A stretch of 64,000 nt of DNA, from assembly GCA_947629625.1 (NCBI GenBank), contig CANRES010000002.1, positions 1,652 to 65,651 on the forward strand. The letters run 5' to 3'. How positions within the stretch are numbered: the stretch's first letter is position 1; every line of letters starts with the position of its first letter. This stretch comes from an uncultured Clostridia bacterium. GTDB lineage: Bacteria; Bacillota; Clostridia; TANB77; CAG-508. The notes under the pieces were generated by a model. That model was not told the DNA's origin. It saw nothing but the letters and a program-made list of their open reading frames with translations, and did no database searches. The position numbers were made by a program, and so were the translations under genes. Below, one piece after another: positions 1-64,000 of this stretch.

Positions 1-11340: not shown

Positions 11341-11586
11341 TTATTGCTGTAATTCATTTTTTACTTGATTAATTTCATCTTGTGTAGCAGGTTGAGCAGG
11401 TTTATAATATCCCTTAGTTTGAGCAACTTTAAATAATTCAAATTGAAAACTTTCACAAGTATTTCTTATTTGTTGAATAGTCTGTCTAAGTTGCATATTT
11501 TCAGTTTCATTAATAACACCTTGATAAGTAGTAAGTTCAGATTTTGTAGAATCTAAAATATCATTAACCATAGTTTTTTCTTCCAT
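11341..11586 (-). CDS. CotF-like (coat_F family) small spore coat protein
   Basis: 81-aa helical protein in tandem with a second small paralog-like ORF; sporulation context nearby. Confidence 0.45.
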   Translation of the reverse strand: MEEKTMVNDILDSTKSELTTYQGVINETENMQLRQTIQQIRNTCESFQFELFKVAQTKGYYKPAQPATQDEINQVKNELQQ

Positions 11587-11595
11587 AAAAACCTC

Positions 11596-11784
11596 CTAAT
11601 TATTTAAAAAAGACATTAATTTTTGTTTAGTATTCAATGCATCTTGAGCAGACTTCGTAAAAATTTGTTTAATTTGAGGGTCTACACATTGATTAGCATA
11701 GTTGTTTAATTTTTCATAAGAAGTCTCATGAACACCAACTAAATGTCTTATATTTTGTAATTCAACTTGACTAAGATTAGCCAT
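11596..11784 (-). CDS. CotF-like small spore coat protein, 62 aa
   Basis: Small ORF immediately upstream of the 81-aa ORF; same size class and composition. Confidence 0.4.
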   Translation of the reverse strand: MANLSQVELQNIRHLVGVHETSYEKLNNYANQCVDPQIKQIFTKSAQDALNTKQKLMSFLNN

Positions 11785-11957
11785 AAAAATTCATTCCTTT
11801 CCGGTACAAATTTAGAATAAAAAATAAATAAGATTTTTTTTTAAACCAATTACCTTTAATATACTTAATATAATTATGTACAAAATAAAAAATGAATATA
11901 CAAAAACATTAACAAATTAAAAATATAGAGCATATTATATGAAAAGGAGGTATTAAA

Positions 11958-12500
11958 ATGTATACAGATTATAATAATTTTAATCAATTTTACGGATTCA
12001 ACGACTATAACATGAGGGATTATAATATGAGAGATTATAATCTAAGAAGCACTGAACAAATGAAAAATACATATGATGATGAATTAATTTCATTAAATCA
12101 AGCAATAGAACTAATAAGAACATCAGTAGGAAATGAAAGAGAAGATGAATTGTTTTATGATAATTTAATAAAAATAGCACCAACAGATAAAGAGAAGGAT
12201 ATTATAAAAAGTATTAGAGATGACGAGAAAAAACATAATAAAATATTAAGAGAGTTATATTACAATTTTACAGGTCAAATGATACCACCTGATACTTTAA
12301 ATCAAAGTACAGAAAGTAAATTAACATATAAGGAATTATTAGAAAAAGCATTATTTGGAGAATTAGATGCAGTTGTAAAATATAGAAAAATATTAGGAAA
12401 AATGCCTAGTGGAGATAGTTATATCTTACTAATGTCAATAATGACAGATGAAATAAAACATGCGAATAAATATAATTTTTTAATAGCAACTGCAAAATAA
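11958..12500 (+). CDS. Ferritin-like/rubrerythrin-like domain protein, possibly spore-coat associated
   Basis: Two E-x2-H motifs (DDEKKHNKIL, TDEIKHANKY) typical of a di-iron ferritin-like fold. Strong RBS aaaggagg. Upstream AC..N16..CATATTATA resembles a sigma-K promoter. Confidence 0.5.
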   Translation: MYTDYNNFNQFYGFNDYNMRDYNMRDYNLRSTEQMKNTYDDELISLNQAIELIRTSVGNEREDELFYDNLIKIAPTDKEKDIIKSIRDDEKKHNKILRELYYNFTGQMIPPDTLNQSTESKLTYKELLEKALFGELDAVVKYRKILGKMPSGDSYILLMSIMTDEIKHANKYNFLIATAK

Positions 12501-12552
12501 TATGGTATTACTTATAATTTAAATTCATTTGAATATTTACTTATTAAAAATA

Positions 12553-12593
12553 CACCTCCAAATATTAGATTTTTTTCTAACATTTTGGAGGTG
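12553..12593. terminator. Bidirectional hairpin between convergent genes
   Basis: cacctccaaa...tttggaggtg, 10-bp stem with a T-rich loop. Confidence 0.4.
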
Positions 12594-12634
12594 CACTTCA
12601 ATTAAAAGCAACTTTATTTTATTATTACTTTAAC

Positions 12635-13568
12635 CTAAATTTTTATTTTTTCAATTTCCAATTTACTTAAACCAGTAATTTCAATGATAGTATCAATATT
12701 CATTTTTTTAAGTAACATTTTTTTAGCTATTGCAATTTTTTCTTTATTTATGCCTTTCTCCATGCCTTTTTCCATACCTTGTTCCATACCTTGTGCAATT
12801 CCTTTTTGCATACCTTTTTCTAAACCATCTTGTAAAATTTTTTCAGTTAAATATTGAATTCTAGAAGCTTCATCACAAGCAGCTTTAAATTGCAAAAACT
12901 CTAACCTTTTTAATTCGGCATCACCACTTAAATACTCTAATTCTTCATTAGCTTTTTTAATTTGTTTATTGTTTTTAATTGCCATTTTAATCAACTCCTT
13001 GTTCATACCGTCTATAAAGGTTAGCCATTGTTCTAATTTATTACTTAAATCTGGACGTTGCCTTCTAAATTTTGGTAATTCTATAAAATGATATTTTAAT
13101 GATTTAATCATTTCATAATCTCTATGCTTTTTTGAAACAGTAACTGTCTCAGTATGATATTCAGGTAAATCTGTTAATTCATAATCTAAAATATTTATCA
13201 TAATAACATCCTTCATATCACCGATATTTTTCACCTGAGACTAATTGTTCACTCATTAATTTACCAGCATAAAATAAAGACCTTTTTTCAATATCCTTAT
13301 TATCAATAACTTGCATTTCAATATTTACAATGATTCCATCATTTAAAGTTGCTTTAATATCAAGTATACCATATTTATTTTTTTTAGATAATCTTTCTAA
13401 CCTTGCTTCTGGTATTATTTCAATTTTATTAATTGGTATTTCAAGTATGGCCTCTAAAAAATCTATTAACATACTTTCATTACCTTTTTTGCTAAATAGC
13501 CTATTGAATACAAAATCTGTTTTTACAGATAATAAATCTTTCATGTAATTCCTCCTATATTTTAACAC
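12635..13568 (-). pseudogene. Rpn-family recombination-promoting nuclease/putative transposase (PD-(D/E)XK, Transposase_31), split by a frameshift in an A5 run near 13220
   Basis: N-terminal piece 13218..13568 plus C-terminal piece 12635..13234 overlap. Removing one A from gtgaaaaatatc gives a continuous ...LVSGENIGDMKDVIMINILDYEL.... Confidence 0.6.
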
Positions 13569-13942
13569 TTTGCCATTTTGTTTGCAAGAGTTTTTAAAAA
13601 ATTTATAAAATTTAAGAGAACAATTAATTTATTGCAAAAAATGGTATACCTCCTTTCAAGTTATTTAATTAATATCTTAATTGATTAAAATTAGGCGAAT
13701 CGCCTCGATTTTTGTTTTGATATAATCAAATTGTCTTAAATATGTATTGAATTAACATATTATGAAAAAATATAAATAAAACAATAAAATATTGTTTCTT
13801 AAAATTTACATATAAAATTTATATAATAAAAACATGAAAAAGTCAAGAAAAATATTTCGACAAAAAAACACATATTTTGATAAAATATAAATAAAATAAT
13901 TAATAAACGAACATATATTTTTATATAAGACAGTAAAAAAAC

Positions 13943-13971
13943 TTGACAAAACTACTACTTAGTTGTAAAAT
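13943..13971 (+). promoter_or_regulatory. Sigma-A promoter TTGACA-N17-TAAAAT for gdpP
   Basis: acTTGACAaaactactacttagttgTAAAAT. Confidence 0.5.
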
Positions 13972-13998
13972 ATAAGCATTAAATAAAAGGAGAATTTT

Positions 13999-16017
13999 AT
14001 GCCAAATAATAATAAAAAAATACTTAAAATAGGAAGTTTCAAAACAGAAATATATCTAGCAATAATAGCAATATTGTTAATAATAATATGCATACAAAAT
14101 TCAGTATTAATAGTACCTTCAATAATAATATATGCATTAATATTACTATACACATTTTGGAATGATAATAAAAGAAAAACAGAAATAACAGAACACATTC
14201 AAGAAATCACAGGAAATGTTGAAACAGCAGCAAAAAATTCACTAGCAAACTCACCATTCCCATTAATATTAGTGGAAACAGATGGAAACATTGTATGGAA
14301 AAACTTTAAATTCAACAATGAATTCGCAAACATAGATATAAAAAATATATTAATAGATACAGTAAAAGAAATAAAAATAGAATTAGAAAAAAGACCAAAT
14401 AAAAAAGATAAAACAATAGAAAAAGAAATAAATATAGAAAAGAAAACATACAAAATAGTTGGAGAATATGTAAAAGTAAAACAAAAAGGAAGAAATAAAC
14501 AAACAGTATATACACTATTACTATATTTTATAGACCAAACAGACTATCTAAACGCACTAAAAGAAATAAAAGAATCAAAAACATGTGTAGGAATATTAAA
14601 AATAGACAATTATGAAGAAACAATAAAAGAAATATCACCAGAAACAAGACCACAAATACTTGCAGAAATAGAAAAAAACATATATGAATGGGCATTAGCT
14701 GCAAATGCTATGATAATAAAAACAGAAAAAGACACTTATGTAATAACATTTGAAAATAAATATTTAGAAAAACTAAAAGAAAACAAATTCGAAATTTTAG
14801 ACAGTGTCAAAGAAATAGACGTACAAGGAATTTTACAAATGACATTAACAATAGCAATTTCAAATGATGGAGAAACAAACCAAGAAAAATATAAAACAGC
14901 AATAGCAACAATGGATGTAGCATTAGGAAGAGGAGGAGACCAAGCAGTAATTAGAGAAGATGGAAAATATGAATTCTTTGGAGGAAGAACACAAGAAGTA
15001 GAAAAAAGAACAAAAGTAAAAGCAAGAATAGTAGCACACGCATTAGAAGAATTAATAATAGAAGCAAATGATGTAATGATAATGGGACATACAAATGGAG
15101 ACATAGACTCAATGGGTTCAAGCATGGGCTTATATAGATTAGCAAAAAATCTAGAAAAAGAAGCACATATAGTAAATAACACATTTGGATTATCATTAAG
15201 CAATTTCATAGAAACAATAAAAGAAAATGAAGATTATAAAGATGTTTTTTATGATAAAGCAGAGGCAATGTCAAAAATAACATCAAAAACATTATTAATA
15301 GTAGTAGACACACATAAGAAAAGTTATGTAGAAGTACCAGAACTATTAGAAAAAACAAATAAAATAGTAGTAATAGACCACCATAGAATAAGCACAGACT
15401 ATATAGATAATGCAATATTAACTTTTCATGAAGTATACGCATCATCTGCATCAGAACTTGTAACAGAATTATTACAATATGCAAATAAAGAGCCAGAAAT
15501 AACAACCTTAGAAGCAGAAAGCCTATATGGAGGAATAATGGTAGATACCAAAAACTTTACATTTAAAACAGGTGTAAGAACATTTGAAGCAGCAGCATAT
15601 TTAAGAAAATGTGGTGTAGATATAATAAAAGTAAAAAAATGGTTTCAAAGTGATTTACAAAGCTACAACCTAATTGCAGAAATAGTAAAAAAAGCAGAAG
15701 TTATAAATGACACAATAGCAATATCAATATACGATAAAAAAGATAAGGATGCAAACCTAATTTGTGCAAAAGCAGCAGACGAACTATTAACAATAAGTAC
15801 AATAACAGCATCATTTGTTATAGGATATCTAGGAGAAAAAGTTTGTATAAGCGGAAGGTCATTAGGAGATATTAATGTACAACTAATACTAGAACAATTA
15901 GGAGGCGGAGGTCATATAACCTTAGCAGGAGCACAAGTTGAAGGAATGACACAAGAAGAAGTAAAACAAGAATTAATTACTATAATAAAACAATATTTTA
16001 ATGAAAGCGAAGCCTAA
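13999..16017 (+). CDS. gdpP: Cyclic-di-AMP phosphodiesterase GdpP (TM-PAS-degenerate GGDEF-DHH-DHHA1)
   Basis: Two N-terminal TMs, DHH motif VVIDHHR, DHHA1 GGGH motif LGGGGHITLAG; conserved gdpP-rplI-dnaB synteny. Confidence 0.85.
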   Translation: MPNNNKKILKIGSFKTEIYLAIIAILLIIICIQNSVLIVPSIIIYALILLYTFWNDNKRKTEITEHIQEITGNVETAAKNSLANSPFPLILVETDGNIVWKNFKFNNEFANIDIKNILIDTVKEIKIELEKRPNKKDKTIEKEINIEKKTYKIVGEYVKVKQKGRNKQTVYTLLLYFIDQTDYLNALKEIKESKTCVGILKIDNYEETIKEISPETRPQILAEIEKNIYEWALAANAMIIKTEKDTYVITFENKYLEKLKENKFEILDSVKEIDVQGILQMTLTIAISNDGETNQEKYKTAIATMDVALGRGGDQAVIREDGKYEFFGGRTQEVEKRTKVKARIVAHALEELIIEANDVMIMGHTNGDIDSMGSSMGLYRLAKNLEKEAHIVNNTFGLSLSNFIETIKENEDYKDVFYDKAEAMSKITSKTLLIVVDTHKKSYVEVPELLEKTNKIVVIDHHRISTDYIDNAILTFHEVYASSASELVTELLQYANKEPEITTLEAESLYGGIMVDTKNFTFKTGVRTFEAAAYLRKCGVDIIKVKKWFQSDLQSYNLIAEIVKKAEVINDTIAISIYDKKDKDANLICAKAADELLTISTITASFVIGYLGEKVCISGRSLGDINVQLILEQLGGGGHITLAGAQVEGMTQEEVKQELITIIKQYFNESEA

Positions 16018-16040
16018 TATATAAAGAAAGGGTGAAGAAA

Positions 16041-16490
16041 ATGAAGGTAATTTTATGTGCAGATATAAAAAACGTTGGAAAAAAAGATGAAGTAATAAAT
16101 GCAAGTGATGGATATGCAAGAAACTTTTTATTTCCAAGAAAACTAGCAGTACCGGCAGACAAAGAAAATATGAGTAAACTACAAGCAAAACAAGAATCAA
16201 AAGAATATAAAAGAGGACTAGAATTAGAAGAAACAAAAAAAGTTGCTGATAAATTAAATGAAATAACATTAAAGATAAAAACAAAATCAGGAGAAAATGG
16301 AAAACTATTTGGTTCAATAACATCAAAAGAAATATCACAAAACCTAGAAGAACAATATAAAATCAGTGTTGATAAGAAAAAAATAAATTTAAAAGAACCA
16401 ATAAAAAATATAGGGACAACTATTGTAGATATAAAGTTATTTGAAGGAGTAACTGCAAAACTAAAAGTAATGATAATTGAAGGGAATTAA
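16041..16490 (+). CDS. rplI: 50S ribosomal protein L9
   Basis: MKVILCADIKNVGKKDEVINASDGYARNFLFPRKLA is the canonical L9 N-terminus. Confidence 0.9.
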   Translation: MKVILCADIKNVGKKDEVINASDGYARNFLFPRKLAVPADKENMSKLQAKQESKEYKRGLELEETKKVADKLNEITLKIKTKSGENGKLFGSITSKEISQNLEEQYKISVDKKKINLKEPIKNIGTTIVDIKLFEGVTAKLKVMIIEGN

Positions 16491-16497
16491 ATGTAGT

Positions 16498-17829
16498 ATG
16501 GAACTAGGAAAAATACCACCAAACGATATAGAAGCAGAACAAGCAATATTAGGCTGTATGTTAACAGATAAAGATGCTGTAATTTCTGCATTAGAAATAT
16601 TAAAAGAAGAAGATTTTTATAGAGAAGATAACAAAGCAATATATTCAGCAATAACAAATTTATATAATAGAGCAGAACCAATAGATATAATTACAGTAAA
16701 AGCAGAATTATCTTCAATAGGTAAATTAGAAAGTGTTGGTGGACTAGGATACCTTGCAGAATTACCAGATAAAGTTCCAACAACCGCAAATGTAGATAGA
16801 TATATAAAAATAGTAGAAGAAAAATCAATATTAAGAAGTTTAATAAAAACATCAAATGAACTAATAACATTAGGATATGATGATACACAAGAAGTTGATA
16901 CTATCATAGACGTTGCAGAAAAGAAAATATTTAACCTAATGCAAAATAGAAATCAAAAGGGATATACACCAATAAAAGATGTATTAGTAGAAACATTTGC
17001 ACAACTAGAACAACTATATAATCAAAAACAAGCTGTAACAGGTGTGCCTACGGGATTTTTAGATTTAGACCATAGAACATCAGGATTACACAAATCAGAT
17101 TTAGTTTTAATTGCTGCAAGACCAGCAATGGGAAAATCTGCATTTGCAATAAATATAGCAACAAATGCAGCATTAAGAGCAAAAACACCAGTTATAATAT
17201 TTAGTTTAGAGATGTCAAAAGAACAGGTTGTAAGTAGAATTCTATCAAGTGAAGCAATGGTAGATAGCAACAAAATTAGAACAGGAAAAATAGAAGAAGA
17301 TGATTGGGGAAAATTAGCAGGCTCATTAGGACCACTTTCAGAAGCAGAAATATATATAGACGATACACCCGGAATATCAATTACAGAAATAAGAGCAAAA
17401 TGTAGAAAACTAAAATTAGAAAAAAATATTGGACTTGTAGTTATAGACTATTTACAATTAATACAAGGAACAGGAAAAAGAAATAGCAGTCGTGAGCAAG
17501 AAATATCAGAAATAAGTAGGTCATTAAAAATATTGGCAAAAGAATTAGATGTACCAGTAATTGCATTATCACAATTATCAAGAGCAGCAGAAGCAAGACC
17601 AGACCATAGACCAATGTTGTCTGATTTACGTGAATCTGGTGCAATAGAGCAAGATGCAGATATTGTAATGTTTTTATATAGAGATGATTATTATAATCAA
17701 GATTCAGAAAAGAAAAATATAGCAGAAGTTATAATCGCAAAACATAGGGCAGGAGCAACAGGAACAGTTGAATTATTGTGGTTAAGTAACTTTACAAAAT
17801 TTGCAAACATTGAACGTTACAGAGATTAA
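16498..17829 (+). CDS. dnaB: Replicative DNA helicase DnaB
   Basis: MELGKIPPNDIEAEQAILGCML..., Walker A ARPAMGKSAF, RecA-like C-terminal domain. Confidence 0.9.
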   Translation: MELGKIPPNDIEAEQAILGCMLTDKDAVISALEILKEEDFYREDNKAIYSAITNLYNRAEPIDIITVKAELSSIGKLESVGGLGYLAELPDKVPTTANVDRYIKIVEEKSILRSLIKTSNELITLGYDDTQEVDTIIDVAEKKIFNLMQNRNQKGYTPIKDVLVETFAQLEQLYNQKQAVTGVPTGFLDLDHRTSGLHKSDLVLIAARPAMGKSAFAINIATNAALRAKTPVIIFSLEMSKEQVVSRILSSEAMVDSNKIRTGKIEEDDWGKLAGSLGPLSEAEIYIDDTPGISITEIRAKCRKLKLEKNIGLVVIDYLQLIQGTGKRNSSREQEISEISRSLKILAKELDVPVIALSQLSRAAEARPDHRPMLSDLRESGAIEQDADIVMFLYRDDYYNQDSEKKNIAEVIIAKHRAGATGTVELLWLSNFTKFANIERYRD

Positions 17830-17839
17830 AGAGGAATAA

Positions 17840-18829
17840 ATGAAAGAAGAAATTTTAAAAACAATAAAAGAGTATAAACAAATAGAAAATGGAGATAGTA
17901 TAATAATAGGAGTCTCAGGTGGTCCAGACTCAATGTGTTTACTCAATGTTTTAAATGAAATAAAAGAAGAAAAAATAATCAATTTTAAAATATATGTAGC
18001 ACATGTAAATCACATGATTAGAGAAGAAGCAGATTCAGATGAAGAATATGTTAAAAAAATTTGTGAAAAAAAAGATATTCCATTTTTCTCAAAAAAAATA
18101 GATATAAAAAATGAAGCAAAGAAAAATAAAATAGGAACAGAAGAAACAGGAAGAAAATCTAGATATGATTTTTTTGAAGAAATATTGGTAAAAACAAATT
18201 CAAATAAAATAGCAACAGCACATACAGCAAATGATAATGCAGAAACTGTATTAATGAATATTATAAGAGGAAGTGGAACATCAGGCTTAAAAGGCATACT
18301 ACCCGTAAGAGAAAATAAATATATAAGACCATTAATAAATACATCAAGAGAAGAAATAGAAAAATATTGTGAAGAAAAAAATCTAAATCCAAGAATAGAT
18401 AAAACAAATAAAGAAAACGTATATACAAGAAATAAAATTAGAAATCAATTAATACCATATATAAAAGAAGAATTTAATCCAAATATCATAAAAGCAATAA
18501 ATAGATTATCTGAAATTTCATGTATTGAAAACGAATTTATACAAAATATAGTAGAGAAAAATTATAAAGAAATTGTAATAGAAGAAAAAAAAGAACAAAT
18601 AGAATTAGACTTAAAAAAGTTTAATTCCCAAGAAACAGTTATAAAAAGCAGAATAATATTATATACTATTAATAAATTACTAGGGAACTGTCAAGGAATA
18701 GAATTAATTCACATAAAAGACATAATAAAACTATGTGAAAACAATATTGGAAATAAATTTTTAATACCAAATAAAAAAGTAAAAATAATTGTAAAAAACA
18801 AAAAAATTTTTTTTCTACCTAATATGTAG
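17840..18829 (+). CDS. tilS: tRNA(Ile)-lysidine synthetase, short form (329 aa)
   Basis: PP-loop SGGPDS; located upstream of ftsH as usual, but no hpt gene lies between them. Confidence 0.8.
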   Translation: MKEEILKTIKEYKQIENGDSIIIGVSGGPDSMCLLNVLNEIKEEKIINFKIYVAHVNHMIREEADSDEEYVKKICEKKDIPFFSKKIDIKNEAKKNKIGTEETGRKSRYDFFEEILVKTNSNKIATAHTANDNAETVLMNIIRGSGTSGLKGILPVRENKYIRPLINTSREEIEKYCEEKNLNPRIDKTNKENVYTRNKIRNQLIPYIKEEFNPNIIKAINRLSEISCIENEFIQNIVEKNYKEIVIEEKKEQIELDLKKFNSQETVIKSRIILYTINKLLGNCQGIELIHIKDIIKLCENNIGNKFLIPNKKVKIIVKNKKIFFLPNM

Positions 18830-18889
18830 TTCCGTAAATAAAACCTTACATACAAGCAAGTTACAAAGAAAAAACTTTTAAAAAAAGTA

Positions 18890-18918
18890 TTGAAAAGTAA
18901 AATTAAATGTGATATAGT
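18890..18918 (+). promoter_or_regulatory. Sigma-A promoter TTGAAA-N17-TATAGT for ftsH
   Basis: Sequence match only. Confidence 0.4.
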
Positions 18919-18957
18919 TCAAAAAGTAAAATTTTATACATAGGAGGTTTAATTAAA

Positions 18958-20757
18958 TTGAAGAATGGTTTAAAAACACTAGCAATGTGGATTATAATAG
19001 GTATAATTTTCATTGTAGTATTATCGTCAATATTAGATAACTCAGATACAAAAATGAGTTATTCAGATTTAATTAATAAAATAGAAACAGGAGAAGTTAC
19101 AGAAATAGAAATAGCATCAGGTGGAGAAAAAGCATACGTAAAATTAAAAGGAGATAATGTTGAAAAAGAAGTAAATATTCCAAGTCTAGATAGTTTTGTA
19201 GATTATTCAACAGACTATTTAAAAGCAGGAACAATAAAATTATCAGAAAAATCTGAATCAATATTTATAACAATATTAGGATTATTATCACCATTTGGAA
19301 TATTGATAATATTCTTTATATTCTGGTTCTTTATGATGAATAGTCAACAAGGAGGAAATAAAACAGTATCATTTGGAAAAAGCAAAGCAAGAGTAATGAC
19401 ACCAGCAGATAAAAACAAAATAACATTTGCAGACGTAGCTGGAGTTGACGAAGAAAAAGAAGAATTAGAAGAAATAGTAGAATTTTTAAAAAATCCAAAG
19501 AAATTTACAGACATGGGAGCAAGAATACCAAAAGGAGTATTATTAGTAGGTCAACCAGGAACTGGTAAAACATTACTTGCAAAAGCAGTTGCAGGAGAAG
19601 CAGGAGTACCATTCTTCATAATGAGTGGATCAGACTTCGTAGAAATGTTTGTTGGTGTTGGTGCAGCAAGAGTAAGAGATTTATTTGAACAAGCAAAGAA
19701 AAATGCTCCATGTATAATATTTATAGATGAAATAGATGCAGTAGGACGTCAAAGAGGAGCAGGACTTGGTGGAGGACATGATGAAAGAGAACAAACATTA
19801 AATCAAATGTTAGTTGAAATGGACGGATTTGGAACAAACGAGGGAGTTATAGTTTTAGCAGCAACAAATAGACCAGATGTATTAGATAAAGCATTATTAA
19901 GACCTGGTAGATTTGATAGACAAATAGTAGTTTCAGCACCAGATGTACTAGCAAGAGAACAAATATTAGAAGTACATGCAAGAAAGAAAAGATTATCAGA
20001 AGATGTAGATTTAAAAACAATAGCAAAAAATACATCAGGATTTTCAGGTGCAGACCTTGAAAATGTATTAAATGAAGCCGCATTATTAGCAGCAAGAAGA
20101 AATAAAAATGAAATAGGAATGGCAGAAATAGAAGATGCTATGGTAAAAGTTACAATGGGACCTGAAAAGAAAACAAGAGTAAGAAGTGAAAAAGAAAATA
20201 AATTAGTTGCATACCATGAAGCAGGTCATGCAGTAGTTAGTAGATTTTTACCAACACAAGATGCTGTACATCAAATATCAATAGTACCAAGAGGTATGGC
20301 TGGTGGTTATACTATGTATAGACCAACAGAAGATAAATCATTTATGTCAAAATCTGAAATGGAAGAAAACATAGTATCACTTTTAGGTGGTAGAGTTGCA
20401 GAACAATTAATATTAAATGATATATCAACAGGAGCAAGTAACGATATAGAAAGAGCATCAAAAATAGCAAGAGCAATGGTAACAAAATACGGTATGAGTG
20501 ATAGAATAGGTGCAATAATGTTTGGCTCAGACCAAGAAGAAGTATTTTTAGGTAGAGATTTTGCTCAATCTAAAAATTATTCTGAAGAAACAGCAGCAGT
20601 TATAGATATAGAAACTAAAAAGATTATTGATATAGCATATAAAAGAGCAGAAGAAATTTTAACACAAAATATAGATAAATTACATCAAGTAGCCCAAATT
20701 CTTCTTGAAAAAGAAAAAATCGATGGAGAAGAATTTGATAAAATATTTGAAAATTAA
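18958..20757 (+). CDS. ftsH: ATP-dependent zinc metalloprotease FtsH
   Basis: Walker [12 protein letters not shown] region, HEAGHA zinc motif; TTG start 10 nt after GGAGG. Confidence 0.9.
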
Positions 20758-20762
20758 ACATG

Positions 20763-20812
20763 CGCACATCGGGGACGCAAAAAAGCGCAAACGCACATCG
20801 GGGACGTAAAAA
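20763..20812. repeat. Two GC-rich direct repeats CGCACATCGGGGACG(C/T)AAAAAA immediately 3' of ftsH
   Basis: 20763-20784 and 20791-20812 are near-identical. Flanked by the 6-mers gcacat (20764) and atgtgc (20812), which are reverse complements. Confidence 0.5.
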
Positions 20813-20880
20813 ATGTGCAAAATTTAAAATACAACATTGTGCATATTATCTGTATGTTAACAAAATTCCGTGTAAAACCC

Positions 20881-20910
20881 TTGACAAATAATACTAGTTT
20901 AATGTATAAT
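20881..20910 (+). promoter_or_regulatory. Consensus sigma-A promoter TTGACA-N18-TATAAT for rpsU
   Basis: ttgacaaataatactagtttaatgtataat. Confidence 0.6.
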
Positions 20911-20974
20911 AAATAGCGTATATAAAACAAATCCCGCAGAATGTTTTTCAAACACTGGAAGGAGGGGAATAATA

Positions 20975-21145
20975 ATGTCAGAGGTAAAAGTTAATAATGG
21001 AAATATAGAAGATGCTTTAAAAAGATTTAAAAGACAATGTGCAAGAAATGGCGTAATGCAAGAAGTAAAAAAGAGAGAACATTATGAAAAACCTAGTGTT
21101 AAGAGAAAGAAAAAATCAGAGGCTGCAAGAAAAAGAAAATTTTAA
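20975..21145 (+). CDS. rpsU: 30S ribosomal protein S21 (56 aa); below the ORF-track size cutoff
   Basis: [56 protein letters not shown]; RBS ggaggg. Confidence 0.9.
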
Positions 21146-21156
21146 TAAATAATAAA

Positions 21157-21196
21157 AGAGAATTTAGAAAAATCTAAATTCTCTTAAATTTTTTTA
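21157..21196 (+). terminator. Rho-independent terminator after rpsU
   Basis: agagaatttag-aaaaat-ctaaattctct followed by a T-run. Confidence 0.7.
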
Positions 21197-21248
21197 AAAA
21201 CTAAATTTAATAGAAAATTAATTTTTAAATTACTAAAAATTTTTAAAA

Positions 21249-21440
21249 CTAATCTCTACTAAATAATAATTTAATACTCCATAAACCAGAAATACCTACT
21301 AAGGCATATATTATTCTACTAATTGCTGATAAACTACCAAATATTGTATCAACTAAATTAAACTTAAAGAACCCAATTAAACCCCAGTTTATGGCTCCAA
21401 TAATTACTAAAATAAGAGCAATTGTATCTATTGTTTTCAT
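21249..21440 (-). CDS. DUF378-family small membrane protein
   Basis: 63 aa, two TMs, ...GAINWGLIGFF... motif. Confidence 0.6.
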   Translation of the reverse strand: MKTIDTIALILVIIGAINWGLIGFFKFNLVDTIFGSLSAISRIIYALVGISGLWSIKLLFSRD

Positions 21441-21574
21441 ATTAAAAAAACCTCCATTTCATTTTGGTTTTATAATAGTATATTTCAAAATAAAAAAAAT
21501 ATGTATTAAAAAAATTTTTACCAAAATTTAACTTTTTTAATTAACTTATTAGGAGATTTTATTAATTTTCGATT

Positions 21575-21847
21575 TTATAATAATGCTTTATTATAACCAA
21601 AACCTGTATATGTTTTTGCAAGTTCAAATTTATTCATATTCATTAATTGTTGTTCTATAATATCTTGAATATCTTCAGCTAAAATTCTTTTTTTATCTAA
21701 TTCTTCTATATGTTTTACAATTTGCTTAATTTCTGTTTTACTTGCTTTTTCATTTGTATTTACTTCATTATTTGCCTTTTCAATAGCAACTTCTATTTTC
21801 TCTCTATTATAATAAACTGCTCTACCATCTCTTTTTATTACTTTCAT
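21575..21847 (-). CDS. Stand-alone ATP-cone domain protein (90 aa)
   Basis: MKVIKRDGRAVYYNREKIEVAIEKA matches the ATP-cone N-terminal signature (VIKRDG...F...KI..AI). Confidence 0.5.
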   Translation of the reverse strand: MKVIKRDGRAVYYNREKIEVAIEKANNEVNTNEKASKTEIKQIVKHIEELDKKRILAEDIQDIIEQQLMNMNKFELAKTYTGFGYNKALL

Positions 21848-21920
21848 TTTTACTCCCCCTTAAAAATACTAAGATATTAAAAAATCTATGATAATTATTT
21901 AACAACAAAATAAAAAAATC

Positions 21921-21936
21921 TGTTGCAAAAGCAACA
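21921..21936. promoter_or_regulatory. Perfect palindrome TGTTGC-AAAA-GCAACA in the divergent region between the ATP-cone gene and the Crp/Fnr gene
   Basis: Seen directly in sequence; candidate operator. Confidence 0.3.
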
Positions 21937-22120
21937 AAATTGAAAATAATTTTTTTGAAAAAAGGTAACCATTTATATTCTAAGATATGACAAAAAAATT
22001 TTTTTTCTGACAAAAATTTTTTAATTAAAAAATCTTGAAATATCAAAAGTTATAAGATATAATATTAACATAAATTTAGCAGTTACTTATAGACAAAAAT
22101 TAAAAAGTGGTGAATAAAAT

Positions 22121-22738
22121 ATGGATTTTAATGAAATTTTAAATAATATAAATGAAAATTGTGTAAAAATTCAAAAAAAGAATTTTAAAAAAGGAGATAT
22201 AATTACATATTATATTGAAAATAGAAAACAAATCTGCATATTAATATCAGGAAAAGCAGATTTAATTAGATATGATAAAGATGGAAATAAAGATATAATA
22301 GAAAATTATAATGTAAATGATATATTTGGAGAAACATTTTACCCTGTAAATACTAATAATGAGCTATTTGTACAAGCAACTGAAAATTGTGAAGTATTAA
22401 TATTTCTATATGAAGATATTAAAATGAAATGTAAAAACAACTGTAAATATCATCAAATTTTAATATCAAGTTTATTAGAACTTGTTATAAATAAATCAGT
22501 ACATCAAAATTCAAGAATTGAAATATTATCAAAAAGAACAATAAGAGAAAAACTATTAAGTTATTTTTCAATATTATCAACAACAAGTTCTAGTAAAACA
22601 GTAATATTACCATTTTCATTAACAAATTTAGCAGATTATTTAAGTGTAGATAGAAGTGCAATGATGAGAGAAATAAAAAACTTAATAACAGAAGGTTTTA
22701 TATCTAAAAATAAAAATAAGATAAAAATTTTGTATTAA
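22121..22738 (+). CDS. Crp/Fnr-family transcriptional regulator (cNMP-binding + HTH)
   Basis: N-terminal beta-roll region and C-terminal HTH LSVDRSAMMREIKNLITEGFI. Confidence 0.75.
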   Translation: MDFNEILNNINENCVKIQKKNFKKGDIITYYIENRKQICILISGKADLIRYDKDGNKDIIENYNVNDIFGETFYPVNTNNELFVQATENCEVLIFLYEDIKMKCKNNCKYHQILISSLLELVINKSVHQNSRIEILSKRTIREKLLSYFSILSTTSSSKTVILPFSLTNLADYLSVDRSAMMREIKNLITEGFISKNKNKIKILY

Positions 22739-22819
22739 TTTTATAAAATTATTGTATAAACTTTCCAAAATATATTATAATAAAAAGAGCAGAGAAAATG
22801 CTAGAAGGGAGAAAAAAGT

Positions 22820-24088
22820 ATGAATCATATACAAGAACAAATAAAGAAAAGCATAACACTTCATATAATAAAAACAGAAAAATTTAAAACAAACCTATTA
22901 GCCGTATATTTAACAACACCATTACAAAAAGAAACAGTAACACTAAACGCATTAATACCAGCAGTATTAAAAAGAGGAAGCAAACACATGCAAACCTCAG
23001 AAGAAATAAGTAAAATTCTAGAAGAAATGTATGGTGCAACTTTTGACTGTGGTATAGATAAAATAGGAGATAATCAAGTATTAAAATTTTATTTAGAATC
23101 AATAAATAATGAATTTTTACCAACACAAGAAAATTTATTACAAGAAAGTATAAATAAACTATTAGAAATAGTATTCAATCCATTAATAGAAGAAAACAAA
23201 TTTAAAGAAGAATATGTAAATAGTGAAAAAGAAAATCTAAAACAAATAATAGAAGGAAAAATAGATAATAAAGCACAATATGCGTTTACAAGATGTATAG
23301 AAGAGATGTATAAAAATGAACCTTACGGACTATATAAATATGGATATGTAGAAGATTTAGCAAGTATTGATTCTAAAAAACTATATGAACAATATAATGA
23401 ACTACTAAAAACCTGCAAAATAGATATATTTATTTCAGGAAAAGTAGAAGAAAACATATTAAATTTAATAAAAGAAAATGAAAATATACAAAAAATAGAA
23501 GAACATGAAGCAAAATACGTTGTAAATAGCATAAAAAAACCTCAACAAAAAGAAATAAACACAGTAGAAGAAAAAATGGAAATATCACAAGGAAAATTAG
23601 TAATAGGGTTAGATATAGATGAAGAAACAAAAGAAGCAAAATATGTTGCTACAATTTACAATGCAATACTAGGAGGAATACCAACATCAAAAATGTTTCA
23701 AAATGTTAGAGAAAAAGCAAGTTTAGCATATACAGCAAGTTCAAGTTATTTAAAACACAAAAACAATATATTTGTAAGATGTGGTATAGAAATATCAAAT
23801 TATGAAAAAGCATTAGACTTAATAAAACAACAAATTGAAGATATGAAAAAAGGAGAATTTACAGAAGAAGATATAAACAGTGCAAAAACAAATATAATAG
23901 CAACAATTAAATCAATTCCAGATGAGCAAGACACAGAAATTTCATATTATTTTGGACAAGAATTATCAGAAATAAAAATGAATTTTGAAGAATATGAAGG
24001 AAATATTAACAAAGTAACAAAACAAGATATAATAAACTTTGCAAATAAAGTTAAAATAAATACAATATACTTTTTAAAAGGAAATTAA
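22820..24088 (+). CDS. M16-family peptidase, non-catalytic partner subunit
   Basis: M16 fold without an HxxEH motif; paired with the downstream catalytic M16. Confidence 0.7.
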   Translation: MNHIQEQIKKSITLHIIKTEKFKTNLLAVYLTTPLQKETVTLNALIPAVLKRGSKHMQTSEEISKILEEMYGATFDCGIDKIGDNQVLKFYLESINNEFLPTQENLLQESINKLLEIVFNPLIEENKFKEEYVNSEKENLKQIIEGKIDNKAQYAFTRCIEEMYKNEPYGLYKYGYVEDLASIDSKKLYEQYNELLKTCKIDIFISGKVEENILNLIKENENIQKIEEHEAKYVVNSIKKPQQKEINTVEEKMEISQGKLVIGLDIDEETKEAKYVATIYNAILGGIPTSKMFQNVREKASLAYTASSSYLKHKNNIFVRCGIEISNYEKALDLIKQQIEDMKKGEFTEEDINSAKTNIIATIKSIPDEQDTEISYYFGQELSEIKMNFEEYEGNINKVTKQDIINFANKVKINTIYFLKGN

Positions 24089-24141
24089 AGGTTTATGGGT
24101 AACCTTTTAAAAACCTAAATAAATTAAAAGGAAATAATAAT

Positions 24142-25419
24142 ATGCAAATAATAGAAAATTTAAAAGTTAAAGAAAAGTTATATATTGAAAAATTAGAAAA
24201 TGGTTTAACTGTAATGATTATTCCAAAGAAAAATATACAAAAAAAATATGTAATATTTGGAACAAATTTTGGTTCAATAGATAATCATTTTATAGACCCA
24301 AAAACAAATGAAGAAATAAAAATTCCAGATGGAGTTGCACATTTCTTAGAGCATAAAATGTTTGAACAAAAAAGCGGAAAAAACAGTTTAGATACTTTAT
24401 CTGCATTAGGAGTTGATGCAAATGCATATACAACAAATGACCATACAGCATATTTATTTGAAACAACTGAAAATTTTTATGAAGCATTAGACGAATTAAT
24501 GGATTATATACAAAATCCATATTTTACAGATGAAAATGTAGAAAAAGAAAAAGGAATAATAGGTCAAGAAATAAAAATGTACGAAGATCATCCGGGATGG
24601 CAAGTATATCTAAACACGATGAAATGTATGTATAAAGAAAATCCAGTAAGAGATGATATAGCAGGTTCAATAGAATCAATATCTGAAATTAATAAAGAAA
24701 TATTATATACATGTTATAACACATTTTATAACCCATCAAATATGGCATTAGTAGTATGTGGAGATTTTGAGCCAGAAAATCTTTTAAAAGAAATAAAATC
24801 AAGATTAATAGAAAAAGAAAAACAAGCAGAAATAAAAAGAATATATCCCCCAAAAGAAGAAAAAATATTACAAAAAGAAAAAACAGTAAAAATGGAAGTA
24901 AATACGCCATTATTTATGATAGGATTTAAAGATAATCCACAAGAAAAAGAAAATATTGTGAAAAAACATATTGCAATAGAAATAATTTTAAATATATTAT
25001 TAGGTCAAAGTTCAGAATTATACAAAGAACTATATGAACAAGGAAATTTAATATCAACACCAGATTTAGATTATGAATTTTCAAAACAATATGCACATAT
25101 ATTAATATCTGGGCAATCTAAAAATCCAAAGGAAATAGTTTTGAAAGTTACAGAAAAAATACAAGAATTAAAGAAAAATGGTATAAATGAAGAAGAATTT
25201 AATAGAATAAAAAAGAAAATTTATGGAAATTATGTAACAGAATATAATAGTGTTGCAGAAATTTCAAGAATGTTTTTAGCAGATTATTTTAAAGGAATAA
25301 ATAGTTTTGACTATCTAGAAAACTATAATTTAATTACCTTAGATTATACAACACAAATTTTAAATGAAATATTTACAGAAGAAAATATGGTAGTTTCAAT
25401 AGTTGAAACAAATTTATAG
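24142..25419 (+). CDS. M16-family zinc peptidase (insulinase-like), catalytic subunit
   Basis: Inverted zinc motif HFLEH near the N-terminus. Confidence 0.75.
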   Translation: MQIIENLKVKEKLYIEKLENGLTVMIIPKKNIQKKYVIFGTNFGSIDNHFIDPKTNEEIKIPDGVAHFLEHKMFEQKSGKNSLDTLSALGVDANAYTTNDHTAYLFETTENFYEALDELMDYIQNPYFTDENVEKEKGIIGQEIKMYEDHPGWQVYLNTMKCMYKENPVRDDIAGSIESISEINKEILYTCYNTFYNPSNMALVVCGDFEPENLLKEIKSRLIEKEKQAEIKRIYPPKEEKILQKEKTVKMEVNTPLFMIGFKDNPQEKENIVKKHIAIEIILNILLGQSSELYKELYEQGNLISTPDLDYEFSKQYAHILISGQSKNPKEIVLKVTEKIQELKKNGINEEEFNRIKKKIYGNYVTEYNSVAEISRMFLADYFKGINSFDYLENYNLITLDYTTQILNEIFTEENMVVSIVETNL

Positions 25420-25459
25420 TTACAATTCACAGTTTAGATTAATTTATAATAGCAAAATA

Positions 25460-25510
25460 GCAGAAGTTTAATATAGTATTTTTTATATATTAAACTCCTG
25501 CATTTTTTTA
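25460..25510 (+). terminator. Rho-independent terminator after the M16 pair
   Basis: gcagaagtttaatata...tatattaaactcctgc stem followed by a T7 run. Confidence 0.6.
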
Positions 25511-25566
25511 TTGTATAGGAAAAATCGAAGATTTTTCTGTATACAAAAAGGTTAATTTAAATTGGG

Positions 25567-25632
25567 CTGTGCATATTTGCGAAGCAAAATGCACATGTGT
25601 GCGTCGAAAGCTTTGCTTTCGCTAACGCACAA
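25567..25632. other. GC-rich nested-palindrome element (possible structured RNA or island boundary element)
   Basis: gcgaagcaaa...tttgctttcgc outer stem, gcacatgtgtgc inner palindrome, aaagcttt palindrome. Shares the TGTGCATAT 9-mer and the GCACA(T) motif with the 20760-20845 region. Confidence 0.35.
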
Positions 25633-25836
25633 TTTTCTTATTAAGGTATTAAAAATTTGACTTAATAATTTGTATTTTGTCCTTTTTTGTTGTAAAAAAA
25701 ATTTTTGCAAAGAAAAGTGAAAAAAAAGCAGAAAAAATGACGAACGAAAAGTTAAGAAAATTATGACATTTTATTGACTTTGCTGTAAGAATATGTTAAT
25801 TTTAAATTAGAAATTATCAAAAAAGGAAGTGGTTTT

Positions 25837-25992
25837 ATGTTAAATGATGATATTTGTAAAAAAAGAGATGAATTAAACAAAAGTATATTAGATGGAAAAG
25901 ATTACAAAATAATTTATCAATTGAGCGTAGAACTAGATGAATTAATTGCAAAATACTATAAAGAAGAAAAAGAAACAGTAATTTCTATATAA
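25837..25992 (+). CDS. Spo0E-like sporulation regulatory protein (51 aa); not in the ORF track
   Basis: MLNDDICKKRDELNKSILDGKDYKIIYQLSVELDELIAKYYKEEKETVISI. RBS aaaggaagtgg. The SxELDxLIxxYY motif is typical of Spo0E-family aspartyl-phosphate phosphatases. Confidence 0.5.
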   Translation: MLNDDICKKRDELNKSILDGKDYKIIYQLSVELDELIAKYYKEEKETVISI

Positions 25993-26033
25993 TAAATTAA
26001 TATATAAAAATGAGAAAAAATCTCTAAAACATA

Positions 26034-26061
26034 TTTACATTTTGAAAAAATATGGTATAAT
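26034..26061 (+). promoter_or_regulatory. Sigma-A-like promoter TTTACA-N16-TATAAT upstream of the AbiL-like pair
   Basis: Sequence match only. Confidence 0.35.
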
Positions 26062-26105
26062 AATTGAAGGAAAATATATAATAATTATATATTATGGAGG
26101 AAAAT

Positions 26106-27437
26106 ATGTTATTAGAATTTAAAATAAAAAATTACAAATCATTTTATAATGAAACTGTAATAAGCATGTTTGCAAATAGTGCAAAAAGAGATTATACAGA
26201 ACGTCTAATCAAAATAAATAAAACTAGTAATAAAAAAGTATTACCGTCAATGGTAATATATGGAGCAAACGCAAGTGGTAAAACTTCTATAATTTCAGCA
26301 ATAAATTTGCTTAAACAGATAATAATAAATGGAACAATAAAAAAACAAATAAAAAATAAAGAAATACAAGAATTGGATATATGCTCTTTTATACATGACA
26401 ATAAGAAAATGAATGAACCAATGCATTTAGAAATTACATTTAAAACAAAAAATTATATATATAATTATGCCTTAGATATAGTTGCAACATATTTAAAAAA
26501 GGATAGAAAAATAGTTAATGAAGAACTAAATATTGTAGAATTTAAAAACATTGGCACATCCATTAAAGAAACAAAAACTAATATTTTTAAGAGAAACGAA
26601 AATAGTGTAGAAATAAATAAAAACAAAGAAATTATGAATATATTAGAGAAAAAAGAAAATTTTATAGATGAAGCAAATAATTTAGAAAAAAGATTAAGCG
26701 AAAATTTAGATAAAGAAGATTTATTTTTAACAGCAGGATTTAAATCAATGATAAATCTAAAAATGTCAAATGATGTGTTAAATTGGTTTCAAGAACAACT
26801 AATAACAGTAGTTGATTTTAACGAAAAAGAACCCTTAGTAAATTTTAATGATGAAAATAGTGAAGACATAATTGTATATAGAAATAAAATGTTAGATAAA
26901 CTTATAAAAATTGCAGATTTTGGACCACAAGAATTTGGATATATCAAAGATAATAGTACAGGTAAATATACGTTAAATTCATTTTATACACCAAAGGGAT
27001 CTAAAGCAGGTATAATTATAAATTCTAAAACTATTGAATCAAAAGGTACACTAAAATTAATTGATTTTTGGATTACATTTATGGAATACTTTAAAAAAGG
27101 TGGAGTGTTTATACTAGATGAATTAGATTGTTCAATACATCCAGAATTAATAGGAGGAATTATAGATTTATTCAATAATAAAGATATTAACATTAATAAT
27201 TCTCAATTAATTTTTAATACTCATAACCCATTATATTTACAAAAAAGATTTTTTAGAAGAGATCAAATAATGTTTGTGGAAAAAGATGAAGAAACATATA
27301 TGAGTAGTACTTATAAATTATCAGATTTTGATTTAAGAAATGATGTTAATTATATGAAAAATTATTTTGAAGGAAAATTCGGAGCACTTCCTTTTATAGA
27401 TTTTGAGTCAACTCTTAATAAAGAAGGGGTTGATTAA
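26106..27437 (+). CDS. AAA_21/ABC-type ATPase, AbiLi-like abortive-infection component
   Basis: MLLEFKIKNYKSF..., Walker A GANASGKTS, Walker B FILDELD and H-loop near the C-terminus. 1-nt gap to the RloB-like partner. Confidence 0.7.
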   Translation: MLLEFKIKNYKSFYNETVISMFANSAKRDYTERLIKINKTSNKKVLPSMVIYGANASGKTSIISAINLLKQIIINGTIKKQIKNKEIQELDICSFIHDNKKMNEPMHLEITFKTKNYIYNYALDIVATYLKKDRKIVNEELNIVEFKNIGTSIKETKTNIFKRNENSVEINKNKEIMNILEKKENFIDEANNLEKRLSENLDKEDLFLTAGFKSMINLKMSNDVLNWFQEQLITVVDFNEKEPLVNFNDENSEDIIVYRNKMLDKLIKIADFGPQEFGYIKDNSTGKYTLNSFYTPKGSKAGIIINSKTIESKGTLKLIDFWITFMEYFKKGGVFILDELDCSIHPELIGGIIDLFNNKDININNSQLIFNTHNPLYLQKRFFRRDQIMFVEKDEETYMSSTYKLSDFDLRNDVNYMKNYFEGKFGALPFIDFESTLNKEGVD

Positions 27438-28013
27438 ATGATAAAAAGAGAATATAGATGTTTTTTTGAAGGGCAACAAGAAAAAATGTATTTTGAACAT
27501 GTAGCAAAGAAAATAAAGGAAGTTAATCCAATAGTAAGTATAAAATTTAAACCAGTAGAAAAATTAATTGTTTTAGAGAAAAGTTCAACAGATGTACCAA
27601 AAATAGCGGTATTTGATTATGATATGAATAAAATAGAATTTGAAAGAAAAATAAAGATATGCAGGAAAACTAATATTTTATATTCTAATCTTAATTTTGA
27701 TTTATGGTTATTATTACATAAAGTGAATTTTAGTAAAAATGTTCAACATAATGATGCATATAAAAATTTAATAATAAAAAATTTTAATTTAAGAGAAAAT
27801 TGCAATATAAAAACTAAAGCTAATATGGAAAAAATATTAGAGCAAATTGATATAAAAGATATAAAAAATGCAATAAAAAATTCTGAGCAAATAATGAATA
27901 ACAAATTAGAGGAAGATAAAATAACTATTAGAAAAAATTTCTATTATTATGAAAATCCTTCAATGAATATAAATGAATTTTTTAAAAGACTTTTTGAAGA
28001 AATAAAAGTATAA
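27438..28013 (+). CDS. RloB-like/AbiLii-like protein (Toprim-like), partner of the AAA_21 ATPase
   Basis: N-terminus EYRCFFEGQQEKMYFEH resembles the RloB CEGxxTExxYF motif; translationally coupled to the upstream ATPase. Confidence 0.6.
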   Translation: MIKREYRCFFEGQQEKMYFEHVAKKIKEVNPIVSIKFKPVEKLIVLEKSSTDVPKIAVFDYDMNKIEFERKIKICRKTNILYSNLNFDLWLLLHKVNFSKNVQHNDAYKNLIIKNFNLRENCNIKTKANMEKILEQIDIKDIKNAIKNSEQIMNNKLEEDKITIRKNFYYYENPSMNINEFFKRLFEEIKV

Positions 28014-28025
28014 TGTAGAAAAATG

Positions 28026-28054
28026 TTGAAAAATAAAAAATAATCATATATAAT
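28026..28054 (+). promoter_or_regulatory. Promoter TTGAAA-N17-TATAAT for pilin-like gene 1
   Basis: aaaatgTTGAAAaataaaaaataatcataTATAAT. Confidence 0.5.
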
Positions 28055-28086
28055 ATATTATAGAAAAAGTAAAGGAAGGAAGAAAC

Positions 28087-28464
28087 ATGGTAAAAAAAAT
28101 AAGCATATTTTTAATAGTAATAACATTATTATTAACTATGATACCAATAAAAACATATGCATCAGGTTTAGCAACAGAAATAATAGATCCATCAACATAT
28201 GGTGCAGGAATAGAATCAACTAGGGATTCATCACAAGTTTTGGCAATAGTAAACCCAATATTAGGTGCTGTATATTACATAGGAATTTTTATATCAGTTG
28301 GAGCACTTATATTAATAGGAATAAAATATATGATGGGAAGTATAGAAGAAAAAGCACAATATAAAGAAACCTTATTTCCATATTTAATAGGTGCAGTATT
28401 ACTATTTGGAGGAATAAATATACTAAGAATAATATATAACATAGTAATAAAAACGATAAAATAA
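28087..28464 (+). CDS. VirB2/TrbC-like candidate T4SS pilin, paralog 1 (signal peptide + 2 TM)
   Basis: Signal peptide ...TYASG, then TM1, then YMMGSIEEKAQYKETLFPY loop, then TM2. Confidence 0.55.
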   Translation: MVKKISIFLIVITLLLTMIPIKTYASGLATEIIDPSTYGAGIESTRDSSQVLAIVNPILGAVYYIGIFISVGALILIGIKYMMGSIEEKAQYKETLFPYLIGAVLLFGGINILRIIYNIVIKTIK

Positions 28465-28494
28465 AGTAATATAACTATATTTTTCAAAAAAATG

Positions 28495-28523
28495 TTGAAA
28501 TATTAAAAAAAATGTTGTATAAT
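28495..28523 (+). promoter_or_regulatory. Promoter TTGAAA-N17-TATAAT for pilin-like gene 2; same AAAATGTTGAAA -35 region as gene 1
   Basis: 12/12 identity of aaaatgttgaaa with 28020-28031. Confidence 0.5.
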
Positions 28524-28557
28524 TAATTAAAGTGTGATTTAATGGGAGATGAGATTA

Positions 28558-28959
28558 ATGAAAAAAAATTTAATAATACAAGTAATAACCATACTATTAA
28601 TAATCTCTACATTAATATTTTACATACCAACAATATCAAAAGCATCAATAATAGGAGATGCATTTGAAAATGGAGATGGCTTTTTACAAACACAACCAGA
28701 TCAAACTATTCAAGATATGGTTGATGATACCAAAATAATAAAAACATCAAAAGATATATATAATCTTTTAATGATAATTGCAATAGTAGTAGCATCAATA
28801 GTAGTACTAGTATTAGGAATACAATTTATGGCAGGTAGTGTAGAACAAAAAGCAAAAGTTAAAGAAATGCTAATGCCATTTGGAATAGGATGCGTAGTTA
28901 TATTTGGCTCACTAGTAATATGGCGAATAGTAATATCAGTAATGTCATCTATAATGTAA
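28558..28959 (+). CDS. VirB2/TrbC-like candidate pilin, paralog 2
   Basis: Same architecture: ...LGIQFMAGSVEQKAKVKEMLMPFGIG.... ATG at 28558 sits 9 nt after GGGAG; the track's 28549 start is too close to the RBS. Confidence 0.55.
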   Translation: MKKNLIIQVITILLIISTLIFYIPTISKASIIGDAFENGDGFLQTQPDQTIQDMVDDTKIIKTSKDIYNLLMIIAIVVASIVVLVLGIQFMAGSVEQKAKVKEMLMPFGIGCVVIFGSLVIWRIVISVMSSIM

Positions 28960-29032
28960 GTTTTTAATGTTTTCTTATTAGAGTATAAGAAAGTTAAAAT
29001 ATAAATAAAAGAATAAAAAAGGAGGAAAAAAT

Positions 29033-29452
29033 ATGAAAAAATCAGTAAAAATAATGTCTATATTAATGATAGCATTAATGGTAATATCTGTTGCATTACC
29101 TATATTTGCAACTACAATTGATGGAGTAGAAGTAAGACCAGATATGAGTTCAATACAAGGTTCAACAGCAGGTAATAGTTTATCAAAAGTATTAGGTGCA
29201 TTAAGATACATAGGAATATTTGCAGCAGTAGCAATTCTTATGGTACTTGGTATTAAATATATGATGGGAAGTGCAGAAGAAAAAGCAGAATATAAGAAAA
29301 CTTTAATACCTTATATGTTAGGTGCAATACTATTATTTGCAGCATCATTCATAGTAGGAATAATAGCAGATGCAACAAACAAAGTTACACAAACATCTTC
29401 ATTAATTGAAAGTGGAAAAGTTTTAGCATCAACAATAAAAGCATTAGTATAA
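29033..29452 (+). CDS. VirB2/TrbC-like candidate pilin, paralog 3
   Basis: ...LGIKYMMGSAEEKAEYKKTLIPYMLGAILLF...; RBS aaaggagg. Confidence 0.55.
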   Translation: MKKSVKIMSILMIALMVISVALPIFATTIDGVEVRPDMSSIQGSTAGNSLSKVLGALRYIGIFAAVAILMVLGIKYMMGSAEEKAEYKKTLIPYMLGAILLFAASFIVGIIADATNKVTQTSSLIESGKVLASTIKALV

Positions 29453-29461
29453 TATTAAAAG

Positions 29462-29495
29462 AAAGAAATTCCTTTATGGAATTTCTTTTTTTTTT
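29462..29495 (+). terminator. Rho-independent terminator after the pilin triplet
   Basis: gaaattcc-ttta-ggaatttc followed by T10. Confidence 0.75.
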
Positions 29496-29518
29496 GAAAA
29501 ATTTAACAAAACTACAAA

Positions 29519-29552
29519 AAAATACATTTAAAACAAAATGTATTTTTTTTTC
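29519..29552 (+). terminator. Second tandem terminator
   Basis: aatacattt-aaaacaa-aatgtatt followed by T9. Confidence 0.65.
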
Positions 29553-29560
29553 GATTTTTA

Positions 29561-29590
29561 TTTACAAATAACATTATTATTTGATATAAT
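29561..29590 (+). promoter_or_regulatory. Promoter TTTACA-N18-TGaTATAAT (extended -10) for the T4SS-like operon
   Basis: tttacaaataacattattatttgatataat. Confidence 0.5.
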
Positions 29591-29640
29591 ATATATGAGT
29601 TAAAATAGGTTTTTTATAAAAATACTAAGGAGGCGTTTAA

Positions 29641-29988
29641 ATGGGAACATATAACATACCTAGAAACGTTAAAGGAGAAGGAAGAATATTATATATATTT
29701 TCAAAAAAAGGTATCATATATACAATGGTAGGAGCATTAATAGGAACACCTTTTTATTTATTATTCAATTCAATAGGAATAACATTTGTAGGAGTAATAA
29801 TAATAATTCTTTTAGCATTAATAGGATTTATAATAGGAACATTTAAGGTACCAGAAACAACAGCATTTGAAATAACAAGAAAAACCGGCGGAGAAAATAT
29901 AGATGATGTAATAAAAAGAGCCTTCAAATTCTATAAAAATAGAAGAAGAATATATATCTATAAAGAGGAGGAAACAAAAGATGAGTAA
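29641..29988 (+). CDS. PrgI/VirB3-like small 2-TM conjugal transfer protein
   Basis: 115 aa with two central TMs; sits two genes upstream of the VirB4-like ATPase, as in pCF10 and Tn916-type loci. Confidence 0.55.
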   Translation: MGTYNIPRNVKGEGRILYIFSKKGIIYTMVGALIGTPFYLLFNSIGITFVGVIIIILLALIGFIIGTFKVPETTAFEITRKTGGENIDDVIKRAFKFYKNRRRIYIYKEEETKDE

Positions 29989-31273
29989 TAACGAATTAAC
30001 AAGTTTATTAACAACAATATTAATAGCAATGGTATTTGTATTATTTTTTCTAATAATGATATTTGTTTTCATAAAAATAAAAAATGATAAAAAGAAAAAG
30101 ATGCCGATGCAAACAGAAAATAAAGGAACAAATACAGCAACACAAGGATATAATAAACAATCAATTTTTAATTTTATGGAATTTGATAAAATTGAAGATA
30201 ATATGATAATTCAAAAAAACGGAACAAAATACTTAATGGTAGTTGAATGTCAGGGAGTAAATTATGATTTAATGTCAGGAATAGAAAAAACCTCAGTAGA
30301 AGAAGGCTTTCTACAATTTTTAAACACATTAAGACACCCAATACAAATATACACACAAACAAGAACAGTAAACTTAGAAAAAAGTATATCTACATATAAA
30401 TCTAGAATAGACCAACTAGAAGCAGATTTAAGAGCAAAAGAAGCAAATTATCAAGCAAAAGCAAAATCTGGAAGATATACAAAAGAACAACTAGATAAAG
30501 AATTTTATGAACTTACGAAACAAAGAAATCTATATGAATATGGAAGAGATGTAATCTTTAATACAGAAAGAATGAGTACAAATAAAAACGTACTAAACAA
30601 AAAATACTATATAATAATTCCATACTATCCAGAAGATTTAGGAAATAACAATTTTGATAAAGAAGAAATCAAAAACATAGCATTTTCTGAACTATACACA
30701 AGAGCACAATCAGTTATAAGAACGTTATCAGCATGTGGAATAAACGGAAAAATATTAGGCTCAAACTTACTTGCAGAACTATTATATGTAGCATATAATC
30801 GTGATGAAGAAGAAATATATGGACTTGATAAAGCAATAGCAGCAGGATATGACGAACTATATTCAACAGCACCAGATGTACTAGATAAGAAAATGAAGGA
30901 ATTAGATAAACAAATTGAACAAAAAGCAATGGATATGGCAAATGATGCAGTAATTCAAGCAAAATCAGATAAACAAAAGAGAATTGAAGAAAAAGAAAAA
31001 TCAATGAACGATTTGATATCACAAATGGCAAAATTAATTATAGAAGAAAACAAAACATTTGTAGGAGAAGATATTGCAGAAGCAGCAGTTGATAAAATAG
31101 ATGGTACAGAAGAACAAGAAGATATCGAAGAAATTGAAGAAGAAGAGGAAATAGCACCACCTAAAAAACGAGGAAGAAAAAAAGCAAGCACAGAAAATAC
31201 AGAAGAAGGAGGAAAAGTAAATGATGTCAAAGAAAAAAAGAAAACAACAAGAAGAACTACAAAGACAGCTTGA
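29981..31273 (+). CDS. Membrane-anchored coiled-coil protein of unknown function, with an acidic stretch and a basic KKRGRKK tail
   Basis: N-terminal TM (aa 8-32), long coiled-coil-like segments, C-terminal EEIEEEEEIAPPKKRGRKKAS.... Overlaps the virB4-like start by 53 nt. Confidence 0.5.
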   Translation: MSNNELTSLLTTILIAMVFVLFFLIMIFVFIKIKNDKKKKMPMQTENKGTNTATQGYNKQSIFNFMEFDKIEDNMIIQKNGTKYLMVVECQGVNYDLMSGIEKTSVEEGFLQFLNTLRHPIQIYTQTRTVNLEKSISTYKSRIDQLEADLRAKEANYQAKAKSGRYTKEQLDKEFYELTKQRNLYEYGRDVIFNTERMSTNKNVLNKKYYIIIPYYPEDLGNNNFDKEEIKNIAFSELYTRAQSVIRTLSACGINGKILGSNLLAELLYVAYNRDEEEIYGLDKAIAAGYDELYSTAPDVLDKKMKELDKQIEQKAMDMANDAVIQAKSDKQKRIEEKEKSMNDLISQMAKLIIEENKTFVGEDIAEAAVDKIDGTEEQEDIEEIEEEEEIAPPKKRGRKKASTENTEEGGKVNDVKEKKKTTRRTTKTA

Positions 31274-33188
31274 AACAAGAAATAGTATAGACATTAGCAT
31301 ACTAAAAAAGAAAACAATTAAAGATTTAATTGCACCATCTGGAATAGACGCTTCAAATATAGACCATTTAAAAATAATATCAAATACAAATAGATTTGCA
31401 AGAAGTTTCTTTGTATCAACACTACCTAGAATGTGTACGTTCCCAGAATTGTTTAGAGATATGTATATGTTTGGAGATATAAACACATCAATATATATAA
31501 ACCCAATACCAGAAGCAAGATCTCAAAACGAATTAAATAGAGTAATAAATGAACTAGAAACAGAAAGAATTGTAGCAGCAGATAGAGGAAATATAAATAG
31601 AGAAAGTACAGTATCTCAAAAAAGATTAGAAGCAGAAGAATTAAGAGACGAAATTGCAGCAGGATTTAATAAATTATTTGAAGCATCAATTGTTGCAACA
31701 CTATTTGCATACAGCCTAGAAGATTTGGACAAATACACAAAACTATTAGCAACAGAAATGTCAAAATCATTAGTTGGAGTAAAAAGTGCTTGGGGAATGC
31801 AAGAAGAAGCATTTAAATCTAATTTACCATTAATGAATGACCAAATAAAGAAAACACATACATTTGATAGACGTTCAATGGGAACAGTATTCCCATTCAC
31901 AACATCAGAAGTTGGACATCCAACAGGAATACCATTAGGATTTAATAAACAAACTGGAGTACCAATATTATTTGATAACTTCCACTCATCACTAACAAAC
32001 TATAACATGGTTATATTTGCAAAATCTGGTGCTGGTAAATCTGTTACAATGAAAACTTTAATATCAAGGTCAGCAGTATTAATGGGAATAGAAAGTTTAG
32101 CACTAGATGCAGAAGGTGAATATTCAATAGTTGCTGAAAGTTTAGGAGGAATTAATGTTGTATTAAGTCCAAATTCAAAAACAGTAATAAATTTATTTGA
32201 TATTGAATTAGAAACAGCAAAAGATGAAATAACAGGTAAAGAAAGACAAGTTTTAAATGTAGAAAATAAAGTAGAAGACGTAACACAAGCGCTACTTACA
32301 ATGGCAAGAGGAAGTACAAGAAGTCAAGAAGTAAATGAACTTACAAAACAAATAATTGCAGAAGCAGTAGCAGAAGAATATGCAAGATTAGGAATTACAA
32401 GTGATCCAAATAGCTTATATGTACAAAACAATACATTTGATGGAAATGCATTATATAAAGAAAAGAAAGAAATGCCTACAATTGGTAGTTGGTATAAACT
32501 AATAGAAAGAAAAGCAAAAGAAAATACAAATAAAGATTACAGTTTTCATTATAGTTACTTATTAAAAGTTATGAAACAATACATAAGAGCATATGATGGA
32601 CAAATGGCATATTTTGATGGACAATCTACATTTGATTTATTAGAGGGAGCACCTTTTATAAATCTAGATATATCACAACTAGAAGAAAGATTTGCAAGAC
32701 CATTAGCACAACAAATTCTATTATCATGGATTTGGGAAAAATATGTTAAGAAAAACAGTGAAGATAGAACAAAGGCTTCTAAAAAAAGAGTAATAGTAGA
32801 CGAAGCGTGGATGCTATTACCTTACCCAGAAGCAGTAGATTTCTTAAATACAATGGCTAGACGTGCAAGAAAAAGAAATGTATCATTAGCAATAATTTCA
32901 CAAAGATTTCAAGATTTTTATGAAAAACCAGAAGCACAAGCAGTATTAACATCTTCTGATACAAAACTATTTTTAGCACAAGATAAATCAGAAATACAAT
33001 ATTTAAAAGAAGTATTTAAACTAAGTGAAGGAGAAGCAGGATTTTTAGTAACTTGTTTAAAAGGAGAAGGATTATTAAAAGTTGGTGCAGATACAGCAAT
33101 ATTGCAAATTACACCAACAAAGAAGGAATTTGAATTTGTTGAAACAAATTTAAACAAATTGGTAGGAATGCGAAAAGCAAGAGAATAG
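31221..33188 (+). CDS. VirB4-family T4SS ATPase (TraE/TrsE/TcpF-like)
   Basis: Walker A FAKSGAGKSVTMKT, Walker B RVIVDEAWML. 655 aa, close to the size of the Gram-positive VirB4 homologues as I recall them (pIP501 TraE). Confidence 0.8.
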   Translation: MMSKKKRKQQEELQRQLETRNSIDISILKKKTIKDLIAPSGIDASNIDHLKIISNTNRFARSFFVSTLPRMCTFPELFRDMYMFGDINTSIYINPIPEARSQNELNRVINELETERIVAADRGNINRESTVSQKRLEAEELRDEIAAGFNKLFEASIVATLFAYSLEDLDKYTKLLATEMSKSLVGVKSAWGMQEEAFKSNLPLMNDQIKKTHTFDRRSMGTVFPFTTSEVGHPTGIPLGFNKQTGVPILFDNFHSSLTNYNMVIFAKSGAGKSVTMKTLISRSAVLMGIESLALDAEGEYSIVAESLGGINVVLSPNSKTVINLFDIELETAKDEITGKERQVLNVENKVEDVTQALLTMARGSTRSQEVNELTKQIIAEAVAEEYARLGITSDPNSLYVQNNTFDGNALYKEKKEMPTIGSWYKLIERKAKENTNKDYSFHYSYLLKVMKQYIRAYDGQMAYFDGQSTFDLLEGAPFINLDISQLEERFARPLAQQILLSWIWEKYVKKNSEDRTKASKKRVIVDEAWMLLPYPEAVDFLNTMARRARKRNVSLAIISQRFQDFYEKPEAQAVLTSSDTKLFLAQDKSEIQYLKEVFKLSEGEAGFLVTCLKGEGLLKVGADTAILQITPTKKEFEFVETNLNKLVGMRKARE

Positions 33189-33205
33189 TAAGGAGGAAAA
33201 GCCAA

Positions 33206-36200
33206 ATGAAGCTTTTTACTAAGAAAAATTTAATTCAAAAGATGACAATAGTTTTGGTAATTCTAATGCTATTTAATTTTATAATGCCAAATTTCGTAAG
33301 AGCAGAAACAGCGATAGAAACAGCAGGAAAAGTAATTTTCACACCAGTTAGGGGTTTCTTAGTAATGTGTGGAGATGGTCTTATGACTGGGCTACAATAT
33401 TTACTAAAAACAAACGAAAAAGCAGTAATACCATATAGTGATCAAATAGAAGAAAGTAAGCAATTTATTGGGGAAGAAGATGATAGAAATTATTTTGAAT
33501 ATTATCTGGGAGATATTGTACTAGATGTATATGGTAATGCTACGGGTCAAGATAAACCTAATTTTAAATATACACCAAAATTTATTTTTGAAAATAAAAT
33601 AAAATCATTTGATATAAATTTTATTAGCCCATCAAGAGCAAACACTAATGGAGAAGCAAAAGAAAATGAAAATAGTGAAGAAAATCAATCAAGTTATTCT
33701 GATGAAACATGGTATGAAGATTATGTATATACAGTAGAAAAATGCCAAGAAAAATATAATACTTCAACTGATGAAACAGAAAAAGGTGTAGCAAGAACAG
33801 TATTACGTCGTTTAGGAGCATGGGATGATACAACAAATAATGTAGGTTATACAGATGAAACCGCTAAAAATGCTGTAAGTGAACTTTCACAAAGATATTA
33901 TAATGGTGCAACTATGTATGAAATGTTAGGAGCAGATCCAACCTCAAAAGATGCAACAATGAAAAAATATGTTGAATTTCTAGATAGTGGAATAGGTACA
34001 TATGTAATTGGAACTGTTGCTGAATATCATAAAGTAGCAGGAAATGAAACAAAAGAAACATTAGATTATGATGCAATAGCACCAGTAAATGCACTACATG
34101 ATATGATAGCAACATGGTATAAAATATTAAGAAATATTGCATTAATATTTTTACTATCAATTTTAGTATATATAGGAATTAGAATAATACTATCAAGTAC
34201 AGCAGCAGATAATGCAAAATATAAAAAAATGCTTGTAGATTGGGTAGTTGCATTATGTATTTTATTTGCATTACATTATATAATGGCAGGTATAAATGGG
34301 GCAGTTAATATGGTTGTAGATGCATTTACACCATCAAATAGTTCTGATACTGATGCTATATTTGGAAATGTAAGAACACAATTAATGTCTGAAAATTTAT
34401 CTGACCAACTTTTTTATACAGTATTATATCTAGTATTGGTTATCTATACATTAGTATTTACATTTTATTATTTGAAAAGGGTTGTTTATGCAGCATTTTT
34501 AACATTAATTGCGCCATTAGTAGCATTAACTTACCCATTAGATAGAATGGGTGATGGAAAATCACAAGCATTTAATATGTGGTTAAAGGAATACATTGCG
34601 AATGTAATTATTCAACCAGTGCATTTATTGATATATACTGTATTAATAGGTTCTGTACTTTCATTATCAGTAAAAAATCCATTATATGCAATTGTTGTAA
34701 TGGGAGCAATGATGCCAGCAGAAAAATTCATTAGAGAGATGTTTGGATTAAATAGCCAAAAAGGATTAAGCCCAGCAGGAAGCTTTGCAGGTGGAGCACT
34801 TGCTGCATCAGCAATGAATAAATTATTATCAAAACCACCTAGAATGCATCCTCGTGGTGAACATGGTAAATCAAAAGATAATGGCAGTGAAAACGAAAAT
34901 GAAACAAAACGAAATAAAATTAAAATGAAAGATAGTATGTCTGATATAGCAAATTCAATAGTAGGACAAGATGTGCCAGATGTAACCAATAATAGAATAA
35001 AAGATAACACAAATAGCACAGAAAATAAACCAGATGTAGATAATGGAGATTTTCCAGATAGTAGAGAACTTGATAATCAAGAGCAAGCAAAAAATGAAGA
35101 TATATACTTACCAAATAATAAAGATACAAGTAATATGGATGAAATAGCTTCACCATCACAAGAAGAAATTGATGCAGCTTTAAATCCACCTATGGATGAT
35201 GATAGAGTTACTATGGATGAAATAGCACCACCATCACAAGAAGAAATTAATGCGACTTTAAATTCACCTATGGATAAAAATACAAGTACTATGGATGAAA
35301 TAGCACCACCACCACAAGAAGAAATTGATGCAACTTTAAATCCACCTATGCATAATAACAGACAAATCAACAGTCAAGAAGATAAATTACAGCAAGGAAA
35401 CAATAACTTGAACATGCCTAATAAAGCAACTATACCAATGAGTAAAGCAGAACAAAAACAAGCAAAGAAAACATTGAAGAAACAAAAAAGAGCTGCTCAA
35501 TATGCAGCATCAAAAAGATATTATACTAAATTAACTAAACAAAGATTAAGAAAATTAGGAAAATTAGGTAAAGGTTTAGCAAGAGGAGCATTAAAAACAG
35601 CAGGTGCTGCAACGGGAATAGCATTAGGTGCAACAGCAGGAATAGTAGGAGGAATTGCTACTGGTGATGTAGGAAATGCATTAAAATTTACTGGAGCTGG
35701 TGCATTAGCAGGTGCAAAATTTGGTTCTGTAATAGGTGATGATGTTTATAATATTGGAGCAAGAGGTGGATCTGGTGTAGCGAGTGCAATTAATAGTCAA
35801 AAAGAAATGAAGCAAATGTGGCAAAACGACTTATACAATACTAATGAAGAATATAGAAAAAAAGTGGATCAAAAAGAAGCAAAGAAATTAATAAAATCAG
35901 CAGAAACAACAGCAATGATACAACAAAGATTTGGAAGGGGTAAAGTAAAAGAAGCACAAAAGGCTATGATGGAATATAATGAACGAGGAATAGATAATGT
36001 TGATACAATGCTTAACTGTTTTGGACTAGAACAAGGAATAGATAGACATGGAAATAGATTTACTGAACCGGGTAGTATCGATCGTAATCAAGCAATTATG
36101 GCAGGAAGAATTGCAGAACAATATGATGTAAATAATGCTTCTGGCAGAAAATCTAGTAAAGATGAATTAGAGCATCAATTAGCAAATAGCGTATATAATG

Positions 36201-36448
36201 GATCTTTTGATGGTAAAGAATATACAATAACAAGAGACCAAGCATTTGATAGAGTAAAAGGAAATGTAAATAATATTATGAAACTAGCGGATATGGCACA
36301 AGGAATTGATACAAAACATGCAGGCTTAGCAGATCAATTAGAAGAATCAAATAAAGCTAAACAAAAACGTACTAGAGCAAAAGAAGTTAGAGAGAGAATG
36401 GAAGTTGAAAATGAAGTTGCAAGAGAAAATAACAACAAAAACAACTAA
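33206..36448 (+). CDS. VirB6/TrbL-like polytopic membrane protein with a large N-terminal extracytoplasmic domain, three tandem 26-aa Pro-rich repeats, a Gly/Ala-zipper segment and a C-terminal soluble domain
   Basis: Signal/TM at the N-terminus, about 6 TMs at aa 300-510, repeats MDEIAPPSQEEIDATLNPPM x3, glycine zipper GAATGIALGATAGIVGGIATG. Confidence 0.6.
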   Translation: MKLFTKKNLIQKMTIVLVILMLFNFIMPNFVRAETAIETAGKVIFTPVRGFLVMCGDGLMTGLQYLLKTNEKAVIPYSDQIEESKQFIGEEDDRNYFEYYLGDIVLDVYGNATGQDKPNFKYTPKFIFENKIKSFDINFISPSRANTNGEAKENENSEENQSSYSDETWYEDYVYTVEKCQEKYNTSTDETEKGVARTVLRRLGAWDDTTNNVGYTDETAKNAVSELSQRYYNGATMYEMLGADPTSKDATMKKYVEFLDSGIGTYVIGTVAEYHKVAGNETKETLDYDAIAPVNALHDMIATWYKILRNIALIFLLSILVYIGIRIILSSTAADNAKYKKMLVDWVVALCILFALHYIMAGINGAVNMVVDAFTPSNSSDTDAIFGNVRTQLMSENLSDQLFYTVLYLVLVIYTLVFTFYYLKRVVYAAFLTLIAPLVALTYPLDRMGDGKSQAFNMWLKEYIANVIIQPVHLLIYTVLIGSVLSLSVKNPLYAIVVMGAMMPAEKFIREMFGLNSQKGLSPAGSFAGGALAASAMNKLLSKPPRMHPRGEHGKSKDNGSENENETKRNKIKMKDSMSDIANSIVGQDVPDVTNNRIKDNTNSTENKPDVDNGDFPDSRELDNQEQAKNEDIYLPNNKDTSNMDEIASPSQEEIDAALNPPMDDDRVTMDEIAPPSQEEINATLNSPMDKNTSTMDEIAPPPQEEIDATLNPPMHNNRQINSQEDKLQQGNNNLNMPNKATIPMSKAEQKQAKKTLKKQKRAAQYAASKRYYTKLTKQRLRKLGKLGKGLARGALKTAGAATGIALGATAGIVGGIATGDVGNALKFTGAGALAGAKFGSVIGDDVYNIGARGGSGVASAINSQKEMKQMWQNDLYNTNEEYRKKVDQKEAKKLIKSAETTAMIQQRFGRGKVKEAQKAMMEYNERGIDNVDTMLNCFGLEQGIDRHGNRFTEPGSIDRNQAIMAGRIAEQYDVNNASGRKSSKDELEHQLANSVYNGSFDGKEYTITRDQAFDRVKGNVNNIMKLADMAQGIDTKHAGLADQLEESNKAKQKRTRAKEVRERMEVENEVARENNNKNN
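35135..35368 (+). repeat. 3 x 78-bp in-frame tandem repeat inside the VirB6-like gene
   Basis: atggatgaaatagc(t/a)(t/c)cacca(t/c)cacaagaagaaatt... occurs at 35135, 35213 and 35291. Confidence 0.8.
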
Positions 36449-36478
36449 AAATAATAACTAAATTTAATGGGGGCAAAA

Positions 36479-36979
36479 ATGTTAGGAACACATCCAATTG
36501 TTAGATATTTAAATCAAAATAGAAAACAAATATTTACAGTAATTATAGCAGTAGCAATATTTTTCCTAATATTAAGAATTTTAAATAATATAGAAGAAAG
36601 AAAAATAAAACAAGAACAAGAAAAAACAAATACATATTATACAGAAATAACAAATGCAAACGAACATGCAAAAATAATAAAACAATTTCTAGAATATTGT
36701 AAGAGTGGAGATGCAAGTAATGCATATAAATTACTTGCATCCAAAACAAAAGAAGAAAAATATCAAAATCAAACTGAATTTAACAATAACTATATTTTAA
36801 AATTCTTTTCAGAAAACAAAAACTACACAATAACATACAATTCACAAAATAATAATCAATATTACTATATTATAAAAATAACTAATGACATAATATCAGC
36901 GGGAAAAGTTGATAAAGAACCAGTAATACAAGATTTTATAATTACTAATGAAAATGGAGAAGACAAAATTATAATTTAA
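36479..36979 (+). CDS. Membrane-anchored single NTF2-like domain protein (VirB8/TcpC-like candidate)
   Basis: N-terminal TM; ...CKSGDASNAYKLLASKTKEEKYQNQTEF... is the NTF2/SnoaL-like pattern shared with the 38.5-39.8 kb protein. Confidence 0.45.
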   Translation: MLGTHPIVRYLNQNRKQIFTVIIAVAIFFLILRILNNIEERKIKQEQEKTNTYYTEITNANEHAKIIKQFLEYCKSGDASNAYKLLASKTKEEKYQNQTEFNNNYILKFFSENKNYTITYNSQNNNQYYYIIKITNDIISAGKVDKEPVIQDFIITNENGEDKIII

Positions 36980-37130
36980 TTTTTAATAAATAAGGGAGAG
37001 GTTGCATTAATATTATGCAACCTAATTTTAAAAATAATATTTATATATGTATTCTACATTGCAAAAAAATAAAAATTTATATCAAGAGTATAAATATAAG
37101 TATTAAAAAGGAAGACAAGAAGGTGAAAAA

Positions 37131-38477
37131 ATGGACTTTTTAGAACAAGCAAAAAGTGCATTCAAAAATGCATATTTAACAGGAATAAAAAAGAAATTAA
37201 TAATGTTAGGAATAGGAATACTAGTATTTATAATATTAATAACAATACTAGTAGGTGTAATATTAGTAGAAGACGAAGAAAGCCAAATTGGAAATTATAA
37301 TAGTTTAGCATCATACTCATTTTGGTGGCCAATAGGAAGTAGAGAAACAACATTAGATGCAGATGGAAATGAATACGCAATTAAAGAGCCATCAGCAATA
37401 ACTATAAGTAGTGATTACAAAATAAGAAATCAAGAAAGACCAGACCATGACGGAATAGATATAAATAGTGATGATGCTCAAGATGGAGAAAAAAAAGGAG
37501 AAGGTTACCATTATATTATTGCATCAAAAGATGGAACAGTAATTACATCTCATTTTTCAGGTCAAAATGGTGTAGAAGGTTCAGCAGGAGAATACATAGC
37601 AATAGACCATGGAGATGGATTTGTTACAAAATATATGCATATGTATGAAGGAAGTCGTACAGTAGAGGTAGGAGATACAGTAAAACAGGGACAAATTATT
37701 GGTATTATGGGAAATACAGGCTATTCTACAGGAGCACACTTACACTTTCAAATAGAACTTGATGGGGAACCAGTAGATCCTTTGCAATATGTAAGTGCAG
37801 AATTCCCAAGAGGTGGATCAAGCATTGATCCATTTACAACAAGTATTTCAAGGGAAGACTTTATACAATGTATTCAACAATATTCACAAGAAGCAAATTA
37901 TCAAATGAATATGGCACAATATGCAGGAGAATTTTATGATATATGCACAGAAAAAGGAGTAAGTGCTGAATTAGCATTTGCACACTCATGTTTAGAAACA
38001 GAATTTGGAACATATTTTATAGCACAAAATAACTATTTTGGTTATGCAGCATATAATAGTAATCCAAATTCAGCAACAAGTTATTCAACACCACAAGAAT
38101 CAATAAGAAGTTATTGTGATTGGGTAATAAACAATGCAACAATGGACACAAGTGCATATCAAGCAAACCTTCAAAGAGCGGAAGAATTATCACCATATAA
38201 TTCTATGCTAGTAGGCACACCAGAAACAAATGTATATGTATTATATATTAGATATGCTCAACTAGACGCTACACATGAAGGAGACTATGCAACAATAGAT
38301 CGTAACAATATAAATAGTGTTAAATATTTAGGAACATATTATTTCACATATTATATGTATGGAGAAATGTGTAACCATTTACCGGGAGAACCTACATCAG
38401 ATCAAGAAAAGGCAGATTATGCAGTATATTCTACAAATAAAAGAATAGAAATAATAAATAGTATATTTGGAAAATAA
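37131..38477 (+). CDS. Membrane-anchored bifunctional peptidoglycan hydrolase: M23 peptidase + glucosaminidase/FlgJ-like domain (functional VirB1 analogue)
   Basis: M23 motifs HDGIDI and HLHFQIELDGEPVDP; C-terminal ...ELAFAHSCLETEFG... is glucosaminidase-like; N-terminal TM. Confidence 0.7.
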   Translation: MDFLEQAKSAFKNAYLTGIKKKLIMLGIGILVFIILITILVGVILVEDEESQIGNYNSLASYSFWWPIGSRETTLDADGNEYAIKEPSAITISSDYKIRNQERPDHDGIDINSDDAQDGEKKGEGYHYIIASKDGTVITSHFSGQNGVEGSAGEYIAIDHGDGFVTKYMHMYEGSRTVEVGDTVKQGQIIGIMGNTGYSTGAHLHFQIELDGEPVDPLQYVSAEFPRGGSSIDPFTTSISREDFIQCIQQYSQEANYQMNMAQYAGEFYDICTEKGVSAELAFAHSCLETEFGTYFIAQNNYFGYAAYNSNPNSATSYSTPQESIRSYCDWVINNATMDTSAYQANLQRAEELSPYNSMLVGTPETNVYVLYIRYAQLDATHEGDYATIDRNNINSVKYLGTYYFTYYMYGEMCNHLPGEPTSDQEKADYAVYSTNKRIEIINSIFGK

Positions 38478-38493
38478 ATTAGAGGTGGGGGAA

Positions 38494-39837
38494 TTGAAAA
38501 AAATAAAAATACTCATAATTATTACTAGTATAATTTCTATATTACTTATATTTGCAATTATTATATTAAATATTAATAGTAAGGGAGAAGAAAATAATAA
38601 TAATTTAAATATTAACAATAACATAAGTAATATGATAGGTAATACAACAAGTAATATAGTAAATAATGTACAAGGTAATTTAATAAATAATAACGTACAA
38701 GAAAATAACATAAATATAGGGAGTACAGAAATAAAACCACAGCCTGTAAAATCAAGAGAAGATTTTTACACAGTAAAATCTTGTATTGATGAATATATTA
38801 ATTATATTGTAGCAAACAATAATGAAGCATTATATAACATATTAGATAAATATTATCTTGACAAAAATAATATAGATAAAAATAATATTTTAGAAAAATT
38901 AGTAAAAATAAATACATACCAAGTATTTAATCCAGAAAGAATGAATTATGTTGAATTAAATAACAAACAAATATATATGGTTTATGGAAAAATTAGAGAG
39001 GATAAACTAAATGAAAGAGCAAATGAGGTTGATTTTAATTTAACAGTAACAATAAATAAACAAAACAATAGTTATTCAATAATACCAGAAATAATTAATG
39101 AAACAACATCATATTCTTTAATTGGAAATAACACAAGAACTAAATATAATTTATATTCAACTGTTAATATAGATAATAAAACAATGGCAAATATTTATTT
39201 TGTAGATTATAAAACAAAATTACTATATAATCTTCAAAACGCATACGATTTATTAGATGAAAATTATTCTAAAAAAAGATTTAATGGTTATTCAAATTTT
39301 TATCAGTATGTACAAGACAACATAAATAAAATCAATAGAGCAAACTTAACAAAATATTCAATAACAAATGAAGGAAATAATACAATTTTTACATGTATAG
39401 ATCAATATAATAATTATTATATATTTGAAGAAACTGCAATAATGCAATATAAGGTTATGTTAGATAATTACACTATTGACAGTAATGAATTTGTAACAAA
39501 ATATAGTTCAGCATCATTTCAAGAAAAAATGGAATTAAATATACAAAAATTCATAAAAATGATAAATTCAAAAGATTATGAAAATGCTTATAATCTTTTA
39601 AATACAGAATTTAAAAATAATAATTTTGCAGACTTACAACAATTTATAAACTATGTAACATCATCATTTTATAACTACAATGATGTAAAATTTAATACTT
39701 TTTCAACACAAGGTGATATTGGAATATATGAAATTAATATTAATGGAGTAGTAAATGATATTGATGTTACACAAATAAAAACTATCATAATGAAACTAGG
39801 CACTGGAACAGATTTTGAAATATCATTTGATATATAG
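38494..39837 (+). CDS. Membrane-anchored Asn-rich protein with two tandem NTF2-like domains (TcpC/VirB8-like candidate)
   Basis: TM at the N-terminus; two ...(E/N)AY(N)(I/L)L... domains (NNNEALYNILDKYY..., KDYENAYNLLNTEFK...). TTG at 38494 after agaggtggggg is preferred over the track's overlapping 38467 start. Confidence 0.45.
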   Translation: MKKIKILIIITSIISILLIFAIIILNINSKGEENNNNLNINNNISNMIGNTTSNIVNNVQGNLINNNVQENNINIGSTEIKPQPVKSREDFYTVKSCIDEYINYIVANNNEALYNILDKYYLDKNNIDKNNILEKLVKINTYQVFNPERMNYVELNNKQIYMVYGKIREDKLNERANEVDFNLTVTINKQNNSYSIIPEIINETTSYSLIGNNTRTKYNLYSTVNIDNKTMANIYFVDYKTKLLYNLQNAYDLLDENYSKKRFNGYSNFYQYVQDNINKINRANLTKYSITNEGNNTIFTCIDQYNNYYIFEETAIMQYKVMLDNYTIDSNEFVTKYSSASFQEKMELNIQKFIKMINSKDYENAYNLLNTEFKNNNFADLQQFINYVTSSFYNYNDVKFNTFSTQGDIGIYEININGVVNDIDVTQIKTIIMKLGTGTDFEISFDI

Positions 39838-39846
39838 GGAGGAAAA

Positions 39847-40443
39847 ATGGAAGAAAAAAATATTAATGAAATAAATAAAGAAATATTACAATTCAAAAAA
39901 GATATAGAAGAAAATATAAAACAAGCAAATAATCAAAATCAAGAAAACAACTCAGAGGAAAACGAGGAATTAGAACTTACAGAAATATTAAATATAACAT
40001 ATTATGATGAATTTGATTTTAAAACGAAATTTAAGGATGTAATATTAATGTTAGAAGATGTATATATTGTAGAATTAGAAAAATCAAATTCTACAACTTA
40101 TGAAATATACACAAAAGATGCAATTCATAAAATAGCACAAATAGATATAGAAGGAAAAATAACATTTATAGATAGAGCAATAGAAGATAATACAACAATA
40201 GAAGAAATGAAAAAATTAAATGAAGATAAAAAAACTATATCATATACAAAAGAAGAATTAGACGAATTAGAAGAAGGTTCAAAAAAGGAAATAGATAAAG
40301 AAAAAAATGAAGAAGGAACAAATCCAGATGTGAACTTAAATGATATATCAGATTCTGCAAGAGAGAAAAAAGAAGAAATGGACAAAGAAAATGACAGAGA
40401 AAGAACATTAGATGAAAACGTAAGAAAATACTATGAAAATTAA
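39847..40443 (+). CDS. Highly acidic hypothetical protein (198 aa), last gene of the operon
   Basis: E/D/N-rich; RBS gggaggaaaaatg. Confidence 0.45.
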   Translation: MEEKNINEINKEILQFKKDIEENIKQANNQNQENNSEENEELELTEILNITYYDEFDFKTKFKDVILMLEDVYIVELEKSNSTTYEIYTKDAIHKIAQIDIEGKITFIDRAIEDNTTIEEMKKLNEDKKTISYTKEELDELEEGSKKEIDKEKNEEGTNPDVNLNDISDSAREKKEEMDKENDRERTLDENVRKYYEN

Positions 40444-40460
40444 ATATATAGTAATAAAAA

Positions 40461-40499
40461 TCACCTTTAAAAATATAATTTAAAAGGTGATTTTTTTTT
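40461..40499 (+). terminator. Rho-independent terminator ending the T4SS-like operon
   Basis: tcacctttaaa...tttaaaaggtga followed by T9. Confidence 0.75.
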
Positions 40500-40551
40500 G
40501 AGTTTAAAAAAATTTAATATAGCAATATAAATTACCAAAATGGAGGCTTTT

Positions 40552-41799
40552 ATGAAAAAAATAATCAAAATTTTAGTAATATTGATTTTAATATTTAATA
40601 TAACAATACCAATAGTAATAGCAGACGACGAAGAAACTGAACTAGAAGATATAAATATAGAAGAGATAATTGAAGCATCAGCAAAACCAACAAATATACC
40701 AACAATTAATTCAAGAGCAGCAGTAATATATGATAGAACATCAGGAACAGTAATATATGGAAAAGAAGAAAACACAAAACGAAAAATGGCCTCAACCACA
40801 AAAATCATGACATGTCTTGTAACATTAGAACATGCAAATTTAACAGATACAGTTGAAGTATCAAAAAAAGCAGCAGGAACAGGAGGCTCAAGACTAGGAT
40901 TAACAAGTGGAGCAAAAATCACTGTAAATGACTTGTTATATGGATTAATGCTTTGCTCTGGAAATGATGCAGCCGTAGCTCTAGCAGAACATGTAGCAGG
41001 TAGCATAAGTGAATTTGCAAACTTAATGAACGAAAAAGCAAAAAAAATTGGATTAGAAAATACACATTTCGTAACGCCACACGGTTTAGACGAAGAAGAA
41101 CATTACACAACTGCTTATGAACTTGCAAAACTTACAGATTATGCGCTAAATGTAGAAAAATTTGCAAACATAGTAAAAACTAAAACATATACAGTATCAA
41201 TAAATGGAAATCCTAAACAATTAAATAATACAAATGAATTATTAGGAAATTTAAATGGAGTATATGGAGTTAAGACAGGTTTTACAAATGGGGCGAATAG
41301 ATGCTTAGTAACAGCAATAAAAAGAGATAACTTAGATGTTATATGTGTAGTATTAGGAGCAGATACAAAGAAATTTAGAACACAAGATAGCATAAAATTA
41401 ATAGAATATGCTTTTAAAAATTACGAGATAGTTGATTTAGATAGCATAATAGAAAAAGAATTTATAAAATGGAAAAAAGAAAATTTACAAGCAGTCGAAA
41501 TAATAAAAGGAAAAGAAGACTATGCAAATCTAATAATAAATTTACATGACAAAAACTCTTATCCTGTAAATAAGGAAAAAATAAAAGATATAAATGTAGA
41601 AATAAAAACAGAAAAAATTTTGAATGCACCAGTAAACAAAAATCAAGTAATAGGAAAATTAACATTAAAAATAGGAGATAAGGTTATAAAAGAAATAGAT
41701 ATAATAAGTGAAAAGGATATAAATAAAAAAACATATTTAGATTACTTTAAAGATTTAATAACAAATTATACTAAATATTTGGAATATCATTTTATCTAA
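40552..41799 (+). CDS. Serine-type D-Ala-D-Ala carboxypeptidase (PBP5/DacF-like) with a C-terminal PBP5_C domain
   Basis: SxxK ASTTKIMT, SxN CSGNDAA, KTG KTGFT; signal peptide. Confidence 0.8.
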   Translation: MKKIIKILVILILIFNITIPIVIADDEETELEDINIEEIIEASAKPTNIPTINSRAAVIYDRTSGTVIYGKEENTKRKMASTTKIMTCLVTLEHANLTDTVEVSKKAAGTGGSRLGLTSGAKITVNDLLYGLMLCSGNDAAVALAEHVAGSISEFANLMNEKAKKIGLENTHFVTPHGLDEEEHYTTAYELAKLTDYALNVEKFANIVKTKTYTVSINGNPKQLNNTNELLGNLNGVYGVKTGFTNGANRCLVTAIKRDNLDVICVVLGADTKKFRTQDSIKLIEYAFKNYEIVDLDSIIEKEFIKWKKENLQAVEIIKGKEDYANLIINLHDKNSYPVNKEKIKDINVEIKTEKILNAPVNKNQVIGKLTLKIGDKVIKEIDIISEKDINKKTYLDYFKDLITNYTKYLEYHFI

Positions 41800-41858
41800 A
41801 TTATTCATAAAATATAATATGGACGTGAAGTTAGAAAAATGAAAGGAGAATAAAAATT

Positions 41859-43262
41859 ATGAAAAAAATTATTTATTCAATTATTATGTCCTTATTTTTA
41901 TTATTTTTAGCCTCAATTTCAAGTTATGCAGTAGATGAACCAAATTATGTAAAAAATTTTGATACAAATGTAGATGTATTATATGCAAATGGTACAGATA
42001 TAGTAATAGATGTAAATGAAGAAAATCAAACTGTTGTAAAATGGGACGATAAAAGTATAGTAATATCAGAAAATACAATTGTATTTGGAACAGGTGTAGA
42101 CGAACAATGTGAAACAGCTAGTATAATAATGAACAATGGAAAAGTAAAAAGTGTAGTAGCAGGAGGTTGGGGAAATTCAAAATCTGAAAAAGACCAAGTG
42201 AATAATGCTACAGTAGTAATAAATGGAGGTACTATAAAGGAAGGACTTTATGGAGGAGGCTTTTTATATTCAGAAATACAAAATTCCAATGTTGTTGTAA
42301 ATGGAGGTTATGTTGCAAGAATATATGCAGGAGGAGCAGAAGCTGTTACATTACATTCAATAACTTATGATTCTGGCTCTGAATCTGATTTAAAAGGTTC
42401 TGGAAATCGCGTAAACAATGTGAACTTAACTATAAATAACATAGAAGGATTACCAGATGGATATATGGAAGGAAGAATTTTTGCAGGAGGCGATAAATAT
42501 GCCTATGTAGGTTCAACAAATTTAACAATTAATGGCGGAGATTTATCTAAATTTATTGTTACAGGAGCAGGAGAAGATGGATATGTAGGACATTCAGAAG
42601 TAGAAATAGCAGGAGGAACAATTGGCACATATAGAAGTTTTAGTAAAGGACTACTTGAAGAGATTAATTTAGAAATGTTAGGAGGTACAGTTAATAATTT
42701 TTATGTTGGAGCAGATAAAGATGAATCTGCAAAAACAAAACAAATGAATAAAGCAAATGTATTTTTATTAGGAGGAGATATTGAAACTTTACAAGCAGGA
42801 ATAAATAATGCTACTCCATTAACAATAGATAAACAAAACTATAATGTATATTTAACAGATTTCATTGAAATTCAAGATAATAAAATTCAAGCAGAAGAAC
42901 TAGATAAATTGCAATATGAATTAAAACTATCAACAAATAATTTAGTAATGAAGCCAAATACAACAGAGCAAATTGTTGCTACCATAACAACTAATCCAGA
43001 AGGATATGAAGATATTTTTAGAAGTATGCTAGAATGGAAAACAAATAATCCTAAAGTTGCAACTGTATCAAATGAAGGAGTTATAACAAGTCAATTTTGG
43101 GGAGATGCAAAAATAACAGCCTCAATTTTAGATACTATTAGTACAGTTGATGTCAAAGTAACAGGTATGACAGAAGCGTTATTAGCCTTTATAATTATAA
43201 TATTATTAATACCAGTTATCATAACTATAATAACTGTATATTTATATTTACGAAGAAGATAA
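41859..43262 (+). CDS. Type-I membrane surface protein with beta-helix-like GG-repeat region, Big_2 Ig-like domain and C-terminal TM + RRR anchor
   Basis: Signal peptide; repeated NGG...GG motifs; ...NPKVATVSNEGVITSQFWGDAKITA... is Big_2-like. Confidence 0.5.
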   Translation: MKKIIYSIIMSLFLLFLASISSYAVDEPNYVKNFDTNVDVLYANGTDIVIDVNEENQTVVKWDDKSIVISENTIVFGTGVDEQCETASIIMNNGKVKSVVAGGWGNSKSEKDQVNNATVVINGGTIKEGLYGGGFLYSEIQNSNVVVNGGYVARIYAGGAEAVTLHSITYDSGSESDLKGSGNRVNNVNLTINNIEGLPDGYMEGRIFAGGDKYAYVGSTNLTINGGDLSKFIVTGAGEDGYVGHSEVEIAGGTIGTYRSFSKGLLEEINLEMLGGTVNNFYVGADKDESAKTKQMNKANVFLLGGDIETLQAGINNATPLTIDKQNYNVYLTDFIEIQDNKIQAEELDKLQYELKLSTNNLVMKPNTTEQIVATITTNPEGYEDIFRSMLEWKTNNPKVATVSNEGVITSQFWGDAKITASILDTISTVDVKVTGMTEALLAFIIIILLIPVIITIITVYLYLRRR

Positions 43263-43348
43263 TAAAAAAAGTAAGCAATTAAGCATATTCATTCACCAAA
43301 ACTTTATGTTAAGCATAAAATACTTACATAAAGGAAGGTGAATTTTTT

Positions 43349-44606
43349 ATGAAAAGTTACATAGTAGAAGGAGGAAAAAAACTAGAAGGAGAAACCTATG
43401 TGTCAGGCTCTAAGAATGCATCACTACCAATAATAGCATCATGTATACTAAATAAAGGAATAACAAAACTATACAACGTACCAAATATTCACGATACAAA
43501 AGTAATGTTTGAAATTTTAAAATATTTAGGTTGCAAAATCAAGAAGAATAATGGTAAAATAATAATAGATTCCACAAAAGTTGAAAAATTTGAAATACCA
43601 GAACACATGATGAGAGAAATGAGGTCATCAGTAATACTTGCAGGAGCATTAATAGGAAGATTAAAAAAAGCAACATTCTCATATCCACGGAGGATGTGAC
43701 ATAGGAACAAGACCAATAGATCTACATTTAAAAGCATTTCAAAATTTAGGAATAAATATTGAAGAAAATGCTGGATTTATTAGGTGTAATTGTGATAAAA
43801 TAGTAGGAACAGAAATCTCATTAGATTTTCCAAGTGTAGGAGCAACAGAAAACTCTATGCTAGCAGCAGTATTAGCAGAAGGAACAACAACAATAAACAA
43901 TGCAGCAATGGAACCAGAAATAATAGACTTGCAAAACATATTAAATAAAATGGGAGCAAATATAAGTGGAGCAGGAAGCAATATTATTACAATAAAAGGA
44001 GTAGAAAAACTAAAAAATACAAGTTACAAAATAATGCCAGATAGAATAGAAGCAGGAACTATATTATGTTGTGTAGCAGTAACAGGAGGAAAAGTAAACT
44101 TAAAAGAAGTAATACCAGAACACTTAACACCAGTATTACACAAATTAGAAGAATGTGGTTGCAAAATAGAAACAACAAAAAATAGTATAATGTTACAAGC
44201 ACCAAAAAAAATGAAAAGTATAGACATAAAAACAATGCCATACCCGGGCTTCCCAACAGATATGCAATCAGTATTTGCAAGTATGTTATGTACAACAAAA
44301 GGAACATCAATAGTAATAGAAAATATATTTGAAAATAGATACAAATATACAAACGAACTAAAAAGAATGGGAGCAAAAATTACAATAGAAGGCAGAAGCG
44401 CTATAATAAAAGGGGTAAGAAAACTTACTGCAACAAATGTAAAAGCAACAGATTTAAGAGGAGGAGCAGCATTAGTTGTAGCAGCATTAAATGCAAAAGG
44501 AAAAACAAAAATAGAAAACATAGAATATATACTTAGAGGATATGAAAATCTAGATAAAAAATTAAATAACTTAGGAGCAAATGTAAAAATTAAAGAAGGT
44601 GAATAA
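43349..44606 (+). pseudogene. murA: UDP-N-acetylglucosamine 1-carboxyvinyltransferase gene interrupted by a +1 frameshift (extra C near 43688)
   Basis: Frame 2 reads ...KKATFSYPRRM*. Frame 0 from 43680 reads HIHGGCDIGTRPIDLHLKAF.... Deleting c in tatccaCggagga restores ...FSYPGGCDIGTRP.... Confidence 0.7.
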
Positions 44607-45509
44607 ATGGCTAAAAAGTTAGAAAATAAAAAGGGTAGAAAAAAATCTACCCTACCACAAAAAAAGAAACAAGAAAAATACAATTTAGATAATGAAATAG
44701 TAATAGGATTAAATGTAAAACCAGTAGAAAATCAAGTATTAAAAAAATCAAATATAAAAAAAGAAAAAAAGAAAATAAATAAAAAATCAAGAATTATTAA
44801 ATATCTATGTATAATGTTTTTAATAATAATTGCATTATTACTATTTTTCATGTCGCCAATATTCAATATAGAAGAAATAAGAATATTTGGAAACAGCAAA
44901 ATAACAACAACAGAATGTATAAATTTATCAAAACTTGAAATTGGACAAAATATATATAAACTAAATAAAAGCCAAATAAAAAAGAACTTACGACAAAATG
45001 CGTATATAGATAAAATATCAATTACTAGAAAATTACCAAGTATTATTGAAATAACAATACAAGAAAGAATAGCTACATTTATGTTAGAATTAGAAAATAA
45101 TGAATATGCCTACATAAATAATCAAGGTTACATATTAGAAAAAAGCAATAATAAAATAGAAGCGATAACAATAACAGGGTTTTCAACAAATGTAGAGAAT
45201 ATAAACGTAGGAAATAGGCTATCAGAAGATGACTTAAATAAATTAGAAACTGTATTAAAAATAGTAGATACCGCACAAAACAATAATATTATAGGATATA
45301 TTACAAAAATAGATATTGCAGACAAGAATGAATATAAATTAATATTAGAAGGAGAACAAAAGACAGTATACTTAGGAGATGCAAGTAGTATTAGTACAAG
45401 AATGTTATATGTAAAAGCAATTATAGAAAAAGAAACAGGAAAAGCAGGAGAAATATTTGTAAACGGAAACATAAACACAGATAAAGCATATTTTAGAGAA
45501 CAAGTATAA
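44607..45509 (+). CDS. ftsQ: Cell division protein FtsQ/DivIB (TM + POTRA)
   Basis: Basic N-terminus, one TM, POTRA IEEIRIFGN... Confidence 0.75.
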   Translation: MAKKLENKKGRKKSTLPQKKKQEKYNLDNEIVIGLNVKPVENQVLKKSNIKKEKKKINKKSRIIKYLCIMFLIIIALLLFFMSPIFNIEEIRIFGNSKITTTECINLSKLEIGQNIYKLNKSQIKKNLRQNAYIDKISITRKLPSIIEITIQERIATFMLELENNEYAYINNQGYILEKSNNKIEAITITGFSTNVENINVGNRLSEDDLNKLETVLKIVDTAQNNNIIGYITKIDIADKNEYKLILEGEQKTVYLGDASSISTRMLYVKAIIEKETGKAGEIFVNGNINTDKAYFREQV

Positions 45510-45560
45510 AAATTTTTTATAAAACTTTTACAATAGTATATATAATTAATTTATAAGAAG

Positions 45561-46286
45561 GTGATATTTTTGAATAAAAAACATGTTGCAATAACATTAG
45601 GAATAATGTGCTTCTTACTTACACTAGGAATAGTAGTACAATTAAACACAATAAAAGAAGCAACAAAAACAGTAGGAAACACAAAAAATGAGTTAAGAGA
45701 TGATGTATTAAGATGGAAAGAAAAATACGATTCAACATTTACCGAGTTAACAAGAGAAAAAGAAGACTTAGAAAATAAAAGAACACAAGCAACAAAAAAT
45801 GATACAAATTCAAAACAATTAGAAGAAGAACTAAAAACAGCAAATAAACTGTTAGGACAAACAGACGTCACAGGAAAAGGAATAATAATAACAGTAGCAG
45901 ATAGTAATAAAGAAATTATTCAAAACCTAGAATCTGTTAATACAATGGAATTATTAGTACACTCAACAGATATAATACAAATAATAAACGAGTTAAAAAA
46001 TGCAGGAGCAGAAGCAATATCTGTAAATGACCAAAGAATAGTATTAACAACATCAATAACATGTGATGGAAATGTTATATTAGTAAACGGACAAAAAATA
46101 GGTTCACCATTTGTAATAAAAGCAATAGGATACCCAGCAACTTTACTTGGGGTTAATAGACCGGGCGGATTTTTAGAAATAATGCAAAGTCAAGGAATAA
46201 ATGTTAATGTTAAACAATCAGAAAATATTAAAATATTAAAATATGATGGAGTTTTATCTTCAAAATATTTAAAAAATGCAGATTAA
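45561..46286 (+). CDS. DUF881-family protein (YlxW-like)
   Basis: divIB-ylxW-ylxX-sbp-ftsA-ftsZ synteny; the true start is probably the TTG at 45570. Confidence 0.65.
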   Translation: MIFLNKKHVAITLGIMCFLLTLGIVVQLNTIKEATKTVGNTKNELRDDVLRWKEKYDSTFTELTREKEDLENKRTQATKNDTNSKQLEEELKTANKLLGQTDVTGKGIIITVADSNKEIIQNLESVNTMELLVHSTDIIQIINELKNAGAEAISVNDQRIVLTTSITCDGNVILVNGQKIGSPFVIKAIGYPATLLGVNRPGGFLEIMQSQGINVNVKQSENIKILKYDGVLSSKYLKNAD

Positions 46287-46299
46287 AATGGAGGTCTAA

Positions 46300-47010
46300 A
46301 TGAATAAAAATAAAATAATAATGACAATAATAATTGGTTTAATTTGCTTTGTATTAGTATATGTAATGTTTTTACAATTTAAAGTAATAGAACAAACAGA
46401 TTTAACAGAAATAAAAACAATGCAAGAATCAGAATTAAGAGAAGCAATAGCAAGTTGGAAATCAAAATATGAAGAAGCAAATGAAGAATTACTTTCAACA
46501 ATTGAAAAAAAGAAAGAATATGAAGAAAAAATAAACTCAAACGAAGAAGCAACAGAAATCTTAGAGCAAGAATTAGAAACGGCAAATATTATTCTTGGAA
46601 AAACAGATGTAAAAGGAGAAGGAGTTATAGTAACACTTTCAGATAATGATGAAGCGGTAATAACTGCAAGAGATTTAATAATTTTAGTAAATGAATTAAA
46701 AGACGCAGGAGCAGAAGCAATATCAATAAATGACCAAAGAGTTACAAACATGACAGATATTGCAGATATAACTGAAAAAAATATAGTAATAAATAGTCAA
46801 AGAATTACATCACCATATACAGTAAAAGCAATAGGAAATAAGACATACTTACAAAGTGCATTAAGTGTAAAAAATGTAGGTTTTATAGATGAATACATAA
46901 ATATTCATAATAAATCTATAAAATTAGAAACAAAAGACAATATAAAAATATTAAAATATGAAGCAAATGAAAGGGCAGATAAAATGGTACTAAAATATAT
47001 AGATAAATAA
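46300..47010 (+). CDS. DUF881-family protein (YlxX-like)
   Basis: Paralogous to the upstream gene (...LGKTDVKGEGVIVTLSDN... vs ...LGQTDVTGKGIIITVADSN...). Confidence 0.65.
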   Translation: MNKNKIIMTIIIGLICFVLVYVMFLQFKVIEQTDLTEIKTMQESELREAIASWKSKYEEANEELLSTIEKKKEYEEKINSNEEATEILEQELETANIILGKTDVKGEGVIVTLSDNDEAVITARDLIILVNELKDAGAEAISINDQRVTNMTDIADITEKNIVINSQRITSPYTVKAIGNKTYLQSALSVKNVGFIDEYINIHNKSIKLETKDNIKILKYEANERADKMVLKYIDK

Positions 47011-47025
47011 TAAGGGGGAAATAAA

Positions 47026-47382
47026 ATGATTATAGTAGCAATAATAGTAGGTTGTTTATTAGGAATTATATTAGGAGTAAATGCACCAGTAATTCCATAT
47101 TCAATATCAGGATATGTAGCAATATCAATAATAGCTGCATTAGATTCAGTATTTGGAGGAATAACATCTACATTAAAAGGTAATTTTGATTTAAAAGTAT
47201 TTGTATCAGGTTTCTTTGGAAATGCTATTCTTTCAATTTTATTAACATATTTAGGAGAAAAATTAAATGTAGACATCTATTTAGCAGCAATTGTAGTATT
47301 TGTTGGAAGAATGTTTACAAACTTATCAATAATAAGAAGATTCTATATAGAAAAATGGAGTAAAAAAACTAAAAAAAATTAA
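47026..47382 (+). CDS. sbp: Small basic protein Sbp (DUF1290) membrane protein
   Basis: 118 aa, 3-4 TMs; position upstream of ftsA. Confidence 0.6.
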   Translation: MIIVAIIVGCLLGIILGVNAPVIPYSISGYVAISIIAALDSVFGGITSTLKGNFDLKVFVSGFFGNAILSILLTYLGEKLNVDIYLAAIVVFVGRMFTNLSIIRRFYIEKWSKKTKKN

Positions 47383-47523
47383 AACTCCAAAAGTATTTAT
47401 TTTGTAACGAAAAAACAGAAATGTTACAAAATTGTTACAAAAATATTACAAAAATATAACAAAATCTATTGACTTTTTTCAAAAAATATAATATTCTTAT
47501 GGATAGAAAATTATATAAAAAAA

Positions 47524-48768
47524 ATGGAGGAGTTGAACTTGGCAATTGGAGATATAATTGTTGGCATTGATATAGGTACTTCTAAGGTTTCAACAATTGT
47601 TGGAGAAGTAAACAATTTTAACCAAATTGAAATTATATGCTCTACAAAATGCAAATGTAGTGCAATTCAAAAAGGTAAAATTATAGACGAAGAAGAACTT
47701 GTAGTAGCAATAGCCAAAACAATTAAAGAGGCAGAAGATGAAGCCAACTTGAAAATAAACTCAGCAAATGTTTTAATTCCCGGAAAATATATAACAATAG
47801 TACAAAATAGCACAACAAGAGAAATTAAAGACAAATATGCAGGAGTATCTTCAAAAGACGTTGGATCAAGTTTTTCACAGGTTAGAGACATAGAAATACC
47901 AGAAGGAAAAACATTAATAGGAATAATACCAGAAGAATTTATACTAGATGATGGAAAAGTAATCTCTGACCCAGTAGGGTGTTTAACATCAAATTTCACA
48001 TTAAATGCACAAATATTACTTGCAGATACAGAATACGTAAAACAATTAAAAACAATATTTAGAAAAGCAGGATTAGAAATTGATGAAATAATACCAAACA
48101 CATTAGCAGAAAGAAATGTTGTTTTAGATACAAATGAATTAAAAGATAATATATTATTACTAGATATAGGCGCTGGAAACACAGATATAGGAGTATTCGA
48201 AGGTTCAAAATTTATTTATACTAATACTATACCACTAGGAGGAGACACAATTACAAAAGATATAGCAGTAGTATTAAATATATCTGAGGAAGAAGCAGAC
48301 AAATTAAAAAGACAATATGGACTAGCCTTAAAATCACTAATTGATAATGATACAGATATTGTACTAAATACTTATGCAGGGGAAACACGAAACAGAACAA
48401 TAAAAAGTTCAGAACTAATAGAAATAATTGAAGCAAGAATAGAAGAAATATTTGCATTAGTTAATAAAGACATAACAAATCAAGGAATAAAGCCAAGAAT
48501 TAACAATGTAGTCTTAACAGGGCAAGGAATTACAAATATCAATAAAAGTGATGTAGCAGGAAAAATAATTTTGAACATACCAGTTAAAATTTCCACAGGT
48601 AGATTAGTAAGCACAATTAAGCCAAGTTTTAGGTCTGCTTATGCGTTAGTAAGATATGTAGCAGCAAGACCTTATGCAAAATCAGTATCAAGCAATATAG
48701 ATGCAAAATCTAAAGATAATATATTAAAAACAATTATGGAAAGAATAAAAGAATTTTTCTATACATAA
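47524..48768 (+). CDS. ftsA: Cell division protein FtsA
   Basis: Actin-like ATPase IVGIDIGTSKV... Confidence 0.85.
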   Translation: MEELNLAIGDIIVGIDIGTSKVSTIVGEVNNFNQIEIICSTKCKCSAIQKGKIIDEEELVVAIAKTIKEAEDEANLKINSANVLIPGKYITIVQNSTTREIKDKYAGVSSKDVGSSFSQVRDIEIPEGKTLIGIIPEEFILDDGKVISDPVGCLTSNFTLNAQILLADTEYVKQLKTIFRKAGLEIDEIIPNTLAERNVVLDTNELKDNILLLDIGAGNTDIGVFEGSKFIYTNTIPLGGDTITKDIAVVLNISEEEADKLKRQYGLALKSLIDNDTDIVLNTYAGETRNRTIKSSELIEIIEARIEEIFALVNKDITNQGIKPRINNVVLTGQGITNINKSDVAGKIILNIPVKISTGRLVSTIKPSFRSAYALVRYVAARPYAKSVSSNIDAKSKDNILKTIMERIKEFFYT

Positions 48769-48810
48769 AAAATAAAAATTATATAAAATAATTAGGAGGA
48801 AAAAACAGTG

Positions 48811-49929
48811 ATGGTAGAATATGAAGATAATGAAAAAATGCTAGATGGTTCAGCAACAATTAAAGTTATTGGAGTTGGAGGAGCAGGAAACAATGCAGTA
48901 AACAGAATGGTAGATGCAGCAATAAAAGGAGTAGAATTTATAGCAGTAAATACAGATAGACAAGCCCTACAATTATCAAAAGCAGGAACAAAAATTCAAA
49001 TAGGAGAAAAAATTACAAGAGGTTTAGGAGCAGGAGCAAACCCAGACACAGGAGCACAATCAGCAGAAGAAAGTAAAGCAGAAATTACAGAGGCCCTAAG
49101 AGGAGCAGACATGGTATTTGTAACAGCTGGTATGGGTGGTGGAACAGGAACTGGTGCAGCACCAATAGTAGCAGAAGCAGCAAAAGAAATGGGAATATTA
49201 ACAATAGGAGTTGTAACAAAACCATTTACATTTGAAGGTAAAAAAAGACTTTCACAAGCAGAACGTGGTATAGAAAGTTTAAAATCAAAAGTAGATACAT
49301 TAGTAGTAATACCAAACGATAAATTATTACAAATAATAGATAGAAAAACATCAATAGTAGACGCATTCAAAATGGCAGATGATGTATTAAGACAAGGTGT
49401 ACAAGGTATATCAGACTTAATAGCAATACCAGGACTTGTAAACTTAGACTTTGCAGATATTAAAACAATAATGTTAAATACAGGTATGGCACATATGGGA
49501 ATTGGTAGAGCATCAGGAGAAAATAGAGCAGAAGATGCAGCAAAACAAGCAATCCAAAGTCCATTATTAGAAACATCAATAGAAGGAGCAAGAGGAGTTA
49601 TAATAAACATTACAGGTGGAGCAGACTTAGGATTACATGAAGTAAACACAGCAGCAGAACTAGTTCAACGCAGTGTAGATCCAGAAGCAAATATAATCTT
49701 TGGTGCAGTAATAGATGAAACATTACAAGACGACATAGTAATAACAGTAATTGCAACTGGATTTGAAAAAGAATTACCAAGAGCAAGTATGGGAGTTGAA
49801 CAAATAGTTTCAAAATCATGGGAAAATAAAATAAACTCTGTACCATCATCTTCAATAAATTCAAATTCTTCATCAAATGATTTAGACATACCATCATTTT
49901 TAAGAAAAAACAAAAATAATTTAAAATAA
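48811..49929 (+). CDS. ftsZ: Cell division GTPase FtsZ
   Basis: [13 protein letters not shown] and [10 protein letters not shown] tubulin signature. Confidence 0.9.
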
Positions 49930-49988
49930 AATTGCGGTTAAATATAATAGCATTTTTTATAGAAAATTCCTATTATATAAAACAAAAT

Positions 49989-50028
49989 GAAAGAAATAGT
50001 CTACAAAAGTAGATTATTTCTTTTTTTC
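49989..50028 (+). terminator. Terminator after ftsZ
   Basis: aagaaatagtctac-aaaa-gtagattatttctt followed by T7. Confidence 0.6.
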
Positions 50029-50099
50029 TGCCCTAAGAAATGACATATTTTTGAAAGTAAATGTTGTACAATATGAATTAAACAAAATGAGGTGATGCT

Positions 50100-51008
50100 G
50101 TGACAGTATATTTAGATATAATTTTACTTGAAAATATATGTATGAATTACATTATTTTATTAGCAACAGGACTAATATTAAAAAATAAAATAAACAATAT
50201 TAGAATATTATTATCAAGCCTATTAGGAGGAGTATATGCAGTATGCTCATATATTACAAAATTAGAAATATATTCAACACTAATAATGAAAATAATATTA
50301 TCAGTTACAATGGTATATGTAGCATTTAACTCAAAAAATATAAAACAATTATTAAAACAATTAGTATTATTTTATCTAACATCTTTTGCATTTGGAGGAT
50401 GTGCATTTGCACTACTATACTTTATAAAACCGCAAAATATATTAATGAAAAATGGAGTATATATAGGAACATATCCATTAAAAGTAGCATTATTAGGAGG
50501 ATTATTAGGTTTCATAATAATAAATATAGCATTTAAAATAATAAAAAATAGAATAAACAAAAAAAATATGTTCTGCGATATAGAAATATATTTAAACAAT
50601 AATGTAACCAAAGTACATGCATTAGTAGATACAGGAAATCTACTAAAAGAGCCAATAACAGGAAATCCTGTAATAATAGTAGAAAAAGAAAATCTATACA
50701 ATATAATACCAAAAGAAATACTAGATAATATAGAAGAAATAATGTATGGAAATAATATGGATATAGAAAACGAATATATATCAAAATTAAGATTAATACC
50801 ATTTTCTTCACTAGGAATGCAAAACGGCATGTTAATAGGAGCAAAAGTAGATAAAGTAAAAATAGACTTCGAAGATGAAGAAATAAACTTATCAAATGTA
50901 ATAACAGGAATATACACAAAAACATTAACAAAAAACAAACTATACAATGCACTTATAGGTTTAGACTTATTAGAAAGCAAAGGAGAAAGAGAATTAATAA
51001 GCAAATAA
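50100..51008 (+). CDS. spoIIGA: Sporulation sigma-E processing aspartic peptidase SpoIIGA
   Basis: MTVYLDIILLEN..., 5 TMs, DTG motif LVDTGN. Confidence 0.8.
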   Translation: MTVYLDIILLENICMNYIILLATGLILKNKINNIRILLSSLLGGVYAVCSYITKLEIYSTLIMKIILSVTMVYVAFNSKNIKQLLKQLVLFYLTSFAFGGCAFALLYFIKPQNILMKNGVYIGTYPLKVALLGGLLGFIIINIAFKIIKNRINKKNMFCDIEIYLNNNVTKVHALVDTGNLLKEPITGNPVIIVEKENLYNIIPKEILDNIEEIMYGNNMDIENEYISKLRLIPFSSLGMQNGMLIGAKVDKVKIDFEDEEINLSNVITGIYTKTLTKNKLYNALIGLDLLESKGERELISK

Positions 51009-51089
51009 AATTTACTTACAATTTCAAAAATTATTTAAGAAGTAAAAAGATTTATAAAAGTAATTAAGTTTGCTAGAATGGAGGGTTTT

Positions 51090-51833
51090 ATGAATATTTT
51101 AGAATTAATAAAAAATTTATATAGTAAATATTTTAATAAAGAGCAAATTGAATCAGATTCAATATTTTACATAGCAGGAAGTCAAACACTTCCGCCACCA
51201 TTATCAACAGAGGAAGAAGACGAAATGCTAGAAAGACTTGCAAAAAAAGATGAAGAAGCAAAGAAAATATTAGTAGAAAGAAATTTAAGATTAGTAGTAT
51301 ATATATCAAAAAAATTTGAAAATACAGGAATAGGAATAGAAGACTTAATATCAATTGGAACAATAGGCTTAATGAAAGCAATTAATACATTTAATACAGA
51401 CAAAAATATTAAACTTGCAACTTATGCGTCAAGATGTATAGAAAACGAAATTTTAATGTACCTAAGAAAAAGTAGTAAAATAAAGGGAGAAGTATCAATA
51501 GATGAGCCTTTAAATCAAGATGGAGACGGCAATGAATTATTACTTTCAGACATTTTAGGAACAGAAAACGATATAACATCAAGAGGTATAGAGGATGAAG
51601 TAGATAAAAAACTTTTGAAGGCATCAATGGAAAAATTAAATAAAAGAGAAAAAAACATAATGGAGTTAAGATTTGGTTTTATAAACGGAAATGAAAAAAC
51701 ACAAAAAGAAGTTGCAGATATGTTAGGAATTTCACAAAGTTATATATCAAGATTAGAAAAAAAGATTATAGGAAAAATGAAAAAAGATATTATAAGCAAA
51801 ACGCGGATAATGCTATTGAAAAATGATAAATAA
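51090..51833 (+). CDS. sigE: Pro-sigma-E (sporulation sigma factor SigE)
   Basis: Pro-sequence followed by [13 protein letters not shown]...[32 protein letters not shown]; directly after spoIIGA. Confidence 0.8.
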
Positions 51834-51862
51834 AGTGATAAAATGATACCAATTTTAAAGGA

Positions 51863-54568
51863 GTGAGTATTTTGGAGAAATGGTACAATTTATCAGTAGA
51901 AGAAACCATAAAAAAGCAAGAAACAAATGAACAAAATGGATTAACAATAGAACAAATTAGTAAAAAAAGAGAAAAATATGGTTTAAATGAATTAAAAGAA
52001 AAAAAGAAAAAAAGTACATTACAAAAATTTTTAGAACAATTTAAAGATTTTATGATAATAGTATTAATAATTTCAGCAATTATATCAGGAATAATTGGAA
52101 TAGCAGAGGGTGAAGGAATTACAGATACAATAATTATTCTAATAGTAGTTATAGTAAATGCAATAATAGGAGTACTACAAGAAAATAAAGCAGAAAAATC
52201 ATTAGAAGCATTACAAAAATTAAGTTCACATGTAGCAAAAGTTATAAGAAATGGAAAAATAGAAGTAATTGCTTCAAGAGAATTAGTACCGGGAGACGTA
52301 GTAGTATTAGAAACAGGAGACTACATACCAGCAGATTTAAGACTAATTGAAGCAGTTAATTTAAAAGTACAAGAATCTGCATTAACAGGAGAATCTGTAC
52401 CAGTTGAAAAAATTACATCAAAATTAGAAGAAACAGAAATAGGAATTGGAGATAGATTAAACATGGTATATTCTTCAAGTCTTGTTACCTATGGTAGAGG
52501 AAAAGGAATAGTTGTAGAAACTGGAATGAATACAGAAGTTGGAAAAATAGCAGACATGATAAACCTAAATGTAGATACAGAAACACCATTACAACAAAAA
52601 CTAGATAAACTAGGAAAAGTTTTAGGAATAGTAGCATTAATAATATGTGCTATAATATTTGTAATAGGCTTAATATATGGAAAAGAGCCAATTCACATGT
52701 TTATGACAGCAGTAAGTTTAGCAGTAGCAGCAATTCCAGAAGGATTACCTGCAGTATCAACAATAGTACTTGCAATAGGTGTTCAAAGAATGGTAAAAAA
52801 GAATGCAATAATAAAGAAATTACCTGCCGTTGAAACCTTAGGAAGTGCATCAGTTATATGTTCAGATAAAACAGGTACATTAACACAAAATAAAATGACA
52901 GTAGAAAAATTATTTTATAACAATAAACTATACGAAGTAAATTCAGTAGATAAAACTGAAGAACTAGAAAAATTAATTCTTGCAAGTATGTTATGCAATG
53001 ATACACAAATTTCACCAGATATGAAATTAACAGGAGATCCAACAGAAACCGCATTAATAGACTTAGGTTTTAAATTAGAATTTGAACCACATATATATGA
53101 AAATATGCCAAGAGTAGAAGAAATTCCATTTGATTCTGATAGAAAATTAATGACAACAGTTCATAAAGTAAACGAAAAATATATAGTATATACCAAAGGT
53201 GCAGTAGATGAACTATTAAGAAGATGTAATAAATACATAATAAATGGAGAAATAAAAGAAGACTTAGAAAATTATAAACAAGAAATAAATAAAATAAATG
53301 AAGAATTAGCAACAAATGCTTTAAGAGTATTAGCAATGGCATATAAAGAAATAGACCATTTACCTACAAAAGAAGAAATGAAAAATATTGAAGGTGAATT
53401 AATATATATTGGTATGGTAGGAATGATAGACCCACCAAGACCAGAGGCAAAAGTTGCAGTTGAAAAATGTATAAGTGCAGGAATAAAACCAATAATGATT
53501 ACAGGAGACCATAAAATAACTGCAATAGCAATAGCAAAAGCATTAGGAATTTTAAAAGACGAAAAAGAAGCAATTACAGGTAAAGAATTACAAAATATGA
53601 CAGATGAGGAATTAACAAAAAATATTAGAAATTATAGTGTATATGCTAGGGTATCACCAGAACATAAAGTAAGAATTGTAAAAGCATGGCAAGCAAATAA
53701 TGAAATTGTTGCTATGACAGGAGATGGAGTAAATGATGCCCCTGCATTAAAAGCAGCAGATATAGGATGTGCAATGGGAATGGTAGGAACAGATGTTGCA
53801 AAAGAAGCGGCAGATGTTATACTAACAGACGATAACTTTGCAACAGTTGTATCAGCAGTTGAAGAAGGTAGAAGAATATATGATAATATTCTAAAAGCAA
53901 TACAATTTTTATTATCAAGTAATGTTGGAGAAATATTAACATTATTTATAGCAATAATGATAACACCAATACTTGCAAAACAATTTGGAATACTAAATAT
54001 ATCAAAATTAGAGCCATTATTACCAATTCATATACTTTGGATAAATTTAGTAACAGACTCACTTCCAGCACTTGCATTAGCAGTAGATCCATCAGCAAAA
54101 AACATTATGAAAAGAAAACCATTAAAATCTAATAAAGGAATATTTACAAAAGGAATGACAAGAAGAATTATTTATCAAGGAATTATAATTGGAGCAATAA
54201 CTTTAATTGCATTTACATTAGGACTATCAACACCAAATGTTAGTGAATATGAAAAAATAATGATAGGTCAAACAATGGCATTTAGTGTATTAGCAATATC
54301 ACAATTAGTACATGTTTACAATGTTAGAGATAATAAAACTTCAATATTTAAGACAGGAATTTTTAATAATAAAATGTTAATACTTGCAACTGTGGCATCA
54401 ACTGCTTTAATGTTAGTAATATTAATCATACCGTTATTTAGAAATATTTTTAGTCTTGCAAAATTATCTTTAATACACATTATAGAAATAATAGTACTTA
54501 TCTTTTTACCAATAGTTATAGTAGAAATTGCAAAATTATTAAAAATAAATACAACAAAAGATGAATAA
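51863..54568 (+). CDS. P-type Ca2+-transporting ATPase (P2A/SERCA-like)
   Basis: DKTGTLT (CSDKTGTLTQN), TGDGVNDAPAL, about 10 TMs. Confidence 0.85.
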   Translation: MSILEKWYNLSVEETIKKQETNEQNGLTIEQISKKREKYGLNELKEKKKKSTLQKFLEQFKDFMIIVLIISAIISGIIGIAEGEGITDTIIILIVVIVNAIIGVLQENKAEKSLEALQKLSSHVAKVIRNGKIEVIASRELVPGDVVVLETGDYIPADLRLIEAVNLKVQESALTGESVPVEKITSKLEETEIGIGDRLNMVYSSSLVTYGRGKGIVVETGMNTEVGKIADMINLNVDTETPLQQKLDKLGKVLGIVALIICAIIFVIGLIYGKEPIHMFMTAVSLAVAAIPEGLPAVSTIVLAIGVQRMVKKNAIIKKLPAVETLGSASVICSDKTGTLTQNKMTVEKLFYNNKLYEVNSVDKTEELEKLILASMLCNDTQISPDMKLTGDPTETALIDLGFKLEFEPHIYENMPRVEEIPFDSDRKLMTTVHKVNEKYIVYTKGAVDELLRRCNKYIINGEIKEDLENYKQEINKINEELATNALRVLAMAYKEIDHLPTKEEMKNIEGELIYIGMVGMIDPPRPEAKVAVEKCISAGIKPIMITGDHKITAIAIAKALGILKDEKEAITGKELQNMTDEELTKNIRNYSVYARVSPEHKVRIVKAWQANNEIVAMTGDGVNDAPALKAADIGCAMGMVGTDVAKEAADVILTDDNFATVVSAVEEGRRIYDNILKAIQFLLSSNVGEILTLFIAIMITPILAKQFGILNISKLEPLLPIHILWINLVTDSLPALALAVDPSAKNIMKRKPLKSNKGIFTKGMTRRIIYQGIIIGAITLIAFTLGLSTPNVSEYEKIMIGQTMAFSVLAISQLVHVYNVRDNKTSIFKTGIFNNKMLILATVASTALMLVILIIPLFRNIFSLAKLSLIHIIEIIVLIFLPIVIVEIAKLLKINTTKDE

Positions 54569-54590
54569 AAAATAAATAAAATTTTTTTAA

Positions 54591-54628
54591 AAGAACTTTT
54601 ATCTTGTATAGAAGTTCTTTTTTTTTTC
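54591..54628 (+). terminator. Terminator after the Ca-ATPase gene
   Basis: aagaactt...aagttctt followed by T10. Confidence 0.7.
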
Positions 54629-54688
54629 TTCCATGCTACGCGTCACTACGTAAATGAAATATATTACTTTAAAACATTTTTTAATTAA

Positions 54689-54775
54689 AATAAAAAATTA
54701 TGAATTAGAAAATTATGAATTAAAAAATAATGAAATAAAAAATTATGAACTAAAAAAATTAAGAAAATAAAATAA
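54689..54775. repeat. About 5 tandem copies of the 15-bp unit AAAATTATGAA(T/A/C)TAA
   Basis: aaaaattatgaattag/aaaattatgaattaa/aaaataatgaaataa/aaaattatgaactaa/aaaaattaagaaaataa; each unit encodes ATG-AAx-stop. Confidence 0.6.
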
Positions 54776-54842
54776 AAAAAAATTAAAAAATTTTAAAAAA
54801 AGTATTGCAAATTCCCAAAAGTTATATTAAAATTATAACAAA

Positions 54843-54866
54843 GTGGAGAAAAGTGGTAGAAAGTGT
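54843..54866 (+). promoter_or_regulatory. Three direct GTGG/GTGT repeats at exact 10-bp spacing immediately upstream of mraZ (candidate MraZ operator)
   Basis: aaGTGGagaaaaGTGGtagaaaGTGTaac. Confidence 0.5.
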
Positions 54867-54892
54867 AACAAAATGAAAAGAGGTGAAAAATA

Positions 54893-55327
54893 GTGTTTAT
54901 AGGTGAATATGAGCATACATTAGATGCAAAAGGCAGAGTAATAATGCCAGTAAAATTAAGAGAAGAAATGGGAGAAAAATTTATAATCACCAAAGGTCAA
55001 GAAGGATGTCTATTTGCATACTCATTAGAAGAATGGAAAAATTTTGAAGAAAAACTAAAAACACTACCTTCATACACAAATAAAAACGTTAGAGACTTTA
55101 TAAGATACTTTCTATCAGGAGCAACAGAATGTGAATTAGATAAACAAGGAAGATTCCTAATACCAATGAACCTAAGAAGTCATGCAATGTTAGAAAAAGA
55201 TGTAGTTATAATTGGAGTAGGAACCAAAATAGAAATATGGGACAAAATTACATGGCAAAGATACAGTAATAACGATAGTATTTCAGCAGACGAAATTGCA
55301 GAAAACCTATCAAATTTAAGTATATAA
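54893..55327 (+). CDS. mraZ: Transcriptional regulator MraZ
   Basis: [19 protein letters not shown]... duplicated SpoVT/AbrB-like halves; GTG start. Confidence 0.85.
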
Positions 55328-55368
55328 CTTGAAAAAGTTTATATAAAATACCAAAGAAAATTTAATAC

Positions 55369-55500
55369 ACAAAAGAAAATAAGTAAACAAAAGATAAAAT
55401 TAAAAAATTTTAAACAAAAGAAATAATAGTAAACAAAAGCATTAAAAATACAAAAGATATTTTAATGCACAAAAGAGAATAGGCGGGTGAAAGCCCGCCT
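55369..55500 (+). repeat. Six ACAAAAG heptamers at about 17-27-bp spacing, then a GC-rich stem-loop aggcggg-tgaaag-cccgcct, in the 205-bp mraZ-rsmH spacer
   Basis: Heptamers at 55369, 55387, 55414, 55433, 55450, 55469; hairpin 55481-55500. Confidence 0.5.
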
Positions 55501-55531
55501 AAGATAAATAATTAAAACATAAGGAAAATTT

Positions 55532-56482
55532 ATGGAAAAAATCGAATTTAAACATAAACCTGTATTATTAAATGAATGTATAGAAGGTCTAAACATAAAA
55601 AAAGACGGAATATATATAGACGGAACATTAGGAGGAGCAGGTCATAGCAGTAAAATTATAGAAAAATTATCAGAAAAAGGTTTACTAATAGGAATAGATA
55701 GAGACAAAGAAGCACTACAAGCAGCAGAAAAAAAATTATCACAATATAAAAACATAAAATACATATATGGAAATCATGATAATATTACAAATATATTAGA
55801 AGATTTACAAATAGAAGCAGTAGATGGAATACTTTTAGACTTAGGAGTATCCTCATATCAACTAGACGAAAAATCAAGAGGTTTTAGTTACATGGAAGAC
55901 ACATATCTAGATATGAGAATGGACACAAACCAAGAATTAACTGCAAAAATAGTAGTAAATACATACACAGAAGAAAAATTAGCAGATATCATATTTAATT
56001 ATGGCGAAGAAAAATTTGCAAGAAGAATTGCTAAAAATATTTGCGAATATAGAAAAAATAAAGAAATAGAAACAACAAAAGAATTAAACCAAATTATAGA
56101 TAAAAGCATACCAAGTTATGCAAAAAATAATGGACATCCATCAAAAAGAACATTTCAAGCAATTAGAATAGAAGTAAATAATGAAATAGAGCCATTATAT
56201 AACACAATTATGAATTGCATAAAAAGTCTAAAAAATGGTGGAAGGTTATGTGTAATAACATTTCATTCTTTAGAAGATAGAGCAGTAAAAAAAGCATATA
56301 TAGATGCAGTAGGAAAATGTACTTGTCCTAGCGATTTACCATATTGCATTTGTAATAATGAATCATTAGGAACAATAGTAAATAAAAAACCAATAATAGC
56401 AGAAGAAAAAGAAATAGAAGAAAATTCAAGAGCAAAAAGTGCAAAATTAAGAATATTTGAAAGAAGAACAAAAGAAAAATAA
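55532..56482 (+). CDS. rsmH: 16S rRNA (cytosine1402-N4)-methyltransferase RsmH/MraW
   Basis: MEKIEFKHKPVLLNECIEGLNI...DGTLGGAGHS. Confidence 0.9.
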   Translation: MEKIEFKHKPVLLNECIEGLNIKKDGIYIDGTLGGAGHSSKIIEKLSEKGLLIGIDRDKEALQAAEKKLSQYKNIKYIYGNHDNITNILEDLQIEAVDGILLDLGVSSYQLDEKSRGFSYMEDTYLDMRMDTNQELTAKIVVNTYTEEKLADIIFNYGEEKFARRIAKNICEYRKNKEIETTKELNQIIDKSIPSYAKNNGHPSKRTFQAIRIEVNNEIEPLYNTIMNCIKSLKNGGRLCVITFHSLEDRAVKKAYIDAVGKCTCPSDLPYCICNNESLGTIVNKKPIIAEEKEIEENSRAKSAKLRIFERRTKEK

Positions 56483-56518
56483 ATTTTAATACAAGTGATA
56501 AAGGGAGGTGAGTAACTT

Positions 56519-57028
56519 ATGGCATATAATAATAGATATCAATATGAAACAAGTCCTAGAAAATTACAACCAGAATATGAGCCTATAAAAGAAAAAAAAT
56601 ACAATAAAAAAAGTACATTAAAAAACAAAAAAACATCAAAAAAACAACAAAAATTAAAAAAAGCAAAACAAAAAAAATTAATAATGTATATAGCAATAGG
56701 TTTTATACTATTATTTACCATGAGTTATAGAAATGCTCTTATATCACAAAATTACTCAAAAGTACAAACATTAGAAAAACAATTATCAGCAATAGAGAAA
56801 GAAAATGAACAATTAGAAGTAAATATAGAAACAAATTTAAACTTAAAAAATGTTGAAAAATCAGCAGAAGAAATGTTAGGAATGCAAAAAATATCAGATA
56901 TTCAAACAGTATATGTTGAATTACCAAGAGAAGACTATGTTGAGCCTGCAACAGAAGAAATAGAAATGTCAAAAGAAGATAACTGGTTAAAAGAAATTTG
57001 GAACATGATTGTAGAGCATATAAAGTAA
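56519..57028 (+). CDS. ftsL: Cell division protein FtsL (septum formation initiator family)
   Basis: Basic N-terminus, single TM, coiled coil ...LEKQLSAIEKENEQLEVNIE... Confidence 0.65.
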   Translation: MAYNNRYQYETSPRKLQPEYEPIKEKKYNKKSTLKNKKTSKKQQKLKKAKQKKLIMYIAIGFILLFTMSYRNALISQNYSKVQTLEKQLSAIEKENEQLEVNIETNLNLKNVEKSAEEMLGMQKISDIQTVYVELPREDYVEPATEEIEMSKEDNWLKEIWNMIVEHIK

Positions 57029-57092
57029 ATTAGTATAAAAATAATTGACAAAAAACAACAAAAAGTTATATCATATAATTAGGGTGAATTTT

Positions 57093-58040
57093 ATGATAAG
57101 TAAAAAAATAAGTTACAAAAAAGTAATATTAAGCATAATAATAGGTATTTTCTTGACATTTGCATATATAGGAAGCGTTTATGCAGATGTTGGAAGTTTT
57201 GAAAGTTACGATTCTGGAGGTTCAAGCGGTTGGAGTTCGAGTGACTGGAGTTCAAGTGACTGGAGTTCAAGCAGTTGGGATGATGACGACGATTATAGTT
57301 GGAGTAGTTTAGGACTTTCAGGTAGTTCAGGAAAATTAGCAATGTATGGAGATTATATAATTATTTTAGTATTGGTAATTATTTTTGTAATAGTATTTCC
57401 TATATTAAAAAAATCAGACTTAATAAATAGACATCCATCATATTATTACGCACCACAACCTTCAAAACCTAGAAGTGAAGAAATATTAAGAAAAATACAT
57501 GCAGTAGATGAATTATTTAATCAAGAAGAATTTTTAGCATGGTCTAAAGATTTATTTGTAAAACTACAAAATCAATGGATGGCAAGAGACTGGGAAGAAA
57601 TAAGATATTTTGAAACAAATGAATTATTTGAACAACATAAAAATCAAATACAAGGATATATAGATAAAAAACAAATAAATATGTTAGAAAGAATATGTGT
57701 AAACTATGCAAAACTATATGACTTCAAACAAGTAGGAGATAAAGACATATTAGATATAGAACTAAATTCTTCAATGATAGATTATATAATAGACGAAGAA
57801 ACAAGAAAAGTATTAATGGGAAATACAGTAACAAGAAGAACAAGGTCATATAAACTAACATTTATAAGAAAAACAGGAATAAAAACAAAACCAGGAGAAG
57901 CAAAAGTAAATACAACAAACTGTCCAAATTGTGGAGCACCAACACAAATAACCTCATCAGGAAAATGTAAATATTGTGGAAGTGTAATAACAACAGGAGA
58001 ATATAACTGGGTATTATCAAACTTAGAACCATTAAGATAA
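57093..58040 (+). CDS. Tim44-like domain membrane protein with S/W/D low-complexity region and C-terminal zinc ribbon
   Basis: Signal/TM, SGGSSGWSSSDWSSSDWSSSSWDDDDD, TM, Tim44-like region, CPNCG...CKYCG zinc ribbon. Start at ATG 57093 (RBS agggtga) rather than the upstream TTG. Confidence 0.5.
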   Translation: MISKKISYKKVILSIIIGIFLTFAYIGSVYADVGSFESYDSGGSSGWSSSDWSSSDWSSSSWDDDDDYSWSSLGLSGSSGKLAMYGDYIIILVLVIIFVIVFPILKKSDLINRHPSYYYAPQPSKPRSEEILRKIHAVDELFNQEEFLAWSKDLFVKLQNQWMARDWEEIRYFETNELFEQHKNQIQGYIDKKQINMLERICVNYAKLYDFKQVGDKDILDIELNSSMIDYIIDEETRKVLMGNTVTRRTRSYKLTFIRKTGIKTKPGEAKVNTTNCPNCGAPTQITSSGKCKYCGSVITTGEYNWVLSNLEPLR

Positions 58041-58127
58041 AATTAATATAATATTCAAATAGAAGATGTAAATTAACATCTTCTATTTTTTTTATTCAAG
58101 AATATACATATAAAAGGAGATGAAAAA

Positions 58128-60104
58128 ATGAGTGATATTAATAGAAAAAGAAGAATAAGAAATGAGTTATATATTATATTAATAATATTATTTTTATTAA
58201 TAATAAAAATATTTTGGATACAATTTATACAAGGAGAAGAATTACAAACATTAGCATATCAACAACAATCATTAGATAGAAAAATAAATCCAAAAAGAGG
58301 AACAATATATGATACAGAAGGAACAGTTTTAGCAGTTAGTGCAACAGTAAATACAGTAACAGTAAATCCAACGAATATTAGTGCAGAAAATAAAGAAAAA
58401 GTAGCAAGAGCATTATCAGATATATTTGAATTAGATTATGAAACTGTTTTAAAAAAGGTAAAAAAAAGAACATCAATTGAAAGTATAATAAAAAAAGTAG
58501 ATAAAGAAAAAACAGACGAATTAAGAATTTGGCTAGACCAAAATAATATAACAACAGGCATAAATATAGATGAAGACACAAAAAGATATTATCCATATAA
58601 TAGTTTAGCATCACACATAATAGGCTTCACAGGAAGTGATAATCAAGGATTAGATGGTTTAGAGGCAAAATATGACGAACTTTTAAAAGGAAAAAATGGA
58701 AGAATAACAAGAGTAACAGATGCAAGAGGAGGAGTATTAGAAAGTATAGGAGAAGATTATGAAGCTGCAATAGATGGAAAAGATTTAAAATTAACAATAG
58801 ATGTTAATATTCAAGCAATTACAGAAAAATATTTAGCAGAAGCATGTATAGATAATAAATGCACAGATGGAGGAAATGTTATAATAATGAATCCTAATAA
58901 CGGTAATATTTTAGCAATGGCAACATATCCTACATACAACTTAAATGAGCCATACACTATTAATAATGAGGAATTAAAATCAAATTGGGAGACATTAACT
59001 GCAACAGAAAGAACAACTGCATTACAACAAATGTGGAGAAATAAAGCAATAGCAGATACTTATGAGCCGGGTTCAACATTTAAGTTAATAACTGCATCTG
59101 CATCATTAGAAGAAGGAATTGCATCAGTAGATAAACAAGGAGAATTTGCATGTACTGGTTCAATAGAAATAGCAGGAACACGTATAAAATGTTGGAGATA
59201 TTATAACCCACATGGTCCAGAAAGTTTAAGAACTGCCTTAATGAATTCATGTAATCCAGTATTTATAGGATTAGGTCAAAAACTAGGTGTATCAACATAT
59301 TATAGTTATTTAAGAAAATTTGGATTATTAGATAAAACAGGAGTAGACTTACCGGGAGAAGCCAAAGGAATATTTTTAGACGAGAAAAAAGTAGGACCAG
59401 TAGAATTAGCAACAATATCATTTGGACAGAGATTTGAAATTACGCCATTACAATTAATAACTGCCGTATCTGCAATAGCAAATGGAGGTAATCTAGTTAA
59501 ACCAAGAGTAGTACAGGAAATAATAGACTCTGAAACAGGTGAAGTTCAAAAAATAGACCCTATAATTAAAAATCAAGTAATATCAGAAGAAACATCAAAA
59601 AATGTATTAAGCATGATGGGTTCTGTTGTAGAATCTGGAACAGGAAAAAATGGGCAAGTACAGGGATATAATATAGGCGGAAAAACAGGAACATCAGAAG
59701 ATGGTGTAAATACAAATAAATATGTTGCCTCATTTATAGGAATTGCATCCATTGATAACCCAGAACTTGTAATATTAGTAACATTATATAATCCAACAGG
59801 AGAAGGAGGACACGGTGGAGGTGGAACAGCAGCCCCTGTTGCATCACAAATTTTAAGTGAAGTATTACCATATTTAGAAGTAAAAAAAGATAAAGAAACA
59901 GAAGAAGATAAAAAACAGACAGTATCAGTACCAGATTTAAGAAATAAAACTGTAAAAGATGCAAAAAAGGAATTAAAAGAATTAGGTTTAGAACTTGAAA
60001 TAGAAGCAGAAGATTATAATTCAGAAGATATTATAACAGAACAAATTCCAAAACCGGGTATAAAAATAAAACAGGGTACAAAAGTAATGTGTGAAATAGA
60101 GTAA
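58128..60104 (+). CDS. Class B penicillin-binding protein (FtsI/SpoVD family) with C-terminal PASTA domain
   Basis: STFK (GSTFKLIT), SCN, KTGT; PASTA VPDLRNKTVKDAKKEL... Confidence 0.85.
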   Translation: MSDINRKRRIRNELYIILIILFLLIIKIFWIQFIQGEELQTLAYQQQSLDRKINPKRGTIYDTEGTVLAVSATVNTVTVNPTNISAENKEKVARALSDIFELDYETVLKKVKKRTSIESIIKKVDKEKTDELRIWLDQNNITTGINIDEDTKRYYPYNSLASHIIGFTGSDNQGLDGLEAKYDELLKGKNGRITRVTDARGGVLESIGEDYEAAIDGKDLKLTIDVNIQAITEKYLAEACIDNKCTDGGNVIIMNPNNGNILAMATYPTYNLNEPYTINNEELKSNWETLTATERTTALQQMWRNKAIADTYEPGSTFKLITASASLEEGIASVDKQGEFACTGSIEIAGTRIKCWRYYNPHGPESLRTALMNSCNPVFIGLGQKLGVSTYYSYLRKFGLLDKTGVDLPGEAKGIFLDEKKVGPVELATISFGQRFEITPLQLITAVSAIANGGNLVKPRVVQEIIDSETGEVQKIDPIIKNQVISEETSKNVLSMMGSVVESGTGKNGQVQGYNIGGKTGTSEDGVNTNKYVASFIGIASIDNPELVILVTLYNPTGEGGHGGGGTAAPVASQILSEVLPYLEVKKDKETEEDKKQTVSVPDLRNKTVKDAKKELKELGLELEIEAEDYNSEDIITEQIPKPGIKIKQGTKVMCEIE

Positions 60105-60150
60105 TATTATCAAAATAAACAAAAAAGTACAAAATATATCAAAAAAACTC

Positions 60151-60179
60151 TTGTTAAAAACAAAAAAGTATGTTAAAAT
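60151..60179 (+). promoter_or_regulatory. Promoter TTGTTA-N17-TGtTAAAAT (extended -10)
   Basis: ttgttaaaaacaaaaaagtatgttaaaat. Confidence 0.4.
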
Positions 60180-60273
60180 CAAAAAAATGGAAAAAAATCG
60201 CAAGAAAAAATTTACATAATTGTATATTTATGATATAATATACATAGATGTGAAAAAGGGGGAGGTAAAAATA

Positions 60274-64000: not shown

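Follow-up and report, generated by a model that had tools for sequence, protein, structure and literature searches.

The gene pair at 26106 to 28013 of the window, which is the whole 64,000-nucleotide stretch of DNA that was analysed, very probably constitutes an AbiL-type anti-phage cassette. The cassette would encode an AbiLi ATPase and an AbiLii Toprim nuclease, would have its own promoter, and would be unrelated to the T4SS-like locus beside it. Every AbiL feature that can be tested in sequence is present, and the pair is a moderately divergent new member of the AbiL class. The defence phenotype, the roles of sensor and effector, the trigger and the substrate are all presumed from analogous systems. 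The cassette and its borders include the following features:

25837 to 25992, plus strand: Spo0E-like gene (PF09388, 3e-8), the host neighbour at the left of the insertion site, outside the module.
25999 to 26105, plus strand: 5' region of the cassette, with a conserved upstream element, a promoter-like site and the Shine-Dalgarno sequence GGAGG.
26106 to 27437, plus strand: abiLi, encoding a 443-aa ATPase (ABC-type AAA_21, Rad50/SMC-like) that is presumably the sensor or regulator.
27438 to 28013, plus strand: abiLii, encoding a 191-aa RloB-family Toprim nuclease, the presumed effector.
28011 to 28054, plus strand: right junction, where the first pilin gene retains its native promoter-like site (TTGAAA-17 nt-TATAAT, 28026-28054).

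The longest ORF of the ATPase extends from 26094 to 27437 on the plus strand, and would encode 447 aa from the first ATG. The Shine-Dalgarno sequence GGAGG (26096-26100) is located 5 nt before the ATG at 26106; whereas the ATG at 26094 has no ribosome-binding site. An exact-protein look-up of the 447-aa version returned no record, and the 443-aa form was recovered instead, as a 100% identical product in public assemblies (P0101; gene call in contig L001). The AbiLi protein is therefore likely to be the 443-aa product that starts at 26106. The preliminary description of this DNA had already given 26106 as the start, which is right; but its length of 447 aa belongs to the longer ORF. It had also reported an intergenic gap of 1 nt, whereas the stop codon of abiLi (TAA, 27435-27437) directly touches the ATG of abiLii (27438), and the gap is 0 nt. 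This abutting stop and start make translational coupling plausible. In addition, a purine-rich site (AAGGGG) precedes abiLii by 8 nt.

The two genes are adjacent and co-oriented in the order abiLi, abiLii, with one promoter-like site upstream, and the same arrangement is common to all the related loci whose context was read. The motifs quoted previously were all found again, including the Walker A (GANASGKTS) and Walker B (ILDELD) of the ATPase, and the N-terminal EYRCFFEGQQEKMYFEH of the 191-aa protein. Both ORFs are far beyond chance, with Pfam and PADLOC matches well over threshold, hundreds of homologues, and dN/dS values of 0.18-0.36.

Profile searches were performed for both proteins. 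AbiLi matched PF13304 (AAA_21) with an E-value of 2.9e-23 and 83.9 bits (gathering score 27). AbiLii matched PF13707 (RloB) with 1.4e-11 and 45.4 bits (gathering score 31.5), and PF13707 was the only family in the Pfam scan of this 191-aa protein. In the PADLOC search, the AbiLi profile (PDLC02335) was the best among 33 matches of the ATPase (1.5e-75, 252 bits); the next-best match was a generic AAA_21-like AriA profile (6e-25), far under the AbiLi score. The AbiLii profile was the sole PADLOC match of the second protein (9.5e-12). The Pfam and PADLOC checks proposed in the preliminary description were thus positive for both proteins, and its reading of an AbiL-like two-gene module, composed of an AAA_21 ATPase and an RloB-like Toprim protein, is upheld by matches above threshold. 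The NCBIfam search of both proteins gave nothing over the cutoff. At least 100 homologues of AbiLii were found, and PF13707 was present in every one among the matches listed. Identical copies aside, the closest proteins in the collection searched share 77% (ATPase) and 68% (RloB-like) identity.

The gene order is the same as that of AbiL from Lactococcus lactis pND861 and of the PADLOC class, in which an AAA_21 ABC ATPase is followed by an RloB Toprim protein of ~190 aa. The AbiL of Lactococcus confers phage resistance and acts after transcription of the c2-type (Ceduovirus) phages (Deng 1999, as cited in PMC13064643). A pair in the Lactococcus prophage proPhi7, annotated as ‘abortive phage resistance protein’, scored 254 and 64 bits with the PADLOC AbiLi and AbiLii models, respectively; the AbiLi in this study scored 252 bits against the 254 bits of the prophage protein. 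The two AbiLi proteins share 28% identity over the full length (BLASTP, E 7e-27). AbiLii is more divergent from its lactococcal counterpart, and its PADLOC score was 43.9 bits, compared with 64-96 bits for other AbiLii proteins. The hhalign comparison of the AbiLii-clade profile with the lactococcal partner gave a probability of 92.6%, with the motifs EG..E, FDYD and WLLLH aligned, the last one in the form (D/E)xWLLLH. AbiLii represents a divergent RloB subclade, which is characterized by the motifs EGQQE, FDYD and NFDLWLLLHK. Unlike the AbiL of pND861, which is located on a dairy plasmid, the cassette is chromosomal in a MAG of uncultured gut Clostridia.

AbiL has been classed with the ABC-ATPase and Toprim systems (PMC11464382). 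Among these, PARIS also has a split AAA_15/21-family ABC ATPase and a separate Toprim nuclease, and falls in the same defence-ATPase tree (PMC11464382). PARIS is likely to be a functional analogue, with a sensor ATPase and a released nuclease. However, the effector of PARIS is the DUF4435 (PF14491) protein AriB; whereas the effector here is an RloB (PF13707) protein, and the AriB model gave no PADLOC match for the 191-aa protein. Among solved structures, the OLD enzymes (class 1, P2 Old; class 2, GajA) are closest in fold to both the Toprim region and the ATPase head, and their similar pattern of acidic residues fits two-metal catalysis. OLD and GajA carry both domains on one polypeptide, whereas the ATPase and the Toprim protein are encoded by two genes here. 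Unlike Gabija, no UvrD-like helicase partner (GajB) was found adjacent to the pair.

The RloA/RloB proteins of Campylobacter jejuni share the Pfam families and the pair architecture of AbiLi and AbiLii. The pair might therefore be read as an RloA/RloB-type accessory of a restriction-modification (R-M) system, or as a toxin-antitoxin addiction module that stabilises the neighbouring DNA, rather than as a stand-alone abortive infection system. The name of PF13707 comes from the RloB of Campylobacter type I R-M loci, and the annotation RloA was found for one plasmid-borne homologue of the ATPase. Moreover, the AbiLii of Fusobacterium alone is toxic in E. coli (PMC3985639). However, the pair is not embedded between hsd genes as it is in C. 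jejuni. The window ORFs that were scanned all have core functions, with neither hsd nor other R-M genes among them, and R-M genes are likewise absent next to the pair in the five other contexts. With regard to addiction, AbiLi in trans did not neutralise the AbiLii of Fusobacterium or act as an antitoxin in the one toxicity test available, in which the lactococcal AbiLii was nontoxic (PMC3985639). The neighbouring locus is also stably retained in relatives that have no pair. An R-M accessory or an addiction module is thus quite unlikely, and the AbiL-type cassette is the preferred reading.

The pair is a horizontally mobile module. Both genes recur together in at least five further chromosomal contexts, and wherever the context was read, the AbiLii homologue directly follows an AAA_21 gene. 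For example, the pair adjoins a tyrosine integrase and a HEPN-ApeA gene in one context, lies between ABC/FtsX and FeoAB genes in another, and adjoins a PBP5 gene and the gene for a small helix-hairpin-helix (HHH) protein in a third. The contigs of these three contexts came from assemblies of rabbit-gut metagenomes (ENA ERZ2724xxxx and ERZ2729xxxx). The pair was also found in a variable island with CBASS (SMODS, E2, 2TM) or ThsB-TIR/DUF6414 genes. Other homologous pairs are located on the Clostridium estertheticum plasmid pCF005-D, on seven IMG/VR contigs, and after the lysin gene in the Lactococcus prophage (proPhi7). The tblastn search of AbiLii against plasmids gave no match.

The mobile unit is ~2.0 kb in size, and comprises an upstream element, a promoter, abiLi and abiLii. 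The DNA homology (~77-78%) with the cassettes of three other loci (L004, L007 and L010) extends from 25987/25999 to 28001/28013 and then ends, so that the homology to other contexts stops at the stop codon of abiLii. The promoter-like site (TTTACA-16 nt-TGgTATAAT, 26034-26061) had a scan score of 11/12 with an extended -10 TG. The -35 box, the extended -10 and a ~35-nt element that precedes the -35 box are all kept in the cassettes from four other genomic contexts. The GC content of the cassette is 0.21, compared with 0.26 for the window, and this is the sole GC break. The sequence from 28011 to 28054 is of host origin and outside the cassette; the promoter-like site of the first pilin gene survives there, just 3' of the right junction. 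No intrinsic terminator was predicted around the pair, and therefore read-through from abiLii could reach the pilin genes. The search for tRNA genes was negative, and the Rfam search of the whole window returned nothing.

The terminal-repeat search around the cassette revealed no inverted repeats of the IS type; all its matches were AT-rich and close to chance. The left end of the cassette and the target at the right junction are alike at 22 of 31 positions (counted by hand from the alignment, in DNA of ~79% A+T), which may serve as a weak lead with regard to insertion. From this likeness and the conserved ~35-nt upstream element, the cassette could have been inserted by recombination at a short sequence common to the left end and the target. 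Moreover, the trigger or the substrate of the AbiLii subclade could be different from those of PARIS and OLD. The joint reading, in which the RloB subclade is carried by a recombinase-free 2-kb cassette among AT-rich gut Clostridia, with homology-driven insertion and a distinct trigger or substrate, is a long shot.

The insertion site was compared among relatives. The neighbouring M16 peptidase was scanned with one genome per species, and 80 loci of uncultured gut Clostridia were obtained, which include rabbit, chicken and human MAGs, as well as Clostridium sp. CAG:780 and CAG:245. The tblastn search detected neither AbiLi nor AbiLii in any of the relatives' loci fetched (0/80); whereas the order M16a, M16b, Spo0E-like, pilins, PrgI, TraC-like and VirB4 was shared at this site by 37 species representatives. 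The Spo0E-like gene lies between the M16 peptidase and pilin genes in most of the relatives without AbiL. The closest relative (L018) shares ~94% nucleotide identity over 5.6 kb on the left and ~89.5% over 4.5 kb on the right. L018 contains the T4SS-like cluster and no AbiL, and at its empty site only 81 nt separate the Spo0E-like gene from the first pilin gene. The window sequence from ~26000/26022 to 28011 is absent from L018, and from 28012 on the window can be aligned to the empty site. The ~2.0 kb that is missing in L018 (about 26000-28013) coincides with the cassette, which other genomes share at ~78% identity. Judging from these alignments, AbiL is an independent, small and strain-variable insertion, flanked by the Spo0E-like gene and the promoter of the first pilin gene.

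The preliminary description had taken the position of the pair to support the 25.4-40.5 kb block being one accessory island. In such an island, the pair and the T4SS-like genes would travel together, for example as cargo of an integrative conjugative element. The pair is indeed directly upstream of the pilin, PrgI and VirB4 genes, and mobile elements often carry defence genes. The T4SS-like cluster is also absent at this site in five relatives, which suggests some presence/absence variation. However, the 37 representatives and the empty site of L018 separate the cluster from the pair, and the homology to the cassettes of other genomes stops exactly at the pair. VirB4 is also more conserved (median identity 83.5%) than the flanking peptidases M16b (64%) and M16a (56%), and its identity co-varies with that of M16b (r = 0.60). 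Searches for an integrase, a relaxase or a coupling protein were negative over the window, including 28-40.5 kb, and significant flanking repeats were not found either; the GC break is confined to the cassette. The remaining window is core chromosome, including DnaB, MetRS, GdpP, TilS-like, FtsH, MurA-like, FtsQ, FtsA, FtsZ and PBPs. The T4SS-like cluster is therefore a lineage-conserved chromosomal locus and not accessory cargo; the single island, which had been proposed from the position of the pair, is exceedingly improbable.

A functional tie between the AbiL-type cassette and the T4SS-like pilus is conceivable but unsupported; it might consist, for example, in defence against phages that depend on the pilus, together with read-through into the pilin operon. 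Clustering of the ORFs in the variable spacers of the relatives revealed no clear defence hotspot. By eye, motifs in these spacer ORFs suggested an lgt-like gene, AAA_14/DUF4143-like ATPases and secreted proteins.

The PDB sequence searches of AbiLi and AbiLii gave no match, and therefore fold searches were needed. The AlphaFold model of AbiLii (pLDDT 93.9) has a Toprim beta-alpha topology, in which strand beta-1 leads to E11-E15 and strand beta-3 to D60xD62. The top four Foldseek hits of AbiLii were the C-terminal regions of class 2 OLD (6nk8, 6njv, 6njx; E 2e-3), and its nearest solved folds are the Toprim regions of OLD and GajA (6nk8, 6njv, 8u7i, 6p74). The lactococcal AbiLii was likewise reported to be closest to the C-terminal regions of class 2 OLD in a 2026 review (PMC13064643). 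The AF2 model of AbiLi had a pLDDT of 82, and its top folds include Rad50, SMC heads, Septu PtuA, the retron I-A ATPase, the OLD of Thermus scotoductus and GajA (6p74, 8u7i).

The invariance of catalytic residues was judged over 27-29 diverse homologues. The invariant residues of AbiLi include: the Walker A G53-K59, the signature E311-S312-x-G314-T315, the Walker B D338-E339, the D-loop D341, and H373. Those of AbiLii are G12, Q14, E15, D60, D62, D88, W90, H94 and K95 (29 homologues, 35-66% identity). In the OLD of Burkholderia pseudomallei, the residues E400/E404, D455/D457 and T506/E508 coordinate two metals (PMC6755086). The E-x3-E, DxD and NxD motifs of AbiLii would mirror these three groups of residues.

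The dN/dS values were calculated against four cassettes in other genomes, and were 0.18-0.21 for abiLi and 0.31-0.36 for abiLii. Both genes are intact and under purifying selection. An inactive relic, or a housekeeping ABC ATPase beside an unrelated small ORF, is scarcely credible. In favour of such a reading, the closest non-identical proteins are rather distant, and the host genome is reduced and very AT-rich, where long spurious ORFs are rare and pseudogenes occur (such as a frameshifted murA-like gene); however, both ORFs are intact with all the catalytic motifs conserved, their dN/dS values are well below 1, the promoter and ribosome-binding site are conserved, a membrane or substrate-binding partner is absent, and the match of AbiLi to the Pfam ABC_tran is negligible (E 0.85). 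The caution of the preliminary description, that the ATPase might prove to be a housekeeping ABC component, was not borne out, with neither a transporter partner nor another housekeeping role apparent. Four readings were rejected: a housekeeping ABC transporter component, an R-M-linked RloAB, a toxin-antitoxin module that stabilises the T4SS-like locus, and the cargo of a single island.

As an AbiL-type cassette, the pair might work as follows. The abiLi and abiLii genes would be co-transcribed from the cassette promoter. In uninfected cells, AbiLi may hold or gate the AbiLii nuclease, and it might sense an infection cue, by analogy with PARIS, P2 Old and Gabija. For example, the AriA ATPase of PARIS senses a phage protein and frees the Toprim tRNase AriB (PMC11464382). 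P2 Old is an abortive, ATPase-gated Toprim tRNase, which is activated by phage replication structures (bioRxiv 10.64898/2026.07.10.737580). In Gabija and class 2 OLD, DNA is nicked or cleaved by the nuclease, and this activity depends on metals. The AbiLii nuclease would then be released or activated in an ATP-dependent manner. It may cleave nucleic acids by two-metal catalysis with E11/E15, D60xD62 and D88, and its target might be either tRNA, as for PARIS and Old, or DNA, as for GajA and class 2 OLD. Cleavage by AbiLii would arrest the infected cell, which amounts to abortive infection. A PARIS-like sequestration is only a tentative model, since AbiLi in trans failed to neutralise the toxic AbiLii of Fusobacterium and the lactococcal AbiLii was nontoxic.

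The AbiL pair itself is an ordinary, routine defence module. The T4SS-like locus is a more unusual feature than the pair, and merits separate judgement. The source lineage belongs to the uncultured, reduced-genome gut Clostridia, and the pair is a clear-cut case, found in nature, of a minimal defence cassette (~2.0 kb), whose empty site is defined in a relative with ~90-94% nucleotide identity. Moreover, it adds a divergent RloB subclade to the group of ABC-ATPase and Toprim systems.

Upstream of the AbiL genes lie two non-coding features, and the second also occurs in the AbiL loci of other contigs (L004, L007 and L010; coordinates are those of each contig):
25454-25515, inverted repeat with 22-nt arms (86% complementary) and a 10-nt loop, followed by a T-run
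25999-26033, element of about 35 nt, TATAAAAATGAGAAAAAATCTCAAAAACATA; L004 8540-8575, L010 8537-8572, L007 ~8550-8585

The inverted repeat and its T-run lie 3' of the M16b stop codon, and are probably the terminator of the M16 operon. The consensus terminator scan made no call at this repeat, probably because of its AT-rich stem. The ~35-nt element lies just 5' of the AbiL cassette promoter, next to its -35 box, and is conserved there across four distinct genomic contexts; candidate roles are an operator, an UP element and a recombination site.

One related context of the AbiL pair, found in contigs L013-L015, is a textbook variable defence island. Downstream of the pair is the following gene:
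L013-L015, ~10900-12240, second AAA_21 ATPase gene (about 442 aa)
This gene has no RloB partner, and 3' of it is an exchangeable site, occupied by genes of CBASS, of ThsB-TIR/DUF6414 or of the metallo-beta-lactamase fold.

In the relatives' M16 loci without AbiL (L019-L091), the spacers that separate M16b from the Spo0E-like gene, and that gene from the first pilin gene, range from ~65 nt to ~2.5 kb across species. The spacer ORFs, identified by eye from sequence motifs alone, include an lgt-like gene in about 15 loci, AAA_14/DUF4143-like ATPases in L021 and L026, and secreted E/K-rich proteins; an ORF in L076 looks, also by eye, foreign in composition.

Two further features lie downstream of the AbiL cassette:
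28087-40443, T4SS-like cluster
43349-44606, murA-like gene of the EPSP_synthase family, broken in two by a +1 frameshift near 43690

In the murA-like gene, frame 0 terminates at ...FSYPRRM* and reading resumes in the next frame with GGCDIGTRPIDLH...; the gene is a pseudogene, or else the MAG was misassembled here.

The T4SS-like cluster encodes three TrbC/VirB2-type pilins, a PrgI/VirB3-like protein, a TraC-like protein and a VirB4-like ATPase, together with a 1080-aa protein and a hydrolase with M23 and glucosaminidase domains; no relaxase, coupling protein or integrase was detected in it by Pfam. Of roughly 55 loci (counted by hand) that reach far enough downstream, 37, each from a different species representative of this uncultured Clostridia lineage, have the cluster at one and the same chromosomal position. 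In five relatives, PBP5 directly follows the Spo0E-like or pilin-like gene, and the cluster is therefore missing there. Among the relatives' loci, the median identity of VirB4 (83.5%) is higher than that of the flanking M16 peptidases (64% and 56%). The cluster appears to be a T4SS-like apparatus that is maintained by vertical descent and does not serve conjugation.

Follow-up and report, generated by a model that had tools for sequence, protein, structure and literature searches.

A chromosomal type IV secretion-like locus with a pilin array, apparently inherited vertically in uncultured gut Clostridia

Organization of the locus

The window, a stretch of 64,000 nucleotides from an uncultured Clostridia bacterium (GCA_947629625.1, CANRES010000002.1:1652-65651), carries a cluster of type IV secretion system (T4SS) genes at positions 28026-40499. 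Its products comprise three pilins of the VirB2/TrbC type, a VirB3 (PrgI), a VirB4 split in two, a VirB6-like protein, a pair of NTF2/VirB8-like proteins, a cell-wall hydrolase and an acidic protein. All of the open reading frames (ORFs) lie on the + strand at the coordinates originally given, and the frameshifts noted elsewhere in the window are real, e.g., in murA at about 43700. Profile searches of the cluster proteins with Pfam and NCBIfam matched the TrbC/VirB2, T4SS_pilin, PrgI, VirB4, M23 and Glucosaminidase families. Searches of the window for tRNAs and Rfam families gave no match, and no description of the locus was found in the searchable literature.

The array begins beside an AbiL defence pair (26094-28013; PADLOC AbiLi/AbiLii). 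Strong terminators had been described on both sides of the cluster; the downstream one is present (see below), whereas there is none between AbiL and pilin 1, an interval that contains only a promoter-like site (28026..28054, +; TTGAAA-17-TATAAT), assigned by consensus match alone at 11 of 12 positions. Pilin 1 (28087..28464, +; 125 aa) matches Pfam TrbC (E 4e-6) and T4SS_pilin (E 2e-5), both slightly under the gathering score, and the NCBIfam Mbov_0395 pilin-like family (E 7.5e-5). Its upstream region (28002-28063) is duplicated at 28471-28532 (repeat family D5), upstream of pilin 2, where a second promoter-like site again matches 11 of 12 consensus positions (28495..28523, +). The T4SS_pilin gathering score is passed by pilin 2 (28549..28959, +; 136 aa; 28.2 bits, cutoff 26.6) and by pilin 3 (29033..29452, +; 139 aa; 36.7 bits), the latter also exceeding the TrbC cutoff (36.6 bits). 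Taken together, the three match Pfam TrbC/VirB2 and T4SS_pilin at E values of 4e-6 to 4e-9. A signal peptide and a two-TM hairpin are predicted in each, and their pairwise identity is 30-47%. The array is followed by an intrinsic terminator or attenuator (29462..29495, +) with an 11-bp stem, AAAGAAATTCC / GGAATTTCTTT, and a T run.

An extended -10 promoter-like site (29561..29590, +; TTTACA-18-TATAAT with TG upstream) precedes the eight-gene operon. The first gene (29641..29988, +) encodes a VirB3 homologue of the PrgI family, 115 aa long with two TM segments (Pfam PrgI 31.5 bits, cutoff 27), which was detected in 78 of 80 related loci. The second (29981..31273, +) encodes a 430-aa protein with a membrane anchor, a coiled-coil insert and a basic C-terminal tail, which had originally been described as a membrane coiled-coil protein and left unrecognised. 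The alignment of its family (A2) corresponds to residues 6-204 of fused VirB4 relatives of 829 and 822 aa (hhalign 97%, E 1e-11 and 1e-10), its precomputed Pfam assignment is PF26593, “TraC-like”, and BLASTP pairs it with the gene at the equivalent position in Clostridium plasmids (E 4e-27). It also occupies the position of TrsD in pSK41; compared with TrsD alone, its similarity is low (hhalign E 0.03). Judged by hhalign, BLASTP and gene position, this protein is the detached N-terminal domain of VirB4, of the TrsD type. It is intact in all 78 complete related loci.

The VirB4 ATPase motor itself (31221..33188, +; 655 aa) carries no N-domain of its own. Its best NCBIfam match is conju_CD1110 (E 2e-63; 215 bits, under the cutoff of 325); it also matches the Mbov_0397 VirB4 family, under the equivalog cutoff (E 1e-55), and the Thermoanaerobacter VirB4 structure PDB 4AG5 (E 8e-28). 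The NCBIfam CedB and CedD families score 21-26 bits (E 1e-4 to 4e-6) against cutoffs of 600-700. Walker A (AKSGAGKS) and Walker B (DEAW) motifs are invariant in 42 of 42 VirB4 sequences, as are 388 of the 655 alignment columns, and the closest outside relatives reach at most 43% identity, except for one sister lineage at 65%.

The product of 33206..36448 (+) is a polytopic membrane protein of 1080 aa, and weak matches suggest that it is VirB6-like: pLS20_p028 in NCBIfam (E 2e-7), TrsL/TrbL by tblastn in the window and 22 related loci, and, at E 3e-22, the counterparts on Clostridium plasmids. Its TM core (residues 281-520) is conserved. The N-terminal side carries an insert specific to the lineage, and the C-terminal region is variable and contains a 26-aa repeat, encoded by a 78-bp tandem repeat of 3.1 copies (35118..35355, +; score 364, 85% matches). 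A small bitopic NTF2-like protein of the VirB8 class follows (36467..36979, +; 170 aa), whose homologues in relatives are about 316 aa long; hhalign aligns it to the third NTF2 domain of the 456-aa protein encoded further downstream (96%, E 4.6e-9). Between the two lies a cell-wall hydrolase, analogous to VirB1 (37131..38477, +; Pfam M23 E 4e-24, Glucosaminidase E 3.5e-9). Relatives have an 865-1263-aa protein with other domains in this slot (GDSL, glucosaminidase and NlpC/P60 in L037). The 456-aa VirB8-like protein (38467..39837, +) is modelled by AlphaFold2 (pLDDT 85.8) as an N-terminal TM segment, a disordered linker and three tandem NTF2-like domains; Foldseek matches the model to tandem-NTF2 proteins in the PDB, among them the VirB8-like OrfG of ICESt3 (8s7l/7pkw; E 4e-3 to 1e-2) and TcpC (3ub1; E 0.05). 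The last gene (39847..40443, +) encodes an acidic cytoplasmic protein of 198 aa that matches no Pfam, NCBIfam or PHROG family; it evolves fast, and a search at E 1e-5 recovers it from only 6 of the 80 related loci. The operon closes with an intrinsic terminator (40458..40499, +), read directly from the sequence as the stem ATCACCTTTAAA / TTTAAAGGTGAT followed by T9.

Conservation and vertical inheritance

The locus was compared with those of 80 related species genomes (L001-L080), out of at least 587 species genomes that matched. The proposed comparison of the interval in relatives returned the same operon between the same M16 pair and dac, in the order M16a-M16b-pilins-PrgI-p430-VirB4-VirB6-NTF2-hydrolase-NTF2-dac, where p430 is the detached VirB4 N-domain. 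Insertion site and gene order are constant in every locus whose flanks extend far enough to include the adjacent genes, and all 80 carry an intact VirB4. AbiL, which had been counted among the core flanking genes, is missing from all 80 loci; the spacer between M16b and the pilins is a site of variable cargo in relatives.

In pairwise comparisons the VirB4 sequences are on average 86% identical and the flanking M16 peptidases 61-68%, and the distances of the two are correlated (r = 0.88; Mantel 0/2000). The motor is thus much more conserved than the adjoining housekeeping genes, while surface-exposed parts diverge quickly. The pilins diversify quickly, and their number differs between related loci, from one to six genes, three being the commonest number (42 of 60 loci). 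Read from these genomes, the T4SS cluster is a permanent, vertically inherited part of the chromosome across a large clade of gut Clostridia that are uncultured and low in GC. The comparative data strengthen the original view that a T4SS gene set of the Gram-positive type, with an array of pilins, is maintained in the chromosome.

The clade is probably GTDB order TANB77, which has reportedly been described as a predictor of checkpoint immunotherapy response. Its two complete MAGs have chromosomes of 1.6-1.7 Mb. The presence of spoIIGA and sigE in the window marks a bona fide sporulating Firmicutes, and the gene set of these organisms is of the thick-wall type. With gdpP-rplI-dnaB located 12 kb upstream, the T4SS locus would lie in an origin-proximal type of neighbourhood. 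The lineage is uncultured and its genome reduced, and a conserved Tad pilus serves adhesion in the clade (PMC11680825).

A relaxase, the component expected of a conjugative T4SS or an integrative conjugative element (ICE), was sought with MobA/MobL and MobV seeds; these matched nothing in the window, nor in 1.49 Mb surrounding the related T4SS loci, nor at 80 loci of the coupling protein (T4CP) described below. Tyrosine-integrase seeds were likewise without a match, and neither att-like direct repeats flanking the cluster nor oriT-like repeats were found. The original statement that relaxase, integrase and att-type repeats are missing in cis is thus borne out for the window by seed and repeat searches.

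An ICE was considered as a candidate and is largely ruled out by the constant site, the co-divergence with the flanks and the lack of any integrase, att repeat or relaxase in these searches. A decaying ICE remnant, located by chance between core genes, had been one of the original options. The conjugative ancestry of the genes, the adjacent AbiL pair and the variable cargo in the spacer of relatives would fit such a remnant. However, it is very unlikely, because the site and gene order are constant in the 80 species genomes, VirB4 is intact in all of them and the cluster has diverged together with its neighbours; its composition, moreover, does not depart from that of the flanks.

A coupling ATPase encoded elsewhere

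T4CP seeds had no match in the window or in 79 of the 80 related loci, the exception being L072, in which a T4CP adjoins the T4SS region. A VirD4 of the CD1115 family (NCBIfam conju_CD1115, 431 bits, cutoff 250) is nevertheless conserved at another chromosomal site, in low-GC gut contigs of what seems to be the same clade. Its relatives, at least 531 with 75-81% identity, lie in contigs of 24-33% GC and up to 966 kb, in a conserved context (murF...T4CP-sbcD). The gene is usually interrupted by a conserved +1 shift of frame, at a CGG codon not used otherwise. In L087 the T4CP adjoins tilS and ftsH genes that are 63% and 81.5% identical to those of the window. Adjacency of T4CP and T4SS also occurs in L114, a contig that may be chimeric.

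The coupling protein is probably present in the genome of the window organism; its reported absence stands for the window and probably not for the genome. That it works with this T4SS is suggested by co-occurrence in the clade and by the adjacency in L072. A conserved T4CP need not serve the channel, since in Southlakia epibionticum the T4CP homologue is non-essential although the T4SS is essential. As for the suggestion that the locus is driven in trans by a distant module, the T4CP half gains direct support, and the loci searched yielded no relaxase.

These data bear on the possibility of chromosome-encoded conjugation, in which the T4SS, the VirD4 in trans and a remote relaxase, possibly of an unrecognised family, would export chromosomal or mobilisable DNA. 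All recognisable components do come from conjugative families, the conserved T4CP is a bona fide conjugative type, and large Clostridium plasmids carry the closest annotated relatives, in one case near a T4CP. Such DNA donation is nonetheless improbable: the MobA/MobL and MobV seeds found no relaxase in the window, the roughly 1.5 Mb around T4SS loci or the 80 T4CP loci, oriT-like or att repeats were not found, and vertical retention at the level of an order, with a motor conserved like the top housekeeping proteins, is unusual for donor functions.

Relation to known systems

The profile matches of the motor (conju_CD1110, Mbov_0397) and PDB 4AG5 point to a FATA-related VirB4, and PrgI, the TrsD-type protein, the hydrolase and a VirB8-like protein lie near virB4, together with a VirB6 recognised by weak matches. 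Within MPF-FATA, the TrsD subclass is represented by the Trs system of pSK41/pGO1 (and Tra of pIP501) in staphylococci and enterococci. The pSK41 order TrsB-TrsC-TrsD-TrsE-TrsF-TrsG is that of the cluster, with slots for a pilin-like protein (TrsB, annotated as CagC family), VirB3 (TrsC), TrsD, TrsE, a membrane protein and a wall hydrolase. TrsE is a DUF87-type VirB4 of about 670 aa that lacks the N-domain, like the VirB4 of the window, and TrsK belongs to the CD1115 family, as does the T4CP of the clade. In contrast, the pSK41 system belongs to a plasmid that also has a relaxase, oriT, topoisomerase and SSB, and its T4CP lies inside the operon; sequence similarity is low. The Clostridia locus has three pilins, a far larger N-domain protein with a coiled-coil insert and a very large VirB6.

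The closest annotated relatives are on plasmids of C. beijerinckii (p1, NZ_CP107023.1) and C. botulinum (p12/29, NZ_KT897275.1). Their VirB4 is 41-43% identical, the TrsD-type and VirB6-like proteins match at the E values given above, and the order also corresponds (pilin-position ORF, PrgI-position ORF, N-domain protein, VirB4, VirB6, hydrolase). The small ORF in the pilin position has no detectable similarity to the pilins of the window. These systems differ in being plasmid-borne rather than fixed in the chromosome and in their C39-type hydrolase, and the C. beijerinckii plasmid has a 1001-aa T4CP and recombinases nearby.

By analogy, the closest biological counterpart is the essential, relaxase-less, pilin-array T4SS of Patescibacteria. 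This system is chromosomal and MPF-FATA-derived and comprises TrsD, PrgI, VirB4, VirB6 and arrays of VirB2; its T4CP is encoded at a distance from virB4, it has no relaxase, and S. epibionticum cannot do without it (PMC12102498, PMC10633639, PMC12857230). A 2025 review describes it as unique among monoderms. These ultra-small bacteria need it for epibiotic growth on other bacteria. The Clostridia locus resembles it, e.g., S. epibionticum SEML1_0006-0019 (Wang et al. 2023, PMC10633639; Quinonero-Coronel et al. 2025, PMC12102498), in its MPF-FATA origin and in its chromosomal, vertical and lineage-wide occurrence in a reduced-genome, host-associated lineage. Both combine a divergent array of VirB2-like pilins with a TrsD-type protein, PrgI/VirB3, VirB4 and VirB6; both have M23 or lysozyme-type hydrolases beside virB4 and no relaxase nearby, and the T4CP homologue is remote from virB4 in Patescibacteria and probably also in the Clostridia. 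The neighbourhood is of an origin-proximal type in both cases, as far as the origin position can be inferred here. They differ in that VirB8-like NTF2 proteins are rarely detected in CPR and are clear in the Clostridia locus, and in that the Clostridia host is a sporulating Firmicutes with a thick-wall-type gene set and, in complete MAGs, a chromosome of 1.6-1.7 Mb.

The T4SS of the Streptococcus suis 89K island, a Gram-positive VirB1, B3, B4, B6, B8 and D4 set, secretes protein and is likewise used for something other than plasmid transfer, but it belongs to a mobile pathogenicity island of some strains and lacks VirB2 pilins (PMC12857230); the Clostridia locus is clade-wide and immobile and includes a pilin array.

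H. pylori ComB and the archaeal Ced and Ted systems also have a relaxase-less set of VirB2, B3, B4, B6 and B8 types that was exapted from conjugation. In a machine of this kind, material from neighbouring cells or the surroundings would be caught by the pilus and brought in as VirB4 drives its retraction. The window retains the VirB2, B3, B4, B6 and B8 set that import systems keep, with no relaxase or T4CP in cis, its VirB4 gives weak CedB/CedD matches, and a similar proposal exists for Patescibacteria; the uncultured, genome-reduced lineage (PMC11680825) would also suit uptake. Known import T4SSs, however, have no coupling protein (PMC12857230, section “Systems lacking VirD4 homologs”), whereas one is conserved at 75-84% identity in the Clostridia clade. 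The CedB/CedD similarity is marginal, with scores far under the cutoffs, ComB works in diderms and includes B7, B9 and B10, and no competence or recombination genes are linked to the cluster in the window. Uptake is accordingly a doubtful reading, of about the same standing as DNA donation.

Proposed function

The best explanation, to which we assign a probability of roughly 0.6, is that the locus encodes a domesticated MPF-FATA T4SS/pilus of Trs-like order for contact-dependent transfer of macromolecules with neighbours, rather than for self-transfer of an element. Of the three original options, a conjugation-independent apparatus is still the best overall description. The hydrolase would open the wall, VirB3, VirB4, VirB6 and VirB8 would form the membrane translocon, and VirB4 would pull the pilins out of the membrane for assembly into a pilus of the conjugative type. 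Substrates would be supplied to the channel by the CD1115-family VirD4 encoded elsewhere on the chromosome, which would usually be produced via a +1 frameshift.

No sequence feature of the locus indicates a substrate or a direction of transport, and we infer both. The retained coupling protein tips the balance somewhat towards export of proteins or nucleoprotein over import.

It has to be considered whether the pilus could act without a channel function. T-pilus biogenesis in Agrobacterium is independent of VirD4, and the gene set found in cis is the one that it requires. The VirB2-type pilus would then adhere to mucus, food particles or cells, with no substrate transported and the orphan T4CP unrelated. 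The strong promoter-like sites and terminator of the pilin genes fit abundant subunits, and their quick diversification and variable copy number would also agree with an adhesive organelle. Such a role is nevertheless quite unlikely, as the conserved T4CP points to a substrate and the conserved Tad pilus of the clade already serves adhesion (PMC11680825). Neither the extreme conservation of VirB4 nor the presence of VirB6- and VirB8-like channel parts sets the different readings apart.

A broader and tentative extension of the contact-dependent transfer reading, which we hold to be rather unlikely, is that these gut Clostridia depend on other cells as Saccharibacteria do. The T4SS and its VirB2-type pilus would be essential for contact-dependent exchange with a partner bacterium or host, alongside the Tad pilus, and the coupling ATPase would be dosed by programmed +1 ribosomal frameshifting at the CGG codon. 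If this were true, the T4SS would be the first Firmicutes counterpart of the Patescibacteria system.

Gene Content and Organization of the T4SS Cluster

The window has a GC content of ~26% and a positive GC skew, and nearly all of its genes are on the + strand. Its core genes are those of a sporulating Firmicute: metG, gdpP-rplI-dnaB, tilS, ftsH, two M16 peptidase genes (M16a and M16b), dac and murA, as well as ftsQ/A/Z, spoIIGA-sigE and mraZ-rsmH-ftsL-pbp. The interval from M16b to dac contains an AbiL abortive-infection (defence) pair (26094-28013), three small genes (28087-29452, + strand) and an eight-gene operon (29641-40443, + strand). The small genes and the operon constitute a complete monoderm type IV secretion system (T4SS) membrane and wall set with VirB2-type pilins, and without conjugation functions in cis.

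The three small proteins match the Pfam families TrbC/VirB2 and T4SS_pilin. All three combine a signal peptide with a two-helix hairpin whose charged loop is conserved, and they share 30-47% identity. Near-consensus promoter-like sites are located upstream of pilin 1 and of pilin 2, the promoter region of the two genes being a duplication. A strong terminator (29462-29495) closes the pilin array, a further promoter-like site (29561-29590) lies ahead of the operon, and a terminator (40458-40499) marks the operon end. Related loci hold one to six pilin copies, most commonly three, and these diverge fast (~40% identity among relatives).

The operon opens with a PrgI/VirB3 protein (29641-29988) that scores above the Pfam cutoff. 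The VirB4 motor (31221-33188) was matched to the Thermoanaerobacter VirB4 structure 4AG5 (E 8e-28). Its alignment to full-length family models starts only at about position 175, so the usual N-domain is missing. The 430-aa protein encoded directly upstream (p430, 29981-31273), described as a coiled-coil protein in the original prediction, is assigned as a TrsD-type VirB4 N-domain protein. A profile of 46 p430 sequences matches the first ~200 residues of fused VirB4 relatives of 822-829 aa (hhalign 97%, E 1e-11 and 1e-10). Its relatives belong to the newer Pfam family PF26593 "TraC-like", and its place in the operon is that of TrsD in pSK41. The assignment is based on the fused relatives and not on a direct TrsD match, as hhalign against a single TrsD sequence is weak (E 0.03). 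A fold search with the p430 model (pLDDT 65) returned nothing significant, with R388 TrwK/VirB4 chains recurring at E 0.16-0.84. Sequence searches of the PDB with p430 and with the 456-aa product of a later gene (p456) gave no match. As p430 supplies the N-domain that VirB4 lacks, the motor is divided between a membrane-anchored N-domain protein and a soluble ATPase, a feature of the TrsD subclass of MPF-FATA systems (PMC12102498). The p430 gene overlaps the start of virB4 by 53 nt. The C-terminus of p430 (window 31150-31273) is a conserved, strongly basic cytoplasmic tail reminiscent of an AT-hook, with the family consensus ...KRRGR...RRTTKTA and PPKKRGRKK...RRTTKTA in the window.

The VirB6-like protein (33206-36448) has a conserved polytopic core at residues 281-520 and gives weak but repeated matches to VirB6/TrbL-type proteins. 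To this core are added an N-terminal insert specific to the lineage, a repeat (26 aa x 3) and a tail that varies. The VirB6-like proteins of the window (residues 296-355), of the related locus L037 and of the sister lineage L084 also show a weak Pfam T4SS_pilin match on one TM hairpin, which hints that part of VirB6 and the pilins may share a fold or origin. A small NTF2-like protein (36467-36979) and an M23 + glucosaminidase hydrolase (37131-38477) follow. The former is homologous to one of the NTF2 domains of p456 (38467-39837), whose model (pLDDT 86) shows three NTF2-like domains behind a TM anchor and a disordered linker. The solved structures that this model resembles are tandem-NTF2 proteins, including TcpC and the VirB8-like OrfG of ICESt3. 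The product of the last gene (39847-40443) has no recognisable family. Profile, homology and fold evidence thus bears out the gene inventory first read from the DNA and allows it to be completed.

Conservation across the Clade

VirB4 relatives were scanned in one genome per GTDB species, giving at least 587 loci, the best 80 of which were examined. All 80 come from uncultured gut MAGs named "Clostridia bacterium" or "Clostridium sp.", among them CAG:452, CAG:575 and two chromosomes that are complete (1.57 and 1.70 Mb). From GTDB placements of CAG-452-like genomes, this clade is probably TANB77. Wherever the flanks suffice, the order is M16a, M16b, a variable spacer, pilins, PrgI, N-domain protein, VirB4, VirB6-like protein, NTF2 protein, an extra gene, a large hydrolase, NTF2 protein and dac. 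The VirB4 ORF is complete in 80/80 loci (648-690 aa) and the N-domain protein in 78/78.

The mean pairwise identity of VirB4 is 86% across 42 genomes, with 388 of 655 columns invariant, Walker A/B among them; for the adjacent M16 peptidases the mean is 61-68%. Distances in the T4SS and the peptidases are correlated at r = 0.88, compared with 0.85 between the two peptidases (Mantel 0/2000). The cluster is under strong purifying selection and vertically inherited. Evolution is fast in the outer parts of VirB6, in the NTF2 proteins (~30%) and in the hydrolase, whose domains are swapped: M23 + glucosaminidase in the window and GDSL + glucosaminidase + NlpC/P60 in L037.

The original prediction had left open that the cluster might be the remnant of an integrative and conjugative element. 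This is essentially excluded by the shared order in related loci, the intact VirB4 and the co-divergence with the flanks, together with unremarkable composition and a lack of att-like repeats. The search for att or oriT-like repeats returned only the pilin paralogy, the duplicated pilin promoter and the coding repeat in VirB6, and no RNA elements or tRNA integration sites were found in the window. The relaxase expected of conjugative systems was not found at the locus with a narrow seed set, and their coupling protein is available only in trans, if at all. Instead of a mobile element, the cluster is a domesticated machine found across the clade, and as such more interesting than an orphan T4SS. 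A phage or phage-plasmid origin was also considered and rejected, PHROGs matching nothing but a generic ATPase for VirB4.

The AbiL pair consists of AbiLi (an AAA_21 ATPase) and AbiLii (RloB), inserted between M16b and the pilin array. It was not found in any of the 80 related loci (the best 80 of at least 587), and is a private insertion of the window's lineage. In relatives, the length of the spacer between M16b and the pilins ranges from ~0.5 to 3.5 kb, so that it behaves as an insertion hotspot.

A Coupling Protein Probably Encoded in Trans

Seeds for the VirD4-type coupling ATPase (T4CP) and for relaxases found no match in the window. In the 1.49 Mb surrounding the 80 related loci, the one exception was L072, where a TrsK-like gene lies directly upstream of M16a. 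Its product scores 263 bits against Pfam T4SS-DNA_transf and 431 bits against NCBIfam conju_CD1115 (cutoff 250), and on these scores is a bona fide VirD4. Used as a query against metagenome contigs, it retrieved at least 531 relatives; the best 80 share 75-81% identity and lie on contigs of 24-33% GC and up to 966 kb.

The usual context of this gene is chromosomal and conserved: murF, a 177-aa protein, a small ORF, a 160-aa membrane ORF, T4CP, sbcD and sbcC, with prfA and pcrA further on. The 177-aa protein is present in 73/79 loci at about 79% identity, with no family match (L127:8667-9966 and equivalents); it and the following small ORF are possible unrecognised T4CP partners. In the metagenome locus L087, tilS and ftsH lie just upstream of T4CP and are 63% and 81.5% identical to those of the window, which places this contig in the window's clade. 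Related genomes thus suggest that T4CP is a core gene of the same bacteria, conserved and for the most part unlinked. Its co-occurrence with the T4SS is seen directly in L072 and is strongly suggested for the clade. An unlinked T4CP is also found in Patescibacteria (PMC12102498).

A search for one long contig bearing both T4CP and the T4SS yielded short contigs only. One 12-kb metagenome contig (L114:5252-11798) carries T4CP-sbcD followed directly by an apparently frameshifted VirB6-like gene and the small NTF2-like gene, which reflects either rearrangement of the T4SS or a chimera created in assembly. No T4CP remnant lies in the gap between ftsH and crp in the window, where rpsU, an ORF resembling DUF378 and one of ATP-cone (NrdR/NrdD-like) type were identified by eye.

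A Conserved Frame Break in the T4CP Gene

In 64/73 assessable loci (L086-L165, L072:3-1749), the break in the T4CP frame falls precisely within the Walker A strand. Upstream of it, the ORF ends in ...NVLVVG-R-x-R-x-W-stop and the ATPase resumes in the +1 frame as GSGSGKS, the DNA reading GTn GGA C GGn TCn GGn with one extra C. Eight loci lack the extra C and have a single ORF, NVLVVGGSGSGKS. Several different synonymous haplotypes flank the break in many independent assemblies, so it does not stem from faulty sequencing. At the break, the zero frame reads CGG. This codon accounts for 0 of 378 Arg codons in the window (12,826 codons), and in L127 occurs only at the break (3,106 codons). As CGG is otherwise unused, a +1 shift at a "hungry" codon is a reasonable hypothesis, and the break is a candidate programmed +1 ribosomal frameshift. 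The shifted product would contain a peptide spanning ...NVLVVGGSGSGK... A T4CP that is both trans-acting and frameshift-controlled is probable. The conserved break also provides a separate, directly testable case of possible recoding.

Relationship to Known Systems

At 50% clustering, the clade's VirB4 forms one cluster. The next relatives are the sister lineage L084 (GCA_037193465.1, contig JBANSJ010004695.1) at 65%, then proteins of <=43% identity. L084 has the same operon, with three genes for TrbC pilins, an ORF of 122 aa where PrgI would lie, an N-domain protein of 483 aa, VirB4, a VirB6-like protein and an M23 hydrolase of 1171 aa; its chromosomal context (pgi, TraX, SSB, M23 gene) differs from that of the clade. 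Among annotated replicons, large Clostridium plasmids match best (VirB4 41-43%), followed by many Bacillus and Paenibacillus megaplasmids (~30%). The Clostridium plasmids share with the window the order N-domain protein-VirB4-VirB6-hydrolase, with small ORFs at the pilin and PrgI positions. A C. beijerinckii plasmid has a 1001-aa T4CP nearby. As the annotated relatives are plasmid systems, the ancestry is conjugative. By gene families and order, the cluster is classed as an MPF-FATA, Trs-like T4SS.

Among monoderms, VirB2-type pilins combined with a requirement for growth are described for the Patescibacteria T4SS only, which has been called the first essential T4SS; in Saccharibacteria, the type IV pilus and the T4SS are both essential (2025 review, PMC12857230). 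Pilin-like proteins have already been annotated in pSK41 (TrsB, "CagC family", RefSeq/PGAP) and in mycoplasma ICEs (NCBIfam), so the rule of "no pilins in Gram-positives" is softening. The Patescibacteria T4SS resembles that of the window in its pilin array, split VirB4, absence of a relaxase in cis and, probably, distant T4CP, whereas the window's system resides in sporulating Firmicutes. Biologically, the two appear to match feature for feature. A similar machine is fixed in the chromosome of Firmicutes from the human and animal gut, an abundant group of order rank without a cultured member. No description of the locus, or of a T4SS in TANB77, was found in the literature searched. The one paper on a TANB77 pilin deals with a "conserved pilin" encoded in a Tad (type IVc) pilus cluster at another locus (PMC11680825).

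Proposed Function

From established T4SS biology, the hydrolase would open the wall, VirB3, B4, B6 and B8 would form the translocon, VirB4 would dislocate pilins into a pilus, and the trans-encoded VirD4 would recruit substrates. Fast-diverging, domain-swapping surface parts around an almost frozen motor are the pattern expected of a machine in contact with variable partners. Uncultured and with a reduced genome that is missing many growth traits, the lineage has also conserved its Tad pilus (PMC11680825). These features, along with the Saccharibacteria parallel, favour contact-dependent macromolecule exchange with neighbouring cells as the function.

The likeliest of the rival proposals is DNA donation with an as yet unseen relaxase; none was found beside the T4SS or T4CP loci with a narrow seed set. 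Uptake of the Ced/ComB type ranks second, export being somewhat favoured over import as T4CP is retained. An adhesin that works through the pilus only is the third of the rivals. If the favoured exchange mediates dependence on partner cells, it would explain the resistance of the group to cultivation. Co-culture strategies would then be indicated, and conjugation machinery turned lifestyle organ would not be peculiar to ultra-small bacteria. The pilins and surface parts of the T4SS are candidates for antigens exposed to the host; an association with immunotherapy response has already been reported for another pilus protein from this clade (PMC11680825).

Additional Observations in the Window

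A 51-codon ORF at 25837-25992 has, by eye, the look of a Spo0E-like aspartyl-phosphate phosphatase (...SVELDELIAKYY...). In murA (43349-44606), a frameshift at the catalytic SYPGGC motif results in SYPRRM-stop; this reflects either an indel in the assembly or a pseudogene, and another murA presumably exists elsewhere. A 1870-aa ORF (1975-7587) is a large glycosyl-hydrolase/phosphorylase-like gene. It is preceded by two more open segments in other frames (2-646 and 594-1889), which suggests further frameshifts in the assembly or the gene. An Rpn/PD-(D/E)XK "transposase-like" nuclease gene (12635-13568, - strand) is split into two ORFs of 116 aa and 199 aa. At the 3' end, a very long ORF that starts with a signal peptide (60234-64000, at least 1255 codons) leaves the window and probably encodes a large surface protein.

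Follow-up and report, generated by a model that had tools for sequence, protein, structure and literature searches.

Three small genes lie in tandem on the forward strand of the window, by which we mean the whole 64-kb stretch of DNA that was analyzed, and encode proteins of 125 aa (28087..28464), 133 aa (28558..28959) and 139 aa (29033..29452). The original prediction described them as forward-strand ORFs with a signal peptide, a spacer, a first transmembrane segment (TM1), a loop and a second segment (TM2), and all of these elements were present. Hydropathy placed three hydrophobic segments in each protein (signal peptide, TM1 and TM2), with a variable spacer between signal peptide and TM1, and cleavage sites read off the sequence are predicted between TYA and S, SKA and S, and IFA and T. 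The conserved loop motif likewise agreed with its description (YMMGSIEEKAQYKETLFPY in gene 1, FMAGSVEQKAKVKEMLMPF in gene 2 and YMMGSAEEKAEYKKTLIPY in gene 3). Identity to gene 1 was 32% for gene 2 and 46% for gene 3, the conserved pilin type that adjoins prgI. Gene 2 has a formal alternative ORF start at 28549, but its true start is the ATG at 28558, because the RBS-like GGGAG at 28544-28548 lies 9 nt before this codon and 0 nt before the other, and because independent gene calls also give 133 aa.

Family assignment

Against the curated Pfam gathering cut-offs (27.9 bits for PF04956 TrbC and 26.6 bits for PF18895 T4SS_pilin), gene 3 scored above both (T4SS_pilin 36.7 bits, TrbC 36.6 bits), gene 2 above one (T4SS_pilin 28.3 bits, TrbC 25.6 bits) and gene 1 slightly under both (TrbC 27.3 bits, T4SS_pilin 25.1 bits). 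Both families were matched at E ≤ 1e-3 by 30 of 30 aligned family members (best E = 1e-20 and 2e-15), and PF04956, which the original prediction had singled out for comparison, was matched by all three genes as well. When the family profile was searched against PDB sequences, the top match was TrwL, the VirB2 pilin of R388, which was colinear at a marginal E of 0.1. The search for relatives of gene 3 returned 4149 homologues, and the assignment is already known to the databases, which label these Clostridial proteins as TrbC/VirB2 (‘TrbC/VirB2 family protein’ at NCBI and ‘VirB2 component (pilin)’ at JGI).

The AF2 model of gene 3 is a helical hairpin (mean pLDDT 72.7; helices 45-78 and 81-138), a fold that in structure searches gave only generic, non-diagnostic matches to hundreds of unrelated helical proteins. 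So generic a fold would also suit unrelated two-TM proteins such as holins, bacteriocin immunity proteins or Maff2, the identities that the original prediction had named as competing with its own. We consider such an identity extremely improbable and effectively refuted by the Pfam profiles and by gene linkage: none of these families appeared for any of the three genes at E ≤ 1 in Pfam, every family member tested matched TrbC and T4SS_pilin, and linkage to prgI and virB4 holds in the great majority of 81 related loci (PrgI in 76 and VirB4 in 73, most of the others being short contigs). T4SS_CagC (PF16943) was also without a match in the three genes in Pfam at E ≤ 1. The predicted topology, a signal peptide followed by a two-helix hairpin with a short charged loop, is of the pilin type, and on sequence grounds we assign the three genes to the VirB2/TrbC pilin superfamily as paralogous subunits. 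Their proposed identity as VirB2/TrbC pilin paralogs of a Gram-positive-type type IV secretion system (T4SS) is thus upheld by the Pfam matches and by their position upstream of prgI/virB3 and virB4.

Transcription signals

Two promoter-like sites of identical layout (TTGAAA-N17-TATAAT, 11/12 consensus, + strand) lie upstream of pilin genes 1 and 2 (P1, 28026..28054; P2, 28495..28523), and a third (P3, 29561..29590, + strand; TTTACA-N18-TATAAT with the TG of an extended -10, 11/12) precedes prgI and would serve the machinery operon. All three are putative promoters, called from consensus matches only. No consensus-grade site was found before gene 3, so that of the three independent promoters originally proposed, those of genes 1 and 2 were recovered and that of gene 3 was not. 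Weak promoter-like matches occurred at chance level in this AT-rich window (19 found versus 23.8 expected), and sites of at least 11/12 were enriched on the + strand (12 versus 3.3 ± 1.8 expected), several of them sitting shortly upstream of gene starts in the ORF list.

The repeated 12-mer that had been noted at the first two promoters, AAAATGTTGAAA, is exact at 28020 (28020-28031, partly within P1) and at 28489 (28489-28500, at P2), with a third exact copy at 56847 and 13 matches at up to one mismatch (4.6 ± 2.1 expected). Its core was said to recur at 28508; it does recur, as AAAATGTTG, one base further on at 28509. The 12-mer amounts to the -35 TTGAAA in an A-rich context. Although it is kept in the sister species L003, we rejected it as a family-wide regulatory box, its 11-mer core AAATGTTGAAA being matched in only 21 of 84 loci examined (20 of them Clostridial), about 10 times in the pilin-array region by coordinates.

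The pilin set is closed, as predicted, by two tandem intrinsic-terminator hairpins on the + strand (29457..29549; approximately 29457-29493 and 29516-29549), each with a T-run and together reaching -27 kcal/mol (z = -6.67; a value that none of 200 shuffled sequences attained). A terminator scan also reported the first hairpin, listing it on the - strand (29488..29462), and its A-run and T-run flanks predict a bidirectional terminator. The double terminator and P3 separate the pilin genes from the machinery operon. Between genes 1 and 2 no stable hairpin was found (z = +0.6), and read-through from P1 into gene 2 is therefore likely; transcripts from P1 and from P2 probably both extend through gene 3. 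The spacer between genes 2 and 3 holds a weak hairpin with no T-run after it (28962..28999, + strand; -7.9 kcal/mol, z = -1.8) that may act in processing or stabilizing the mRNA. Across the 64-kb window, Rfam at its gathering threshold returned nothing, and hence no known riboswitch.

Machinery genes downstream

The pilin trio heads a Gram-positive-type T4SS cluster, read on the + strand throughout, in which the order from the pilins to VirB4 is colinear with TraB-TraC-TraD-TraE of pIP501/pRE25, with counterparts of pRE25 TraL, TraH and TraG further along. The first machinery gene (29641..29988) encodes a PrgI/VirB3-like protein of 115 aa with 2 TM segments (Pfam PrgI 31.5 bits; cut-off 27). 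It is followed by a protein in the TrsD/TraD position (29981..31273; 430 aa, N-terminal TM; precomputed Pfam PF26593 TraC-like), whose gene always lies between prgI and virB4 in related loci; within a 20-sequence set its match to the Heliorestis counterpart had E = 1.7e-14 and that to pRE25 TraD had E = 0.048, and no homologue was found among PDB sequences. The VirB4-family ATPase (31221..33188; 655 aa; Pfam P-loop_TraG, AAA_10 and DUF87) matched the VirB4 of PDB entry 4AG5 at E = 8e-28 and pRE25 TraE, colinearly, at E = 4e-16, its nearest named outgroups being Heliorestis (37% identity) and a Peptostreptococcaceae MAG.

Next comes an extended VirB6/TrbL-like polytopic membrane protein (33206..36448; 1080 aa, six predicted TM segments) with similarity to pRE25 TraL of the TrbL family (E = 1e-6), a 680-aa Heliorestis protein (E = 4e-7) and the NCBIfam pLS20_p028 family (E = 2e-7). 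Its residues 298-379 hold an embedded pilin-like hairpin that hhalign aligned to the pilin profile with a probability of 78% (E = 1.7e-5). The bitopic protein after it (36467..36979; 170 aa, one N-terminal TM) weakly resembles TraH/VirB8 (pRE25 TraH at E = 2.8e-4 in the 20-sequence set) and is present in 48 of 81 loci. A cell-wall hydrolase in the VirB1/TraG role (37131..38477) combines an N-terminal TM with Peptidase_M23 (85 bits) and Glucosaminidase (37.8 bits) domains in Pfam and matched an SLT+M23 hydrolase of Heliorestis at E = 2.7e-11. Two accessory ORFs end the cluster (38467..40443; one of 456 aa with an N-terminal TM, the other acidic and of 198 aa); neither had a significant family match in Pfam or NCBIfam, and they were rarely detected in related loci. 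The gene after them is a housekeeping D-Ala-D-Ala carboxypeptidase.

Genomic context and mobility

The window is core chromosome of a spore-former, as its SpoIIGA, sigma-E, FtsAZ and dcw genes attest, with GdpP, L9, DnaB, TilS and FtsH on the upstream flank and DacA, MurA, FtsQAZ, SpoIIGA, SigE, MraZ/W and a PBP on the downstream flank. A small Spo0E-like gene (25837..25992, + strand; Pfam SpoOE-like 34 bits, cut-off 23) lies upstream of the pilins; a SpoOE-like gene was also called at the equivalent position in the related locus L082, and 20 of 69 related loci have a homologue no more than 1.5 kb before their first pilin gene.

A Pfam scan of the ORFs in the 64-kb window found no relaxase, type IV coupling protein (T4CP) or integrase; ARAGORN found no tRNA in the window, and hence no tRNA integration site; and neither GC content nor GC skew showed a step at the cluster. 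Searches of 72,556 plasmids (megablast with 16 kb and tblastn with pilin 3) gave no match. These results bear on the possibility that the cluster is the ordinary conjugative T4SS of an integrative and conjugative element (ICE), with relaxase, T4CP and integrase outside the window or recently decayed. The VirB4 is indeed closest to ICE and plasmid families (NCBIfam CD1110-family VirB4 at 215 bits, under its cut-off of 325; Mycoplasma ICE VirB4 at 189 bits), the flanking genes vary among Clostridial sub-lineages, and the distant relatives in Heliorestis and on metagenome contigs adjoin phage/ICE-like regulators (S24 repressor, helicase, methylase). Both flanks within the 64 kb nevertheless hold only housekeeping, cell-division and sporulation genes, and the locus recurs with its upstream M16 peptidases in many species at 40–60% protein identity, a pattern that argues for vertical descent. 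Without relaxase, T4CP, integrase or a compositional step, the ICE hypothesis was rejected for the window, and we regard it as very unlikely for the system as a whole. Some past mobility is possible, given that, of 53 loci whose upstream sequence is long enough, only 22 keep the M16-peptidase neighbor; in other lineages the locus lies beside different housekeeping or sporulation genes. With no relaxase or T4CP nearby in the 64-kb window, transfer of a mobile element is probably not the function of this system. Patescibacteria usually encode their T4CP or relaxase elsewhere in the genome (PMC12102498), and by analogy the same could be true here.

Distribution and evolution

Relatives are labelled Clostridia, and a pilin relative is encoded in 497 species-representative genomes. 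The best 79 loci, all from species-level gut Clostridia-type MAGs, have a common gene order and contain 2–6 pilin genes each, with a mean paralog identity of 36% across Clostridial loci. Orthology among these pilins is position-specific: the last gene, next to prgI, is the most conserved, and the gene-3 type stands last in the array in 77 of 79 loci and makes up a single cluster represented in 79 of 80. A literature search on TANB77 with type IV secretion found nothing relevant.

Comparison with the sister species (87.5% nucleotide identity overall) showed P1 and P3 to be invariant, P2 conserved and the terminators almost invariant; the sequence upstream of P1 differs owing to an insertion. 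The spacer between genes 2 and 3 is also nearly invariant while the flanking coding sequence diverges. In this one species pair, and over segments of 20–35 codons, dN/dS was 2.7, 0.94 and 0.88 for the mature N-termini of genes 1, 2 and 3, compared with 0.20, 0.52 and 0.31 for the respective cores. The fast-evolving mature N-termini, together with the 2–6 divergent copies per locus, suggest an exposed and selected surface.

Interpretation

Taken together, the trio probably forms the exported structural component of a Gram-positive T4SS of pIP501/pGO1-like (MPF_FATA) type that is fixed in the chromosome and vertically inherited in an uncultured, spore-forming gut Clostridium. In the mechanism that we propose, each precursor would enter the membrane by way of Sec and lose its signal peptide to signal peptidase I; in the resulting N-out/C-out hairpin, the conserved charged loop (GSxEEKAxYKK) would face the cytoplasm. 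A motor of VirB4, VirB3 and TrsD and a VirB6 platform, which has a pilin-like hairpin of its own, may then extract the subunit hairpins and assemble them as a tube or short stalk that would cross the peptidoglycan through a hole cut by the M23/glucosaminidase. Paralog 3, always adjoining prgI and most likely transcribed from P1 and P2, would be the conserved core subunit, and paralogs 1 and 2 faster-evolving minor or alternative subunits whose exposed N-termini vary between species. Because the pilin unit has its own, presumably strong, promoters and a double terminator, its subunits may be made in excess over the machinery. The more likely roles of such a structure would be contact or adhesion, uptake of the Ced/ComB kind, or exchange with neighboring cells.

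That the three proteins form a pilus is what we infer from sequence, and a different arrangement of the same parts has to be weighed. The two-helix subunits might instead stay in the cytoplasmic membrane as a TraB/TrsB-like scaffold that nucleates or lines the channel, with the paralogs as stoichiometric channel components and no extracellular pilus. The position of the trio upstream of the VirB3-TrsD-VirB4 equivalents is that of traB, and the pilin profile aligned to TraB in hhalign at E = 5.7e-4, with a probability of only 30% and with GN-x-I-x-G and IKY...EK motifs in common; phmmer gave E = 0.002–0.01 between the pilins and TraB in the 20-sequence set. TraB of pIP501, which is the closest experimentally studied counterpart, is essential for transfer, occurs in membrane and cell-wall fractions and interacts with TraF/G/H/K/M; no pilus was reported, its proposed role is in recruitment, and the authors recognized no kinship with VirB2 (PMC9083827). 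Reviews also hold that the conjugation systems of monoderms produce no pili (PMC12857230, PMC9905601). Yet the profiles that the three proteins match are TrbC and T4SS_pilin, not T4SS_CagC, the proteins come in arrays of 2–6 divergent copies whose fast-evolving mature N-termini suggest an exposed surface, and a unit with high-consensus promoters and a double terminator suggests an abundant product and not a buried lining. None of these points is decisive, and we judge the scaffold arrangement unlikely but worth keeping in mind beside an exported structural component.

Significance

The statement in the original prediction that FATA-type loci lack a VirB2 homologue agrees with two 2025 reviews, which describe Gram-positive T4SSs as having no VirB2 pilins and Patescibacteria as the only monoderms with the potential for conjugative-type pili (PMC12857230, PMC12102498). 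It is incomplete in view of the Patescibacterial arrays, the T4SS_CagC match of TraB with weak TrbC similarity (58 bits in pRE25 TraB, with TrbC at only E = 0.0025) and the names used by NCBI. The loci described here are a counter-example within classical Firmicutes, in that TrbC/VirB2-family arrays form part of a T4SS that is chromosomal and conserved in at least 79 of the species-level gut Clostridia genomes examined.

A bolder reading is that a large clade of uncultured, spore-forming gut Clostridia uses a domesticated T4SS, lacking relaxase and T4CP, to build a genuine VirB2-type pilus or stalk across its thick Gram-positive wall, and that Patescibacteria have in this system the Firmicute sister, or the donor, of their essential pilin-array T4SS; this we hold to be possible, though doubtful. 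If it were true, Patescibacteria would not have invented the pilin array, hundreds of gut species would contradict the view that the T4SSs of Gram-positive bacteria are pilin-free, and the system would serve contact between cells, uptake or exchange and not conjugation. Three questions can now be tested: whether Patescibacteria acquired their pilins from Firmicutes as part of an MPF_FATA system, whether the TraB/TrsB proteins of pIP501 and pGO1, both resistance plasmids, are VirB2 proteins that have degenerated, and what role a T4SS without a nearby relaxase plays in abundant uncultured gut bacteria. The cultured Heliorestis convoluta, with a related single-pilin cluster in which a gene for a 109-aa pilin-like protein precedes prgI-trsD-virB4, is a possible experimental entry point.

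Comparison with known systems

With TraB (pIP501/pRE25) and TrsB (pGO1/pSK41), the trio has in common a signal peptide, a hairpin of two TM segments around a short conserved loop and the position of first mating-pair-formation gene, directly before the genes for the VirB3-like, TrsD-like and VirB4 proteins. TraB and TrsB differ in being encoded only once, by plasmids that have relaxase and T4CP genes as well. The Mbov_0395 family of pilin-like conjugal transfer proteins (NCBIfam NF045849) of Mycoplasma ICEs is similar in that a small pilin-like protein lies beside VirB6-like and VirB4 proteins in a monoderm, in that case wall-less, lineage, but its genes are single and on mobile elements, and matches to its profile were weak (E = 7.5e-5 for gene 1 and 3.4e-5 for gene 3; 22–23 bits, far under the cut-off of 40).

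Tandem variable pilin paralogs are also a feature of the Bartonella Trw system with its multi-copy VirB2, TrwL (PMC12857230, PMC9905601), and the lack of a locally encoded coupling protein or relaxase is common to the T4SSs Trw, Ptl, ComB and archaeal Ced. Trw is thought to act in adhesion, and ComB and Ced in DNA uptake (PMC12857230, PMC9905601). Ced shares a minimal logic of VirB2-like, VirB6-like and VirB4-like parts and, as here, similarity between VirB2 and VirB6, although sequence similarity between the window VirB4 and CedB/CedD is negligible. These systems belong to diderm bacteria or archaea. VirB5, VirB7, VirB9 and VirB10 are absent from the present cluster.

On gene content, the Clostridial locus most resembles the VirB2-array T4SS of Patescibacteria (CPR), for example Southlakia epibionticum ML1 and TM7x (PMC12102498; reviewed in PMC12857230). 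Both have monoderm hosts; both combine a PrgI/VirB3, TrsD, VirB4 and VirB6 core with downstream genes for M23 peptidase or lysozyme; and both are chromosomal, usually with no relaxase nearby (none in the 64-kb window here). The 2–11 divergent VirB2-like genes of the Patescibacterial arrays were found with the same PF04956 and PF18895 profiles, and paralog identity is low in both groups (mean 25% in Patescibacteria; 32–46% in the window, against the Clostridial mean given above). The Clostridial arrays differ in being shorter (2–6 genes), in having one strongly conserved paralog fixed in position, and in their host, which is not an ultra-small epibiont but a spore-forming Clostridium with normal cell-division and wall-synthesis genes.

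Three tandem pilin-like genes

All three predicted tandem open reading frames were found on the + strand, at 28087–28464 (gene 1, 125 aa), 28558–28959 (gene 2, 133 aa) and 29033–29452 (gene 3, 139 aa). The gene 2 frame opens at 28549, with GGGAG 9 nt upstream of the ATG at 28558; the same length, 133 aa, was called independently on a metagenome contig of identical sequence. All three proteins begin with a hydrophobic signal segment with an A-x-A-like end, followed by a polar spacer and then two helices that are strongly hydrophobic. Hydropathy segments and alignment agree in all three with the proposed signal peptide–spacer–TM1–loop–TM2 layout, and the noted conserved loop motif was matched in full by the alignment. 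Compared with gene 1, gene 2 is 32% and gene 3 46% identical.

Profile search bore out the VirB2/TrbC assignment. All three genes matched TrbC/VirB2 (PF04956) and T4SS_pilin (PF18895) in Pfam; gene 3 exceeded both curated cut-offs, gene 2 exceeded one and gene 1 fell short by 0.6–1.5 bits. No Maff2, holin or immunity family appeared among their Pfam matches, effectively ruling out those identities. A database search returned 4149 pilin homologues. The few with a name appear as ‘TrbC/VirB2 family protein [Clostridia bacterium]’ or as ‘VirB2 component (pilin)’, labels that mark the family as one already known; 30/30 aligned members matched both Pfam models. The top PDB sequence match of the family profile was TrwL, the VirB2 pilin of R388, at only E = 0.1. 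An AF2 model of the gene 3 product showed a signal helix and a helical hairpin (pLDDT 72.7), a fold too simple to discriminate in fold searches.

Transcription and divergence

The original prediction gave each gene its own promoter, which held for genes 1 and 2: both are preceded by a + strand TTGAAA-N17-TATAAT site (P1 and P2, 11/12 consensus). A promoter scan found no comparable site upstream of gene 3. The 12-mer common to the two -35 regions was exact at 28020 and 28489, with a further, unrelated copy at 56847. Another + strand site, P3 (TTTACA-N18-TATAAT), precedes prgI. Across the window (25% GC), weak promoter-like matches occurred at chance frequency, sites of at least 11/12 were enriched 3.6-fold, and several of the latter fall directly 5' of gene starts in the ORF list. 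Because folding of the spacer between genes 1 and 2 revealed no hairpin, transcription of gene 3 probably starts at both P1 and P2. The two tandem terminators expected after the set are very stable hairpins (z = -6.7), and the pilin unit appears to be insulated from the machinery operon.

In the locus of a sister species (87.5% nucleotide identity), the promoter-like sites P1, P2 and P3 and the two terminators are near-invariant, as is the gene 2–gene 3 spacer that contains the small hairpin. Substitutions are numerous at the N-termini of the mature pilins: dN/dS was 2.7, 0.94 and 0.88 for genes 1, 2 and 3, versus 0.20, 0.52 and 0.31 in their cores (TM1-loop-TM2), values that are suggestive only, given the single species pair and the shortness of the segments compared.

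A type IV secretion gene cluster and its setting

Downstream of the pilins are encoded PrgI/VirB3 (Pfam PrgI), a 430-aa TrsD-position protein (PF26593), a 655-aa VirB4 (PDB 4AG5, E = 8e-28), a 1080-aa extended VirB6/TrbL-like protein (33206–36448; pRE25 TraL, NCBIfam pLS20_p028), a 170-aa TraH/VirB8-like protein (weak pRE25 TraH match) and an M23+glucosaminidase hydrolase (Pfam), together with two poorly conserved ORFs with no family match. Residues 298–379 of the VirB6-like protein align over a complete pilin hairpin (hhalign, 78% probability, E = 1.7e-5; AADNAKYKKMLVDW, for instance, pairs with AEEKAEYKKTLIPY), and the equivalent 500-aa protein of a related locus (L090) also has a weak T4SS_pilin match. 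Ced and Agrobacterium are earlier cases of VirB2/VirB6 similarity (PMC9905601); a pilin-like hairpin here would fit a templating platform. VirB2 pilins undergo Sec insertion, signal peptidase cleavage, pooling in the membrane, and VirB4/VirB6-driven extraction and stacking (PMC12857230). By analogy, the pilins may build a stalk or pilus that traverses the wall where the hydrolase opens it, paralog 3 being the putative core subunit and the other two paralogs putative variable subunits of a minor or alternative kind.

The rest of the window reads as core chromosome, with GdpP, L9, DnaB, TilS, FtsH, Crp and two M16 peptidases upstream and DacA, MurA, FtsQ/A/Z, SpoIIGA, sigma-E, MraZ/W and a PBP downstream. 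This cell division and sporulation gene content identifies the host as a spore-forming Firmicute. GC content shows no step at the cluster, and the 64-kb window holds no relaxase, T4CP, integrase or tRNA. Without a local relaxase or T4CP, a non-conjugative role seems more likely than plasmid transfer; candidates are contact/adhesion, uptake and exchange.

GdpP-L9-DnaB and TilS-FtsH are origin-proximal in many Firmicutes. These sets occupy 13999–20757, almost every gene is on the + strand and cumulative GC skew climbs almost monotonically, so the locus may be close to oriC and on the leading strand, as likewise reported for many Patescibacterial T4SS loci. The skew dips in the region of a PD-(D/E)XK transposase-family ORF (12635–13234, -; PDDEXK_2, 71 bits). 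At a distance of 15 kb from the pilins, this ORF was the only gene observed in the window that resembles a mobile element.

Several neighbours were also recorded. A Spo0E-like aspartyl-phosphatase gene (25837–25992, 51 aa, Pfam 34 bits) lies close upstream of the array, with a homologue equivalently placed in 20/69 related loci plus L082, and may hint at a link between the T4SS locus and sporulation-initiation control. Between it and P1, an insertion of ~2 kb (26020–28013) carries an OLD/abortive-infection-type pair, an AAA_21 ATPase (26094–27437) and an RloB-like protein (27438–28013), with its own promoter-like site (26034–26061); it is missing in the sister species, where the flanks abut. 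A GC-rich, apparently hairpin-forming segment, gggctgtgcatatttgcgaagcaaaatgcacatgtgtgcgtcgaaagctttgctttcgctaacgcaca (25556–25632), lies in AT-rich intergenic surroundings 3' of the second M16 peptidase and had no Rfam match. A gene of the MurA/EPSP-synthase family is broken into two ORFs (43349–43699 and 43857–44606, profile positions 1–106 and 173–417), similarly to L089 (523–1113 and 1245–1799), which could reflect a frameshift, pseudogene, intervening element or recurrent assembly error.

Relatives across genomes

Scanning 185,579 species-representative genomes (tblastn, E ≤ 1e-3) yielded 497 stretches encoding a pilin relative. The best 79 were all from gut MAGs labeled Clostridia, Clostridium or similar, with the order (M16-M16)-pilins-PrgI-TrsD-VirB4-VirB6-p170 and 2–6 pilin genes per locus (three in 33, four in 35). 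The prgI-adjacent gene was of the gene-3 type, a single conserved cluster, in 77/79, and upstream paralogs grouped by position. Given this positional clustering and a mean within-locus identity of 36%, the duplications are old, and the paralogs seem to be specialised, not redundant. Some relatives also carry fused ‘double pilins’ within the array (218–261 aa; L089 10001–10657 and L090 9135–9920), with two TrbC/T4SS_pilin domains in tandem. In other sub-lineages the locus sits beside different housekeeping or sporulation genes (SpoIIR, SpoIIE, Ddl, Dxs, MurA), with no mobility genes within 10 kb.

More distant VirB4 relatives (30–41% identity) retain the module, in which a small pilin-like gene is accompanied by PrgI, TrsD, VirB4, a large TM protein and a hydrolase. 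An example comes from the cultured heliobacterium Heliorestis convoluta (CP045875.1, 163887–185812), which encodes a 109-aa pilin-like protein (T4SS_pilin 25.5 bits, cut-off 26.6), PrgI, a TraC-like protein, VirB4 (37% identity), a 680-aa TM protein and an SLT+M23 hydrolase. Upstream, an S24 repressor, a sigma/NusG-like pair and a RecD2-like helicase suggest a mobile or prophage-like element; Tad/Flp-type pilus genes lie downstream.

Comparison with known systems

Gene order is colinear with TraB-TraC-TraD-TraE of pRE25/pIP501, with equivalents of TraL, TraH and TraG; the pIP501/pRE25 type is the only MPF_FATA subclass with TrsD (PMC12102498). pRE25 TraB (21625–21957 of that locus), annotated ‘CagC family T4SS protein’ (T4SS_CagC, 58 bits), matches TrbC weakly (E = 0.0025) and has weak similarity to the pilin family profile (hhalign, E = 5.7e-4). 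The CagC and weak TrbC scores indicate that classical Gram-positive conjugative plasmids do encode a VirB2-superfamily-like protein, which would contradict review statements. The main rival to a wall-crossing stalk or pilus is a membrane scaffold of the TraB kind, with no polymerisation outside the cell (PMC9083827).

Full-text literature searches found no papers on VirB2-type pilin arrays in Firmicutes. The stalk- or pilus-forming system proposed here has its closest described counterpart in Patescibacterial T4SS with VirB2 arrays, which share the component set and are chromosomal, usually without a nearby relaxase (PMC12102498). A December 2025 review called the Patescibacterial system unique among monoderms (PMC12857230). 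Judged by its genes, the Clostridial system appears to be the same kind of thing, but in ordinary spore-forming Clostridia rather than Patescibacteria.

Follow-up and report, generated by a model that had tools for sequence, protein, structure and literature searches.

A TrsD/TraD-family protein encoded beside a short VirB4 in an uncultured Clostridia bacterium as a probable detached VirB4 N-terminal module

The 430-aa open reading frame between the VirB3-like and VirB4 genes in the 64,000-nucleotide stretch analysed here (the window) encodes, as judged from its sequence, a member of the known TrsD/TraD ('TraC-like', PF26593) family and not an orphan. We favor the interpretation, at a probability of about 0.65, that its core is remotely homologous to the first VirB4/TraC subdomain but encoded on its own, and that this membrane-anchored protein completes a short VirB4 and links the ATPase with PrgI/VirB3 and the membrane. 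The first-pass annotation had described the protein as unassigned, but PF26593 is already present on the exact protein, the same domain occurs on pSK41 TrsD/TraD, and the genes occupy the same slot; a gene flagged as an orphan is thus placed in a family already in Pfam. There is homology to a known type IV secretion system (T4SS) component, TrsD, but this is a component without a defined function (PMC12102498), nor is TraD given one in the pIP501 paper. The protein would thus be an ordinary part of Gram-positive T4SSs whose function is predicted, and the relationship points to a testable role for TrsD/TraD as a VirB4 N-terminal module.

The gene is real and membrane-anchored as first described, with an intact reading frame, a Shine-Dalgarno sequence and a transmembrane helix (Table 1), and its start overlaps the stop of the PrgI-family gene by 8 nt. 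There is one strongly hydrophobic segment, at residues 9–31 (maximum Kyte-Doolittle 19-mer score of 3.48), followed by a linker at residues 32–60 with a net charge of +6, which implies a predicted N-out/C-in topology; the protein would be bitopic, with a short N-terminus outside and its bulk in the cytoplasm. A hydrophobic N-terminal segment is present in all 50 of 50 diverse relatives, and helix 3–40 is modelled with pLDDT >86 in an AlphaFold2 (AF2) prediction built on 50 diverse sequences (pLDDT 80), which replaced a poor earlier model built on 28 close sequences (pLDDT 62). Long helices are predicted at residues 132–163, 168–198, 300–356 and 363–391, and the core is conserved in both of our alignments (A1 and A2). 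The N-terminal helix, long helical regions, acidic block and KKRGRKK motif noted previously are all present, as seen by hydropathy, AF2 and sequence.

Table 1. Positions of the TrsD/TraD-like gene, its internal features and its neighbors in the window.
Feature	Position	Strand	Source
Three tandem TrbC/VirB2-type pilin genes	28087–29452	+	Pfam TrbC, T4SS_pilin
PrgI-family (VirB3-like) membrane protein, upstream partner	29641–29988	+	Pfam PF12666, E 2.6e-7
Shine-Dalgarno AGGAGG, 9 nt 5' of the ATG at 29981	29966–29971	+	Read from sequence
TrsD/TraD-like ('TraC-like', PF26593) gene, 430 aa, ATG start	29981–31273	+	ORF list
N-terminal TM helix, residues 9–31, then lysine-rich linker	30005–30073	+	Hydropathy, AF2
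Conserved cytoplasmic core, residues ~62–295, probable remote homologue of VirB4 N-terminal subdomain and TrsD	30164–30865	+	
Helical hairpin, residues ~132–198, inserted in core relative to pSK41 TrsD	30374–30574	+	AF2, hhalign
Lineage-specific C-terminal helical extension, residues 300–391	30878–31153	+	AF2 helices 300–356, 363–391
Acidic block closing the extension, residues 377–391	31109–31153	+	
KKRGRKK basic motif, residues 395–401, AT-hook-like without proline	31163–31183	+	
GGAGG Shine-Dalgarno of virB4, within 'EEGG' codons of the 430-aa ORF	31208–31212	+	
53-nt dual-coding overlap: last 17 codons and stop of the 430-aa ORF / virB4 start, +1 frame	31221–31273	+	
Short (TrsE-type) VirB4 ATPase, 655 aa, downstream partner	31221–33188	+	NCBIfam CD1110-family, E 1.9e-63
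VirB6-like polytopic membrane protein, 1080 aa	33206–36448	+	NCBIfam pLS20_p028 family, E 2.1e-7

The family assignment rests on the precomputed PF26593.2 annotation of the identical protein (P0001; E<=1e-5 in the contig annotation) and not on local rescoring. All close homologues also bear PF26593, as do proteins named 'TrsD/TraD family conjugative transfer protein', including pSK41 TrsD/TraD. The family is large, with at least 7999 homologues of the 430-aa protein and 1841 cluster representatives at E<=1e-3. Local Pfam and NCBIfam scans with the protein itself gave nothing above any cutoff, only noise (DUF1993, OAD_gamma) and a lead to the VirB4 model NF045975 at E 0.028. The TrsD/TraD NCBIfam model NF041427, which has a curated cutoff of 200 bits, is not matched by the protein at E<=0.1 and is matched by 5 of the 50 diverse relatives far under that cutoff (best 3e-6); we therefore regard the protein, on sequence criteria, as belonging to a distant TrsD/TraD subfamily and not as an equivalog of staphylococcal TrsD. 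When hhalign was used to compare the family profile (A2) with one built from aligned TrsD sequences (A3), the match ran colinearly along the entire length of TrsD (166 columns, E 9.8e-4, probability 22%), an improvement on the match to a single TrsD sequence (64 columns, E 0.015). The pELF TraC/TraD proteins are unrelated, and a literature search for PF26593 found nothing.

The parallels with pSK41 extend to gene order. In pSK41 the order is pilin, trsC, trsD, trsE, the same as in the window, and in both a VirB3-like gene (trsC/prgI) precedes the gene and a short VirB4 (~655–672 aa) follows it; like the pSK41/pGO1 TrsD and pIP501 TraD family, the window protein has the PF26593 domain, and neither has an ATPase motif. 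In the window and at 81/81 orthologous loci the gene is flanked by the VirB3-like gene on one side and by a short, TrsE-type VirB4 on the other, and the same order is found in pSK41, Clostridium plasmids and pXO1-type plasmids. As the first-pass annotation had stated, Tn916, ICEBs1 and pCW3 have no separate gene of this kind. The differences from pSK41 TrsD are nonetheless substantial: the window protein is 430 aa and TrsD 227 aa; TrsD has no TM helix (hydropathy maximum of 0.43); the ~65-residue hairpin in the core is lacking from TrsD and mostly unmatched in the hhalign alignment to it; and TrsD has no counterpart of the ~130-residue helical, charged C-terminal extension. Furthermore, the window gene overlaps virB4 by 53 nt, whereas pSK41 trsD and trsE are separate and do not overlap, and the setting also differs: pSK41 is a conjugative plasmid, but the window locus lies on the chromosome, with neither a relaxase nor a coupling protein encoded close by. 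The TM helix, hairpin and 130-residue tail could reflect an added or different role.

Remote homology of TrsD/TraD to the N-terminal portion of VirB4 has been reported (PMC12102498), and the family of the window protein shows the same relationship. Among the 50 diverse relatives, 30 match the VirB4 model Mbov_0397 (E 6.9e-9 at best) and three match the CD1110 model (7e-6), and the matches are always N-terminal, covering model positions 1–99 of CD1110, 7–82 of TIGR00929 and ~50–300 of Mbov_0397. The family HMM likewise aligns to residues 14–86 of pCW3 TcpF and to residues 26–121 of a C. estertheticum VirB4, such that the pCW3-type counterpart of the 430-aa protein is the first ~90 residues of a long VirB4. 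In Foldseek searches with the pLDDT-80 model, R388 TrwK/VirB4 chains take ranks 1–3 and 5–10 (probability up to 0.98 over ~200–224 columns, E 1.5e-2, TM-score ~0.24), and the poorer first model gave the same top match. Other searches were less productive: profiles A1 and A2 returned nothing meaningful from PDB sequences, a homologue search from a long-VirB4 N-terminus recovered only two fragments, and hhalign found no match between the orthologue profile and that of the adjacent VirB4, both profiles being very shallow (Neff 2.3 and 1.5). The matches are each weak alone but concordant, all falling on one N-terminal region. The protein thus resembles full-length VirB4/TraC proteins (R388 TrwK, pCW3 TcpF and the CD1110 and Mbov_0397 families) with sequence likeness confined to the first ~100–300 model positions and with TrwK as the nearest predicted fold, but its similarity lies below the cutoffs of all curated VirB4 models, and it differs in having its own gene and TM anchor and no attached P-loop domain.

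Consistent with this last point, a motif scan found no Walker A sequence ([AG]xxxxGK[ST]) in the 430-aa protein, and it has no AAA or P-loop match in local Pfam and no TraG/TraD/FtsK match in Pfam or NCBIfam. The Walker A/B P-loop NTPase domain that defines a VirB4/TraC ATPase is therefore lacking, and of the two elements of a VirD4/TcpA/FtsK-like type IV coupling protein, a TM segment and a P-loop DNA-translocase domain, only the TM segment is present.

The adjacent VirB4 lacks the segment that the 430-aa core resembles. It is colinear with pSK41 TrsE (E 1e-21), and its matches to NCBIfam models begin well inside them, at position 175 of CD1110, 293 of Mbov_0397 and 306 of TIGR00929. Its Walker A motif (AKSGAGKS) is at residue 267, and in the four VirB4s with a PF26593-type gene upstream (those of the window, pSK41, a C. 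beijerinckii plasmid and a C. botulinum plasmid) Walker A is at 266–272, compared with 429–492 in three long VirB4s without such a gene. The TrsD-like gene and the short VirB4 together are, by sequence comparison, most likely a split VirB4. This suggests a checkable rule, in which Walker A near residue 270 predicts a separate TrsD-like gene and Walker A near 430–490 predicts that the module is fused, that should aid the annotation of Gram-positive T4SS loci.

The R388 structure shows VirB3 joining the central VirB4 hexamer to the inner membrane and has two non-equivalent VirB4 positions per protomer, and some Gram-negative systems have VirB3-VirB4 fusion proteins (PMC12624023). By analogy, these fusions and the window genes may represent the same VirB3, VirB4-N and VirB4-ATPase modules recombined by gene fusion or fission, although in opposite directions, with fusion in the Gram-negative VirB3-VirB4 proteins and fission in the window. 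We envisage that the TrsD-like core would dock against the hexamer of VirB4 at its N-terminal face and that, together with PrgI, it would tether the ATPase to the membrane translocon, doing the same job as the N-terminal part of full-length VirB4 with VirB3 in R388. The two non-equivalent positions in R388 also accommodate an alternative explanation, in which the protein is an N-domain-only, ATPase-less paralogue of VirB4 that acts as a decoy or regulator, modulating VirB4 oligomerization or filling the peripheral 'outside' position instead of completing the protomer. The VirB4 N-domain-like fold without Walker A is as expected for such a protein, and the adjacent VirB4 does keep a ~240-residue region of its own before the ATPase domain (Pfam P-loop_TraG match from residue 243). 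However, the length complementarity suits a missing piece better than an extra one, the matches consistently lie at the extreme N-terminus that short VirB4s lack, and the strict 1:1 synteny and gene overlap suggest a stoichiometric subunit; we consider a decoy unlikely.

The arrangement of prgI, the trsD-like gene and virB4, overlapping head to tail and each with its own strong Shine-Dalgarno sequence, would favor coordinated expression. The 53-nt overlap with the virB4 start reported previously is confirmed and lies in the +1 frame, and the junction is well conserved among 72 evaluable orthologous loci: GGAGG precedes the VirB4 ATG in 69, virB4 is in the +1 frame in 69, and the overlap is 38–59 nt in 66. 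The conserved overlap and internal Shine-Dalgarno sequence indicate a predicted set-up for coupled expression with VirB4, in line with the translational coupling proposed earlier. The two frames of the overlap are equally conserved (mean entropies of 1.29 and 1.30 bits, n=28), so this comparison of which frame is constrained ends in a tie.

The +1 relationship, seen in 69 of the 72 loci, could alternatively indicate a single gene, in which the 430-aa protein is joined to VirB4 through ribosomal frameshifting by +1, transcriptional slippage or a sequencing indel in the A-rich overlap, giving a full-length VirB4-like fusion equivalent to the long VirB4s of other lineages. There is an A7 run inside the window overlap, and murA provides at least one probable indel in another part of the window. 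But the two-gene junction is conserved across the 72-locus set and is therefore not an assembly artefact, with the split maintained across dozens of independent assemblies. Moreover, the full GGAGG and ATG signals for independent initiation are conserved as above, there is no conserved slippery run (the longest A-run is >=7 in just 8/72 loci), separate proteins of ~400–430 aa are predicted by gene callers and listed in thousands of database entries, and pSK41 trsD and trsE are separate, non-overlapping genes. We reject this explanation, which we regard as extremely improbable given the conserved initiation signals and the lack of a conserved slippery run.

The C-terminus was proposed by the first-pass annotation to be an AT-hook-like, DNA-binding tail, with the protein acting as a substrate-recruiting adaptor that substitutes for a coupling protein. 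The C-terminal string quoted in support is found at residues 377–412, the acidic block has a net charge of –11 over residues 376–394, and the tail is predicted to be disordered with a net charge of +9. AT-hooks of the HMGA type have an R-G-R-P core flanked by basic residues and bind AT-rich DNA in the minor groove. The window sequence KKRGRKKA departs from this in lacking the defining proline, and the protein has no Pfam AT_hook match. Among 81 orthologues the acidic block is present in two and an RGR-basic motif in 38, with canonical RGRP (KRRGRPKK core) at the aligned position in 28; about half have a KEAKEK-type sequence in place of the basic motif. Family members of ~310–345 aa lack the C-terminal extension, and the more distant members end directly after the core. 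The A-rich coding strand (25% GC) can itself account for K/E/R-rich low-complexity tails, and part of the tail sequence is constrained because it doubles as the ribosome-binding site and opening 17 codons of virB4. This sequence comparison marks the C-terminal helix with its charged tail as a clade-specific appendage, and the case for an AT-hook-like DNA-binding tail is weak.

Recruitment of nucleic acid by the basic tail, in place of a type IV coupling protein, is decidedly unlikely as the function of the protein. The disordered basic tail and the AT-hook cores of some orthologues speak for it, as does the finding that no relaxase or coupling protein is encoded in the 64-kb window, but the motif is lost or altered in many relatives as described above. 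Furthermore, TrsD coexists in pSK41 with a VirD4-like coupling protein, which argues that the TrsD family does not replace the latter, and the 430-aa protein has no P-loop. Our findings are nonetheless compatible with an adaptor that serves VirB4; it is the substitution for a coupling protein that is not sustained. A narrower version, in which the TrsD-like subunit of this lineage has gained a nucleic-acid-binding tail (RGRPKK/RGRKK) and DNA is handled at the VirB4 motor for release or uptake, is very unlikely, but if true then the built-in substrate receptor first envisaged would be right for this clade, and a chromosomal T4SS without a nearby relaxase or coupling protein would handle DNA directly.

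The gene cluster in which the TrsD-like gene lies is more notable than the gene itself, and this broader context may matter more. The pilin, PrgI, TrsD-like, VirB4 and VirB6-like genes form a chromosomal, vertically inherited T4SS cluster that is syntenic beside housekeeping genes in uncultured Clostridia of the gut, several hundred species in all. A megablast search of the cluster against plasmids gave no match. That neither a relaxase nor a coupling protein is encoded close to it may point to a role other than conjugation, as has been proposed for Patescibacteria. Within the orthologous loci, the PrgI gene adjoins the TrsD-like gene in 81/81, the pilin genes are syntenic in 76–77/81 and the VirB6-like gene in 72/81.

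By sequence comparison, the 430-aa protein encoded between the PrgI-family (VirB3-like) and VirB4 genes belongs to a large conserved family and is not an orphan. A word-indexed search returned at least 7999 homologues, all about 400–430 aa long with precomputed Pfam assignments to PF26593, and HMMER, run exhaustively against 1.84 billion cluster representatives, gave 1841 relatives with E≤1e-3, including 169 with E≤1e-30. Scanning one genome per species, we found relatives in 513 stretches, and among the matches listed all are uncultured gut Clostridia MAGs or CAG genomes (e.g. Clostridium sp. CAG:508 and CAG:567). PF26593 is named 'TraC-like' in the contig annotation and is also present on TrsD/TraD of pSK41-type staphylococcal plasmids, a known family, so the description "unassigned" in the first-pass annotation does not hold; the protein is a new TrsD/TraD 'TraC-like' member with a membrane-anchored, tailed and extended architecture.

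The other elements noted in that annotation (the ORF itself, a membrane segment, an acidic block, KKRGRKK and a 53-nt overlap with VirB4) were all recovered. The ORF overlaps the upstream PrgI-family stop by 8 nt, and its ATG is preceded at 9 nt by AGGAGG, a strong Shine-Dalgarno sequence. Its product has a single strongly hydrophobic segment (residues 9–31) followed by a lysine-rich linker of charge +6, and most of the protein is therefore expected to be cytoplasmic. Residues ~60–300 are very highly conserved in alignments of close orthologues, and across 50 diverse relatives (24–56% identity) the N-terminal transmembrane segment is always present and G92, Q122 and Y187 are invariant. Many family members end at ~310–345 aa, directly after this core, and the C-terminal 130 residues thus constitute a clade-specific extension, with the acidic block at residues 377–391 and KKRGRKK at 395–401.

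Coordinates of the TrsD-like gene and of other features in the window and related sequences
Feature	Sequence	Coordinates	Strand	Remark
TrsD-like ORF	window	29981-31273	+	430 aa
VirB4-family ATPase	window	31221-33188	+	655 aa; Walker A at residue 267
VirB6-like gene	window	33206-36448		1080 aa
78-bp tandem repeat	window	35118-35355		3.1 copies, 85% match
T4SS-like cluster	window	28087-40443		
Three pilin genes	window	28087-29452		125, 136, 139 aa
AbiLi/AbiLii pair	window	26094-28013		E 1.5e-75 / 9.5e-12
murA, broken	window	43349-44606		
murA, first part	window	43349-43699		EPSP_synthase 1-106
murA, second part	window	43857-44606		EPSP_synthase 173-417
Split VirB4	L011	6270-8223		orthologous locus
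Split VirB4	L015	11133-13161		orthologous locus
pXO1-type homologue	NZ_CP110288.1	100512-101207		
DUF87/VirB4 gene	NZ_CP110288.1	98464-100377		

Plasmid pSK41 has the same gene order as the window: pilin-like trsB, VirB3-like trsC, trsD (227 aa), trsE (VirB4, 672 aa), and genes for a membrane protein and a cell-wall hydrolase. TrsE aligns end to end with the window VirB4 (E 1e-21), and in a profile-profile comparison a TrsD alignment is colinear with the family profile (166 columns, E 9.8e-4, probability 22%), a helical hairpin at residues ~132–198 of the 430-aa protein appearing as an insertion relative to TrsD. Proteins of 334–335 aa encoded on Clostridium plasmids match the family strongly (E ~1e-71). 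Immediately upstream of the DUF87/VirB4 gene, pXO1-type and many B. cereus-group plasmids carry a homologue annotated 'hypothetical protein' (plasmid matches H16–H24 and H38–H41, B. anthracis pXO1-type records).

The presence of a PF26593-type gene is complementary to VirB4 length. Short VirB4 proteins, with Walker A at 266–272, have such a gene upstream (the window, pSK41, and C. beijerinckii and C. botulinum plasmids), whereas the long forms, with Walker A at 429–492, do not (C. estertheticum, Lactococcus and pCW3 TcpF), and their genes directly follow a PrgI/TcpE or coupling-protein gene. Against VirB4 models, the window VirB4 is matched from position 175 (CD1110), 293 (Mbov_0397) or 306 (TIGR00929) onward. 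The 430-aa protein alone matches Mbov_0397 at only E 0.028 (positions 48–270 of 894), but 30 of the 50 relatives match this model (best E 6.9e-9), three match CD1110 (7e-6), one TIGR00929 and five the TrsD model (3e-6). The VirB4 positions matched are always N-terminal (CD1110 1–99, TIGR00929 7–82, Mbov_0397 ~50–300), and the family HMM aligns to residues 14–86 of TcpF and 26–121 of C. estertheticum VirB4. An AF2 model from the diverse alignment (pLDDT 80) resembles R388 TrwK/VirB4, chains of which occupy Foldseek ranks 1–3 and 5–10 against the PDB (probability up to 0.98 over 200–224 columns, E only 1.5e-2).

Most likely, the 430-aa protein acts in trans as the first, membrane-proximal subdomain of VirB4. 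It would bring its own transmembrane anchor and, together with PrgI/VirB3, could tether the hexamer of short VirB4 subunits to the translocon, paralleling R388, in which VirB3 links the central VirB4 hexamer to the membrane (PMC12624023). What the data show is the family membership, the shared gene order, the complementary lengths and the similarity of fold; the physical contacts and the role are an inference. The earlier suggestion of an adaptor survives as a putative adaptor to VirB4, but not as a substitute for a coupling protein. That role is unlikely: the 430-aa protein has no P-loop, pSK41 encodes a VirD4-like protein alongside its member of the family, and the tail motif lacks the AT-hook proline in the window and is not conserved among the 81 orthologues. 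The acidic block is found in two of these, an RGR-basic motif in 38 and canonical RGRP in 28, with 'EGG' in 57 and a terminal '...KTA' in 61. A further reason is that the A-rich coding strand, of 25% GC, favours K/E/R-rich tails. Part of the tail sequence is doubly used, 'EEGG' containing the GGAGG Shine-Dalgarno of VirB4 and the last 17 codons being shared with the first 17 of VirB4; both frames of the overlap are equally conserved (1.29 and 1.30 bits). We retain a small probability that the tail adds a nucleic-acid-binding role in this clade, because canonical KRRGRPKK occurs in about a third of orthologues and neither a relaxase nor a coupling protein is encoded within the 64-kb window.

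VirB4 starts in the +1 frame, and this junction was compared at 72 evaluable orthologous loci. A full GGAGG precedes the VirB4 ATG in 69, VirB4 is in the +1 frame in 69, and the overlap is 38–59 nt in 66; an A-run of at least 7 lies within the overlap in only eight. Two separate genes are therefore the conserved state, and the split reflects neither misassembly nor a conserved site of frameshifting. VirB4 is initiated independently but probably in a coupled manner, in keeping with the coupling proposed previously. In one subclade, represented by several independent MAGs, VirB4 itself is two overlapping ORFs (~297–321 and ~402 aa), the second in the +1 frame; at L024, L029 and L048 the split is indicated by coordinates only, the VirB4 match lying 767–773 nt beyond the TrsD-like stop. 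This reflects either further fission into N-terminal region and ATPase domain or a recoding site.

The window is chromosomal, with MetRS, GdpP, DnaB, TilS, FtsH and an M16 peptidase pair encoded upstream of the cluster and PBP5-type carboxypeptidase, MurA, FtsQ, FtsA, FtsZ, SpoIIGA, a sigma factor and, further on, MraZ and MraW downstream. The cluster (three pilins, PrgI, TrsD-like, VirB4, VirB6-like, p170 and p456) keeps its gene order in essentially all 81 loci and the M16 pair lies upstream in 53–56, which points to vertical transmission and not to a mobile element. As a whole, the T4SS-like cluster lies between housekeeping genes and comprises the three pilins, PrgI, TrsD-like, VirB4, VirB6-like, a hydrolase and two unknowns. 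It occurs in the genomes of at least 513 species of uncultured gut Clostridia and may serve a purpose other than conjugation, a possibility also discussed for T4SSs of Patescibacteria. Its tandem paralogous TrbC/VirB2-type pilin genes, in a monoderm genome, are kept in most orthologous loci. Between the M16 and pilin genes is an AbiLi/AbiLii abortive-infection pair, shared only with L001 (a 6.2-kb contig encoding an identical 430-aa protein) and absent from the closest relative, L002, and from all other loci; the pattern suggests that these defence genes were inserted recently. The tandem repeat in the VirB6-like gene encodes 26-aa 'MDEIAPPSQEEIDA.LNPPMD' units in the C-terminal part of the protein. 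The missing stretch of murA is readable in another frame around 43690–43860. Either the gene is a frameshifted pseudogene or the sequence has an indel error here; the window can thus contain indels.

What the first reader, a model, noticed from the sequence alone, without database searches (positions are those of the whole stretch)
33206..36448. Oversized VirB6-like protein (1080 aa) carrying three perfect-period 78-bp repeats, a glycine-zipper segment and a ~300-aa C-terminal soluble domain
The polytopic core (~6 TMs) is flanked by a ~270-aa N-terminal extracytoplasmic domain. Downstream come 3 x 26-aa Pro-rich repeats (MDEIAPPSQEEIDATLNPPM; DNA repeats at 35135, 35213, 35291), a GxxxG/A zipper (GAATGIALGATAGIVGGIATG) and a conserved-looking C-terminal domain. 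Repeat copy number could vary between strains (slippage) and change surface-exposed length. The C-terminal domain may be a delivered or adhesive module, as in extended VirB6 proteins.
Basis: seen in the sequence. Interest (0 to 1): 0.5.

Follow-up and report, generated by a model that had tools for sequence, protein, structure and literature searches.

The report
Extended VirB6 with built-in pilin hairpin
This 1080-residue gene encodes the VirB6-type membrane platform of a type IV secretion/pilus machine that sits in the chromosome of many uncultured gut Clostridia; its first membrane hairpin is a copy of the machine's own pilin, while the three 26-residue repeats are a lineage-specific triplication inside a variable, probably cytoplasmic linker.

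Summary
The ORF is 33206-36448 (1080 aa, strong RBS). It holds three in-frame 78-bp units (83-91% identical, no indels), a Gly-zipper and a folded C-terminal domain.

The protein is a VirB6-family subunit:
- It follows a split VirB4 in a conserved cluster: three VirB2-like pilins, PrgI/VirB3, a TraC-like N-domain, VirB4 ATPase, this gene, a cell-wall hydrolase and a candidate VirB8.

New here: residues 290-377 are homologous to the cluster's own pilins (47 bits; hhalign 96%).

The cluster is chromosomal, lies between the same housekeeping genes in distant relatives, and has no relaxase or coupling protein nearby. It resembles the Patescibacteria T4SS more than a conjugative element.

- Charge distribution places the linker, and probably the C-domain, in the cytoplasm.
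- An independent 98%-identical assembly has the same three copies.
- The C-domain has no solved-structure relative and occurs only at the C-terminus of this subfamily.

Oversized VirB6 proteins with unstructured or repeat-bearing tails are already known. Verdict: new variant of a known kind, moderate interest.

The parts
33206..36448 (+). Whole ORF, 1080 aa: extended VirB6-family subunit
   Evidence: RBS AGGAGG; family of >3500 proteins
33206..33304 (+). Signal sequence, aa 1-33 (KK..K n-region, hydrophobic 9-29, VRA|ET). It resembles the signal sequences of the neighbouring pilins.
   Evidence: pil2 aa 1-32 vs B6L 1-33, 39% identity; A33 invariant
33305..34090 (+). Variable extracytoplasmic N-terminal domain, aa 34-295; mostly helical, the most divergent folded part of the protein
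   Evidence: pLDDT 80-92 for aa 168-281, low for 84-114 and 144-162
34073..34336 (+). VirB2-pilin-homologous hairpin, aa 290-377 (helices 298-329 and 333-374; loop SSTAADNAKYKKML against pilin GSxEEKAEYKKTL)
   Evidence: HMM of 172 cluster pilins: 47.2 bits, i-E 1.3e-13, reversed control max 15 bits; hhalign 96.1%, E 3.3e-9; PF18895 above threshold in relatives P0030 and P0021
34091..34741 (+). VirB6 fold core, aa 296-512: five hydrophobic helices plus a short sixth; the most conserved part (invariant W304, Y305, R309, G324, W346, C351, R425, P437, YP443-444, D446, D450, Q454, W459, E462, QP470-471, H473, F513)
34742..35596 (+). Low-complexity linker, aa 513-797: basic juxtamembrane part (506-575), acidic Pro/Asn/Asp/Glu-rich middle (576-730, net charge -26), very basic part (731-797)
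   Evidence: length 190-380 aa and unalignable across the family
35117..35350 (+). Three in-frame 78-bp / 26-aa units, aa 638-715 (xxxxxxMDEIAPPSQEEIDATLNPPM)
35597..35740 (+). Double Gly-zipper segment, aa 798-845 (family consensus GATxGLAAGxATGD...AGAxAG...G); proposed membrane-embedded or re-entrant hairpin
   Evidence: pLDDT <50 as a monomer; an analogous Gly/Ala/Met-rich segment occurs in the C. botulinum plasmid homologue
35795..36445 (+). C-terminal all-helical domain, aa 864-1080
   Evidence: pLDDT >90; no PDB relative; restricted to this subfamily
28087..29452 (+). Array of three VirB2-like pilin genes (28087-28464, 28549-28959, 29033-29452)
   Evidence: Pfam TrbC/T4SS_pilin; profile vs PDB hits TrwL/VirB2, E 0.053; conserved in 63-67 of 80 related loci
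29641..29988 (+). PrgI family (VirB3-like) gene
29981..33188 (+). Split VirB4: a 430-aa TraC-like N-domain ORF (29981-31273) overlapping a 655-aa ATPase ORF (31221-33188)
   Evidence: PF26593 TraC-like in orthologues; the split is conserved in 72 of 80 loci
36467..36979 (+). Conserved 170-aa single-pass membrane protein of unknown role
   Evidence: 53 of 80 loci
37131..38477 (+). Cell-wall hydrolase (M23 peptidase + glucosaminidase), VirB1-type role
   Evidence: the domain make-up varies between genomes
38467..39837 (+). Conserved 456-aa membrane-anchored protein, candidate VirB8-like component
   Evidence: 63 of 80 loci; 10 of 22 orthologues hit DUF4864; the NTF2-like nature of DUF4864 is recalled from memory

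Best explanation
The ORF encodes the VirB6-family platform/channel subunit of a type IV secretion-type pilus machine. The machine is fixed in the chromosome of a large clade of uncultured, very low-GC gut Clostridia.

Shown:
- It lies directly after a split VirB4, in a conserved cluster of three VirB2-like pilins, PrgI/VirB3, a TraC-like N-domain, the VirB4 ATPase, this gene, a small membrane protein, a wall hydrolase and a candidate VirB8.
- Its hydrophobic core has the VirB6 fold.
- Its first helical hairpin, and its signal sequence, are homologous to the cluster's own pilins.

Inferred mechanism:
- After Sec export and cleavage, the variable N-domain sits outside the membrane.
- As in R388 and pCF10 models, five copies form the central platform.
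- The five built-in pilin-like hairpins act as a first pilin layer on which the free VirB2-like pilins polymerise, driven by VirB4.
- The tail is cytoplasmic. A basic juxtamembrane stretch leads into an acidic disordered tether carrying one to three copies of a short acidic motif (three here). A basic stretch follows, then a conserved double Gly-zipper that dips into or lies on the membrane, and then a helical domain.
- That helical domain docks a cytoplasmic partner, most plausibly the VirB4/TraC-like ATPase or a substrate. It may stand in for a coupling protein, which is not encoded in the locus.
- The three repeats are a lineage-specific triplication of that motif, not a switch.
For: - Locus and synteny.
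- Pilin homology of aa 290-377.
- Chromosomal fixation: the same M16-peptidase ... PBP5 flanks occur in relatives only 27-35% identical, and 344 matching stretches were found in species-representative genomes.
- No relaxase or VirD4: none in the 64-kb window and none within 10 kb in four other genomes.
- Cytoplasmic tail: family-wide K/R excess flanks the last core helix and the Gly-zipper.
- Repeats: same copy number in the independent 98% assembly. The motif is single-copy in P0002, P0003, P0005 and P0006 and two-copy in P0010. Other members carry unrelated linker repeats.
- Literature: MPF_FA VirB6 proteins are 700-900 aa with unstructured domains; the VirB6 pentamer is proposed as the pilus assembly platform (PMC12857230; bioRxiv 10.64898/2025.12.18.695078).
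Against: - The window protein itself reaches no TrbL/VirB6 Pfam or NCBIfam threshold.
- Foldseek E-values are weak (0.2-0.35).
- No oligomer was modelled, so the pentamer and the templating role are inference.
- Topology rests on hydrophobicity and charge counts, not on a dedicated predictor or an experiment.
- The short sixth helix (492-505) could span the membrane and put the tail outside.
- The Gly-zipper was modelled with pLDDT <50, and residues 551-764 were not modelled.
- The partner of the C-domain is unknown.
- A coupling protein or relaxase could be encoded elsewhere in the genome.
Confidence: 0.6

Rival explanations
1. The tail is extracellular: the Pro-rich acidic repeats span the cell wall, copy number tunes reach, and the C-terminal domain is a surface adhesin or a released/delivered module.
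For: Pro-rich acidic repeats are typical of wall-spanning regions of Gram-positive surface proteins (general knowledge). Helix 492-512 could be a sixth membrane span. A single-span Gly-zipper would put the C-domain on the side opposite the linker. Anaplasma VirB6-3/-4 have acidic, strain-variable C-terminal repeats that their authors consider likely antigenic (PMC3556328).
Against: There are 14 K/R in the 70 aa after the core and 20 K/R against 1 D/E before the Gly-zipper, and this holds family-wide. The hydrophobic stretch 492-505 is only 14 residues long. The C-domain is K/R/E-rich and helical, with no adhesin-like or beta-rich fold and no PDB match. It is not found as a module in other proteins. 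No sorting or cleavage motif was seen. No copy-number difference appears in the 98%-identical sequence.
Confidence: 0.2
2. It is simply the VirB6 of an ordinary conjugative element (ICE), and the machine transfers DNA. The relaxase, coupling protein and integrase lie outside the region examined.
For: The gene set is that of Gram-positive conjugation systems. The best VirB4 model is the conjugative CD1110 family (215 bits, below its cut-off of 325). A homologous cluster with the same split VirB4 and an 864-aa VirB6-like gene lies on C. botulinum plasmids next to a tyrosine recombinase.
Against: The same housekeeping flanks (M16 peptidases upstream, PBP5 downstream) occur in genomes whose VirB6 is only 27-35% identical, which indicates vertical descent rather than mobility. 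No relaxase, VirD4 or integrase appears in the 64-kb window or in four 20-kb neighbourhoods. Only six plasmid records out of 72,556 carry a relative, and PLSDB types them as non-mobilizable.
Confidence: 0.15
3. The 78-bp repeats are a contingency locus: frequent slipped-strand changes in copy number give phase or antigenic variation of the protein.
For: The period is in frame and there are three tandem units. The linker is indel-prone: P0001 lacks 18 aa between two PDV motifs. Copy number of the motif differs between species.
Against: The units are only 83-91% identical, with mostly non-synonymous differences, which is a poor substrate for frequent slippage. Copy number is identical in the two independent assemblies. 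A 78-bp in-frame unit cannot switch expression off. The region is probably cytoplasmic.
Confidence: 0.08
4. The repeats are an assembly artefact (collapsed or expanded repeat in a MAG).
For: The source is a metagenome-assembled contig. At least one probable 1-nt error or pseudogene (murA) exists in the window.
Against: The three units differ from each other at 7-13 of 78 positions, so short reads can place them. An independent ENA assembly gives the identical repeat region.
Confidence: 0.02

Closest known systems
TrwI/VirB6 of plasmid R388 (PDB 7O3V, 8RT9, 8RTD) and DotA of the Legionella Dot/Icm system (9NGY)
   Different: About 10% sequence identity and no sequence-level hit. The window protein adds a 260-aa N-terminal outer domain and a 570-aa tail, works in a single-membrane cell, and has no VirB5 partner in the locus.
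Extended VirB6 proteins of Gram-positive MPF_FA systems (700-900 aa, e.g. TcpH of pCW3, ConG of ICEBs1, Orf15 of Tn916)
   Same: Large polytopic VirB6-like protein after VirB4 and before a wall hydrolase, with extra unstructured domains (PMC12857230). From memory: TcpH has a cytoplasmic C-terminal domain and an essential VQQPW motif, which resembles the invariant IIQPVH (Q470, P471, H473) here.
   Different: Those systems are on conjugative elements with a coupling protein and a relaxase, whereas this one is chromosomal without them. No significant sequence match to those families was obtained here. The Gly-zipper plus helical C-domain has not been described for them, as far as I could find.
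T4SS of Patescibacteria (Southlakia epibionticum and others)
   Same: Chromosomal, mostly without a relaxase, with arrays of divergent VirB2-like pilins next to PrgI/VirB3, VirB4 and VirB6, and sometimes origin-proximal (PMC12102498, PMC12857230). In relative L128 the cluster here lies directly after gidA-gidB-parA-parB.
   Different: Different phylum (Clostridia). A TrsD/VirD4-like ATPase is common in Patescibacteria but was not seen here. VirB4 is split here. Essentiality is unknown here.
PrgH (VirB6) with PrgF (VirB2-like) of pCF10 and other Gram-positive plasmids
   Same: A small two-helix pilin encoded near virB6; AF3 models place pilins on a VirB6 pentamer (bioRxiv 10.64898/2025.12.18.695078).
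   Different: That work describes docking, not homology between the pilin and the first hairpin of VirB6. Here three pilin paralogues are recognised directly by Pfam TrbC/T4SS_pilin.
Anaplasma phagocytophilum VirB6-3 and VirB6-4
   Same: VirB6 paralogues with long, acidic, tandem-repeat-rich C-terminal extensions whose repeat number differs between strains (PMC3556328).
   Different: Those are far larger (up to 5,550 aa, dozens of repeats) and occur in a diderm intracellular pathogen. Here there are three diverged 26-aa units and no strain-level variation was seen.
864-aa hypothetical protein of Clostridium botulinum plasmid pFWSKR40E1 (WP_172688165.1)
   Same: 26% identity over the core (aa 297-515) and the same local gene order, including the split VirB4. 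A Gly/Ala/Met-rich zipper-like segment lies in its tail.
   Different: It is plasmid-borne, with a short N-domain, no MDEIA repeats and an unrelated C-terminus.

Membership tests
VirB6/TrbL family (T4SS inner-membrane platform) | Polytopic protein with five or more hydrophobic helices | tested here: met
   Five segments with mean Kyte-Doolittle 1.7-1.9 plus a short sixth, aa 303-505; AF2 helices at 298-512.
VirB6/TrbL family (T4SS inner-membrane platform) | Encoded in a T4SS locus next to VirB4 and VirB3 | tested here: met
   PrgI, TraC-like and VirB4 lie immediately upstream and a hydrolase lies downstream. The order is conserved in ~80 loci.
VirB6/TrbL family (T4SS inner-membrane platform) | Match to a curated TrbL/VirB6 profile at its threshold | tested here: inconclusive
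   Window protein: no TrbL hit at E<=0.1; only pLS20_p028 (30 bits vs cut-off 150) and Mbov_0396. Orthologues: TrbL_3 unmarked on P0014 and weak on P0002; TrbL_4 at 24.3 bits vs 27 on P0002.
VirB6/TrbL family (T4SS inner-membrane platform) | VirB6 three-dimensional fold | tested here: met
VirB6/TrbL family (T4SS inner-membrane platform) | Pentameric assembly at the centre of the machine | not testable with these tools
   No multimer prediction was available.
Extended-VirB6 subgroup | VirB6 core plus one or more large hydrophilic domains (definition in PMC12857230) | tested here: met
   260-aa N-domain, ~285-aa linker and 217-aa C-domain.
VirB2/TrbC pilin family (for aa 290-377 only) | Two long hydrophobic helices joined by a short charged loop, recognised by pilin profiles | tested here: met
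   Window: PF18895 at 17.8 bits (below 26.6), but 47.2 bits against the cluster-pilin HMM and hhalign 96.1%. Relatives P0030 and P0021 pass the PF18895 threshold.
VirB2/TrbC pilin family (for aa 290-377 only) | Small free subunit (about 70-140 aa) that polymerises into a filament | tested here: not met
   The module is embedded in a 1080-aa polytopic protein, so the NCBI name 'pilin' given to relatives is a misnomer for the whole protein.
Conjugative T4SS (ICE or plasmid) | Relaxase and VirD4-type coupling protein associated with the mating-pair genes | tested here: not met
   None in the 64-kb window and none in +/-10 kb of four relatives. The rest of each genome was not searchable.
Conjugative T4SS (ICE or plasmid) | Mobile-element hallmarks: integrase, variable insertion site | tested here: not met
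   No integrase. The same M16 ... PBP5 site occurs in distant relatives. Other relatives have it at other chromosomal sites, next to parAB or patatin.
Patescibacteria-type non-conjugative T4SS | Chromosomal, relaxase-less cluster with a VirB2 pilin array, PrgI, VirB4 and VirB6 | tested here: met
   This is a resemblance in organisation only; the phylogenetic relation of the VirB4 proteins was not tested.
Pfam Gly-zipper families (Gly-zipper_Omp, YMGG and others) | Profile match | tested here: not met
   No such hit at E<=0.1. The segment is a GxxxG/A-rich motif specific to this family.

The most novel reading that the evidence does not exclude
The cluster is a Firmicutes counterpart of the essential Patescibacteria T4SS: a vertically inherited, non-conjugative, pilus-building machine in hundreds of uncultured gut Clostridia species. 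Its VirB6 subunit carries a genuine pilin module that serves as the built-in nucleus (first layer) of a VirB2 pilus. This would give direct sequence evidence that VirB6 platforms and VirB2 pilins share ancestry. The conserved Gly-zipper plus helical C-domain would replace the missing coupling protein as the cytoplasmic receptor or gate.
Probability: 0.3. Interest if true: 0.7.

Novelty: new variant of a known kind. Interest (0 to 1): 0.45.

Why it matters
Three points matter:

1. Reviews up to late 2025 state that VirB2 pilins are absent from Gram-positive T4SSs apart from Patescibacteria. A December 2025 preprint finds them on plasmids. Here a three-pilin array with a VirB6 partner is a chromosomal fixture across a large, uncultured gut clade. 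That points to a function other than plasmid transfer, such as adhesion, uptake or exchange with other cells.

2. The clear homology between the first hairpin of this VirB6 and the cognate pilins gives a concrete, testable mechanism for how a pentameric platform nucleates a five-fold pilus.

3. How the extra domains of extended VirB6 proteins contribute is called 'not yet known' in the field. This family offers a conserved, well-predicted C-domain and Gly-zipper to test.

The repeats themselves matter little.

Tried and rejected
- **PDB by sequence.** A 30-member family profile gave nothing meaningful, only low-complexity hits at E>0.07.
- **AFDB50 fold search.** The library was unavailable.
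- **PHROGs for the ORF.** No hit, so it is not phage-related.
- **Exact look-up of the window protein in the contig index.** Not on record. The identical sequence exists as P0122 on a 70-kb NCBI contig.
- **Repeat copy number in more strains.** An exact-pattern scan of metagenome contigs with a 36-nt degenerate repeat-unit pattern found 0 matches. A protein-based scan found 42 loci, none closer than ~56% over a segment. Only P0001 could therefore be compared.
- **Plasmid search.** Only six C. botulinum plasmids matched, at 26% identity over the core.
- **Frameshift reading of the split VirB4.** Rejected, because the split is conserved in 72 of 80 loci and on the C. botulinum plasmid.
- **p456 and p430 against PDB sequences.** Nothing found.
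- **Literature search for the TcpH VQQPW motif.** Not in the held library, so the comparison is marked as memory only.
- **Promoter scan.** Not enriched over shuffles (86 found vs 93.8 expected). The three 11/12 matches before pil1, pil2 and prgI are only suggestive.
Full report
**1. The observation**

The ORF runs from 33206 to 36448 on the + strand and encodes 1080 aa. Its ATG lies 8-9 nt after an AGGAGG and 17 nt after the stop of the upstream gene.

Tandem Repeats Finder reports a 78-bp period with 3.1 copies at 35118-35355, 85% matches and no indels. In protein terms the units are aa 638-715.

The units are 83-91% identical in DNA, and most differences change the amino acid. So the period is perfect but the sequence is not. 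At offset 78 a 156-nt window shows 134 identities, against 75.7 +/- 1.8 in codon shuffles.

The Gly-zipper, the N-terminal hydrophilic domain and the hydrophobic core are all present. The folded C-terminal domain is about 217 aa (864-1080), not about 300.

**2. What the protein is**

*Curated profiles.* These barely see the window protein. Pfam gives only a sub-threshold T4SS_pilin hit at aa 296-355. NCBIfam gives sub-threshold hits to two conjugation-system membrane-protein families.

*Context.* The surroundings are unambiguous:
- Upstream: three TrbC/VirB2-type pilin genes, a PrgI (VirB3-like) gene, a 430-aa ORF and a 655-aa VirB4 ATPase.
- Downstream: a 170-aa membrane protein, an M23 + glucosaminidase wall hydrolase and a 456-aa protein.

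*Family.* The ORF belongs to a large unnamed family: more than 3500 hits among the 8000 candidates scored, almost all from gut metagenomes. In orthologues with the same architecture, Pfam TrbL_3 is recorded (unmarked on P0014, weak on P0002) and TrbL_4 nearly reaches threshold.

*Structure.* An AF2 model of aa 1-550 built with 105 homologues gives pLDDT 81-94 over most of the core helices.
- Foldseek also ranks TrwI chains as the only meaningful hits (prob 0.91-0.97, TM 0.42-0.48, E 0.2-0.35).

I therefore file the core as a VirB6-fold domain. The caveat is that the window sequence itself does not pass any curated sequence threshold.

**3. The pilin module**

I built an HMM from 172 small pilin ORFs of the window and 80 related loci. 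It hits 88 of the large VirB6-like ORFs at 56-72 bits over almost the whole pilin profile. The window protein scores 47.2 bits (i-E 1.3e-13) at aa 290-377, while reversed sequences score at most 15 bits.

Three further lines agree:
- Profile-profile comparison gives 96.1% probability and E 3.3e-9, aligning B6L 294-373 to pilin-3 43-121.
- The shared loop motif is obvious: GIKYMMGSxEEKAEYKKTL in pilins against GIRIILSSTAADNAKYKKML here.
- The signal sequences are alike as well.

Independently, Pfam T4SS_pilin passes its threshold in relatives P0030 and P0021. This explains why NCBI calls an 857-aa relative 'pilin'.

The pilins themselves are VirB2-like. Pfam TrbC passes threshold for pilin 3, and the only biological PDB hit of their profile is TrwL/VirB2 (E 0.053).

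The hairpin lies within the segment that superposes on TrwI. So in this family the first two helices of VirB6 are a pilin homologue. I found no statement of such homology in the papers I read. They describe docking of VirB2 on a VirB6 pentamer (PMC12857230; bioRxiv 10.64898/2025.12.18.695078).

**4. The tail**

*Linker.* After the core comes a linker that cannot be aligned across the family and varies from about 190 to 380 aa. Its ends are strongly basic and its middle strongly acidic:

| Segment | Window K/R | Window D/E | Family median |
|---|---|---|---|
| aa 506-575 | 14 | 7 | 12 K/R |
| aa 576-730 | 10 | 36 | net about -20 |
| aa 731-797 | 20 | 1 | 14 K/R, 4 D/E |

*Topology.* By the positive-inside rule the linker begins and ends in the cytoplasm. 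Loop charges in the core agree with an out-in-out-in-out-in path of five spans after an external N-domain.

*Gly-zipper.* The Gly-zipper (consensus GATxGLAAGxATGD...AGAxAG...G) is the best conserved feature after the core. It has two moderately hydrophobic halves and basic flanks. AF2 modelled it poorly as a monomer. I read it as a re-entrant or interfacial hairpin, perhaps one that oligomerises. This is inference.

*C-domain.* The C-domain (864-1080) is predicted with pLDDT >90 as an all-helical domain.
- It has no relative among solved structures, by sequence or by fold.
- In 1.84 billion representative proteins it is found only at the C-terminus of this subfamily: 8 hits, of which the five large proteins other than P0001 are 31-42% identical.

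That pattern fits a fast-evolving interaction domain. It does not fit a shared adhesin or effector module.

**5. The repeats**

The unit is an acidic motif whose copy number differs between species:
- One copy in the nearest relatives (P0002 at 50% identity; P0003, P0005, P0006).
- Two copies at a different spacing in P0010.
- Three copies in the window and in the independent 98%-identical ENA sequence P0001.

P0001 differs by an 18-aa deletion elsewhere in the linker, between two PDV motifs. Other family members carry unrelated tandem repeats in the same region, with periods of 20, 27, 31, 45 and 59 aa.

So the linker is a low-constraint, indel-prone tether. The motif may be a short binding element whose valency drifts between species. 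Nothing indicates rapid within-species switching. More strains could not be found.

Acidic repeat-bearing tails are already known in VirB6 paralogues of Anaplasma (PMC3556328). Oversized Gram-positive VirB6 proteins with unstructured domains are described in the 2025 nomenclature review (PMC12857230).

**6. The system**

*Conservation.* The order pilins, PrgI, TraC-like, VirB4, VirB6-like, p170, hydrolase, p456 is conserved in nearly all of 80 loci. These come from species-representative genomes, all uncultured gut Clostridia from human, rabbit, chicken, goat and mouse.

*Split VirB4.* VirB4 is divided into a TraC-like N-domain ORF and an overlapping ATPase ORF. This is a family trait, not a frameshift.

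*Location.* In the window and in relatives only 27-35% identical, the cluster sits between two M16 peptidase genes and a PBP5 gene. In others it lies after gidA-gidB-parA-parB or next to patatin.

*No conjugation genes.* No relaxase, VirD4 or integrase occurs in the 64-kb window, whose other large ORFs are housekeeping genes. None occurs in four 20-kb neighbourhoods either.

*Plasmid relatives.* Only six plasmids in PLSDB, all from C. botulinum and typed non-mobilizable, carry a related cluster.

*Comparison.* This organisation matches what was described for Patescibacteria: chromosomal, relaxase-poor, with pilin arrays, and proposed to have been co-opted for a non-conjugative role (PMC12102498). 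The function here is unknown. I favour a pilus used for contact or exchange rather than plasmid transfer, but the rest of each genome could not be searched.

**7. Verdict**

The sequence features are real, and the VirB6-like call is right. The proposals that the repeats tune a surface-exposed length and that the C-domain is adhesive or delivered are not supported, and the charge evidence contradicts them.

The item is a new variant of a known kind, an extended VirB6. Two points are worth follow-up: the built-in pilin hairpin, and membership in a chromosomal, apparently non-conjugative T4SS that is widespread in uncultured gut Clostridia.

Noticed in passing
window 43349-44606: murA is broken by what looks like a 1-nt insertion near 43687-43690 (TCA TAT CCA C GGA GGA TGT GAC). 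Frame 1 ends ...SYPRRM*, and the next frame continues with the conserved GGCDIGTRPIDLHL. This is either an assembly error or a pseudogene of an essential gene.
   Followed up: partly
window 26094-28013: An AAA_21 ATPase plus RloB gene pair (defence-type) sits between the M16 peptidase genes and the pilin array. Relatives with the same flanks (L081, L130) have only a small SpoOE-like gene there, so this is a lineage-specific insertion.
   Followed up: partly
window 29981-33188: VirB4 is encoded as two overlapping ORFs: a 430-aa TraC-like N-domain and a 655-aa ATPase, overlapping at 31221-31273. The split is conserved in 72 of 80 related loci and on a C. botulinum plasmid, so it is a family trait rather than a frameshift.
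   Followed up: yes
window 28087-29452: Three divergent VirB2-like pilin paralogues (31-56% identical to each other) lie in a Gram-positive chromosome. In some relatives the first pilin gene is 225-552 aa long, with a long N-terminal extension. The best promoter-like matches (11/12) lie before pil1, pil2 and prgI.
   Followed up: partly
window 37131-38477; L081 13637-16654; L128 13596-18737; L129 14345-17273: The wall hydrolase of the cluster changes its catalytic domains between genomes: M23 + glucosaminidase; lysozyme + NlpC/P60; M15 + beta-lactamase-like + lysozyme (1713 aa); amidase_3 + lysozyme + CHAP; and C39 peptidase on the plasmid.
   Followed up: partly
window 38467-39837: The 456-aa protein is conserved in 63 of 80 loci. 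10 of 22 orthologues hit DUF4864 and the window copy weakly hits DUF3887. It is possibly the VirB8-like (NTF2-type) component; its structure was not predicted.
   Followed up: partly
L128 1-10000: In one relative on a 553-kb contig, the T4SS cluster lies directly downstream of gidA-gidB-parA-parB, that is, near the replication origin. Origin proximity has also been noted for Patescibacteria T4SS clusters.
   Followed up: no
window 1975-7587: There is a very large (1870 aa) GH94-family protein with an added glucoamylase-like domain, in a 26% GC genome. It is unrelated to the finding.
   Followed up: no
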